Positions 1-64,000 are shown, counted from the stretch's first letter. The stretch: DNA of 64,000 nt from Proteromonas lacertae (GCA_002245135.1 NGBS01000315.1:62001-126000); one strand, 5' to 3'. Made by a program: numbers and translations. The notes: generated by a model not told the origin, from the letters alone.

Positions 1-1200
1 GAGGAGAAACCTGGATCACATTTACAACTTCCACTATCACAAGTTCCTCTGCTAGAACATTCTGTTGGCTGAGCATCAGTTTGTCTCCAATATTGTTTAT
101 GAGATGGTAAATATTTCTTACCTTCACTATTTACAATCTTAATTATTGGTATTCTATAATATATATATAATTATATATTTTATACTGTTTTAATGGTTTT
201 TTAATGATAATATCCAAGTAATTACCAGTATCAGCTAAAATTCTTCTTGCTGAAGGTATTTTATAATCATCATCATTTTCTTTTGTAGGAATTGATGGAT
301 TAACAGAAGGAACTTCAGTTGCACTACCATAAACATCTACAACTACATCATCTGCTAAAGCAGCAAATCCAAATTTCTATATAAATAATAATCATAAAAA
401 TCATACAACCATAGCTTCAGCTATATTCTTCTTTTGCATTTCAGCATCATCTGTTAAATAGACATTATACTTTTTTCCACTAAAAATATAATAACAGTAA
501 ATGTACATACTTTGCTGAAAATATATAAATATATTCTGTATTTGTAAGTGATCTTAAAGTATTAAATTCAGAGTGCTTATATATTTGTCTTGATGGTAAA
601 TAAACTCTCATTGGATCAAGATTTTCAACACATGTTCCTATATGAATAACAATATAAATAACAATACTTATAGAACAATCACTACCTTTATATCCTTCAT
701 CGCATTTGCAACCATAAGTTGAATCTTTATCCCAATTTGAATAATCATTTCCTTGAGAGATTTTAACACATATTCCATGATTACTACATACCTTATTTTT
801 GCTATTTACTGGGCAGTTTAATACTCCACAGGATGGACCACTAAATCCGTTTGGACATTCACATACTCCTTCTACACATTTGCCTATTCCACTACACTCT
901 TCTTGAGTTCTGTTTGCGTATAGTTTTTCAGAGTCAAACCATGTCGGTCCTTCAGGACATTTTACTATTTATCAATAAAACTCTCTTAATAAATACTTTG
1001 ATTACAAGTCACTCCTTTGTATTTATCATAACAGATGCAACGACTATGACCAAAATCGTATCCAAATAATGGATGTTTTATACCACAATATCCGTGAACA
1101 CTGAAAATATACAAGATTAATCATACCATGTGCTATTACTACAAATAGCTGATACATGTGCCATGTATATCATGAAAATAAATATAACAAGATTTTTCAT
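1..1200 (-). CDS. Secreted EGF-repeat protein resembling tubular mastigoneme (Ocm1/SIG1-type) proteins; 3' end runs off the window
   Basis: Manual splicing over short GT-AG introns gives a signal peptide (MKNLVIFIFMIYMAHVSA), then CPEGPTWFD...ECSGIGKC..CECPNGFSGPSC..CSNHGIC..WDKDSTYGCKCDEGYKGSDCS..TC..DP and a later ECSSRGTCDSGSCKCDPGF. Confidence 0.75.
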
Positions 1201-1345
1201 CTGTTTATTATCTTGTTACGTTAATCAAGCCAAAAATAAAAGTTTGACAAAGGTTTGAGAATTTTTATATTTTCTCGATTTTCTCTTTTAATACAAATCA
1301 AATAGAAAGAATAATAAACAATTTTTAATCATGATATAGTTTTAT

Positions 1346-3779
1346 TTAGAGTTGACAAAATTTTATCAAATCAGGCAACAAACTTGGATTAAGTTGATCT
1401 GGTTGATAATTAGAGATTCTACTCACAATATTGGCTTTCAATTGACTATTTCCATTCTTATAAACAGCTGTACCAATCACTCTCAAACATAAATTCTTAA
1501 TATTTGGATCTTCATCATGTTCATATATGTAAAAACATCCTTGTAACAGTTTATCCATATCATCTAAATTATTATTCAAATTATTATCAATATTGTTCAA
1601 AATTGCATAATTCATCAATAATCCAGCTGTAGTGATAAAACATTTGTGTTGTTCATTTCTTTCTAAGTAATACATCATATGTTGGAAAAATAAAGATTTC
1701 TATTTATGAAATTAAAGATAAATTAATAAATTATACGAAATTGAGTAATAAATCATGAGGAGGTCTATTTTTAAACAGATTACATATTAACTTATAAAAT
1801 AAGCCAATTGTAATACTTGGTACTTCATTCGATTTTTCTAATATCTTATTATACAATGCAAATATCACTCCTTCACCTTTATTAATGAGTAATTCTTTAC
1901 CAGATGGATGAACTGATATATGTCTCATAAAATCACATGATACAAACAGGTTTGAAGGTGTAAATAGTTCAATTGAATCGTTAATGATTGGTATTACTTT
2001 ATCTGATATTTCAGAAATGTGATAATGACTTTCATCTTTAAGAATATCAATTATTTGTTTCAATTCTGCAATATGTTCAGGTTTAGAGGCGAATAGTTCG
2101 ATTATTCGTTTTTCTAAACCTGTTAGGTTGGTTTTGATGAATGAATTGAAATCTGTTTGAGGGAAATCTATTATAATATATATATATATATATTGACATA
2201 CATTGAGATACGAATTGTTGTGTTTGTTGTTGATTTGACTCATTTCCTCCACCTATCACCACATTTCCTGACTGTTTAGACTTTTGAATAAAATCAATAA
2301 TTTGAGGACGATAAAATATTGGAATCTATAAACAATAAATATATAAATATATATATAAAGTACATTATTCTTCATCAAGAATTCATCTGCAACTGTATAA
2401 GGATTATCTTCATAATTAAATGCTAATTCAAATGTTGTTGGTCCATGTCCTCCTTCTAATTCAACAGCTTGTACTTTATCATATAATTTCCCATCACTAG
2501 CTGGTGTTTTTGTGTTGTTTAATACTTTACCGATTTCAATCCAAGTGTTGGAGTCAGTTTCCCATTGAAAGGCTATTGCTTCACCATTTCTATTGAACAC
2601 TTTTACTTCGTTGTTTTTACTACCTGGTTCAGTGTTGATTCCGTTGTATATTGGTAATGTGCTAATGTCAATATTTTCACCAGTTCTGTTAAGTATAAAT
2701 ACAATATATAATATATGATATACTTTGATTCTTGTGCAGTTTTTATTTCTTCATAAAACGTGTTCATTTCTTCATCACTCGCAATCTTACTACTATCCTG
2801 TGTAAAGATTCTAATAACATGGTCACTACATCCTGTGATAATATCACCTGTTGGAGTACTACAAATACACCATAATGAAGATGGATGTTGTATTTCTTGA
2901 CTACAGATACTATCCTTCCATATTCTGCATATACAATCATCACTTACACTACCATATATATTATCACTAATCTCACATGCTTGCATTATAAATGGAGGTT
3001 TACCTTCTTCATTTTCAGGGCAGGTAAACTGTTGTTGTAAATTACCGTTACAATCCCATACACAAATTGTTCCATCATTTGAAGTTGATAAGAATCGATT
3101 ATTACTGACTAATTTCAAACATCTAATTGGTCCAGTGTGTTTATCAATTGTTTTGATTAATTGTTGATTGACAAATATTCTGATTTTACATCCTACTATC
3201 TTTGCATCAGGAGAACCTGATTCACCTTGTTGAATTCCAGTTGTTGCTGTTATTATAGTTGTTTCATTCAATCCTAATACACTGACTGCATTTTCATGAT
3301 CTGAAAGTGTGTATAACAAAGACATTTCTGGTAGTTTCCATACTTTTGCACATCCATCCCATCCTCCTGAGACTAAATTATCTCCACAGTAGGATAGTGA
3401 TACTACACCTCCATCGTGAGCATTTATTACGGAAACTGGGTTGAAAGAATAATCATAAATGTGAATTGTTCCATCTCTTGCACCAGAGAATAAACCACCT
3501 ACATATAAATAAATAAATTATACCTTCTTTCTTCTCTAGAATGCATATTACCCAAGATTGATTATCAAATATCAACCTACAATCATCTGCTGCACTCCAT
3601 AATCTGACAGTTCTATCCTATATTTATTTAAAATATTTTGATATACCTGAGAGCAACTATAGATCAAATGTTCGTAAACTTTTGAGAATGCTATGTCACG
3701 GACCTATAACTCGTCACTTGAGCAGATATACATAATCTTCATGACCTCGGTATGTTTTAGAAAGCATATAAGAATCCAT
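1346..3779 (-). CDS. PLAA: Phospholipase A2-activating protein / Doa1-Ufd3 (WD40 + PFU + PUL), multi-exon
   Basis: WD40 repeats (SGGWDGCAKVW, TGCSDHVIRIF), PFU motif (YDKVQAVELEGG..LAFNYEDNPYTVADEFL) and a helical C-terminal region. ATG at 3779; ORF pieces join through short introns. Confidence 0.9.
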
Positions 3780-3979
3780 CTTTGAGAAAAATAAAGAAGA
3801 AATTCTCTTTATCCAATTTTCAAGTTTACAGAGACAGCGTGATTCATTATGATATTTTAGATTTATTGGGTGTAGCAGCACAAAATATTATTTTATACAA
3901 CAATGATACAACAATACTGAAGATCATATTATAATTGCGAAATCTTATCTATTCTATCAAAAATAATACTCTATATGGG

Positions 3980-5245
3980 TTATTTTTTGGCTCTTCTAGC
4001 TCGTTTAATAGCCAAAGCAGAGGGATGGTTCATCTTATATTGAATAGTCATTCCATAAATCGTTTGTCTAGCCAATTGAATTGCTCTATTCAATGTATTC
4101 ATAGAAAACCTTTCTGCCACATTCACATAAGGATTAGAAGGATGAACAATATAAGGTAAAATAGAAGAATCAGGTTTAAATTGTTTCACTATATCAGGAA
4201 CTCCAGTATAACCTTCCCAAGTAATCTATTTAACATCAAACATGTTTGATTATTATACTTGCTTGGTGGGAAGTGTTAAAATTAAATCAAACATTTGTTT
4301 TAAATAATAGAATTCTGAATGATCTTTATATTGTTCAGGAACTTCTTCAACACACACTTTTCTATATTAAAATATAATGAAATGAAAAATAAAAGATGTA
4401 CAATGCTAAAATGATAATAATTTCTTCTTCAAATGGGATATTTCCATACCAATTCTATTTTGAAAAATTAAAAATTGATATTGGAATTTTAAATATTATA
4501 TACTTCAAAACCTTGCCAATATTTAAATAATGTTATAATTTCACACAAATGTGGGTGAATAATTGTTCTTTCTTTTAATATTTCATTTAATTCGTATAAG
4601 TCATAGCAGATATAGAATCTAGATAATTTACTGGTTAAAATATCTATAGTAGGATGGCCTAGTAATAATTATATATTATATATATTATATAATTCACACC
4701 TGAAACAAATATTTCGATTGTAATTTGGTCAATTTTATAAACTAGTGAGTTTCTATCCAAATGTTAAATAAATGGAATATTAAAAATGAGTAAAAGTAAA
4801 GAAGAAGAAGAAGAAAAAGAAGAAGTTAAATATGATAATTTTGTTATTATTACTCAGTGACGGTTCTAGGGGAATGATAATCTTTGAATTTCTCAATCAT
4901 ATTAAAGATTTCGATTTTGTAATCTTCACATTTTTCAACATCGAAATCGTTTAAGATAATATGTATATCTGTGCTTAGTCTGTCCTTAATTCCAGTATTA
5001 GAAGCCAGTCCTCCAAAACAAAAGATTTTTTGTGCTCTTTCTCCAAATAGCTTTTCAAGAGATTCTGTATATCTTTTGACAATGTTCCAACAATTTTCTG
5101 AGAGTGATTTATGTACTTCCAGATCATTTTGATAAAATGTGTGAACTTGATGCCATTCTATTTCTTTACTAAATGCTCCGATCTAGATATAAGATGTATA
5201 TTATATTTTCATATGAATGAAAAATACTAGTAGTCTGTGAGACAT
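3980..5245 (-). CDS. Divergent non-canonical poly(A)/poly(U) polymerase-like protein (Trf4/Cid1/TUTase fold), 7 exons
   Basis: Spliced product contains CFGGLASNTGIKDRLSTDIHIIL (cf. FGSxxxGxxxxxSDxD), TIEIFV, HPHLCEIITLFKYW and YIVHPSNPYVNVA (PAP-associated-like). Most of it is missed by the ORF track. Confidence 0.6.
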
Positions 5246-5318
5246 AATATCCAAACAAAATAAAATTCAAAAGTTTGATAAAGCTTGATTCCCTTTTTTA
5301 ATTATTGCTTGTTTTTGA

Positions 5319-6102
5319 ATGTCTGATAGCTTAGATGACTTTTTAGCACAGATCAATGCTATTGCACCAAAGAAATCTGAAGTTTTAAAAACAGATGTAC
5401 TTATTTCAAAACCCCCAGAAGCAGATGCACCTAACAATGCTGACATACCACAGCCACCACCACCACAAACACCAACAGGTATTAATTATTTAGTTATAAT
5501 GATTAAATAGAGATTGTTCCAAATACAACAGGTGAACCAGTTGTTCCACAACCACATAAAAAGTATAATTATATTGTTCTGACTATATATAGAGAAAAGA
5601 ATGAAAAAAATGGAGCTAAACCAAAGAAACCAGAGAAATTAGATGTATTTTACTTTTTGTATAATCTTTATAGTATAAAAAAGTGTCAAAACGTAAATTC
5701 TATCGAATAGCTGGAGGTGAAAAATGGTTCGATCCTACACTACAAGAATGGCCTGAAGACGATTTCAGAGTATTTGTCGGTAATTTAGGTAATGAAGTAG
5801 ATGATGAAAGACTGAAGAAAACATTTGCACATTATAAATCAGTAGCAAAAGTAAAAGTTGTAAGAGATAAACGAAATTTAAAGACTAAAGGTTATGGTTT
5901 TGTTAGTTTTCTAGATCCTGAGGAATGTTTAAAGGCATTAAAAGAGATGAATAACCAATACTGTGGAAATAAGCCAATGAATTTGAAAATTAGTCAATGG
6001 AAGAAGAGAAGTCAAGATGCAGCTAAGAAAGAATGGAAAGAACAACAAAGAAAGTTGTTGGCAATGACAAAGAAGTCATCTGTTGATATAATTCCAGAAT
6101 AA
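5319..6102 (+). CDS. RBM42: RNA-binding protein 42 (RRM), 4 exons
   Basis: RIAGGEKWFDPTLQEWPEDDFRVFVGNLGNEV...KTKGYGFVSF signature; short introns starting near 5479, 5563 and 5646. Confidence 0.92.
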
Positions 6103-6212
6103 ATATTTTGTTTTTGATTTTAATTATTTATTGCAAATGATTGTTGTGTTATTGAATTTAAGATGAAAAAAAAAATGATGAAAATGAAAAGAAAAATAAT
6201 AATAATGAGTTT

Positions 6213-7586
6213 TTATAATATAATTTGTGAATTAACACTTTCTTTTATAACTTTATAAGGTAAAATAACACTCGAATTAACAGCAATCTCACTCAATATC
6301 TCCACATCTGAACCAATGATACAAATCTTATCAGAATTTTCATATGAATAAATATCACTCTTTTCACCAACAATTCTACACCAATTTCCAATATTAACTT
6401 GTGGTTCAATTATTGAATATTTTATACAGCAGTTATTACCAATTGTTACACCATCATGAATTACACAATTCGATATTCTTGTTCCTTCTCCAATTTTACA
6501 ATTCTTTCCAATATAAACATTTGGACCAATGAAAGTGTTTGGATTGATTTGGCTTGAGTTATGAATACATACAGATGTATTATTGTCTTTATTATTATTA
6601 TTATTATTATTATTTTCTTGATAATATTGAACTAAAAAATCATTGCAATATATTAATGAATTTGGTGTTTTAATAGGACACCAAAAGCCTTTATATTTAT
6701 AGGAATATACCAATCCTTTATTGATTAATGAAACAACTAAATCATGTTCTAAACTTAAATAATCATCAGGAACAGAATATAACATTTGAGAAGCTGTTGA
6801 TTTACTATAATATTATAAAGATAAATAAATGAATTAATACTTATGTTCTTTTACTCGTTGATTATACACATTATCTCCAATTTCTTTAATTAGATTCAAT
6901 ACTCCAACATTGAACATATATAAACCACAATTAATATATGTGCTGATAAATGTTTCTGGTTTTTCTGCATAATGTATTACTTGATTTTGCTTTTTATCTT
7001 CATCACAGATCATACAGCCATAATGCGATGTATTTCTAATATATATTAAATAATATAATAATAATATAATAAATACATTTTTTGTGATAAATCTGTTATA
7101 GATACACCCATCATAACCAAGGTCAATGGATTAATTTTCAACATTTCGTACATTTCTTTGATTGGATGATTGCAACATATATCACCATTTATAATCATTA
7201 GTACATCAGGATTTCCTTCTAATATTCTATCATAATATAATCTTAAACCACCTGCTGTTCCAATTCCTCTTTTTTCTTGAATATAATCAATTGGTACTTT
7301 GTAAATCTCTTTATATTTTTCAATAAATGGATTGAATATCTCTGCTCTGAAGAAACCCATCAAAATAATCTCACAATTCTTAGAAAATTGCATTACTGCT
7401 TCAATATGATGGCAAATCAGTGGTTTACCAGCAACTATAAATTAATGAAAAAATAATACCTTCAACCAAGGGTTTGGGTGTGGTTAAGGAAACAGGACGA
7501 TATTGAATGTTTTCAGTAGGTCCTCCAACTAGAACAATTGCTTTTACATGAACCTAAACAATGTATTCAATTTAATATACGCTCAT
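6213..7586 (-). CDS. GMPPA: Mannose-1-phosphate guanylyltransferase, alpha-like (NTP transferase + hexapeptide repeats)
   Basis: KAIVLVGGPTENIQYRPVSLTTPKPL, GTAGGL, NGDICC, EKPETFISTYINCGLY and C-terminal left-handed beta-helix repeats. Confidence 0.85.
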
Positions 7587-7755
7587 TGATAGAAATAAGA
7601 ATAATTTCAGAAAAGAAATACAAATAGTTATCGAGCCTAGATATCATTTATGGTGTTTGGAATTAATTTCATGTACCCCGAAATCTACGGTTTCTCTTTT
7701 AAAAATATTGTTTCTTGTTAACTGGCAGTTGATTTGAAAAGTTAGTAGAGTAAAG

Positions 7756-9363
7756 ATGACGTCTTTTCCCTTCCAAAGTGAAATACACAATGTCACAAAG
7801 ATGCCGAAAGGATCTTGTCATTTGTGTGGTAAAGAAGATTGCGGTAAAAGAACCGGAAGAGTGATATGCAAACAATGTGGTAAAGTATTCTGCGTAGGAC
7901 AATTACATAAAAAATTCGGTTTAAGTGTTGAAGCAAATGATTGTAACTTTATTTGTCCTAAGTGTACTGGTATTTGTTGTTGTGTTGCTCCTTGTCACAT
8001 GAATCACACACATTGTAAAACCTTCACAGTAAGAGAAAACAAAAGAAAGAAAAAAGAGATGTTACTCCAGACTAATGAAATCAATTGCAACAAAATCAGA
8101 CGTATTAATAGTGTATTAGATACATTTTCTGCAAGTCAAAATACTTTTATACCACTTCCAGAAGAATCACCAATTCCTCGATTTACTGAATTATTTGATA
8201 GAAACCAAAGATTTGCCTTGAATGCTGTTTATTATTGGGGAACTGAACCTCCTGAGACATGTATATACACTCGTATTGTAATTATATATTGAAATATAGG
8301 TGGAAAAGAACCATCCGATATTCTACAAACAATATATGACTCAATAACTGAAGATATGAAAGATATATCATTTTATATTACAATTATTTTATATTTTTAT
8401 ATTTTCTTTAATTTCTCTTTTTTTACCAATATCCAGCTTTTCAATTACTCAATAAAGATCTAATCAAACAGGTAAAAGATAATGAAATTGTATCTTCTAG
8501 AAGTAATGTTTTAAATTCTTTTATTAAACAATTAATGGACAGTACAATCACTGCTCATGTTGTTTGGACTTTTACTACCATTGCTCCAACCGTTGGTGAT
8601 GATGAAAATAATAATAACCTTAACTCTACTGCTGCTGCTATGGATAAAATGATACTTAGACCTCCTAAGCCAGGACCAGCTTTGAGTGTGTTATTGAGGA
8701 CTTATGACTCGTTAATTATTTCATTAGAGAATAAATCGCATTATGATGCTAATTCTGATAGTAGATTATGTATATACATACATGTACTTATTTATAGCCT
8801 TTGATTTTTGTATAATTAATCATCACGAAGATTCTCAAAATGCTGCAAAGATATTGGCTACATCTATCAGTTTAATAACAAGAACTATATCTGCAGCTTG
8901 TGGCTCGTTTGATATCACAGAGAATTGGAGTTTAGGACCAAATTATAAGCATTCCACAACTAACCTTGCTGATTTATCACTATTAGATAAAATGTACCAT
9001 GAAATACAAGAATATGCAACGCAAATACAAGAACTGGATGAACAGTATGTAATTATTATAAAACTTCCTGGTGTAAGTACTTCTGAGGATCCTGTGATGA
9101 AGAATGTACCACTATTAAGTTTTATAATTCTTGATATTATAAAGAGTGATCCAAAGTCTGTCTTAGACATAAACAAGATCTTCTTTGAAAAGAATATAAT
9201 GCTTGTGAAAGTAGCGTTTAATATAAAGAAAGACTGGACTACTGAACTATCTACAAGGTCAAAATTTATACAGTATGAAGTAATGGAGTTAAAACTATTT
9301 AAGAAATCATTAGATGATGAAAACAGTGAGTATTCATCATTTGATTCAGTAAAATCATTTTAA
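7756..9363 (+). CDS. Cys-rich zinc-finger protein (zf-4CXXC_R1-like N-terminus), 4 exons
   Basis: CHLC..CKQC..FC..CPKCTGICCC pattern. Exons join in frame through introns 8261-8299, 8365-8426 (AT-AC) and 8770-8797. Confidence 0.65.
8365..8426 (+). other. Candidate U12-type (minor spliceosome) AT-AC intron, 62 nt
   Basis: 5' ATATCATTTT, branch-like TTTTCTTTAAT about 15 nt before the terminal AC. Phase-0 removal joins AAA GAT to CAA TAT CCA in frame. Confidence 0.65.
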
Positions 9364-9479
9364 TGTATTTTTCTAATCCATGAATTTATTGTTTTTTAAA
9401 TTTTTAAATTTTTGAATTGGGTGTTTCAAAATTCGGAACATTTTTTTGAAACAAAAACTTCATTTCTTTTTTTACTTCA

Positions 9480-11098
9480 ATGTCTAGCACAGAGAAACCT
9501 AAAGAAGACAAAAGCATCGACAAGAAAGCTGATGCTGAAAAAGAGACAAAAGAACAACCAAAGCCTGAAATAAAACTTACTGATGAGGATTATGTGAGAA
9601 TCGGTATGCTCATGCAATCTATATAATAGGAATGAAATTGAATGTTAAAAATATCATGAGAGGTGTTGATACAACTCAAAGCAGATTCATCAGTCGAGCA
9701 ATTCGTACCACAGTAGGTATTCGAAAGAGATTAAATGCGAAGAAGTTATTACCTTACATCATAAAAACCATCAGCAGTACAGATCCAATGAAACAAGTCT
9801 TAATCGAAGCATTGTTATGTGTTGGAAGAAAAGATGGTTCTGGTGCAGAAGTAGCTACAATGAGTGAAAACAGCCATGTAATCAAAGATTATCCTGAAGT
9901 AATAATTTACTATAGTTATTTGGTATTATGTTTGATGAAAATGAATGAATTATATGAAGATAGTATAAAATTGTGTGAAATGATATTTGACTATATAAAG
10001 AAATACCATCGCCATTCATTAGATATGTTACTAGGAAAGGTATATTATATTTATATAATAACGAATAACCGTTTAAAAAGAAATGACAAAATCCGTAGTA
10101 AGTTAATAAAATATCATCGTGAAAGTTGTATATTAAAATATGAATATTGTGAATGTGTAATATTGAATGGATTATTACATAATGATATAAGCAATAAAGA
10201 TTATGAAAGCGCCTCCAATTTGATCAGTAAAACCACCTTCCGTAGTAGTATAAGTAATAACCAATATATTCGATATTTATATTATTGTGCCATTATTAAT
10301 GCGATGCAATTATGTTATTCTGATGCTTATCAACAATTAACTCATAGTTTAAGAAAGTCACCTGAAATGAAAGTAAAGAAAAATGAAAATGAAAATAAGA
10401 AGAATGAGAATAATGATGAAGAAAAAGAAAAAGAAAAAGAAAAAGTAGTAGAAGAAATTGGAAAAGGTTTTATTCGAAAAGAAACAAAATTATTATCAAT
10501 TGTAACAATGCTAATGGGAGAAGAACCTGATAAAAGGACATTTTATAATTCTTATGTAAAGAGAGTAATAAAACCATACGTAATGATATGTGAATCTGTA
10601 CAAAAAGGAGATTTAAAAGAATATAATGAAGTTTATAAGAAATATAAAAATATATTTGAAAAAGATGGTTTAAACTGGTTAATTGAAAGATTAAGGCATA
10701 ATGTGATAAAAATTGGATTGCATAAAATCACTTTAAGTTATGATCGAATAAGTTTAGAAGATATAACCAAAAAATTACATTTTGAAAGTGTAGAAGATGC
10801 TGAATACATCTGTAGTAAAACAATCTATGATGGTGTAATTGATGCAGAATTAGATAATGAAAAGAAATTACTAATAACGAAAGAAAGTGTGAATGAATAT
10901 AAATCATTAAATCCAATAGAAGCATTTAGTAAACGAAGTGATTTTTGTAATGATGTTTATAGTGAAGCGATGAAATCTATGAGATACAATTTAACTGCTT
11001 ATAAAGAATTAGATGAAGGTGATAGTGATAATAATAATGAAAATGAAGAAGATATTGGTTTAGATGATGATGATGATGATGATTACTTTGATATTTAA
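9480..11098 (+). CDS. PSMD3: 26S proteasome lid subunit Rpn3 (PCI domain)
   Basis: SNNQYIRYLYY, RLRHNVIKIG..SYDRISLEDITKKL..EDAEYI..DGVIDA motifs; ATG at 9480 and one 26-nt intron near 9604-9629. Confidence 0.93.
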
Positions 11099-11243
11099 AA
11101 AGACATATAAAATATTCTTTGATTATTATTATTATTATTATTATTATATATTTTTTTTGTTTTGTAGAATAATCAAAAAATGTGTCAGTAAGTTTAATAA
11201 CAAAAAAATGAAAATCAGGAAATAATAATAATAATAATTTTAA

Positions 11244-14200
11244 TTATTGAAATGTTACTTTCTTTCTTAAAGCATTTCTTATATTAACGATACTAACTTC
11301 CATTGCATTCTTATTTAAATGATTAACAACATTAAAAAGACTATCAATTGATGTTTTAGTGTCTTCACTAGCATTGGATTCTACATTCTTCGTTATAAAC
11401 TTCTTTCTAATACCATTAATACGACTATTTATTGCTCCTTCTTTTTCATTAAACCAATTATATACAAATTCATCATTCTTCCACATCACTGAAGCATCAT
11501 CTCCTGAATTATTATGAATTGATTCAAACCATACATATAATATTCGACCTGTTTCAGTGAAATTAATTGAAGGATCAGCTTTCATTATTTTCTTTCTCAA
11601 TTCAAATTCACTTAATCTTCTTATCAAATGATGATAGAAATATTTTCGAGCATCTTTCCAATCAACTACTGATTTTATTACTCCTTTCTCACACATTCTA
11701 CCTGGAGTATCATGTAAATCAGCAAATGATTCTGCGATATGTCGATAAGTAGTTAATAATAGCTCTTCACGACTTTTTATCTTTTCTAATATCACTTTCT
11801 TTTCTTCTTCTTTCAATTCTGTATTATTACGTAATTCTAAATCATATTCTTGTAAAGTTTTATCTAAACGATGAGCTGTTTTCAATATATCACCAATACG
11901 ATATTTTATCTCAGTTGTACCAGCTGGTTCTAATACTCCACCTCTTGACGATATATCAGCATACATTTCAATCATATCACTGTTAATTGTTGAATCTAAT
12001 ACCACCCAAGCTCCACCTCTTAATTCACTATGTGGTGGTAAATAAATTATAATTGGATATTTATAATGAACAAGAGCATCAACTATTTGAGAACCATATT
12101 TCAAGATTTCTTCAAACATATCATGAGCACCACCACTAAAACCTCGCCAATTCGCAAATATAAATAATGGTAAATTCTCACCATTAAAATCATTAATAGC
12201 TGTTGCTGTTTTAAATGCACTATCTGGATACCATACTCCACCAGCTTGATGGATTATTTGTTCTTGTGATTGAGGTGTAGCTGGATCAGCTGGAATTATA
12301 CAGTCAATTGTACGATTTTCTGTTGCAATTATACCACATGCATATCCACCTAATCTTGCTCTTCCACATATTACAGTCTTTGCCCAACCTCCTAATGTTT
12401 CTATAAAACTATCTTTATCAAAGAATCCACTTTTAAAACCTGATTCTGTTTCTACACCAGTTAACATTAAACGAGGATCTGATGGAATTGATGGAATTTC
12501 ATATTCTATCTCTCTTTCAATTTTATCATTCAAAATATATGGAACTAATTGATCTTCTTTGGTTTTTGGAACAAATTCTAACCATTCAATTACTTTTTCT
12601 ACACCTTCTAAATCATTATTTACTACCAAATGAGATACACCATTGTTATACATTATACTTGGACCGCCTAATTGATTATTTGAAGTATAAACTGTTTTAC
12701 CCATTAACTTATTTAAAGCACCATAACCTGTCAATATTATTGGAGCACTTCTATCTTTTTGAATTGTTCTTTGACCTAATCGAACTAAATAAGCACCAAT
12801 ACCAACTGATCGACCAGTTACATAAGTTAAAGTGAATATATCTTCATAAGCTCGACTTGTATCACCTGCAATTGTTCCAGAACCTCGTAAGTTTTCTACA
12901 CCTAAATCACTGTCTTTACCTACTATTGCTTTTATTATATATCTTACTTCATTATCAATTGTTGATTTTTCACATATCACAGATTTTGTTGATTGTAATT
13001 TTTCATAATTTTCAGGTGTTAAATATAAATATTTAAATCCTTTTATTGGATTATTCTCATCAATCCATGCTACATCGAATAATCCTTTTACTTCTTCAGC
13101 TAAACCAATTCTTGCACCAGAATTGGCAGCAAAATAAATTCTTGGAATTCTTTTTTCACGAGCATAAAGTGTTGCTAATGAAAAGAATTTATCTTCTTTT
13201 GTTCCAAATGAACCAGCACGTTTTGTTATATCATTACATATTAATACAATATCTCTTCCATCTGGATATACAGGAGTATATAATGTTATTCTCCAAGCAA
13301 CCATACCAATTGTATTATCGCCAATCATTCGATTTTCATCTTCTTTCAATTCAGTTCCACTATCATTCATTACTAATTCTGCTGCGGATAAATATCTACT
13401 ACTAAGAGGTTCTAAATCAGGTTTATATTTCTTAATATTTTGCCATATCTTTGATAATGACTTTCTAAATAATTCTATGAAATCATAACAATAAACAGTT
13501 TCAGAGGATTTATAAGCCATTGCTCTTTGTTGTTCAAATGGTTCTTTTACTGGATATGGAGTTGAGATCTTTTGACCATCTAATTCAAAATCAGCAACCT
13601 CATCTGATATTGATTGGTATATAGTATTACCACCCATTATTGCTATATAAGAATCAACCTTTACAGCTAGACCAGTTGGATTTGTAGCTACAAATAAACA
13701 TGCATGTAAAGATTTTTCATTGAATCTTACATTCGCTTTGATTTCTACCTTTGTAACTCTAACTCTCTTGATTATTGAAGCATATCTTGTATAGAAATCA
13801 GCTAATAAAGCTTCAAAACTATCAGCATCACTTTCTAAATCAGGAATTATATTAATAAATATATGATTTCCTTCTATTACAGACTTAGGATCAGGTTTTA
13901 CCATTAATTCAGTTATTCCTAATTCTATTGCATTTAATGCTTCTACAAAACATCTTTCAGCTTCTGGACAATTCACACTTCCTCCTTTTGTATATATTGA
14001 TTTCTGAGCTATTGATCTAATCACTACTCTTACAAAGAATCTCTTTGTTATCGGTCCTTTCAATTGTTTTTCTTTTGGTTCTGCAATATACATATGAATT
14101 GATCTATTAGGTGTTGGATTCAGTCTTATTCTAAAGTTCAATAATCGACTTAATTCTAAATGATAAGCCATTGGTGGTTCAATATGTCTAACTATTATAT

Positions 14201-17200
14201 CTTCATTGTAATTATATCTATGACGATATGTATAAGTCCTTGGGAATGATAATAACTTGGAATCACAAGGTAAAGTAACTGTAATTCTTCTTATTCTAGC
14301 ATTCCTTAATTTCTCATGATTACTTTGAAGATATTGATTCCATTCATTTGGCAGTGTTTCATTATTATCTAATTGGTCAACATATTGTGTTATTGCATGA
14401 ATAACATGAATTGGTTGTTGTAATATTCCACCAGGTGTAGTCGGTGTTGGTGTTGACATTGGAGTTGAAGCTAATTCAGATGATTTTAATACATCCAATA
14501 CTGAATCTATATTCTCAATAATTGCTGTTACATCTGGTACAAATATCAAGATTCCTTGTCTTTCTACAGCTTCAGGTAATGCAGGATATTCTTCTTGAGA
14601 TATCTTATCTAATCCTGTCAATTGTATGCTATTAGTTGTTGTTGTTGTTGTTGCTGATGGTGTTGTTGGAGTTGATGGTGAATTTGTATCACTTGTAAAA
14701 TCTTGGAAATTAGCGATTGAATCACTAGGTGGAATAGAATTTGGAACATTCGGAGATTTGGAATGGAAACTGAACTTTAATGAAGAAATTCCTAAGTCAG
14801 TTTTGGATATTGAATCTAATGAATAAGCTGAATATATTCTTCTCAAATATATTTCCATTGCTAAAGATGAATAATCTGCATTTCGATAACTCATCATTGA
14901 TAATAACACATTATTCATATCTTCAGATAGATTCAATATTTCTTTAATCTTTGCATTTCTTTCTGTAAAATTATTACCACAATTAATAATTTCACTAAAA
15001 ATACTCTTTATTTTTTCTTTAATTTCATCATCATTTGGCATTTGTAATCTCATTAATAATAATCGAGCTTCCATTGCAACTTGAGCATATCTATTATCAT
15101 TTAATTGAGCCATATTATCTAAAACACTACTAAATTCTGTTAAACTCTTTTCTATATGAGTTAGCATTGGTAAATTCTTTAATAGTTTCACTACTAATTC
15201 ATTTCGAATTGTTAATGATTTGTGAGATAACATTATATCATATATTTTCATAAATCCATCCACTGAATTTTCATATTCTCTTTTCAACTCATTTATGATT
15301 TCATCTAATCGCAAATTCTCTAAAAATACATGTTCAGCTTCAATATATCTTTCAAATATATTTTTATATAATGTAATTTCTAAACCACCTATACCATGCT
15401 GATATCTTTCAGCTAATTGATATAATGGTTCACAAGTCTTCTTTATTTCTACTTTTTCTTGTTCACTTTCTACTTTTTCTAAGTATTTATCTATTATTTC
15501 TTTGATATCTCTTGCAGCAAATTCTCCTTGAGTTAATGACGAAGATCTGTTATTTGTAGCGACTTGAGGTTTAATTTCAATTTTACCATCTTGATTATAA
15601 GTAAACATATCAGGATTATCACACATTGAAGCTAATACTTTCAATTTCTTAACCAATTTATCAGGTAATCTACTCTTTATTACTGACATAATATCAACAT
15701 ATTCCATATAAGGAATAAATGTATTTTTAACAATATCAGTAAATTGAGAAATGATAGACGATAATTTATCATTACTTATATAATAACCATCTAATATTGC
15801 ATATATTCTTGTTTCTAATTTCTTTAATAATTCATGTGGACGTTTGTTTAATATATCATATTTATTCTCATTGACATCATGTAAAGTTCCATTATATATC
15901 TCAGAATGTTTTACTTTTGATGGATCATCTAATTTTAATCTTCCAATTTCATCACCTGGTGATATAACACTTCCTTCAGGTAATATAAAGGTAATTTCAC
16001 CATCTTCTGGACATAATAAAGGCATATACATCTTCATGACTTCTATTTCAGCATATGGTTTATTCTTATCAACATGACTTCCACTTTCCACTAAATATCT
16101 TGCTATCTTTCCAGCATTGGCAGATTTTAAGGTTGTTGGATCATATTCATTAGTAAATAAGCAGGTGACTGAATCTAAGATCATTCTTAAACCATTGGCA
16201 CTTTCTTGTAAATAAGCAACATGTGATTTATCATTATACATTATTAAAAATCCACCATCTGTTAAATCACGACATTCTAATGTTGCGAAAGTACCATTAC
16301 ATTCAACTGTATAATCCATTATTCCACTTTGATGGATGGTTAGTTTATACTTTGTATTATTATAAATTAGTTCCACATTTTGTAATATTGATATTAATTC
16401 ATCAGGAGGAACTTGACCTCTTTGTAAATAATTTACAAATTCATTTCTTCCTTCTTTAGTTTTTTTATGTGTTTTACACACAGCACCAACCATTATTACT
16501 AACAAATTATCTAATTTTCCACTACTACTAACATTATCTTGTAATCTTTTATCTAACCAACTTGTTGTAACGGTATATTCTTTAAATTCATTGGATTCTA
16601 ATAAGGAGATCAAATATTCTGTTGTTGTTCTTATATCTCCTCTTATTGTAAGATCTTTTAATGCATAAACCATATTTCTTCTTGCTTTACCTCTTGTTTC
16701 ACCCCAAGCAAATAAATGGCCAAATTGACTATCAGCATATTCATGTATTTTACCACTACTATCAATACTGAAATAACCCCAAACATTGGGAATTGTTCTG
16801 AAATTCAATTCTCTTAATTTACCACTAGTTGGTTGAAATCCTGCATCGGGATTTTCTGCTGTTATACGACAAGCAATTACATGCCCTTTCTTCAAATATT
16901 GTTGTGAATGTTCAAAATCAATTGGTGATGTTAGATATGGTAATTGGTTATACAACTTTCTTATATCAGGAATTGCATACAATGGAATACCCATTGAAAC
17001 CATTAACTGTGCAGCTGGTAAATTCACATTTGTAATCATTTCAGTTACTGGATGTTCTACTTGAAGACGTGGATTTAATTCCAAAAAGTAAAATTTCTTA
17101 TCATTAGTAAATAAGAATTCAACTGTACCTACATTTTGATAATGCACTAATTTAGCTAATCGTATTGCAGAAGCTGTCATTTCATTCCATATATTTTCAG

Positions 17201-18194
17201 GTGATGCTGCTAATGGAGGTCCTTCTTCAATTATCTTCTGATGTCTTCGTTGTACTGAACAATCTCTTCCACTTAATGATATACAATTATCATATAAATC
17301 AGCTAATAATTGAACTTCTAAATGTTTACTATCTTCACATACTTTCATTATAAAAATGGGAGATCCTGGAATTTCACCTATCACTTGTCTATATGATGAT
17401 TCTATTTGATCTCTACTTGTTACTAATCTTATTCCTTTACCACCACCACCTTCAGATGCTTTTATCATTACTGGATATCCAATTCTTTCAGCTGCTTCTA
17501 TTGCTTCTTCTGTATTGTGAATACTTGCTTTTTCATATACTTCTGTTGGGATTGTCATATCATCCTCTGATGGTAAAGTTAAACCTGAACCGTTCCATGC
17601 AATGGTAGGTACGCTTGCTGTCTGGGCAATTATCGTTGAACCAATTTTATCACCTAATGCTTTCATTGGACCAGCTGGAGGACCTATAAAACGAATTCCT
17701 TTTGACTCTAACTGGGTTGGTAAATCAGGATTCTCACTAGCATGTCCCCAACCTGCCCACACAGCATCTACTTTCATTTGTTCAGCAATTGACACAATTT
17801 TTACCACATTTGCATAGTTAAAATTATTTGTTCCACCTGGTACTTCAACTACTTGATCAGCCATACGAATATATCTATTTTTTAATTTATTACATAAAAT
17901 ATATTTTATACTCAGCATTAGCTTGTAGATCTTCTGGAGTTGCCATTACTACAAATTCTATAGTTTTTTCATCTCCAAAAGTTTCATAAGCCCAAGATCT
18001 TAAACTTCTAATACATTTAACTGCTGATAACCCATTATTTGCAATAAGTACTTTTTTTATAACTTTCTTCTTTTCACCTCTATAAAACATAAGAAAATGT
18101 AACAATACCCAAGTTCTTCTACTAATTCTTCTACAGTACTATATGTAGCAGAGAATGATTCAGTATGATTTCGACCAGTTTTTGTATTTTTCAT
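11244..18194 (-). CDS. ACC1: Multidomain eukaryotic acetyl-CoA carboxylase (BC-BCCP-CT)
   Basis: [28 protein letters not shown], biotinylation motif EVMKM and [11 protein letters not shown] at 18194, two short 5' introns, then one exon of about 6.6 kb. Confidence 0.97.
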
Positions 18195-18195
18195 C

Positions 18196-18300
18196 TTAAT
18201 TGAATGTTACGTAATTACAAAAACATCTGACGAAATCAAACCAATTCAAGCAAAAACTTGTTAATCAAACAGAAATTCAAACTATTATATATTTTTTCTA
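18196..18300. repeat. ACC upstream segment, copy 1 of 3
   Basis: ttaattgaatgttacgtaattacaaaaacatctgacgaaatcaaaccaattcaagcaaaa... recurs near-identically at 20177 and partly at 25219. Confidence 0.9.
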
Positions 18301-18695
18301 TTTACTGAAAAGAATTATGTAGTTAAAAAGTTGTATCACACTTCAAAGTAGAAAAAATTTCATATCACACTTCAATCGAATAATAGATAAATAACATTAC
18401 GATAAAGCTAATACAGTTTGAAAAGTGTGATCATCTATTATATCTTAGATAAACATCACCTTACTAAATATTTCACTCTCAATTAGATTGTTTACTTAAA
18501 TATCATAAGATATAATAACATATAATAACCTATATCAATTATATATATATCAAGATCCATTATTTCTTTCTACATCGCTATAAAAAGGACATGCAAATAA
18601 TTTGAATTACGATATTTGATTGGCTGATTATTAGCTTGATTTGATTGGTTATTTATTGAAATTTATAATTATCTATATCTGCGTTAATAGTCAAG

Positions 18696-20172
18696 ATGCA
18701 GTATCTATTATTATTTATTTTAATTTAATAGAAGACTATATGGTTATATTAGCTCTTATTTTAGCTCAAGTGTGAAGAGAAAACTAGAAAATGGTACAAT
18801 AGAAGATGAATCATTAGAAGATAGCACTATAAAACAGCAAAAAAAACATAGAACGGAATCATCATCATCTGTAGAGGAAAAGAACGAGGATGATGATAAT
18901 TTCGTTAAAATTGTCAATAGTTTGACATCTGTAGATTATTCAAAACTTGATAAAGATGGTAATGTCATTAATGGTGAAAACAAAGTATATTTAGAATATA
19001 AAGCTGAAGATGTCAATGTATTTCAATTCCCAAAGAAGACGATATACATCAGGGATTGTTATTGTGATATGTTTCGAAATATTTGTAAAATTATGTCATG
19101 CAGACCGTATATAAACAGAATAATAATCACAGGTCAGCCAGGTATAGGTAAAACATCGTTTATTTATGTTTTACTCTTCTTCTTAAAAAGTAATTTATCA
19201 AATAATGTTAATCCAGATGAAACGGAATTGCTAAAGCAAATAGAGTTAATTAAAGAACAAGAACATATTAAAAGAGTGAAGAGTGAATTACTTGATGAAG
19301 AGAGAAAAAGAAAAGAAATACTTGCTCAGGAAATACATTATATTGAAAAAGATAATGAAGAAAGTCAACAATTAATTAATGATTATGAAAAAGAGATTAA
19401 CAAATATTATAATCAGCTAAATAATATTATTAGTGGAAAAGATGTTGATGTAACTCCTAAGGTAGATTCTACACAAGATGGTATTTATACATTCACACTA
19501 TTTAATGAAATAATAAAAATTGATGTTTCAAATGAAAATAATATAAAACATATCAAAAAACATTGCCTTGATAATATTAAGAATATAGAGAATTTTATTA
19601 AAGGAAATAGTAGGATAGTAGGTGAAAGAATCGATAGTAAAAAATTGTCAACTTTTGAGGGAATAGTTCATAATGAAAGAAATAAGCAATATAAAAGATA
19701 TATAAATGCGTATGTAGTATCATCAAGCATAATGCATTGTATTGATGAGATTGATAAACTTAAAAATTCAATAATATTAGAAGATAGCAGAAAGGGAATG
19801 TGTATAAATGATATTAGTATGATTGAAAATTCATTACAATCAAATTCTGATATTTCATTAGATAAAGTAAGCTCAATTACATTAAAATATGATGAAATGA
19901 GAAAGTTGGGATTTAATTACTATATCTTAGATGAAAAAGTGTGGAAAAGAAAAATATATGTAGTTAAAGGAAAGAGATATCAAAATCTTAATGAAAGGAA
20001 AATATATGAATTTAAAGACAATTGTCTAAGTGTAAGTCATATAAGAGAAAATGATATGAAGGATTCGATAATAATAGTTGACACTTTCAATGGTAAATTT
20101 GGTTCTAATAACATAATAATTTCAATAAGTTCTCCTGATATTCATAATAATAAGTTTTCCTCATATTCATAA
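18696..20172 (+). pseudogene. Truncated Crinkler/RHS-like NTPase-B gene (gene E)
   Basis: ATG at 18696 plus intron 18701-18731 joins ORF 18772. It has IYIRDCY, Walker A GQPGIGKT, Walker B IIIVDT and SSPD, then stops where the paralog at 21186 continues. Confidence 0.75.
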
Positions 20173-20176
20173 TAAG

Positions 20177-20316
20177 TTAATTGAATGTTACGTAATTACA
20201 AAAACATCTGACGAAATCAAACCAATTCAAGCAAAAGCTTGTTAATCAAACAAAAATTCAAACTATTATATTTTTTCTAAATTATTTAATCATTTAATGC
20301 TGGTGGAGAAATGAAG
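20177..20316. repeat. ACC upstream segment, copy 2, fused to an NTPase-B coding fragment
   Basis: Direct match to 18196-18300; the tail aattatttaatcatttaatgctggtggagaaatgaa is shared with copy 3. Confidence 0.9.
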
Positions 20317-20475
20317 TATTATTTTATAGATGCTTTTAGTAAAGAAGATATTATGATGTAATTTCAAAAAGAATAGAAGATTATTTTGATATAAATATGA
20401 TAGAATTAATGAATATGAGATGGAATTTATATCATTAGAAGTATTTGATTATATTTATGGTTGTATAAAGATAAT
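20280..20475 (+). pseudogene. Decayed NTPase-B fragments
   Basis: Translates to NAGGEMKYYFIDAFSKEDI and YDRINEYEMEFISLEVFDYIYGCIK, matching YYFMDVFSKKEI and YDRINEHEMEFISDEVFDYIYDCVK of ORF 35610-37124. Confidence 0.75.
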
Positions 20476-21185
20476 GTGAAGAGTGAATTATATTTATATA
20501 CAGTAGAGAGAAGATATATGGTTTGAAAGGAAAAATGATGATCAAAATGAGCGTTAAATCTTTAAAAATAGTTGATACTTAATATAGGAATCATCAAATC
20601 TATTTCAAATAATACCATCCTCTTATTTCAATCTAGCAATAATCATGAGAGCCCAATGTAAAACTCAAGATTCAATCGAAGCAATGAAAAGTTACTGAAC
20701 TTTATAATATTCACTTCATTCAAAAAATCATCAAAAAATCACTAGTTATACAAAGATCTTATCTTAATTTAATCCTTAAAGTTGAATGAAATGTAAGTAA
20801 GAGATTTCGAAGTAATATTTTTTTCATTATGTCCGTATGAAAAACAAATGTTGTTGAAATATGTAGAAAAAAACAAAATATCGTTAAAATTTTATATAAT
20901 TATTATCAAAAATGAGTAATTATCTAAATCACTCTCAATTCTATTACTTACTTAAATATCATATGAAACGAGAATTTATAATCACCAAAATCAATTCTAT
21001 AAGTTGATAGATGATGCTTCTTCATCACTATAAAAATGACATGCAAATTATTGAATTTAAGCATTTTAATTGGTTATTTGTTGGCTTGATTTGATTGGTT
21101 ATTCAATCAAATTTATAATTATCTATATCTCTGTTATTAGCCAAAGTACGGTATTTATTATTAATAATTTTTATTAATTAGATAA

Positions 21186-24100
21186 ATGAGCTTTGTTTTA
21201 AGTCATTTGCCATTTAATATTAACAAATATGGTTTCTTAGTAAAAAAGATATATGAAGATTCATTTAGAAGTGAAGATGATTCATTGAAATTAGGTATAT
21301 TCCAAAAAAATTTAGCTGAAAATCAAGCATATACAATGAGAATCCAAATTCGGAATGCTAAGAGACTTGGTATTGGATATTCAAAAGTTATGTGTGGCGT
21401 AGTTTGTAATAAAATGGTAATATTAACCAGTGGAGCATCACAGTCAAATAGTATTGATGTAGTTGAAGTACATGTAAAAGACTTACAATTAGGTGCAATA
21501 TATGATGTAGAATACGACGTAAATAGCAATACTATGACAATTAGCAGACATGATAAGGTTATATGTATATTGAGAGATTTACAATGTATAAATGCAATCT
21601 ATCCTTTATTCATTTTATTTGAGAAGAATGATGAAATAGTAGTTATAGAAAAGGATAATATTAAAAGACGTGGAGATGATATTGGTGGTCAAAGGAAAAA
21701 ACGAAAAGTAGATGAAGAAGATAATTTCGTTAAAACTGTTAATAATTTAACGGCTGTAGATTATACTACTATTGATGGTGAAAAAAAAGTATATTTAGAA
21801 TATACAGATCAAAATGTCAATGTATTTCAATTCCCTATGAAGAGAATCTACGTTAGGGATTGTTATTATGATATGTTTCGAAATATTTGTAAATGTGTTT
21901 TATCAGGTAATAATAAGTATGTAGTAATTACAGGCCAGCCAGGTATAGGTAAAACATCGTTTATTTATGTTTTATTATTCTTTCTAAAGAATAATTTATC
22001 TCACAATTTTGGTAAAGATGAAAAAGATTTACTGAGGAAAAAAGAGTTAATTGTAGAAAGAGAAAATAATTTAAGATGGTTGAGTGAATTACATAAAGAA
22101 GAGAGAGAAAGAGAAAGTATTATTAATCAGGAAATAAAAAATCTTGAAAAACAAATAAAAAGAAATAAAAATAGGATTAGATTATACAAAAAAAAAATTA
22201 AAGAATTCTATTATAAACAACTAAAAGATAATATCTATGATAACATAAGTAGGGATTTTTATACAAACAATGAAAATATATATTCATTCACAATATTTAA
22301 AATAAACAAAGATTATGATTTCTCAAAAGAAAATGATGAAAAAGAAGTAAGAAACAGATGCTACGAAAATATTGAAAAGATAGAGAGAGAAATAAGAGGT
22401 ACAGAGAATGATATTGTGAATGTAGATGAAGTAATTGAAGTAAGTGAGATAATTAATTTTAAGAGAATACTTCATAATAAACTAGTTAAGCAATATGGCA
22501 GATTCATCAATGCATATTATCTATCATCGATTATAGTACAAAGAATTAATGAGATTAAAAAAGGAAATATTTTAATAGAAATGAATAGGAATAGAATTAA
22601 AAAGTATTTAAAAGAAAAGGAAGCAATAAAAAATAAATACAGTGAATTAAAGATATTAAAGAGAAATATGAAAAGTTCATTAGATGAAATAGAAGATATT
22701 AAAGGTTCATTACCACCAAATTATGATGAAATGGTAAAATTGGGATTTAATTATTATATTTTAGATGATATATGGAAAAATAACAATACCATTAAAGATA
22801 TTTATGTAGTTAAAGGAAAGAAATATGAAAATATTGGTGATAGGAAAATATATGAATTTAAAGATAATTGTCTGAGTAAAAGTGATATAAAAGAACGTGA
22901 TATTAATAATTCGATAGTAATAGTTGACACTTTCAATGGTAAATTTAACAATACTAACATAATAATATCCATTAGTTCACCTGATCATGAAAATAACGAT
23001 AAATATACAGATCCATTAGTAAGTAAACAACTATATTTTGATTCTTTAAATGATAGAGAAATAATAGACTGGTTTTCATTTTGCATCAATATAAACATTA
23101 GTGATTTAAAGAAATTTAAAGAAATATGCAAAAAGTATGGTAATATACCTAGACAAATCTATTACGATTATTTATATAATACAAATTATGGTAGAGATTA
23201 TTGGACTTATTATCAACAGCTGATAGAAAGTGTAGTAGGAACAACAGGTTATAATGAATTTGTACAAAAGTATATGAAGATGGAATATTTGTTAAATAAT
23301 GATTTATCCAATATTATATTAAAATATGATTTAGAATCAGAATGGGATAATGGTTTAAAACATTTTCTTTTAAAACCAAAAGAAAAATTAAAATTCATTT
23401 CAGAAGAAGTAGAAAAATACATTGTTTTTAAATTCTATCCACCTAAAGATAAGACAGAGTATGAGAATGTAAAAGATAAGTATAATTCAATTGATGATGA
23501 TAAATATACTAGAAAAATGGCATTAAAACAAATAATTGCGTATGAATTAAGCACTGAAATGATTGAGTTGATATATACAGATTCTGATGGTAAAGAAACT
23601 CCAATTGTCAGTGATGATGATTTCAAATTAAACTATGAAAAACAAGTGTATGTTCATTATCCTCCAAATGCATTGAATTTTGTTTATTATATATTGGACG
23701 AAAATAATTTCTTTGATTTGATAATGAATGGAGTATTTATAAAAGTATTATTAGATGATGAAAACTTTGATATAAATAAAATAACTCCTGAAGATAGAGA
23801 AAGAATGGAAAAATCTATAAGAGTATGAATGTATAATATATTTATAATAAAAATAGGAATATAGTGAGATTAAAAGTGGTGATTTTAAGTATTGTTTAAT
23901 AAAACATGAGAGAGTATATGATTATGATCCAAGATTTAACATTCCGCTTCCAGTATTACAACAACAATATCAACAGCAGCAGCAGCAACAACAACAACAA
24001 CGACAACAAGATTTTGATGTATATAATAATGATGGAAAATTGTTATTGATGAGAAAGTGCTTTTATGATATGTTGAAATTTATTTATCCTGATGATTTAG

Positions 24101-25200
24101 ATATGAATTATGAAAATCAAAGAATTTTTTGATATTTGGTCAAGAAAAAATTGGTAAATCAGTATTAGCTTCTATTATTATAAACAAAATTCATGAAAAT
24201 AATAAATATATTAGAATAGATTTTAGAAGTATAGATGGACAATCTGATATTAGTAATCATGATTGTTTTGATTGTGGATTTAATTATCCATATATTGTTG
24301 TTGTTGAAGGAGTTGTTGTTGGAGAAGATGATTATTCTGATGCAAAAATGATAATAGTGTTAGCTAATCCATGTGAAAGAAAGTATAAAACATTTCAGAG
24401 TAAAAGATGTCCTTTGGTGATGTATATACCTCCTTTTACAATAGAAGAAATAGAAAAGGTTAAAAAATTGAAAGATCGAGCAATAATCAAACCTGATAAG
24501 CCATTTTTAAAATACAGCGAAATACAAAGAATACCAGCTAATCCTATGAATAGAAATGAAAATGATAATAAAGAATTAAAAGACATTTTAGATAAATATC
24601 TTGACAACTATGAATATTATGGATGTGTAATTGGAAAATATTACTATGATATAAAAATGTGTGAAAGTCAAATAAATAGAGTAAACAAGGAAATGATTGA
24701 AAATATGATAAAAGGCATAAATATATCATCTATATCAAAGGAAGATTATCAGAATATACTTATATATGAGACAGATGAGAATGATGTTACTAAATCTAAT
24801 AATCTTCGATTTATCTCTGATACAGTAAGAAAAATTGTTTGTAATAAAGTATTAACAATTCATTCATTCAAAAGATGTAATGGAAAGAGAGATTTATTGT
24901 TTGAATATCCAATTGGAAGATTTGCTATGAAAGAATAATATTCTTTTTGATGAAAAATTCTAATGATTTTAGAAAGTTGTTATAAACTATTACTGACTTC
25001 AGTTACGAAAATACTTTCCCAGACATTGATGCATTAATTGGACCTTTTGGTATTTTAAAATGAAGGTTATAATAATAAAAGAGATCATTCTACAACAGTT
25101 GATTTAGAATTAAAATTTGGTTATTATATTATGAATCCAAGAAGAGACGTTAATCTAAAAAAAGTGGATAGAAATGCAATAGCATATCCATATGTTTTTC
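21186..25200 (+). CDS. Crinkler/RHS-like gene D: SPRY-like + NTPase-B + polyQ + NTPase-A + REase remnant (frameshifted; 3' end uncertain)
   Basis: GQPGIGKT module, intron 23823-23856, polyQ and LMRKCF, then a frameshift near 24121 leading to GQEKIGKS/EDDYS/SKRCP. FPDIDALI appears in another frame near 25015. Confidence 0.7.
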
Positions 25201-25218
25201 AGAAACTGACAAATAATT

Positions 25219-25325
25219 TGACGAAATCAAACCAATTCAAGCAAAAGCTTGTTAATCAAACAAAAATTCAAACTATTATATTTTTTCTAAATTATTTAAT
25301 CATTTAATGCTGGTGGAGAAATGAA
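25219..25325. repeat. ACC upstream/NTPase chimeric segment, copy 3
   Basis: Matches 20209-20316 and is followed directly by the 5S rDNA unit. Confidence 0.9.
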
Positions 25326-25880
25326 AAAGATTTGCAATCCAATTATTTCCTCATTTTTTTATCTATATAAATTAAATTATTATCATACTTCAGTATTATA
25401 CACTTATATTCACCATTAAACATCATTTACACATTAATTTCACAAAATTACTTTTTATATTTAAGCCGTTTCTTTTATCAATTTTCAGTTTTTTCTCTTT
25501 AAATCATCACTAAGCATAGATAATGATATAATAACATGAATAGATTGATATATTTTTTATTTTCTTTTAATATAACATTATCAATATGATTTAAAATGTT
25601 TATAAGAAATAATAAAAGAGAGAGTGATATATAAGAAAAAAGAGTGAAAAATTAATCAGAATCGTTCATATCTACAATAAAGCACCGCATCCCATCAGAA
25701 CTGCGAAGTTAAGATTGTACGAGCTATGATAGTAGTACAGTGGGGGACTCTGTGCGAAGTCATAGTAACGATTCTTTTTATTCTTTTTGTTTATTTCTTT
25801 TTTCTTTCTTTTTATTATGATGTAGAACAGGTATAGAAACAATAAAATAACATAAACAAATTGAATTAAAGTCAATCGTA
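25325..25880 (+). repeat. Dispersed copy of the 5S rDNA unit with flanks
   Basis: Aligns by eye with about 51845-52400, including the upstream spacer and downstream T-rich flank. Confidence 0.85.
25658..25776 (+). rRNA. 5S rRNA
   Basis: About 119 nt. Helix I ends AGAATCGTT/AACGATTCT, conserved AAAGCACCGCATCCCATCAGAACTGCGAAGTTAAG and TAGTAC..GTGGGGGAC, and an oligo-T Pol III terminator. Confidence 0.93.
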
Positions 25881-26067
25881 AAATAATCGTAAACTTATTA
25901 ACGATTCTTAATTATTTGTATTAAACTCCTATTCAACATACTTCTTTCATTTAATATAAATAATATAGCGAAATAATCCAAGCAACTGTAATTTTACAAA
26001 ATAAAATACATATATTAGTAAAATATGAGTGATAGTTATAGTAGAAAAAAAATTAAAAAGAGATTGA

Positions 26068-26557
26068 GTCAATGGTTCAAATTAAGAGCTTTAGCTCAAG
26101 CTCATAGAAATAAATTCTTTATAAATTTAAACATATTATTTTAATGAGCAAAAAAACTAATAGTCCAAATTCTATTCATGCTCATCTTTTCTGTACACAT
26201 AATAACAAAAACTTAATTCGAAACATAAACTAATACCATATATATAGTTATTAAATTCAAATTTAGTAAGATTAGAATGATTTTTAAAATAATTCCATTC
26301 AACTTCAAATTCTAGACATTTGTTGATTTAACTATGTTATATTCATTTTTACTCTTTACTTTACATAAGTTTTCATCAATTCGTTTAAAGTTGTCATTTT
26401 AGATAAAAGTATGAAAATTTAACTAACTCGCATCATAAAAAATATGGTTATATAATTATCAACAAAAACTCCTCACATTATGATATATTTTGATAATCAT
26501 TTAAAATGCTGAATTTCTTATGACGCTGAGCTTAAGCTCTTAATTTGGATCATTGCC
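26068..26557. mobile_element. Candidate MITE, about 490 bp, with about 42-bp imperfect terminal inverted repeats
   Basis: Left gtcaatggttcaaattaagagctttagctcaagctcatagaaa vs reverse complement of right ggcaatgatccaaattaagagcttaagctcagcgtcataagaaa. No coding capacity; flanks TGA/TTA. Confidence 0.6.
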
Positions 26558-26840
26558 TTAATGTCTAATAATAAATTCAACCAATCAACATAATTTAAAC
26601 TTCCATCTCCTTATATACAACGAGGAAAAAAAAATAAAAGAACACAATTTGATTGGTTAAAATGAACGAATTTAATTGGTTATAGAAGGAGTTATTTTAT
26701 TGGTTACACTTGGATTAATTTGATTGGTTAGTAATTCTAATTATTTTTGCTCATATCTCAGTTATAAGCTCTTTTCACACCATTATTGTATATATTTTAG
26801 AAATATTGTAATGTATTTTATAGAATAATATAATATAATA

Positions 26841-29800
26841 ATGGAAATATCAAGTCGTGTAATGAATGTAGTAGATTACAGTAAGATAAATGATATATCA
26901 ACACTTGAATTGAAGTATAAGAATGGTAGACGTTTTTATTTTTGTGAGAAGCCGTTTCTATTAGTCCGAGATTGCTTCATTCGTATTTACTATGAGATGA
27001 AAAATATTATCAAGAGTCATAGTGCTTCTAAACATCAAAAATGTTTTTTGGTTTATGGTAATGAAAAAATAGGTAAATCAACGTTTTGCTATTTTCTGTC
27101 ACATTGTTTCAATAAAGATAATAATTTTAAGGATTATAATATAGTTACAATTAGTACAATTGATAAAACAACTAATTATTATTTTCGAGAAGCTTATGGT
27201 GTAGTATATGAAGATATCATCGAATTACCGAATTTAAACACAAAAACAATAATAATCAGCGATAATGTTCCCATTAAGGAAGATGATTACAGTAATTGTG
27301 AGATAGTCATTATGGTTTCTTCACCCAAAGCCGAGAAATACAAAGTTATGAGTAATAAAAGAGCTCCAGTACAATTCTATTTACTACCTCTCACACCAGA
27401 AGAAGCTGATTGCTCTGATAATTTGTTAAGTGAAAAGAATTATACAATTAGTACATTTAATTCAGATAAAGATCGTTTAAAATCATATATACCACCATCA
27501 TACAATGAAGATTTTTATATATATGATACTGATAGAGTTGATAAAGTAGCTGATAGATTAAAGTTTAAATCAGAGAAAATGGAAAAAGAAATTTTAATAA
27601 CATGCTTTAATAGTAAAGTAAAATTTGCAAAGTTATATGATTTATTTGAGGATGAAGGAGATGGTTTTATGTTTGAGAGAATGATTCACATTATTATAAG
27701 AAATAAGTTGATTGATGAAAGTAGTATAATATATATTGAAGGAGATTTAGCTTATCATAATAAAATGGCAGCTTTTAGTAACTATCTCAGAGGAGATAAA
27801 ATGTATTATTATATAAATCAAGATAATCAACAATCAAATGTACAAGCATTATATGCTGATTTTAGTGAAATTCATAATTTCCCAGCAATAGATGGCTGTA
27901 TTATCACTAAATCGAGTGTTACATCTGTTCAAATGACAATTTCAGCTAATCATTCTATTAATGATACTGTAATTGTATTTCTGAATGTATATATATAATA
28001 TTATAATTGATTAGATGATATACGATCGTCATAAGAAGGAGATGATAAAGTATATATTAAATCCTCCTACAGATAAGCCACCTCCAAAAGACTTTGATCG
28101 AGAAACTTCAATGTATGAACTTGGTTATATACCAATTAATTATAAAGAAGATATAATATTCAAAATGGATAAGCGTAAAAGAATCCTATGTGAAAGTTAC
28201 GTATATTATATTCTATTACTATTATTTTTTATAGTTTTTAATCAATGAAATTAGCTGTAGGAATGACATTGACAATAGTCTGATTGAAATATATAGTAAT
28301 GTTAGAAAAGAAGAATTCTTGAAAGTTATGGATAGTGATAAACAAAAGTTTGATGCATTAGAGAGTGAATTAAAAATTGAAGGTGAATATAAATTTGATA
28401 ATCAATCACAAATGTTAACAGAACAATTAGATAAATTCATCGAACATATAAAGAAATTAAAAACAGAAATAGATAATATGAAATCTGTAAAACGAACAAC
28501 TGTACACATCAAAAATCAAAAACAGAAGGATATTTCCAAACCAATTAAAGCATATAAATTGAAAGTTTTATTACTTATGTTTAATAATCTAGTAGATAGA
28601 TTACCTAATTCAGTAAAGCCAAATAATATAAATAAAACAATATTAATTATGGAAAATGAAGTGGATAAAATGTTTATTGAAGAATTAAATGATATACAAA
28701 ATGAACCAGATAAATCAAATATAATAATAGAATTACAAATGCAATCAGAAGTATTTATAAAACAACTGCAAGGTTTACTTGATGAATTACATTACAGTGA
28801 ATCAGTTGATCAATTGAAAAATATAATTGATTTGTTCAAAATAAAAATACATGATTCATCAGATAGATTGACTAATTTAAATAATCAAATTGCTGAATTT
28901 AAAGATGATGTAGAAAAATTAAAAAATACATGTAACGAAATACAATCATTGAAGAGTGATATATACACAATTTATTATATACTCCAATCATATTTAAAGT
29001 TTAAACTAGAGAAAGATCTTCAAACATTGAAATCTTATTTAAACACAAAAGAAACAGATGATAACAATGGTAATGATGGTGGTGATGATAGTGATGATGA
29101 TGATAATGATGATGATGATGATGATGAAATATATGATGGTGATGTAATTCAATCATTTCAATATCAACTTCAATTGTTGAGTATATTTGATCTTGAAGAA
29201 GCGAATGAATTAGTGAAAAATAAATTAAATTCTCAAATAAAATTACAGTTATTACATAATCTGAATGACTATTTCTTCGATGTAATATACAATTGTTTAA
29301 AAGATGCAGAGAAAGATGATATGGATCGAGAAATTATTAAGGTATATTTTATTATATTTTATTATTATTATAGTTAATTAAAGATGAATTAGAATCAACA
29401 AGTAAATTAGAAGATATTGAAAATGAATTAAACAAATGTAATCCGCAATTTAAAATAATAATTGTTGCATATGAACATAATGTAGTTACTCATCCACTTG
29501 AAGTTGGTCATGCTGGTTTTGGGCAGTATGGAGTAGATATTAAAGATGAAATGATAAAAGAAATGAAAAAGAATTATAAATGGGATATCAAATCTGAAGT
29601 AAAAGTAATTGTAAAAGATAATGGAAAGAACATTATACCAGAAGATATAATCATTTCTATAAAATCAAAAAGACTTAGAGTCAGTGTTTTAAAAATAACC
29701 AAAAAAGAATTGTTTGATATTTTAACAAGTATAACTACCACTCCTCCTGAAATGAAAAGATATAATGATAGTACAACATTAAAATACACACCAACAGTTT

Positions 29801-32800
29801 ATCCAAGTTTACTTATTCAAGAACCATTTAAAAAGAGAATTAAGAATGAAAAAGATATTAGAATTTTAGTTAATGAATTTAAAGATATTACCATAAAACC
29901 GAATAGTAATGACAGTTTAAAACAAATTATAGATCAATACAAAAGTATTATAGATGATATAAGTAAATCTGATAATGAATTGGAGTTGAATGAAGAGAAT
30001 AAAATGACAATAAACGATATTGAAAAAGTGTGTAAGAGAATAGATGAAAGTATAGTACTGAATGAAATGATGGATAAAGTAAAACATTTGAAAGACTTTA
30101 TTGATACTGCTAAAGAGTTAATAGATAAGTTATTATTATCTGAATTAAAGTTTCCTTTTGATAAAAATGAGCTATATACCTCACTTTCTGCTTCTAATCA
30201 AGATTATTATAAACAGTTAAAATCAAAATTGACTATTAATAGACAGAATCAAGAAATTATTTTATCAACATTATATGTTAAATCTGCTAAAGAGATTATT
30301 TATAATCGTTTAACAAAATTACCTGTTAAAGCTAATGAGAAAGATATAGAAAATATATTAAATGAATTGAGATGTAGTATTAGTGAAGATGATATGGATA
30401 ATTTATTGTCTGAATTACATATTAATACTGAAGAATGCTTAAATGATTTATTAAATACATTGTCTGTTTCATCAGCTAAACATGATATAAAGAAGTTATT
30501 ATCTGAAATGAAAATTAATGTTAATTTAGATGATCTTGATAAATTATTTTCTGATTCAATTGAATATTCTGAAGAGAATAAAGATAAAATAATATCAACT
30601 ATACTTATTAGTAAAGCATATGAGAATATAAAGAAGTTATTAAAAGATATACATATTATTCATTATGGAAATTCTTTAAATGATTTATTATATAAATTAC
30701 TTATTAATGCAGGTAAAGATTATATAGAAAAGTTTTTCTTTGAAATATCTCATGATTGTAGTGAAGAATATGTTAATCAGTTGTTGCCTGAGTTGAAATT
30801 TATTTTTGATGAAGAATCTAAAGACATTTTTTTATCTAAATTAGAACCTCCTACAGAAAATGATGTTTATAATATTTTATTATCATTACCTAGTAATACT
30901 ACTAAAAAAGATATAGAAAAGTTTTTATCTGAATTACCTATTCCTATTAATGAAGATAATAAAGAAACTATAATATCTGAATTATATGATAATCTTGATA
31001 AAGATAAAAGAAAGTTGTCATCTCGATTATTTAAAGATGCTAATGAAAAATATAAATGTAAGTTAATAGCAGCATATAATTCAATAACAGAAATTAAAGG
31101 ACATATTAAAGATTATTGTTCAACTGTCACAAGTATATATATTAATATGTTATTTTAATAATAGAAACAAATTCTTTATGTCAAATATTTGAAAAACCAG
31201 TAATTATAAATAATGATGATAATACAATAAGCATTGACTGTGAAATATATCAATATCCTGAAAAGAGAGTGTATATTCGACAAGTTTATAAGGATATATG
31301 GAATGAATTAAAATATTTGATTTTATTTACTGAGTTGAGAAAATTAGTAGATGAAAAAAAAAAAAAAGTAGCAATGTAATAATTACAGTGTTAAATGAAT
31401 TGATTGAAGAGGATGGTAATAAAACAGCTAAGATCAGAGAATATGATATAAATGAACCAAATGATAAATTATTAAATGATGTGAAGAACAGAATTTTAAA
31501 ACCAATATTCTTAAAGGAAGGAGGAGATTTCTATATAAATAAATATTTCAGAGTTTTGTTAAGAGGAAATCCAGGATGTGGTAAAACCTCCTTCATAATA
31601 TTCTTCCTGAAGATGATTATTGAATTGAATAAAAGGATAGTAGAAAAGAATACTGTATTAAATAACAACAGTAATAAATTGACAATTACAGATTTAATTG
31701 AAACATCTATATTTAAAGGTGAAGAAGGTGTAGGAAATAAATATCGATTAATCGGGGAAAATGTTATTGATGTAAAAAAAGATGATAATCATTCTGAGAT
31801 AGCTATATCTGATACATATAACTTAGATCAAACTAGAGGAAAAGCTTCAATATTGTTCTATGTTACTTCACCAGATAATAAGAATTATAATCATTTTAAT
31901 GATTCACCTGATAATCATATTTATTATTATATGGATGTATTTAGTAATAATGAAATAGACGAATGGGGAAAAAAATCTTTATCTACTGAATTCTACAATT
32001 CAATTAAAAATAATGAATTTAATAGTAAATATGGAAATGTTCAAAGACACATTTATTATGCTGCAATATATGATGTATGTTATAATAAAGATTACTGGAA
32101 AGAGATATATTCAATAGGTATAAAAAGAATAATAGGTGGAATTGGATATTTGGAATTTCTAATGAAATATCTATTTAAACCTCCTACAGAAAACAATAAT
32201 GATGAAAATACATCCACAAATACTACTTCATTTGATAGTACATTATGCCATTATATGGTGAAATATTCATATCAAGATTTCCATCATATAAATAAGAATC
32301 AAATGGAGTTTATATCTAATTACGTGTATGATTATATATTCAATACTATTAAACACAAAGCTGATGAAATAGATATTAATAAAATACAAGAAATGTTCAA
32401 TAATATTTATGAGGAAAAAAATAATCAATTATTTCAATTATTATTTGAAGAACTAGTGTTTTACAACTGTTTATATAAAACAGATATATTTGAAAGTAGT
32501 GGTATTACATTAATAAAAATTAATCGCAACAAATTTGAAACTTTTAAAGAATTATTCAATGTTAATATATATTCTACTAAAACGGAAGAAGTATATTTAC
32601 TTCATTTAGCAACTCTGGAGAATAGAGAAATAATATATTTGATGAATAATTGTTTTATTCATATAATAAGTGATGAAGGGATAACACAATATAATTTTGC
32701 AGTTGAAGAATGTATTGCAGAATTGTCAATGAAAATGGGATGGTTAACTTTTTATTATATATTTGTTTCATCAAAAGGAAAAACTATTCAACAATCATCC

Positions 32801-33301
32801 ACTCAGAAAGAGCTTATATTACATTTCAATCGAAGGAATGATCCAATAACTAAACTACCTGGAATAGTGAGTATAAATCCATCAAATACTGAAACAGAGT
32901 TTATGTTCAATGGTTCAAGTATAGGAAAAGTTAATGGAAAGGTTGAAAAAATATTCTATAAATCAGAATTCCAACAAAAAGTGTATGGAGAAGTATTTGT
33001 TCTAAAAAATATACAACCATCATCCTCATCATTATCATCACCATCACCATCACCACAACCACAACCACAACGTAATACTGTTCTACACACAAAACAGAAT
33101 CTCACTACCAACAGCTACTATCAAGATAATAATGATAAAGAGCCACAATTAAAAAAACCTCGTATAGAATCATCATCATCACTACAACCACAACCTCCTC
33201 CACCATCACTACAGTCACTAGTTTCACAACCACCACCACCACTTAATATTGTAGGTGATACGTGTGGTATTGAGAGAAAATTTGGTAGTAATACTTGTTA
33301 G
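26841..33301 (+). CDS. Crinkler/RHS-like double-NTPase gene A (about 2110 aa): NTPase-A + REase + coiled-coil/repeat linker + NTPase-B
   Basis: Five ORFs join through introns 27987-28014, 28201-28234, 29342-29373 and 31133-31164, plus one +1 correction in the A14 run at 31354-31367. Motifs GNEKIGKS, NFPAIDG..VQMTIS..H and GNPGCGKT. Confidence 0.8.
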
Positions 33302-33423
33302 ATTAATATATTGAATTACAATAATTAACGACTTTATAAACATTCATAATCATAAACAAAAGTTTATTTGTTATATAAATAATAGAGAAAATAATAAATA
33401 TATAAGAAAATAATAAATTTGAA

Positions 33424-33978
33424 ATTTTCTTTTTACTTCCTCTATTATTTTGATTAAACACTTTGATTAGGAAAATAAGAATAACAAGATATTATTACAA
33501 CAGAAAATTCATAATTGAACTATTTTAATGATATTATTACAGAATTGTAAAAAAATACTTTCAACTATTTATTATTCTTCTTCTTTATTTACCTAATAAG
33601 TATGTTACAGCAATATTAATCTACACATATATTAAGAAGTACTAAAATATTTCTTAATAAAAAGAAATTTAAATTTTTGAACAAAAATATGGGGGTAAAA
33701 AATAAAGGAATTTGATATTATTTTTTAAATTTTCTCAACATCAAAATTGATTTATATTATAATATTTCATAATATACTTAGTTAATATAAGTAGTTTTAA
33801 TATATGTTATAATATGATATATGCTACTCTATTGTCTGATATCGCCTCATTTAACATAAATCATATATATAACATATGGTATGTAAAGTATACGTAGTAT
33901 ATATTATAAATATAGTATTAGTTTAAAAGGAAAGTTTATAACTCCTTTATCACGCAAATTTCTTTATCGCGCGCGACA
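33424..33978. repeat. Left arm of a long imperfect inverted repeat (pairs with 41804-42335)
   Basis: 33424-33552 is the reverse complement of about 42208-42335, and 33870-33978 of about 41804-41910; the middle part is diverged. Confidence 0.8.
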
Positions 33979-34310
33979 GGTTCTTCAATCACAACAGATG
34001 AACTTGTTCTTTGGTTAACTGGTGTAACATATCCTGGTTGAGCTGTTGTAGTAGATGTTGTTGAAGCAGTTGTAGTTGCTGGACCAGAATGTGGTGGCAT
34101 TGTTCCTCCATAAATAGGATATGGTGGTGGTAATGGATAATACATTGGTGGTGGAGGTGTTGGAGGTACATAATAAGGCTGGAACCAAGGATTGAAATAA
34201 GTTGATGGCATCATGGGTGGATTACCTGGAGCTGTACCTTGTGGAGGCTGTTGTTGAGGTGGATTACTGTATCCATAAGGATAGTAACCATAAGGATATC
34301 CTGGATACAT
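33936..34310 (-). CDS. Pro/Tyr/Gln-rich low-complexity hypothetical protein
   Basis: 124-aa ATG-started ORF, locally GC-rich; no recognisable domain; its stop lies in the inverted-repeat arm. Confidence 0.45.
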   Translation of the reverse strand: MYPGYPYGYYPYGYSNPPQQQPPQGTAPGNPPMMPSTYFNPWFQPYYVPPTPPPPMYYPLPPPYPIYGGTMPPHSGPATTTASTTSTTTAQPGYVTPVNQRTSSSVVIEEPVARDKEICVIKEL

Positions 34311-34364
34311 AATAAAACCTTAAAATTCTTAGAACTAAAAATAGATTAGATATATACTTATTAA

Positions 34365-34790
34365 TTGGATCAAGTGTACAGACACACTAAAGAATGGGTA
34401 AGTAGATTTGAAGAGATAGCAGCACGCATTGAGAAAGATGGTACACAATTTATCAGTTTAGTCAAAATTGGTTTCTTACAGGACTTATCAGATTATAATT
34501 TGGTACTTTTTAAAGCATTTATCGAGGATTGTATTGAGAAGATCAAAGATTTGGTAAAAGATTTAGGAGCAGTCACTAGATACAAAGATGAGTTCCAGGC
34601 TTATGCTAAAAGACTAATGGTACGAAACAAATTATGCTGGATTAGAGATCGTATAAGAATGTGGTGGGGAATCTTGAAGATGTTCTCTAAAATTTGGATA
34701 ATGGATGAGATACAGATACTGGGAGAAGATTTAATAAGAAAAGACCAGGAAATGGTAGCGCAAAATAGAATAAAGATTCTAATTCCTTAA
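34365..34790 (+). CDS. Hypothetical helical protein (start uncertain)
   Basis: 141-codon open frame with protein-like composition in AT-rich DNA; TTG start only; no motif recognised. Confidence 0.3.
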   Translation: MDQVYRHTKEWVSRFEEIAARIEKDGTQFISLVKIGFLQDLSDYNLVLFKAFIEDCIEKIKDLVKDLGAVTRYKDEFQAYAKRLMVRNKLCWIRDRIRMWWGILKMFSKIWIMDEIQILGEDLIRKDQEMVAQNRIKILIP

Positions 34791-34847
34791 ATAATTCTAT
34801 CAGTGAATTGTGTTGTTTTGAGTTTATTATTATATTATATATATATA

Positions 34848-35415
34848 AAGGGAAAGCTAAATTAAATTCAAAATCATAAACAATAGGGAAAGCAAAAACG
34901 ATAGGGAAAGCTAAAACGAGTCTAGTTGGGTATATGTGAAAGAATGAGTATAATTGAGTAAATATGTAACGGTTGGCCAACGGTTACATCTGAGTAGTGT
35001 AACCGACGCGTAACCGATAGCGTAACCGTTTGCAACGGTTATAATTACGTTACGTCCAACCGTTATTGAATAAATTAAGATTATGCAAAATAGAATTGAG
35101 GCTTGATCAAACAAGTTATAAAAAAAGATGCGTTACTCGTGGTCTGTAGCCCTTACTACATATTATTATGGTATAAGTAGGTTAAATATTATTCATAGAT
35201 ATAGCGAATATGGTTTAAATGGATTTTTGATAGATATTATTTAAGATATACAAAAATGACTTGAGTATAGTATGTAATACTTAAACTCAAAAATATATGA
35301 CAAAAAAGGACGTGTTAAACTACGCATCCTGGGACAAAGAGGACATGTGTAATCAACGAGAAATTTTCGTGTATGAAAAAGACAAGGGACAGGACAAATA
35401 AAAAAGGACATCCCG
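34848..35415. promoter_or_regulatory. Non-coding cluster of short repeated motifs and palindromes
   Basis: AGGGAAAGC x3, about 8 AACSG/CSGTT motifs including two hairpins (34964-34989 and 35023-35041), and GGAC(A) x6. Confidence 0.5.
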
Positions 35416-35609
35416 TTGCCAATATGTAATTCAGAGAAATGTGAATGAAAAACCTATTTTATACCAAAACGTTGAGTAAATTAGGACTAGCGATAGAATA
35501 GTGTAATAGAGTGATATTAGTGAAGAAATATTTAAAACCCTCATAAATTATAATTGAAGTTATAATAAATTTGATATGTGATAAGTAAATTAAACCATTA
35601 CAAATGCTT

Positions 35610-38600
35610 TTATTCTTTTTCTATATATAGATCTAATTGAATATCACTGTCATATACTAAATTTTTAAGTATTGATTTACAATATGTAATTTCTGCATTA
35701 TCGATTGTTGTATCACCTATATAATGTGAAACGGTTGCTTTTGATATAGAAGGTGATGGTTTAGGTGATCTATCATTCGATACTGCAATATAATACATTC
35801 TTTTAAAACTCATTTTTTCTTTCAAACCACATATACATTCTTTTATTTGATCATCACAATCCAATACTTCTCGTTGATCATTTATTACATGTATAAAGCA
35901 GTTATTCAATAAGTAAATCATTTCTCTATTCTTTAGTGTTGCTAAATGAACTAAACAGCGTTTATTGTTATTCATACAATAGATATCTCCACCAAACATC
36001 TTTTTAAATATATCTAATTCAGTATCACTAATATCTTCAACTAATGGAGTTTTCTCTAATTTCAATTTATCACCATGATACAAGCAGTTATACCATACTA
36101 ACTCTTTGAATAAATATAACATAAACTCATTTTTCACATTATTATTATATAAGTAAGCAAATTGTTTCTGTATATTCTTAACATCATCTTCTCCAGCTTT
36201 ATGCTTCACACAATCATAAATATAATCGAATACTTCATCTGATATAAATTCCATTTCATGTTCATTAATTCTATCATAATATTTGATTTCATTCACTTTG
36301 TCTTTATATGGAATAGAATACTTCACTATATAATGACATAAGGTAAAAGCTTCTCTTTCTGATATTTTTTCATCTTTACCACATGGAAATACATATGTCT
36401 TAAGAAATTCCATATAGCCAAGTTTACCTACTATTCTTTTTATACCTTTTGAATATATTTTATCCCAATAATCTTTATCATAATATTTCTTATATTTTGC
36501 AGCATAATAGATATGTCTTGGTACATTTCCATATCTACTATTAAATCCTTTTGCTACTTCTTTCAAATCATCGCATAAACAATATTTTTCCCATTCTTCA
36601 ATTTCTTTTTTACTAAAAACATCCATAAAATAGTAAATTCGATGAGATTTTATTGTACATTTTGTAAAATTTGTATAATTTTTATAATCTGGTGAAGTGA
36701 CATATAAATAAATATGACCTTTACAATCTGTATCACTAATATCATATGAGTCACTAATCACAATATCACAAAATCTTTTTCTTTTACCTTCATCATATTC
36801 TACTTTCTTACCATTTAAATTGTATTGATCACAACTTTGTTCTTTAGCTTTAACTACACATACATTAATTTCATTACCTTTAAATTTTTCATTTAATTCT
36901 ATAATTTTATTTAATAAATAGATAACAAACGAAGTTTTCCCACAACCTGGATTTCCTCTCAATAAAATTCGTAAATCACCATTATATAAATCTTTGCTTT
37001 TAGTATCTTTTTCTTTTTCATCTGTAACATTTGTAAAACCTAATTCATTACAAATATTTTTGAGACTTTCTACTTTGTTTTCTTCTATATTCTTTATTTT
37101 GAAAGTTAAAATATGTCTTATCAATTCATCACATATTTTTGTATAAACATCTCTAACATAAACTACTTTATTAGGATATTGATATATATCACATTTTATT
37201 TCTATTGTTTTATTCTCCGCATTGTATACTGGACTTAAATCTCCAAATACTTTACATAAAGAGTTTGTAACTATTATTTATATAATTAATATATATATAT
37301 ACTTGGACGACCTATGCTATAAGCTTCTAGACTCTGATTAATAATCTTTAACATACATTTTGCATAATCTATTTCAAGTTTATTTAATTCATCTACATCT
37401 TTATTCATTTCTTTATCTTTTGTTTTATCTGTTCCGATTTCTTTATTTTTCTTATTTTCAAAATATTTTTCAAATAATTCAACTCTACTTTTCAAGTTAG
37501 TTACAGTTAATTTTGAATAATCTAATACGAAATTATTGTCTAGATTTCTCCATTCTTCAATAATTCTATGAGCTTCATTTTCAATATCATTGTATTGTTC
37601 TTTCATCTCTTTATTCTTTTTATTTTCAATAATCTGTTTATTTATTATCTTTTCACATATTGTATAATCATGTTTTATCTCTTCTTCTTCAACTTCATAA
37701 TCTACTATATCTACTGATGGATTTGTACATCCTGTAACTTCTAAATCTATGGATTTATTATCATCATAAATTAAATGTAATGATTCTACATTCTTTTTTT
37801 CTACCAAATAGTCAGTTAATTCATAAGAATTCATGTTAAATGTAGAAAATCTTAATCTTTTAGTCTTTATTGACATGATTAATTTTTGTGATTTATTCTT
37901 TTTTTCATTTTCTGTACCTGTTGATTTCATTTCATCCCATTTGTAAGTTTTCTTCATTTCTTCGACTATTTTATCTTGAAATATTCCATAATGCCCAAAA
38001 TCAGTATCATCATCTTCAAGTGATGATGTTACTTTATTGTGATTGTATGCAACAAATACAATATTGAATATTGGATTACATCTATCTAATTGATTAATAA
38101 TAACTTCATTATTAATATCTGAATTTATTTCTTCTTTAATTGACTATAATAACAATAATAATACTACAATATACATTAATTATTTCATTTTTCATAGCTC
38201 TTTTATCTTCATCATTTTTTTATCATAGTATATTACATCAATCAAATAATCTTCTAAGTCATGCAATATTTGTTTATTTTTTATAACATCTATTACCATT
38301 TTATTCATCTCTTCAAGTTCTAATATTTCAAATTGTTCATCCACATTTTGTAATTCATTTTCTAATTTCTCAGTTTCATCAGTCAATATACTTTTTGATA
38401 AATCACTATCATTGAATTTTCTTTTTTTTTGATTATTCGAAGTATTTTCTAATTCTCTTTTTCTTTTTTCTAATCCTTTCTTTTCCTTTTTCAATTCACA
38501 TAATTCAATACTATCATTAATTAAGTGTAAAAAGGTTTTCTTTTCACTATCATCTAAATATCTATCTTTAAATTTACCATATATTCCAATTATGTCATTA

Positions 38601-38879
38601 TTCTCATCATCTTTATTTTCAGGTTTTCTGTGATAAAGTTCATTTATCAAAAACTATATAATTAAATATTAATATATATTAATATTATACATAACCTTCA
38701 CAGATTATTCTCTTTACTCTATTCATACTATCTATTATCTCTTTCTTTTTATTCTTTGGGATATATCCATTATCATATAGCGCATTTGCAAGAATATCTT
38801 TATCGTTTTCATTATTCATATTTAGTCTTTTCAAATTATCGATAATATGGGATTTATGATAGCTATATAACATCTATAC

Positions 38880-38913
<34 letters not shown>

Positions 38914-40386
38914 TACATTTAGAAAGGCAATCACAGTATTCTTAGTTGGATGATTATTAGATATTGTCATTTGAACTCCACTTATACTGTATTTGTTAAT
39001 AATACATCCATCAATTGCTGGAAAATTAATGATTCTGCCAAAATCAACATATATACCATCAAAAATTACCCCATCTTTTATTAAACCACTGATATTATCA
39101 CCTTCTCTATTATCATATGATATTTTCCTTTCTGTAATTACACAATCTATAATTCTTTTATATTCCTTTGTCACATCTCCATCTGTTATTTTACAGTCTG
39201 TTAATATTCCATCTTCTATTACAGTTTTACCATTTTTATTTCTAGTTATACCACTTTCAAGAGTTACATTTTTAATCCTATATTTCTCACAATGATCAAG
39301 ATAATTAATGAATTTATCCATGTCCATATAAGTTAATCTATATTCAGGTAAATTAAATGGCAATTTTTTACCTTTATCTTTACTATTTGTCTTATAACTA
39401 GTATAACTACTATCTTCGAATATAATGTGACACATTCTTTCGAATATCAATGGATCTTTATTATTCAACATTTTACCTTCAAATACTTCATATAATAGTT
39501 TATAATCCGCAGCATCTAAAAAATAATGACTCAATATGTATTGTTTCACTTCTTTTGATATATACCTCAATCTGTCAGGTATTACATTAAATTGATCTGT
39601 ATCATATACAAATAACTCTTCTACATAAGAAGGTGGAATAAATAATGGTAATTTCTTTGCAGATTTCTTATAATTATCAATATAATCACATAAGTCTTTC
39701 AATGAATAATCGATATTTAAGTTACCTCCATATACAAGTGCATCATTTAATTTTTTCTTTTTCTCATCTTCATTCAATGTTTTGTTTTGATCAATTATAA
39801 TCTTTAATTCATCTTCACTGAACTGCGGTATATAATATTGAATGGGACATCTCTTATTTGCCATTATTTTATATTTGTCTGCTTTTGGAGAACTGAGCAT
39901 GATTATTACATTATCATCACTGAAATCATCTACACGAATCTGTTCATTATCGCTTATAATGATAGTTTTTCCTTTTAAATCGGGTATTTTTTTATTTCTT
40001 GTAAGGAATTCATGAGTATTGGCCAATCTATAATGCTTTTTTGTATCATTTACACCATATACTACTATGTTATATCCATCAAAGTCATCATCATTATTAA
40101 GACAATACGCCAAAAAGCAGCACAATGTAGACTTACCCAATTTGCTATTACCGTAGACTAAAAAACAATTCTGACGCTTCTCGTCTACACCTCTACTTCT
40201 TTTTACTTCATCTGTAATACCATTATAAATATCTACATAACAACCTCTTATTAAGATAGTATAACAATCAGAAGGATTATTAGAAGAGTAATAATTTAAA
40301 TAATACTCTTCTCCTTTAGTATTACAGTTTTTCTCCAACTTTAGGTTATTAATATCATGATACCTTATCACATAATTAAAACTCAT
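35610..40386 (-). CDS. Crinkler/RHS-like double-NTPase gene B (about 1540 aa)
   Basis: Introns 38874-38916, 38654-38690, 38144-38174 and 37271-37302 sit at the same positions as in gene A; one +1 correction at the T7 run 38215-38221. Motifs GNSKLGKS, NFPAIDG..VQMTIS..H, GNPGCGKT and YGNVPRH. Confidence 0.8.
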
Positions 40387-40794
40387 CAAAATAAAAGAAA
40401 TGCTATTACTATACTCGTCGTTTGATAATTATAGTTATTGAAAAGTATAGTTATAAATATGTCAATGACATGTAATATACATATCACATATCAAATGGAC
40501 TTAATTCTTAGCAATGACTTTATACAATCAATTTCATTTTATCCTTCTGAAGTGCTACTTTAGTGAATGATGTGAATTTTGTTATCTGTGATGCTTGAAA
40601 TATATACCAATAATCTCTCTGTATAAGAAAAAATACAATTAGTTATATATGAATATATAAAGAGCCTATGATAATTGTTTAAATGACGAAAATTTTAAAT
40701 AATGACAAACAAAAATCAAACTAAACGATATTTCATGAATTGTACAAAGAAATAATGATAATATATATAAAATTTGTTATTGAAATAATTACTT

Positions 40795-41344
40795 TCTTCA
40801 ATTACTTCTCACTAAAGTCTCAAAGTCTTCATCACTTTCATACATTGAGCTTAACAAATAATTCTAAAAATTCATTCATACTTATTAATCCAGGGTTTCA
40901 TTGTATATCGAAAATGATTAATAAACTGATTTAATGCTTGATCTTGTGCAATTTTAACTTCTATTATAGTTTGCCATTGTTTTCACAATCTAACATGTGG
41001 AATATCTCCTTTACTACATTATATCGATTTTCTTGCATTGGAAGAACTAACGCTTCAATAAATTCATTCAACGATATTGTACCATCAGCTTCTCGCTTAA
41101 ATCCATTCATCAATATATCTACTTCATATCTCTCAAATTTCATTCCTACGTCTATTAATGCGAATTGTATGTGATCCAATTGTAATCTGTCTCTGTGATA
41201 TTTATCTATTACTTCTAATGCACGACACAAGCATCTACCACCTCTATCACTTCTATCGTAAGCTGCTTTTCTTATCATCTTCAACATTGTTTCAGGATCC
41301 ATCGGAATATATTCTTTTACACGTTTTGCTGGTTTTTCCGCCAC
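40795..41344 (-). pseudogene. Calcyphosin-like EF-hand gene relic
   Basis: RGGRCLCRALEVID..DGTISLNEFIEALVLPMQENRYNVVKEIFHMLD matches the calcyphosin layout. A broken C-terminal piece (GLISMNEFLE..SSMYESDEDFETLVRS) follows after stops and frameshifts; no ATG at the ORF start. Confidence 0.65.
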
Positions 41345-41803
41345 ACGGGGAACAACAATGATAATGGTAATACTAAAGTGGATTTTGCTTTTGTTGAAGG
41401 AATCAAAAATGTTGTTATCGAAGATTTAATAAGAAATGAGTTGAAAGAGTGGGTAATGTGGTTAAAAAAAGCGATGAAAAATGTATGATGATATGGATAT
41501 AATTAATATTGACTAGCACTGCTAATAAAGTTCTTAAAAGATATATCATTCTAATACATTTCTTAAATATTATACTCAAAATATTATTTTATTAAATTAG
41601 ATTTCGATTATGATTAAACATAAATAATAACTACATAGAAAGATAGAGAAAAAAAAAACAAATCAATTGATATATTTATTATACATTCAAAATAACCCTA
41701 ATCCTAACCATAATACTTACAAAAATACAAGCGTTTCATGATTTGACTTGAGTCATTTTTTTATTTTTTTTTTTTAGTAATAAGATGGTGAATGTATGGT
41801 GTT

Positions 41804-42335
41804 GTCCCGCGATAAAGAAATCTGCGCGATAAAGGAGTTATAAACTTTCCTTTTAAACTATATTATAGTTATTATATATACTACATATCCTTTACATACC
41901 ATATGTTATTAAGCTACATCTGCGATATATATTTTTTTGAACTTTATCCCAACATATTGAAACAATTATAATTCTATTTTTAATTTTTTTGCTTCAATCA
42001 CTACTAGAGTTAAAAATACATTAGTTTAAACAATTAAATCACACATATTTAGATGTTAAGACACTTAAAAACGAAAAAATAAAAAATCTATTCAAGCCTC
42101 ATTCAAGCTTGTTTTTTCGAAATAAATTTTAAGCAGGTAAATGCAATAAGTAGGTATTCCTTTTCTATTTAAAACCTTTATCCCGATGTCTACTATTGTT
42201 ATAAGCTTTTAAAATTCTGTAATATTATCATTAGAACAGTTGATTTATGAATTTTCTGTTGTAATAATATCTTGTTATTCTTATTTTCCTATTCAAAGTG
42301 TTTAATCAAATTATAGAGGAAGTAAAAAAGAAAAT
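41804..42335. repeat. Right arm of the long imperfect inverted repeat
   Basis: Reverse complement of the two blocks in 33424-33978, in nested order. Confidence 0.8.
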
Positions 42336-43729
42336 CTATTTAGAAAGGAATATTGATCTATTTAGAAGTATGTAAAAATCCAACATCAATGTATACATAT
42401 CAAAGATTATTGATTCAAGTGATTAATATACTAATATATTATATGGTAACGGAATAACAATGGCGTTTATAAGGGATTATGATAAACATCAGGAAAAGAA
42501 ACAAATTGTACAAACTCACACTGTGTATTCCTAGTATATCCTTGTAGAATAAGATCTTATTTAAGTAATGTTGGTTTAAAATCAATAGATCAATTTTAGA
42601 AATGTGATAGAGATATATTAAAAATAGTTTTTTTATTGTTTAGCTGCTTTAGGATATTTTTCAATAATTATATCTAACAGCAACATTATTTCTAATTTAT
42701 TCTATTTTATTGAAACAATTCAAACATTTCAAACAATTCTAGGAAATTAGCAAAAACAAATAGTCAGAATCAGAGATTATTAAGTGAATATTATTGTAGT
42801 AAAGAAGATTTTAAAGAAGCAAGTTTATTAAGCTGCATTTGTATATATATTTATGATATTTTTAAAACAATCTGTGGTATGAGAATTAGATGATTATTAT
42901 TAAACATTGGCTTGTCATCAATATAGATAATACATTGTATCAATCAATTGATTAATTGATCAATTGTATCAAGAATGGAGAGTTGGTTAAAGCAGAGATA
43001 GGTTATACTTGGTGTTATACAAGAATGTATCAAAGACTTAGTCATCCTTATCATCTATTGTATGTTGTTTGGGAAAACTCGGAGAAGTCAATTAGAGATT
43101 AAGGATTAATTTACAAAGACCACGTAGGAGGAATCTTGTAGGAACCATACCTAAATGTGACAATGGCACGTTGTGGCAGAGTCCCATTTATATACTATAT
43201 ATACAAGTGAAGCATACACTAATTAATCAACTAAATTTAGATAATGTCCAATTAATACCTTTTACAAATCATATTTATTAATTCAAATTTTTAATTTCAT
43301 TTTCTTTTTCTACCACATTGGATATATTAACTGTTTTCAATTCTCATATATACTATTTATTAGACTAATCTAAGATATTGTGGTAATTATTTCATTCTTT
43401 CTATTCTTTCAAATTGTTTATTTGGTGATGATGAAAGGTAGAGTATCATAACACCTAAACAAAAAAAATAACTGAAAATTTGTTAAAAAAAATAACTTTG
43501 TATTCTTTTCCTTCCATATTAACAATATCAAATGCACTCAGTATAATATTATTTAAATCAAGTAATATACATACAATTTCACTAAGTTTATCAAAATGCA
43601 ATAACTGAACATAACTCAATTTTTTTGATATTTATAAGTAAAGAAATATACTGAACATTTGAATTCTATTTTCTTCTTTTTCTTCTATCCCTAACTAGCT
43701 ATATCTAGTTGTTTATAATTGTAGGACAT

Positions 43730-46700
43730 ATGGATGTTGAAGTAGATACGATATTGAAGTGTGATTATGCTGGTGAACGAATTTATCGTGATGTAAGGTA
43801 TTTAAATAATCCTTTTTTTATTAAAAGAGAATGTTATACAAAAATTTACAATAAAATAAAGGAATATATGGCATTAAAACATGGAATCCAAAAGAATTTC
43901 CTAGTTTATGGTAATAGTGGTATAGGTAAAACATGTTTTTGCTTATATTTATGTAAAGAACTTCAGTATTTCAATGATGTTCAAGTAATATTCAGAAATT
44001 CTACTTACACATATTATTACAAAAGAGTAGGTGAGAATAGGTATAATGATGATGGAAATCTCCCAGAAAGACAGGTAAAAAACAATAATCAAAAATCAAT
44101 AATAATATGTGATAATATTCCAATTTCAGAAGATGAGTATAGTGAAGATGATGTGGTTATACTGGTTACTGGTATGAAGCTGAAAAAATATAAAGTAATG
44201 CGTAGCAAGAGAGCTCCAATTCAATTCTGCCTTTTACCTTTCAATAATATAGAAATTGAATTATATAAAGATTTTTTAGTAAATAGTAATACAATGATAA
44301 TTGATCCTAATTATAAAGAAAAATATGGAGGAATTCCTGTTTTTTTTGACATCAATCTTGATGAAATAATTGATGAATATAAAATGATTGATGTTTATGG
44401 TGGTATTGCTGCTAAATATAATGAATATATATATATTTATGATGTTAAGAATGAGTTTGAAATTCCTCAGAAATTGAAATTTATCTCAAATTATATTGAA
44501 GAAATGGTATCAAAGAAAGTAATTATAGATGAAAACAATTATAATATTTATCTTGCTCTTTTAACAGAAAAAATCGAAGGAAAAAATGAGAAAATAGGTT
44601 CAGAAGGTGGATGGTATTATCAACATTTGGTATTATATCTGAAATCTTGTAATATTGAATCAAAAATAACTGAAGAATCACAATTGGATGGAATAGATAG
44701 AAGAAATTTACCATTATTCATTAATTGTTCATTTCAATCTAATTTTCCATGTGTCGATGCAATAGAGATTAATAGAAAGTGTATAAATGGAATACAAGTA
44801 ACTGTATCTGACCAACATAGCATTAAAGAATCTGTAAGTATTTTATTCAATGTGATATTTAAAGAAACATATAGAAAGAGAAAAGAAATCATCATAGCAA
44901 TGTTTCAGAATAGAGAAATAGATGAACTTTCTGAAACTCTTTATTATTTAGGAGTATATTAATTATCTAGTTTTTTATATTTATATAGTATACACCATCT
45001 TCAATGATAGATCAAGCATTAAATATCCATATGAATAAAGTAAATGAATATATACAAACTGAGTCAGAATTAAGATTTGGATTTAAAATACTTTTTTTAT
45101 TTGAATTATTCACAGATGCTAGTACAAATATTGATAATTGTGTAATAAGAATTATCAAATCAATAACAATAGAAAATATGAATAAAATCTTTGATAAAGA
45201 TGAATTAGTAGATATTATCAAAGATATTACAGTTGTAGCTGTTGAATTGAAAATTATCAATACTTACTATAATAAAGAAGAATTACAAGCATTAAAACAG
45301 ATTAAAGCAAAGTGGGAAGATCCTGGAGTTAATAAAGTTAATATTACCCCAAAAGATAAAAAAAAAATATCCAAAGAAATATTAGAATTTGAAGATAATA
45401 AAACAAAATGGGAAGAATATCAAAAAATAATAAACAGAAAACCATTTGAAAATTATGAGAATAATAATGTTAAAATTATAATAAAAAAGAAAGTAGAGAA
45501 ATTAATATTTGATGCAAAAGATTATGCTTATGACTGTTTTATTCAGAATGAAATAGATAATGATATACATAAAAAAGGAAGGTCAAATATAAAAGGAAGA
45601 AATATAATGAAAAAGAATAAGGATATTATTACAAAAATAATAAAAGAAGAAGTTCAAAAGGTGGAAAGTGATGATGAGTTAATTAATAAATACCTTAATG
45701 AAGATTATAATCCCAGATTTGTAATTACAATGATAAGTCATAAATATGATGTGGCAATGAATATAGAAGATAGTTTTGAATTTAGTCAATATGGTGAAAA
45801 TTTAAAAGGAAAAATGTCAAAATACATAGAATATATTTATCCATCATATAATTCATTTGAAGATGTAATAAAAGTGAGAATAATGACAAACAAATTCAAA
45901 AGAGTGGAACAAGCTAATGAAATTATATCATATATCGAATTAGAGAGAAGAAGAATAAACGATCTGACATTAAATGTTGGTAATATATATTATGAAGATG
46001 ATAAGAAGAAAAAACTTGAATTAAATGAAGAAGAGTTAGGTATAACGAATGATTTGATAGAAGAATTAAAAAGTAATCAAAAAATGAAAAGGTTTTTGGA
46101 TTCTAATTTTATATATTTAAATCCATCAAATATGATATGTAGATCATATAAAGAAGGTTTAGATAAGTTAAATGTGATTTTAAGTAATTATATTTCTCCA
46201 ACAACATTTTATACAAAAGATGGACAAAGAAGAAACTATTGTGATTGTAGAAAGGATAATACAAAACCAATTCTAAATCCATATTTATTGATTGAATTAA
46301 AAAATGAAAATAATATAAATATTACCATTAGAGATGAATTGGATTCTGATAATTTTGCATATGATAATTTGTGTGGCTTAATTTTAAAAGCAAAAGATTA
46401 TAAAGATGAAGTTTATAATGTTAAAGAAATTTTAACTTGTCCATATTGTTATGAGAATAATATAACGATAATTCCAAGAGAATGTGAATATATAAATGAT
46501 TTTGACAATAGAAAATCATTCTATTGTTATTATTGTAAAATGAATGTATCATGCATACCTAAATTAGATGCTAAAGGTAAAACCGAATTGAGATATGTAG
46601 AAGGTGGTATTAATATATTATATAATAATGAACTGAAAGAAAGTTATAAATACCATGATGATGCTCCTACTCCTCCTCCTCACAATGCTACATCATCTTT

Positions 46701-49246
46701 TTCCTCTACTGACGATGAAATTGAAACTGAAGATAGTAAAAAAGAAGATGCTAATGATTATTTTTCTGTTCCATTTTCATACTCTACTGATACAGCAATG
46801 GAAAATAAAGATAATAATAATAATGCAATTACTGATTCTCTTAAAAGAAAGTGGAAAGGAACAGATGTGGAGAAGGGGACAAAGAAAAGTAAGTATGATA
46901 ATAATAGATACGAAGCTTTTGCTCCTCTTCCTCCTTCTGATAATGCTTCTAGTAAAATGGAAAGTGAAAATGATGAAGATGATTATGAAAAGTATTTTTC
47001 TAGGAGTAACTCTGCTAGAGTCTATCCTCCAAATAAGAAAATTAAAACTACTTACAATTTTTTTCAAACATTACAACTAAAACCACCACCATTCAAGAGA
47101 AATAGTATATAAATTTATATATAATAAAATAGGTTTTGATTATTTGCAATATATATTTAGTAGTCAACAACCCCCAAAATTTATGTATAATGAAACGTTG
47201 ATAAAGCTTGATGAGAGTATAAAAATATTTCAATATCCAATGAAAAAGATATTAGTAAGAGATTATTATCCACTCTTTTGGAAAAGAATAGAATATAATA
47301 TAATTCTTAATTATTTTAATGTTTTTAATAATGATGAAGAAAAATTAAAAGAATTATTGAATTATTTAGATGTAGATGTTCATCCTTTAGATAATATTAA
47401 AAATATTGTTGAAAGAGAGAAAGAAAGATTAAAAAGAATTATCAAATTTGAACCTACTAATATTAATGTTAAAAGTTACTATTTATTAAGAGGTCAACCA
47501 GGATGTGGAAAATCCACCTTTTTAATTTATTTTATTTTAAAATTTATCCAAATGAAGGAAAAATTAGGTATTAATTTAGGTTTGACATATTTCAAAAGTA
47601 CAAAGAAAGAAGATGGAAATCTGAATTATCCTGCTAGATATTGTTTGAATGGATGTAATTTAAAAGAAGGTGGAAAAACTGAAAATATAGTAATATGTGA
47701 TTCATATAATATTGATTATGAAACCGTATCAGAGGGTAGGATAATTATTAATGTCAGTTCTCCAGATAATAAAAACTATTCTTATATGAAAGAATTTGAA
47801 CATCATAATAAAGTCTATTTCTATTTAGATATTTGTAATAAAAAAGAGATAGATATATGGAAAGAAAATTGTTTACCTGCTGAATTAGGAAATGCAATTG
47901 ATAATGATCTTATTTCTTTATACAATCGAGTACCAAGACATTTATATTTTGCAGCAATATATAAAGCATATTATATAACAGAAGATAAACCAAATGGAAG
48001 AAATTATTGGGATGAAATATATACAAATTGTATTAAAACAACTGTGAATACCCTTGGTTATTATGATTTTATAAAGAAATATCTTTTTCCATGTGAAAGA
48101 GATAATGAAACAAAAAACTTGGAAAATGATATTGTGGTTGATATAGAGAAAGAAAAATTTATTGTTGATAGATTAGATACAGATTTATCACATTATGTTG
48201 TAAAATACAAAGTATTAGATTATGATTCAATTGATAGACTTCAATTAGAATATATATCTGATGAAGTATTTAAATATCTATATTTATGTACAAGTCACAG
48301 ATACACTGAAAAAGAATTTAAAAATATAATGGATTATTTTATATCTGTAATAAGAACAAATGAAAATCATCCACTATATAAACTATTATTCAGAGAATTG
48401 GTGTGGTATTCAATTACGAATAATGTAGAGTGGGATAATAAAGTCATAAAGTTTAATAATATTCAGATGAATGTATTAGATAAATATTTCCGAAATACTA
48501 CAACATCAATAGGATGTGGAGAAGGTTATTATATTGGTCAATTTGATATTGGTAAAAATTATGATATTTGTTATATTGTTAATAATGTTGTTGTACTTCC
48601 ATTTTCGCATGATGTAAATAAAATAATGAATGATAAAGAATTTATAAAGTATTTTGAGGATTATTCAAAAGATATTAATTGGCATATATATCCAGTAATA
48701 ATTAAAATTGAAGATATACAGAATGGTAAGCAGTATGTAAATGATAATGAGTATGTTAAATTAACTGTACAACTGCCTAAACAATATGTAATAGATCAAT
48801 CATTTAACTTTCTTTACACTATTGAAGGGTTTAAAGAATGGATTGATGCTTATGAAAGAAGTGTTATATACAATATTATAGATCAAAATAATGATTTAAG
48901 ACAAATTATTTATTGTTTGTTAAGTTTATATTGTACAGAATCATGTGAATCGTTTTGTTTGGCTCATTATCAATCTAATAAAGAGAAATTCGTGGATGAA
49001 ATTACCCATAATTCATACGATATGAATGTATTACCAGCTTATATATTGGTTATAATTTATAAAGAAGAAGGTGATTATCTAGAAAGATATGTAAATTTTA
49101 AAGGTAAGTTGCAATATAGTCTATTTGGATATATTAAAAATACTGAAAAAGGTTATGTAATTATAAATAATTTTGGTAAAGAAGTAAAACAGATTAAAGA
49201 TGAAAAAATATATATGCTATTATATAAGTATGAAGAATCAAACTGA
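43730..49246 (+). CDS. Crinkler/RHS-like double-NTPase gene C (about 1817 aa), apparently intact
   Basis: Three ORFs join in frame through introns 44954-44988 and 47105-47132 with no correction. Motifs GNSGIGKT, YGGIP, NFPCVDA..IQVTVS..H, CPYC/CYYC in the linker, GQPGCGKS and YNRVPRH. An additional upstream exon is possible. Confidence 0.85.
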
Positions 49247-49398
49247 AATTGATTGTTGAGGATTATTACTTATTATTATTAAAATGTTTAGAGTAATACT
49301 TATAATATATTACTCATATACTTCTTTTGTTGGGATTCTTTTGTTTAGAGCCATATCCTCCTTTCTGTCCTTTCTTCTCTCGTCTCACCTGTACGTAA

Positions 49399-49750
49399 AT
49401 CTAATTTAGTAAGAACAGTTGCATTTATTACAGCTCCAAAGAATTATCGAAATACAATAATCTCAATTACATCTAATATCTTAAAATCTGATGCTTTTGA
49501 AAATGATTTACATTCTTCTTCACCTGATATAGCTTATTCCTCTGTAATTGTCAGACAAACTGATATTTATGAATAACCACAAACCAGATCAGCTGCTAGT
49601 AAGATTGGAGAAGCAATTGGCATTTCTTTTGGTGTAGTTATTGGTACTTTGATTATAATTAGTTTAGTTGGTTATACAATAATCAACAGAAGAGAACTTG
49701 TTGTAAAGACATCTCACCAAGAAAGATCTTCATTAAAAGCAACTAATTAA
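49399..49750 (+). pseudogene. Duplicated 3' fragment (TM region) of the Ig-like membrane protein gene
   Basis: Reverse complement of 52560-52911, with the same in-frame TAA after RQTDIYE. Confidence 0.8.
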
Positions 49751-50005
49751 AAGTTGTTTGGTTATTGGACTATCTGGCTATAAATTTGCCATTGAGAGAA
49801 ATTATGTGTGTTGAATTAGGTTTAATATTAATCATGAGAGTAAAATTAAGATAAATCTTTCTATGAATTGATATTAACCTTCTTTATAATTAATCTTTAC
49901 TAATTAATTTTCGATTGATTTTAATTCAATTTGTTTATGTTATTTTATTGTTTCTATACCTGTTCTGCATCATAATAAAAGGAAAGAAAAAAGAAAAAGA
50001 ATAAA

Positions 50006-50124
50006 AAGAATCGTTACTATGACTTCGCACAGAGTCCCCCACTGTACTACTATCATAGCTCGTACAATCTTAACTTCGCAGTTCTGATGGGATGCGGTGC
50101 TTTATTGTAGATATGAACGATTCT
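50006..50124 (-). rRNA. 5S rRNA
   Basis: Reverse complement of 25658-25776. Confidence 0.93.
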
Positions 50125-52185
50125 GATTAATTTTTCACTCATTTTTCTGATATATCACTCTCTCTTTTATTATTTCTTATAAACAATTAATATCATACTA
50201 ATAATGTTATAATAAAAGGAGATATACTATATATCAATCTATTCATGTTATTATATTATTATCTATGCTTAATGATGATTTAAAGAGAAAAAATGAAAAA
50301 TGATGAAAGAAACGGCTAAATATTTATAAATATAAAACTATTTTTGTGAAATTGATGTGTAAATGATATATTATGGTGAATATAAGTGTATGATGCTGAA
50401 GTATGATAATAATTGTATTTATATAGATAAAATAGATGAGGAAAGAGACAGATTTCAAATCTATTTGAAACTTGAACAATATGATGGTGTTATAAAGATG
50501 TAGAAAATAGTATAAATTTAAAAATGATGTGATTGAGCATAATTGTGATGATTTGTATAAATTGTGAATTTGTGTAAGATAAAATGAGTTTAAAGAAATA
50601 AAGATGTGATATTTGATTAATTTGAATGTTATTATTCCGATTATTTATATGATGATGTAAGATAAGTGAATATAGAAAAAGTGATTAACAATAGTCTTGA
50701 TTTGAAAGTTTCAAATATCTTAATATCTAAGAAGATGTAGTAGATTATTTGAGGATGATATTATCTCTAGATTTGTATATATTGAAAAATAAAAGTTATT
50801 ATTTGATGAATTATTATTGTGATATTTTTATGTGAAATAGAAGTGTGATAATTTTGTATTTAAATGAAATACTCAATTGAAAGATTAATAGAAATGGTTA
50901 TTGTTAATATTATAATATGATTTTATGTTTTATGATGATGGTTAAAAAGGAGGAGAAAGAAGAATAGAATGAAAGAAGTAGTTGATATAAATAATCCTTA
51001 CAGAATTGCCATTGAAATTAGTTTGAATAATATTTAATATAAGTTATGTAAGTGATTAGTATATATATGGAAATTGGATTATGATTGGAATATTTTATAT
51101 TTATGATAGAGAATGATGAGAGAAAAGTTTTATTCATTATTATAATTTATTTATTTTATATTATTAATATTTTATGTGTGTTGTATATTTGTATAGAAAC
51201 AATTAATCTTTCATTATTCTTCTATTACAATATTTTTACATCTTACACACAAGAAAACAATACTAACAAATATACAATGAAGGTTTAATAGAGTTTTATT
51301 TAATTAATTGTTTAAAATATGTAATTCAATTATCTTCATACTATTTTTTTCTTCCTCCTCCTTTTTAACCATCATCATAAAACATAAAATCATATTATAA
51401 TATTAACAATAACCATTTCTATTAATCTTTCAATTGAGTATTTCATTTAAATACAAAATTATCACACTTCTATTTCACATAAAAATATCACAATAATAAT
51501 TCATCAAATAATAACTTTTATTTTTCAATATATACAAATCTAGAGATAATATCATCCTCAAATAATCTACTACATCTTCTTAGATATTAAGATATTTGAA
51601 ACTTTCAAATCAAGACTATTGTTAATCACTTTTTCTATATTCACTTATCTTACATCATCATATAAATAATCGGAATAATAACATTCAAATTAATCAAATA
51701 TCACATCTTTATTTCTTTAAACTCATTTTATCTTACACAAATTCACAATTTATACAAATCATCACAATTATGCTCAATCACATCATTTTTAAATTTAAAC
51801 TATTTTCTACATCTTTATAACACCATCAGGTTGTTCCATTCTGAAAAGGATGTGCAATCCAGTTATTTCCTCATTTATTTTATCTATATAAATACAATTA
51901 TTATCATACTTCAGCATCATACACTTATATTCACCATAATATATCATTTACACATCAATTTCACAAAAATAGTTTTATATTTATAAATATTTAGCCGTTT
52001 CTTTCATCATTTTTCATTTTTTCTCTTTAAATCATCATTAAGCATAGATAATAATATAATAACATGAATAGATTGATATATAGTATATTTCCTTTTATTA
52101 TAACATTATTAGTATGATATTAATTGTTTATAAGAAATAATAAAAGAGAGAGTGATATATCAGAAAAATGAGTGAAAAATTAATC

Positions 52186-52304
52186 AGAATCGTTCATATC
52201 TACAATAAAGCACCGCATCCCATCAGAACTGCGAAGTTAAGATTGTACGAGCTATGATAGTAGTACAGTGGGGGACTCTGTGCGAAGTCATAGTAACGAT
52301 TCTT
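52186..52304 (+). rRNA. 5S rRNA
   Basis: Same sequence as 25658-25776, followed by oligo-T. Confidence 0.93.
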
Positions 52305-52559
52305 TTTATTCTTTTTCTTTTTTCTTTCCTTTTATTATGATGCAGAACAGGTATAGAAACAATAAAATAACACAAACAAATAGAATTAAAATCAATCGAA
52401 AATTAATTTGTGTAGATTTATTAAAGAAAAGATTAGAATCAATTGGTAGAAAGATTTATCTTAATTTTACTCTCATGATTAATATTAAACCTAATTCAAC
52501 ACACATAATTTCTCTCAATGGCAAATTTATAGCCAGATAGTCCAATAACCAAACAACTT

Positions 52560-53710
52560 TTAATTAGTTGCTTTTAATGAAGATCTTTCTTGGTGAGATG
52601 TCTTTACAACAAGTTCTCTTCTGTTGATTATTGTATAACCAACTAAACTAATTATAATCAAAGTACCAATAACTACACCAAAAGAAATGCCAATTGCTTC
52701 TCCAATCTTACTAGCAGCTGATCTGGTTTGTGGTTATTCATAAATATCAGTTTGTCTGACAATTACAGAGGAATAAGCTATATCAGGTGAAGAAGAATGT
52801 AAATCATTTTCAAAAGCATCAGATTTTAAGATATTAGATGTAATTGAGATTATTGTATTTCGATAATTCTTTGGAGCTGTAATAAATGCAACTGTTCTTA
52901 CTAAATTAGATGTCATATCCATATTAGCTGTATATCAATCTAATCTTACATTCGTTCTATCAACATCAAATGAAACTGCACTTCTTAAATGAGTTATTAA
53001 TAGATTTCTAATTATCACAAATGCTTGAGGATTTACTGCTTGACCAGATACACCAGTTGTATAATCGATTTCTATCTTAGTAATTATTCTTCCACTTACT
53101 AATGGAGGATCTTCTACATATTCTCTACAATCTGTATCATCTACAGCTTGCCATTTTGGATTTAAGTAATTATCACCTCTACATTGTCTTTGAAGAATAC
53201 CTGTCTTACCATCTTTACATAGTATATAAGCAGAAGTTGCTGGCCATTCGCCATTAGCTGGACATGTACTGGAAATGATTTGAAGATAAACATTTGTATA
53301 ATAAATCATTAAGATTTATAATGTTTCTTTCATTAATTCGGATGGTCTTCCACTGAATTTACCTTCACTGAATGTTATACCAGCTGGTAAAGTAGGATAA
53401 CCAGGTAATATTCATTCTAATACATTATATTTTATATTTGGTGTTAAATCTTCTTCTCCCCAAACTGGTTTACAATCTGATACTGTACATGTTCTATAGG
53501 AATAACCCATATAACCTTCACTACAAGCTATTTGACCTCTTTCACCTACATTCGTTGCTGGATAACCATTATCTACACTACATGTTGATGCAATTACTTC
53601 CAATTGGATTGTATATGTCTTTGTTGTTTGATCTCTTGCAGCTATACCAGTTATTGTGTAAGTCATTAATTCTCTTCTTACTGTAGGAGTTCCTGTTATT
53701 GTACCAATCT
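52560..53710 (-). pseudogene. 5'-truncated type-I membrane protein with Ig-like (He_PIG-type) and Cys-rich modules
   Basis: TITGTPT, PTLPAGITF..GKFSGRP, CPANGEWPAT..C..G.LQRQC..W..C and TM segment IGISFGVVIGTLIIISLVGYTII; in-frame stops and breaks; cut 5' by the repeat at 53722. Confidence 0.65.
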
Positions 53711-53721
53711 TATTTACATAT

Positions 53722-54609
53722 AAACAATACCTTTTAACACTATTACTAAGTACTTATTCATTCACATAAATCATTTACACAAACATCTCATATCACATAT
53801 AATTCATCATTTTATATCTCTTTCATTGGTATCTCACACTCTTACTATTCTTTTCTTTCTAACAGTCTAATATATACATGCTCATATCATTTCATCCAAC
53901 ATTCTATTATTATATACATCAAAAACTACATACACTTATTTTCATTCAATAGATTGAAAATCAGAAAATTCTAAAAATTTCATCAAGCCTAATGATTATT
54001 CAAACCCAATAAACAAAGAAATGCTATTTTTGTGATTACCATGAAGTATATTGGTGAAATGATGTGTATTTCGATGATGGTGATAATGATGAAATATGTG
54101 AATATGTATAGAATATATGATAGTAGTTGATAGTTTTGTAAAAGTGAGTGAAAGATAATATTAGAATTACATAAAATGAAAGATGATATAAAACAGTGAA
54201 ATCTAATGTTTAATGATTTATTGTAGTATAGTGTTCAAAAATTGTGTGTAAGTTGTTTTTGAATAGTTTAAAAGCTGTGTATGATGATAATATGATAACA
54301 TGAATATGGTGTGAGTGTAAGTGTGATGAATATATGATTGTGTGGATTAATAAAAGTGAAAATAAGAATATATTCGAGAAAATTCTGAGAAAAGAATCAA
54401 GCCAAATATATTCTAAGAATATTTTATTTATAAAAATCAAGATGAATAAATGTATGTTGAAATATAGTGAAAAAAATGATATAGAATTGTATGTGATGAA
54501 ATTATAATGAAAATTCAATCCCAGATATATCTCAAGCCAAGAAATAAAGAAATGTTTTATTTGTGGTTATTATGAACTATATTGCTGAAATGAAATGTAT
54601 TTAGATGAT
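53722..54609. repeat. About 870-bp dispersed repeat, copy 1
   Basis: Near-identical to 56925-57790; also matches 60649-61352 (inverted) and 61660-62141 (partial). Confidence 0.9.
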
Positions 54610-54951
54610 AATAATATGAAATTTAAATACGTATAGTATAGATGATATTGTTTGACAAATTTCTAACTGTTATGTTAGATTTATGTTGTTTGTGTGATTT
54701 CTGTGATGGGATTTAAAGAATTTAATTTAATTTTTTAGGTAAAATATGATTATCTTTTCTACTTCATCATTTGTTGCTATCAAGTAATTTACATCTTTCC
54801 ACAACAATAAGAATTTGATGAAATTCAATACAAGAGCCATAACATTTCTTCTATATGTATTAAATTGTTCATTTGTATCATAAATCTTTGTATGCTTTTT
54901 AATAAAACTCTTTGTAATTTTAGTAGTTATTCTTGGATAGTGTATTATTTT

Positions 54952-56761
54952 TCAGGATAGAAAATATGATAATTTGTAAGAATTTTTGCTGCATCTCTGA
55001 TGTGACAAATTGTCATAAACAAAATATGAGTTTGGCATATGATACATAGGGCATTTATCATTATATACATACTCCCCATCATAATTTACATATTTTTCAA
55101 TTATCTTAATAATCCTCTTTGTTAGTAATTTTAAGTAAAATAAACTAAAATGATTTGAGTCGGAGTATATTGGTTGATAATTATAGTAATATAGGCATTT
55201 TTTATCGTTAATAATGCTTTCATCCCATAATCTCACAACATCTATTCTGCTATTATTCGGTTCTATAAATTGTTGAGGTATTATACATGTTTTATTTATC
55301 TCCCCAAAGCAATTATCATTGTTTTTATCCAAACATGAATTCGGATCAACTGTATGATAAGGATTATCATTAATTAATATTAATCTATCACACATTGTTG
55401 TTACTTTAATTGCTGTATTATAAATATTTAATAATGATACTTTTTCATCAATACTATTCCCTAACATACATAATTTAAAATGATATTTCTCCTTTATTTG
55501 ATAAATATTTATTCATTATTTGATTATTATAAGAATATCTATGAATAAATATATGCAGTAGTTGGTATTTGAATCTATACTCACTTTTTAATACAGCTAT
55601 TATATACTGTTCAATATGAGAATCACCAATAAATAAAATTGATGATTTATATATTCTTGATTTATCATTCAAGCAACAATAACTTCTTTGATATATAATA
55701 AACTCACCCATAAGCTCTGCAGTAGTGTAATGTTTAATATTTCTTAATTTGGTATTTGTTTGTTTATTTAGATTTTTAATTAGCATATAAGCATAAACGA
55801 TAAACAATAGAGACATAATGTAAGTTAATCTATCTGATAGAATGAAATATCCTTTATAAAAAGGTTTCTCTACTACATTATAGGATAATAATACACATAT
55901 TATCAATGAGATATAGTAATTCAGAAATGAACTTTTAACAATAGTTTTGAGAGGAAAATGAATCAAATATATTGAATAAGATAAATTTCCAATGAAAGAA
56001 ATTACATTACTAGTAATAAGTGAATTTCTTTCAGATGAACATAACACACATAAACTAAGAATAACTGGTAAAACTACATTATAGCTAGTCATAAATATTA
56101 TAGATATATTTGGATAATAAAATATGCTATACTTATCTATAGAAGGTATATATCTTATCATTGCACCTAAGAGAAATTCCCAAGAACGACTAGAAAGAAA
56201 AAAATATCCTTTATTTCGATTATAAGTTCCATAATATACACATACAATCAATGAAAATATTGATATTATTATATATATAACAATAACATTACTAAATAAC
56301 ATCCATATAATAACTGGAGCAACAATATAGAATTGTTCTTCTAACGATAATGACCAATAATGAAGAAGAGGACTTTCTTTTAACCCAGTATGAAAATAAT
56401 CTACTTTATTGAAGTAGAAATTGTAATTTGCATATATTAATAAGCTGGCTTTTGCATCATTTCTATATATAGAAAAATAGGTGAAATCATATTTGTATGT
56501 ATAAAAAGTAACTGCCATTAGTGTTAATAATGAAGCTGGTAGTAATCTTCTTAATCTTGCAGAATAGAATGTTATATAAAATCTATTCTTTTGATTGTTT
56601 ATTCTATCTTCTATTGAATAACATACCAAGAATCCTGATAAAACAAAGAAAATATCTACACCAATAAACCCTCCCGATATTATTTTTGGATAAAGATGAT
56701 AAAATAAAACAAATAAAACAGCAATTCCTCTTAATCCTTGAATATCATGTCTAAAATTCAT
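54952..56761 (-). CDS. OafA/OatA-like O-acyltransferase (acyltransferase-3 + SGNH domain), one frameshift near 55480
   Basis: RHDIQGLRGIAV, GFIGVDIFFVLSGF, HYWSLSLEEQFY, RSWEFLLG, SGNH IGDSH and a C-terminal YSDSNH (DxxH); no introns seen. Confidence 0.85.
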
Positions 56762-56924
56762 TTCTACTATTACAATATTTCATATTAATAAATTAAGTCT
56801 TCTTTCACTGTGTTCTTATCATTAATATTATTTATTCAAACAATATGCAACATATAACACACAATGGTTCACCATTTCCACAGCATAATCGATTATTATA
56901 TCAAATTAATTATATGTTACATAT

Positions 56925-57790
56925 TAACAACACCTTTTAACACTAATATTATTACTAAAAACTTATCATTTTATATATCACATATAATTCATCATTTTAT
57001 ATCTCTTTCATTGGTTTCTCACACTCTTACTATTCTTTTCTTTCTAACAGTCTAATATATACATGCTCATATCATTTCATCCAACATTCTATTATTATAT
57101 ACATCAAAATCTACATACACTTATTTTCATTCAATAGATTGAAAATCAGAAAATTCTAAGAATTTCATCAAGCCTAATGATTATTCAAACCCAATAAACA
57201 AAGAAATTCTATTTTTGTGATTTACTCTGAAGTATATTGGTGAAATGATGTGTATTTCGATGATGGTGATAATGATGAAATATGTGACTATGTATAGAAT
57301 AGATGATAATATTTGGTATAATTGTAAAAGTGAGTGAAAGGTAATATTAGAATTATATAAAATGAAAGATAAAAAAGTGAAATCTAATGTTTAATGGTTT
57401 ATTGTAGTATAGTGTTCAAAAATTGTGTGTAAGTTGTTTTTGAACAGTTTAAAAGCTGTGTATGATGATAATATGATAATGTGAATATGGTGTGAGTGTG
57501 AATGTGATGAATATATGATTGTGTAGAGTAATAAAAGTGAAAATAAGAATATATTCGAGAAAATTCTGAGAAAAGAATCAAGCCAAATATATTCTAAGAA
57601 TATTTTATTTATAAAAATCAAGATGAATTAATGTATGTTGAAATATAGTGAAAAAAATGATATAGAATTGTATGTGATGAAATTATAATGAAAATTCAAT
57701 CCCAAATATATCTCAAGCCAAGAAATAAAGAAATGTTTTATTTGTGGTTATTATGAACTATATTGCTGAAATATAGTGTAATTAGATAAT
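56925..57790. repeat. About 870-bp dispersed repeat, copy 2
   Basis: Direct repeat of 53722-54609. Confidence 0.9.
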
Positions 57791-58312
57791 CATGTGAGTG
57801 AAAAGTATGTTAGAGTTATCTGATGGAGTATGATGATCAAAGTTGTATGTAATAATAATTAGCATCTAATTGTTGATTAAGATATTCAGTTTATGTGTTT
57901 GATCATCACAATATTTCGTCAATCTATCATATTTTTTTTTTCAATTATTTTATTTCTATTGTTGTAATATTTATGCAATAATAATAATCATGTAATAATT
58001 GATATTCTTTTCTACTTAATCTATAACTTATGACTTTATATTTTATTACATCATAATGTGATAAATCTGCAAAAAAATCTAACATATTGTGTTTATACAA
58101 TTGGTATATATATCATCTCAATAACTTGATACAAAATTCTACTTGATTTTGATTGCAAATCATCAAGAAAATAAAAGAATGTTCATCCTCTTTATTTTAA
58201 ATTGATTTTGATAAATTATTTTTATTTAATATACTTGGTTTTATTTTTCTAATTTGATTCTTAATATTTCTTGATTTTTTGAATTATTTTATAAAATTAA
58301 ATTATTAAATAA

Positions 58313-59350
58313 TTAATTTTTAATTTTAATTATATTATCATTCTTATCAAATTTTATTTTATCATTGTCATGATTCTTTTCTACATAGTAATACTTCACA
58401 TATTCACATAATCTACAAATAGTAAATGAATAATCAACATCAAATCTATCATACCATTCTTTACTATATGAATTTGTCCAAGATATATACTCATGTAATA
58501 TTTTATCATTATCTTTAATTGAAACTATATATTTCATCATATCATCATAGTTTTTATAATCTCCACTGAATATTACTGATTTTTTATTAGGAAAATACAA
58601 ATGAGAATTTCTTGGACCAAAATATATAGGAATTGAACCAACTTTAAAACAATCCAACAATTTCTCTGTTACATAATAATCATCAATTTCATTTGAATGT
58701 ATTTTACCCCATTTAACACTATGAATTGAATTTTCTATTGCTATACAAAATTTATATTTTTTAAGCAAGTCAATTTTATCTTTTGAATATGGATTATTGA
58801 ATGCTGAGCCATATTTATCAACATTCAAGTAATTATTTATTAATTCTATTATCTTGTTTCTATTTCTATATTTTTTACCATATACTGCCACACCAGCTGT
58901 TTTTCTTAATGAGAATGGATAGTCTTTCAAAGCCTTTATAGCTGATTTAATTATACTACTAGCATTATGACCTGTGAAATATGTCATAGCAAAATTGTGT
59001 TTTGTATAATACAATCGATAAGTAACTGCAAACTGAAAATCTTTATCTTGACCTTCTGATATTCTATAACTTCTAGGCCATCTTTGTTGTGGTTCTAGAT
59101 TCACATCAATATTTAAGCTGTTATGTTCATGTTGTTTGTAGTAATTGAACAAATCACTATACATATATCCTGTTGAGTTTTTATTATTATTTTCAGCTAT
59201 TTCACACACTACATTATAAGGACAATTTTGTTTTGACACATATATTGAAAACCAATGAAAGAAACTACTTCTAATATTCAACACAATATGTGTAGGATGA
59301 CTCTTACTAAGTATAGAAATAATAAACAAAAGTAATATAGAACAATTCAT
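58313..59350 (-). CDS. Alpha-1,3/4-fucosyltransferase (GT10)
   Basis: YKFCIAIENS...DYYVTEKLLDCFKVGSIPIYFG GT10 motif, NLEP and VTYR; N-terminal hydrophobic segment; intronless. Confidence 0.88.
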   Translation of the reverse strand: MNCSILLLFIISILSKSHPTHIVLNIRSSFFHWFSIYVSKQNCPYNVVCEIAENNNKNSTGYMYSDLFNYYKQHEHNSLNIDVNLEPQQRWPRSYRISEGQDKDFQFAVTYRLYYTKHNFAMTYFTGHNASSIIKSAIKALKDYPFSLRKTAGVAVYGKKYRNRNKIIELINNYLNVDKYGSAFNNPYSKDKIDLLKKYKFCIAIENSIHSVKWGKIHSNEIDDYYVTEKLLDCFKVGSIPIYFGPRNSHLYFPNKKSVIFSGDYKNYDDMMKYIVSIKDNDKILHEYISWTNSYSKEWYDRFDVDYSFTICRLCEYVKYYYVEKNHDNDKIKFDKNDNIIKIKN

Positions 59351-59379
59351 GATATATTATCATGAAAATTTGTATTTTA

Positions 59380-60489
59380 TTAATTACATCCATATAATTC
59401 TACATTCTTTACTAAAAATTCATATATTGATAATTTAGATTTATAATAAGCAATTCCACTAAATGAACTAGATGATGTTAAAAACAATATTTTACATTCT
59501 GATAATATATGAGCTTCAACAACAGAATATATAAATCCATCTGTTACTCTTGAAGCAGATCCTCTGGAATAAACTTTCTCATGAATATCATTAACAACAT
59601 ATTCAAGATATTTTGATTTATATTTCATTAATATCTCATTATCATCACTTGAAATATACCATTCTACATTTTTTAATTTCTTTGATATTTTTGTGGCATT
59701 TTGAATTGCTTCTTCTATTTGTTGATTATTTAAAAATGTCACTCCTCTATCATTCCATCCTTTGTGATTTGTTCTAAAATGAAATCCTATCAATAATTTA
59801 TTCTTTGACAACTTATTTGTTATTTTCATTATTTCATTTTCGACCAATTTTGATGGTTTGAAGAAGAATTTATATAAGAAATGTCTTATTTCAGTTGATT
59901 GTTTATCAATAATATTCTTTGATCTTTCAGTTATTAATCCAGAATTCTTGAGTTTATTACCAAAATTACCATATTTTATAAATGATTCAGTCAAATCACA
60001 ACATGTTAAAAATTTCAAATGATCTTCATTTATTGAGGATATTTCTTTGAGTTGATTTTCATTAAAACAGGTTATATAATCAAAATATCTTCTACCACCA
60101 TTAATAACGCTAGGAACATGAATTGTTGAAAGCGGAGTTGAGAAATATGAATCAAAAATATTCCAATTCTGTAACAATATTGCTCTATCACTCATCATTG
60201 ACAAAAATGTTACTCCAACAAGAGTTCGTAATTTATTTCCCATTCCACCACTTGGATGTTGATAATACACTAAACTTCGACTTTTTGTTTTATTTAACAA
60301 ACCTTTTACCCATTCTTTATGTTTTTCAGTATATAATGAAAAAAACTTTGGAGGTGTATTGTAAGGGTTGTTCTTTTTATCAACATTTGTATATTTTCTA
60401 TTATTTGACTTTACTATTTTTGATATATGTAAAATTGGAATAAATAATATTAACAATGAACAAACAATAATATCTAGACATTTACTCAT
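59380..60489 (-). CDS. GT-B fucosyltransferase of the GT11/GT23/GT37/NodZ superfamily
   Basis: GGMGNKL, motif I IGFHFRT, motif II WYISSDD, motif III ILSECKILFLTSSSSFSGIA; type II signal anchor; intronless. Confidence 0.8.
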   Translation of the reverse strand: MSKCLDIIVCSLLILFIPILHISKIVKSNNRKYTNVDKKNNPYNTPPKFFSLYTEKHKEWVKGLLNKTKSRSLVYYQHPSGGMGNKLRTLVGVTFLSMMSDRAILLQNWNIFDSYFSTPLSTIHVPSVINGGRRYFDYITCFNENQLKEISSINEDHLKFLTCCDLTESFIKYGNFGNKLKNSGLITERSKNIIDKQSTEIRHFLYKFFFKPSKLVENEIMKITNKLSKNKLLIGFHFRTNHKGWNDRGVTFLNNQQIEEAIQNATKISKKLKNVEWYISSDDNEILMKYKSKYLEYVVNDIHEKVYSRGSASRVTDGFIYSVVEAHILSECKILFLTSSSSFSGIAYYKSKLSIYEFLVKNVELYGCN

Positions 60490-60648
60490 ACAACTCTTTT
60501 ATTCATATATTTATTATTAACACATTTTTCACATTTCATTTTTCAAAATAAATTATTCTATCTATTTCTAAAGAATTTATTTCATTAATATTCATACTCT
60601 CTACATTTAAATAATAAGCAACTTCAAAATACTATTAATGTAAATTTG

Positions 60649-61352
60649 TCATATACAATTCTATATCATTTTTTTCATTATATTTCAACATACATTAATT
60701 CATCTTGATTTTTATAAATAAAATATTCTTAAAATATATTTGGCTTGATTCTTTTCTCAGAATTTTCTCGAATATATTCTTATTTTCACTTTTATTACTC
60801 TACACAATTATATATTCATCACACTTACACTCATATCATATTCACATTATCATATTATCATCATACACAGCTTTTAAACTGTTCAAAAACAACTTAGATA
60901 CAATTTTGAATCACTATACTACAATTAAACATTAAACATTAGATTTCACTTTTTTATCTTTCATTTTATATAATTCTAATATTACCTTTCACTCACTTTT
61001 ACAATTATACCAAATATTATCATCTATTCTATACATAGTCACATATTTCATCATTATCACCATCATCGAAATACACATCATTTCACCATTATACTTCATA
61101 GTAATCACAAAAATAGAATTTCTTTGTTTATTGGGTTTGAATAATCATTAGGCTTGATGAAATTTTTAGAATTTTCTGATTTTCAATCTATTGAATGAAA
61201 ATAAGTGTATGTAGATTTTGATGTATATAATAATAGAATGTTGGATGAAATGATATGAGCATGTATATATTAGACTGTTAGAAAGAAAAGAATAGTAAGA
61301 GTGTGAGAAACCAATGAAAGAGATATAAAATGATGAATTATATGTGATATAT
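60649..61352. repeat. About 870-bp dispersed repeat, copy 3 (inverted, partial)
   Basis: Reverse complement of about 56975-57680. Confidence 0.88.
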
Positions 61353-61659
61353 ATTTAACATGTCAACAGTAGCATAGGGCAGTTTAAAATATTTTATTTA
61401 TTAAAAATAACACGCATGTTAATAAATAGTAATGAAAATGAATATGGCTTTTCTTTGTTGCTGTATTATTCAATACCAAAAATGAGAGATAATTTTAAGC
61501 AGTTGTAAATACGTATTATTTTAGTTTTATATTTGGAAGTAGATATAGAAAAGAAAAATAAAGTGAAATTATTATCTATTTAAGATTATTATTGTAATAT
61601 AAATTCAAATTATATCTATTTTAATTTATCACTAAGTAATTTGTTATTGGTATGTTTTA

Positions 61660-62141
61660 AGAATCAGAAAATTTGAAAATTTTAAGAATCTTATCAAGCC
61701 AAATAATTATTCAAGCCCAAGAAACAAAGAAATTCTATTTTTGTGATTACTATGAAGTATATTGGTGTAATGATGTGCATTTCGATGATTGGTGTAATTG
61801 TAAAAGTGAGTGAAAAATAATATTAGTATTACATAAAATGAAAGATAAAAAAGTAAAATCTAATGTTTAATGGTTTATTGTAGTATAGTGATCCAAAATT
61901 GTATCTAAGTTGTATTTGAACAGTTTAAAATCTGTGTATGATAAAATGAATATGATGTGAGTGTGAATGTAATGAATATATGATTGTGTGGAGTAATAAA
62001 AGTGAAAATAAGAATATATTCGAGAAAATTCTGAGAAAAGAATCAAGCCAAATATATTATAAGAATATTTTATTTATAAAAATCAAGATGAATTAATGTA
62101 TGTTGAAATATAATGAAAAAAATGATATAGAATTGTATATG
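61660..62141. repeat. About 870-bp dispersed repeat, copy 4 (partial, more diverged)
   Basis: Matches about 57143-57680 with deletions. Confidence 0.8.
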
Positions 62142-62302
62142 ACAAATTTACATTTAATAGTATTTTGAAGTTGCTTATTATTTAAATGTAGAGAGTATGA
62201 ATATTAATGAAATAAATTCTTTAGAAATAGATAGAATAATTTATTTTGAAAAATGAAATGTGAAAAATGTGTTAATAATAAATATATGAATAAAAGAGTT
62301 GT

Positions 62303-63412
62303 ATGAGTAAATGTCTAGATATTATTGTTTGTTCATTGTTAATATTATTTATTCCAATTTTACATATATCAAAAATAGTAAAGTCAAATAATAGAAAATA
62401 TACAAATGTTGATAAAAAGAACAACCCTTACAATACACCTCCAAATTTTTTCATTATATACTGAAAAACATAAAGAATGGGTAAAAGGTTTGTTAAATAA
62501 AACAAAAAGTCGAAGTTTAGTGTATTATCAACATCCAAGTGGTGGAATGGGAAATAAATTACGAACTCTTGTTGGAGTAACATTTTTGTCAATGATGAGT
62601 GATAGAGCAATATTGTTACAGAATTGGAATACTTTGATTCATATTTCTCAACTCCGCTTTCAACAATTCATGTTCCTAGCGTTATTAATGGTGGTAGAAG
62701 ATATTTTGATTATATAACCTGTTTTAATGAAAATCAACTCAAAGAAATATCCTCAATAAATGAAGATCATTTGAAATTTTTTTAACATGTTGTGATTTGA
62801 CTGAATCATTTATAAAATATGGTAATTTTTGGTAATAAACTCAAGAATTCTGGATTAATAACTGAAAGATCAAAGAATATTATTGATAAACAATCAACTG
62901 AAATAAGACATTTCTTATATAAATTCTTCTTCAAACCATCAAAATTGGTCGAAAATGAAATAATGAAAATAACAAATAAGTTGTCAAAGAATAAATTATT
63001 GATAGGATTTCATTTTAGAACAAATCACAAAGGATGGAATGATAGAGGAGTGACATTTTTAAATAATCAACAAATAGAAGAAGCAATTCAAAATGCCACA
63101 AAAATATCAAAGAAATTAAAAAATGTAGAATGGTATATTTCAAGTGATGATAATGAGATATTAATGAAATATAAATCAAAATATCTTGAATATGTTGTTA
63201 ATGATATTCATGAGAAAGTTTATTCCAGAGGATCTGCTTCAAGAGTAACAGATGGATTTATATATTCTGTTGTTGAAGCTCATATATTATCAGAATGTAA
63301 AATATTGTTTTAACATCATCTAGTTCATTTTAGTGGAATTGCTTATTATAAATCTAAATTATCAATATATGAATTTTTAGTAAAGAATGTAGAATTATAT
63401 GGATGTAATTAA
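62303..63412 (+). pseudogene. Frameshifted copy of the fucosyltransferase at 59380-60489
   Basis: Same sequence with indels near 62445, 62628, 62780, 62826, 63310 and 63330. Confidence 0.8.
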
Positions 63413-63441
63413 TAAAATACAAATTTTCATGATAATATATC

Positions 63442-63755
63442 ATGAATTGTTCTATATTACTTTTGTTTATTATTTCTATACTTAGTAAGAGTCATCCTAC
63501 ACATATTGTGTTGAATATTAGAAGTAGTTTCTTTCATTGGTTTTCAATATATGTGTCAAAACAAAATTGTCCTTATAATGTAGTGTGTGAAATAGCTGAA
63601 AATAATAATAAAAATTCAATAAGTAATATGTTGAATTACTGTCGACCTAAATATCGAAGAACCATAACAAAGATGGTTATGATAAAGATTTTCAGTTTGC
63701 AATTACTTATCGATTATATTATACAAAACGCAATTTTGCTATGACATATTTTACA
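63442..63755 (+). pseudogene. Truncated, decaying copy of the GT10 fucosyltransferase
   Basis: First 58 codons match 58313-59350, then deletions; similarity is lost near 63755. Confidence 0.8.
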
Positions 63756-64000
63756 TGTTATATTGCTAAGCAGTTTAATTATGTAAAATAAGAAGATGTA
63801 GAAAGAAAGTTAAATCTCATTCACTTTCAAAATGCAATTAAAAAATTGATATTGTTATATATATTTATGGAAATTTCTTTCATAAATGAATGATATAACT
63901 TATAATACTATTTCTAATAACATTTTGTATAAAACATTATATAAACAATAGCTATTTATATGCATAGGCGTATAGGAATATTGAATTTTTGTTGTTTATA

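Follow-up and report, generated by a model that had tools for sequence, protein, structure and literature searches.

Five copies of a Crinkler/RHS (CR) gene family lie within 31 kb, in mixed orientation, of the window (the whole 64-kb stretch of DNA analysed here), and its long members encode chains of 1,250-2,100 aa that carry two related NTPase modules, A and B, in either order. Judged by their motifs, the losses of the two modules are complementary, leaving module A with a putative REase and module B with a putative ATPase, a division that is newly observed. The strongest evidence for two-module chains is a protein found elsewhere, P0013, in which a module B and then a module A, both of the gene D type, are read in a single 1,041-aa frame without a break; it alone among 81 profile matches has two separate full modules.

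Gene structure and layout

Gene A (26841..33301, plus strand; ~2,100 aa) has four introns (27987-28014, 28201-28234, 29342-29373 and 31133-31164, plus strand). Its exon 1 (26841..27986, plus) is module A, an NTPase with an REase motif (GNEKIGKS, IISDN, NFPAID..QMT..H), followed by a linker, by module B in the last exon (31165..33301, plus; GNPGCGKT, SPD, YGNVQRH), which a frame break splits, and by a Pro/Ser-rich tail. Gene B (35610..40386, minus strand; ~1,545 aa) has the same layout, and its four introns (38916-38874, 38690-38654, 38174-38144 and 37302-37271, minus) occupy the same positions as those of gene A, as the first-pass annotation had proposed: after VFLN, CExY and EII[KN] and, in phase 1, before TNSLC. 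Gene C (43730..49246, plus) is intact and encodes 1,817 aa, with module A in exon 1, module B in exon 3 and a CxxC pair in the linker; the second of its introns (44954-44988 and 47105-47132, plus) is in phase 1 at the aligned site, bearing out the claim that all three genes have a phase-1 intron before the second NTPase. All motifs previously listed for the three genes were found again, and in these A-B-C-type genes module B is an NTPase without the REase motif. A linker block of ~150 aa (NPxFxI...F[GS][QH]YG...RLR) is conserved at 29374..29820 (plus) in gene A, 37700-38143 (minus) in gene B and 45670-46100 in gene C.

The first-pass annotation had described a family of three genes. These are real, but two further members, outside the interval it covered, had been missed. 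Gene D (21186..~25200, plus) reverses the A-B order of genes A, B and C, so that the fixed order once assumed does not hold there or in P0013. From N- to C-terminus it encodes a beta-rich N-terminal domain, a module B that contains a coiled-coil insert, poly-Q, module A and an REase remnant (24995-25051, TFPDID); a 34-nt intron (23823-23856) lies between module B and poly-Q, and there are several frame breaks from ~24100 on. Gene E (18697..~20560, plus) duplicates the module B of gene D in truncated form; a 115-nt repeat interrupts it, and remnants with 87.5% identity to gene B come after it. The paralogues are 25-46% identical, their linkers are unalignable, and duplication and decay are local; dN between paralogue modules (0.42-0.59) is below dS (0.93-1.31), distances that are near saturation. 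As context only, a dispersed 5S rRNA unit lies to the left of the A-B-C block (25354..25887, plus) and an inverted one to its right (49903..50432, minus), with identical 5S and flanks ~89% alike. Other neighbours in the window are housekeeping genes (acetyl-CoA carboxylase, PSMD3, PLAA) and glycan-modifying genes.

All ten introns of genes A, B and C, of 28-43 nt, were found where they had been placed; they are AT-rich and of the form GTAT...TAG. The strict intron pattern matches 8 times on the sense strand of these genes and 0 times on the antisense strand, and shuffled controls gave a mean of 2.8, with at least 8 in 1 of 200 shuffles. Housekeeping genes of the window have GTAT...TAG introns of 25-41 nt too, so the introns of A, B and C are normal for this genome, and micro-introns as a peculiarity of the family, which had been offered as a special feature, are ruled out. 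The window is eukaryotic, with ~25% GC, and its GC and intron traits resemble those of low-GC Blastocystis isolates, for which PMC12129017 gives 21-23% GC and introns that exceed 30 nt and vary more widely in length.

Intron removal had been expected to collapse 13 ORFs into three genes. Gene C does open into a frame of 1,817 codons once its two introns are removed; genes A and B stay frame-broken, as are three of the four long genes as assembled. The frame of the last exon of gene A shifts at a run of 14 A (31354-31367), where the in-phase GT..AG options are A-rich and unlike the remaining introns; a 35/38-nt intron at 31334 was rejected, being A-rich and lacking the GTAT...TAG form, at a place where gene B is intronless. 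Exon 3 of gene B has in-frame stops just before the shared intron (~38190-38225) and a break near an A-run (~38220), which an atypical 93-nt intron could alternatively bypass. Between two glycosyltransferase copies that are nearly identical (about 59160-60850 and 61940-63630) there are seven indels of 1-2 nt, all seven in A-runs, so breaks in A-runs are expected from assembly error. The frame breaks in A and B are probably long-read errors; real decay could still account for them. Linker exons have the coding profile GC1>GC2>GC3, like acetyl-CoA carboxylase.

It is highly improbable that the modules belong to separate neighbouring genes and that their fusion is an artefact of assumed splicing. 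The stop inside the linker of gene B as assembled would fit such an arrangement, but in gene C the linker exon stays open for 705 codons and has a canonical intron on either side, the gap from linker to module B is just 28-32 nt, and in three relatives (P0013, P0001 and P0014) the frame continues over the junctions.

PMC11342252 and PMC5289972 tie CR units to transposons and to Tribolium Medea1, and the copies might likewise be selfish or mobile elements, Medea-like or derived from a transposon NTPase+REase, that have multiplied by duplication and are now in partial decay, with true pseudogenes in A, B, D and E. Five copies crowded together in mixed orientation, a truncated and chimaeric gene E, the several breaks in the gene D tail and the inverted 5S units on both sides of the block all agree with such an origin. 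However, a search of the window found no transposase and no terminal repeats bounding single genes, the A-run breaks are those expected from assembly, and intron positions persist among relatives of less than 50% identity, as is seldom seen in active transposons; on balance we consider this origin unlikely.

Relatives elsewhere and family assignment

All 17 close relatives looked up (P0001, P0002, P0004-P0015, P0017, P0018 and P0020) are Logan gene calls, mostly ending at the first intron, and the family all but escapes notice in databases. The site of the first A/B intron reads VY in nine of ten A-type relatives and VL in the other, and nine of the ten end within ~25 residues of it, which suggests an intron-blind gene caller running into the same intron; the tenth, P0014, reads on into a homologue of exon 2. 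In P0001 the frame continues from linker to module B, crossing at the shared site an in-frame stretch that resembles an intron; its linker match is weak (E 0.001), and the end of the conserved linker block is weakly detectable. P0001 and P0004 are each on a contig of 4,788 nt, presumably the same one, and the spare 1,107 nt fits the spacing of gene B. P0018 and P0020 each consist of one module, match both profiles and retain the REase motif.

The assignment to Crinkler/RHS made at first pass is supported for both modules by the ESM Atlas clusters and the module-A profile. CRN-family and RHS clusters are among the nearest in the Atlas for module A (0.98, 0.93) and for module B (0.94, 0.90), scores that we count as a single source of evidence. 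The module-A profile, built from four sequences, retrieved 81 proteins at E<=0.001 (9 at <=1e-30) among 1.84 billion representatives, with matches spanning the whole NTPase-to-REase stretch. Among the 70 of these scanned with Pfam, two pass the cut-off for the Crinkler header, one (P0060) passes RHSP, and two further proteins have RHSP below the cut-off; P0050 and P0057 align over positions 38-415 of the 421 in the module-A profile. An HMM made from 33 outside matches spanning NTPase and REase, excluding the closest A-B-C-type relatives, gave each of the eight window modules an E of 1e-15 to 1e-34 and listed no linker exon out of three and neither of two control proteins. Because the outside reference set was fetched with the module-A profile, the REase match of module A is partly circular. 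The assignment of the NFPxhD..QhT..H motif to the REase superfamily is that of the literature.

Pfam returned no Crinkler match for the window proteins and no RHSP or RHS_N match at E<=10 in 10 window pieces. A word-seeded protein search with module A, among near and longer lengths, gave no match; no relatives were found in metagenome, viral and prokaryote-genome contigs or phages; and a PDB sequence search gave only weak P-loop matches and nothing useful for the linker block or the gene D N-terminus. The absence of a CRN header and of a signal peptide, already remarked on, stands: neither was found in the window proteins, nor were a Ubl header, LxLFLAK, HVLVxxP or a membrane segment, and hydropathy near the N-terminus reaches at most 0.82 (KD19). 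The window proteins do have NLS-like patches.

Origin and motif content of the two modules

The modules had been described as two different NTPases. They are instead paralogues (hhalign E 1.5e-9) that form sister clades of Crinkler/RHS type, which points to a tandem formed by duplication. In a tree of 54 rows the A types form one group (95), the B types another that takes in the single-module forms (98), and both together stand apart from outside CR proteins (97), values that come from a quick search and in which shared AT-rich composition may aid the grouping of A with B. One long outside branch falls inside the group; removal of 7 long branches leaves each of the three groups free of intruders (97, 98, 97). 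Within both clades D-type modules are split from A-B-C-type modules, with supports of 85-92, which suggests that the pairing of modules predates the change in order. We infer that a single NTPase+REase ancestor resembling P0018 and P0020 may have been duplicated in this lineage.

Canonical Walker A (GxPGxGK[ST]) is kept in one of 15 A-type modules, all 7 B-type, both single-module forms and 29 of 30 outside proteins, and the G-x-P-R-type arginine, which we take to be probably AAA+ sensor-2, in 0/15, 7/7, 2/2 and 27/30, respectively. The looser form G....GK[ST] persists in 13 of 15 A-type rows, so A-type modules may still bind nucleotide. The REase motif (D..QxT..H) is present in window genes A, B and C and in all 11 A-B-C-type relatives listed, with K for Q in one, and conservation of D343, Q356, T358 and H363 extends over 33 sequences. 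With an REase HMM, B-type tails reach no more than 0.7 bits, against 20-33 for A types; by hhalign the B tail scores 13.2 with the REase, where the shuffled maximum is 14.4, and 12.9 with the single-module forms. The low-confidence module-B model has a helix, three strands, a helix and a strand at the REase position, and the B tail may be a dead nuclease, a label drawn from position and predicted topology, or something else.

The REase fold proposed for module A finds support in motif and profile, not in structure: the model (pLDDT 42.6) matches AAA+ folds (RFC, ORC, Avs4) in Foldseek through the NTPase only, and the stretch between NTPase and REase is predicted as helices with pLDDT mostly below 50. 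The module-B model (pLDDT 44.2) had no Foldseek match at E<=0.001. Complex predictions for modules A and B of gene C, run without alignments, scored 0.47, 0.01 and 0.01.

Possible functions

We favour, at a little under even chances, the reading that these are headerless CR proteins whose paralogous modules act together as an ATP-gated DNA nuclease in the cell's own nucleus, presumably for intragenomic conflict or defence. Duplicated copies would have divided the labour: module B would bind and hydrolyse ATP as a switch or motor, module A would be the cutter, and the fast-changing linker, a variable trigger or spacer, would together with N-terminal add-ons set the trigger or target. The lack of header or signal and the NLS-like patches would place the action in the own nucleus, and the likeliest use would be intragenomic conflict (defence against invading DNA, or a restrained selfish element) rather than that of an exported effector. 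PMC5289972 proposes that the toxicity of CR proteins resides in the REase and is regulated by the NTPase, and that some forms that are not secreted act on invasive DNA inside the cell.

Counting against an ATP-gated nuclease are the housekeeping nuclear roles of trypanosome RHS proteins, which in T. brucei take part in mRNA export and in transcription by Pol II (PMC6393297). Domestication along RHS lines, with binding to chromatin or RNA polymerase II in the service of transcription or replication and a nuclease motif that is vestigial or DNA-binding only, is rather unlikely here. It would be in keeping with the RHS clusters among the Atlas matches, with NLS-like patches and no secretion signal, and with conserved introns, which suggest old, expressed host genes. 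However, A-type relatives keep all four catalytic residues (D, Q, T and H), and the low paralogue identity, unalignable linkers and local duplication and decay fit an arms race better, although RHS proteins are variable too.

Of the selfish element, toxin and defence system initially entertained, an exported toxin is the least supported. The catalytic core is that of CRN C-termini, as the available text of PMC5289972 describes them, and an oomycete-CRN-like effector exported against gut microbes, competitors or host cells would use the same core; yet the window proteins lack the Crinkler/Ubl header, LxLFLAK, a signal peptide and a membrane segment, the chains are as long as 1,250-2,100 aa, and no immunity gene was recognised adjacent, making export quite improbable.

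A bolder version of the ATP-gated nuclease, doubtful but worth stating, is a nuclear immune family peculiar to protists, made when an ATPase-nuclease unit of transposon origin was doubled to put a switch (B, the active ATPase) and a cutter (A, the active nuclease) on one chain, in both orders, with variable sensors (the linker, the zinc-ribbon-like CxxC pair and the beta-rich N-terminal domain); this would be an independent eukaryotic NLR/Avs-like logic built from CR parts. The role of headerless CR proteins in their own cells, and the control of the nuclease by the NTPase, could be approached through the split modules, of which gene C offers an intact copy with apparently divided functions.

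Comparison with known systems

STAND-nuclease defence proteins (Avs4, SAMD9), in which an NTPase gates a nuclease, resemble the modules through weak fold matches (8dgf, 9zjs). No TPR, LRR or WD sensor was found in the window proteins, with no Pfam or PADLOC match above cut-off; in PADLOC, eight proteins gave one weak match (IetA, E 0.009) with no passing stretch, and nSTAND3 was below cut-off. Two CR-related systems of genetic conflict are described in the accessible text of PMC11342252. Tribolium Medea1 (CR-NTPase8 + CR-REase7) likewise uses a CR-derived nuclease unit, but one NTPase+REase unit only; tandem REase units occur in Wolbachia CifB, which, by contrast, repeats REases without NTPases, and no CifA-like partner was recognised in the window.

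Trypanosome RHS proteins (PF07999, PF20445) have a related P-loop module (Atlas 0.93, 0.90; P0060 passes RHSP), form a multigene family with pseudogenes and are nuclear in trypanosomes, whereas the window proteins are double-module, intron-bearing and without RHSP/RHS_N match; insertion of a retroelement after the P-loop, the RHS hot spot, occurs in none of the five copies. Oomycete and fungal CRN effectors (PF20147 header) share the homologous C-terminal core (P0050, P0057), but differ in having the Ubl/LxLFLAK header, HVLVxxP and secretion signal.

In the literature available to us no double-NTPase CR family is described, although the defining Zhang et al. 2016, known through citing papers, may already list tandems. 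Nor are CR genes described for Blastocystis in that literature, and 'Crinkler', 'NTPase' and 'nuclease' are absent from the main text of PMC12129017; the genes would extend CR proteins to a probable gut-protist lineage. The closest likeness is to CR proteins of NTPase + HTH + REase type, described in available parts of PMC5289972, PMC11342252, PMC6131194 and PMC11064341, with which the retrieved relatives share RxC[YF], Walker A, hhhhD, SSP, YK, hPxW/F, G-x-P-R and NFPxhD..QhT..H, and which share the fast multigene radiation. What sets the window proteins apart is the pairing of two modules on one chain, in either order and with motif losses that complement each other, besides a linker of 600-1,000 aa and the lack of a header domain. 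What appears to be new is a lineage-restricted architectural variant of a known CR family, with a specific proposed mechanism.

Several repeats lie around genes A-E, a Crinkler/RHS-type set in which A, B and C carry two modules in the order A then B, D carries them reversed and E is a truncated duplicate of D's module B. A 115-nt repeat occurs upstream of gene E (18220-18334) and at the end points of genes E (20201-20315) and D (25211-25325), and D and E also have upstream sequence in common (18473-18732 and 20929-21182). Two pieces lying 3' of gene A (33424-33971) recur at ~92% identity as inverted copies between genes B and C (41808-42335), the trace of a local inverted duplication; one of them comes from a small proline-rich gene (33936-34319, -) and represents its 3' end. 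Nearby, a patch richer in GC (34365-35080) contains a 141-codon ORF with no match in Pfam, followed by clustered GTAACC/GGTTAC near-palindromes.

Within the window, an identical 5S rRNA gene is found in three dispersed units of ~550 nt (25354-25887, +; 49903-50432, -; 51875-52407, +), the first two of which bracket the A-B-C block in facing orientation, with unit flanks ~89% identical. The second and third lie within a 1.57-kb inverted repeat (49399-50964 and 51346-52911, 98%, 381-nt spacer). Ig-like, cysteine-rich surface-protein fragments adjoin this repeat (52935-53753, -; weak He_PIG match).

The beta-rich N-terminal ~170 aa of gene D (21186-21700, +) may resemble a SPRY-like sandwich, and had no match in Pfam or PDB sequence searches. 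The linker between the modules of gene C holds a CPYC...CYYC pair, absent from A and B (~46437-46535, +), possibly a zinc ribbon.

FUT8-like and GT10 fucosyltransferase genes are duplicated in inverted orientation (59161-60854 and 61937-63631). Because all 7 small indels between the copies fall in A-runs, they point to homopolymer errors in the assembly. Together with O-acyltransferase-like Acyl_transf_3 plus SGNH genes, GT10 and FUT8-like genes form a cluster (54952-60498, -) that may be a locus for surface-glycan modification.
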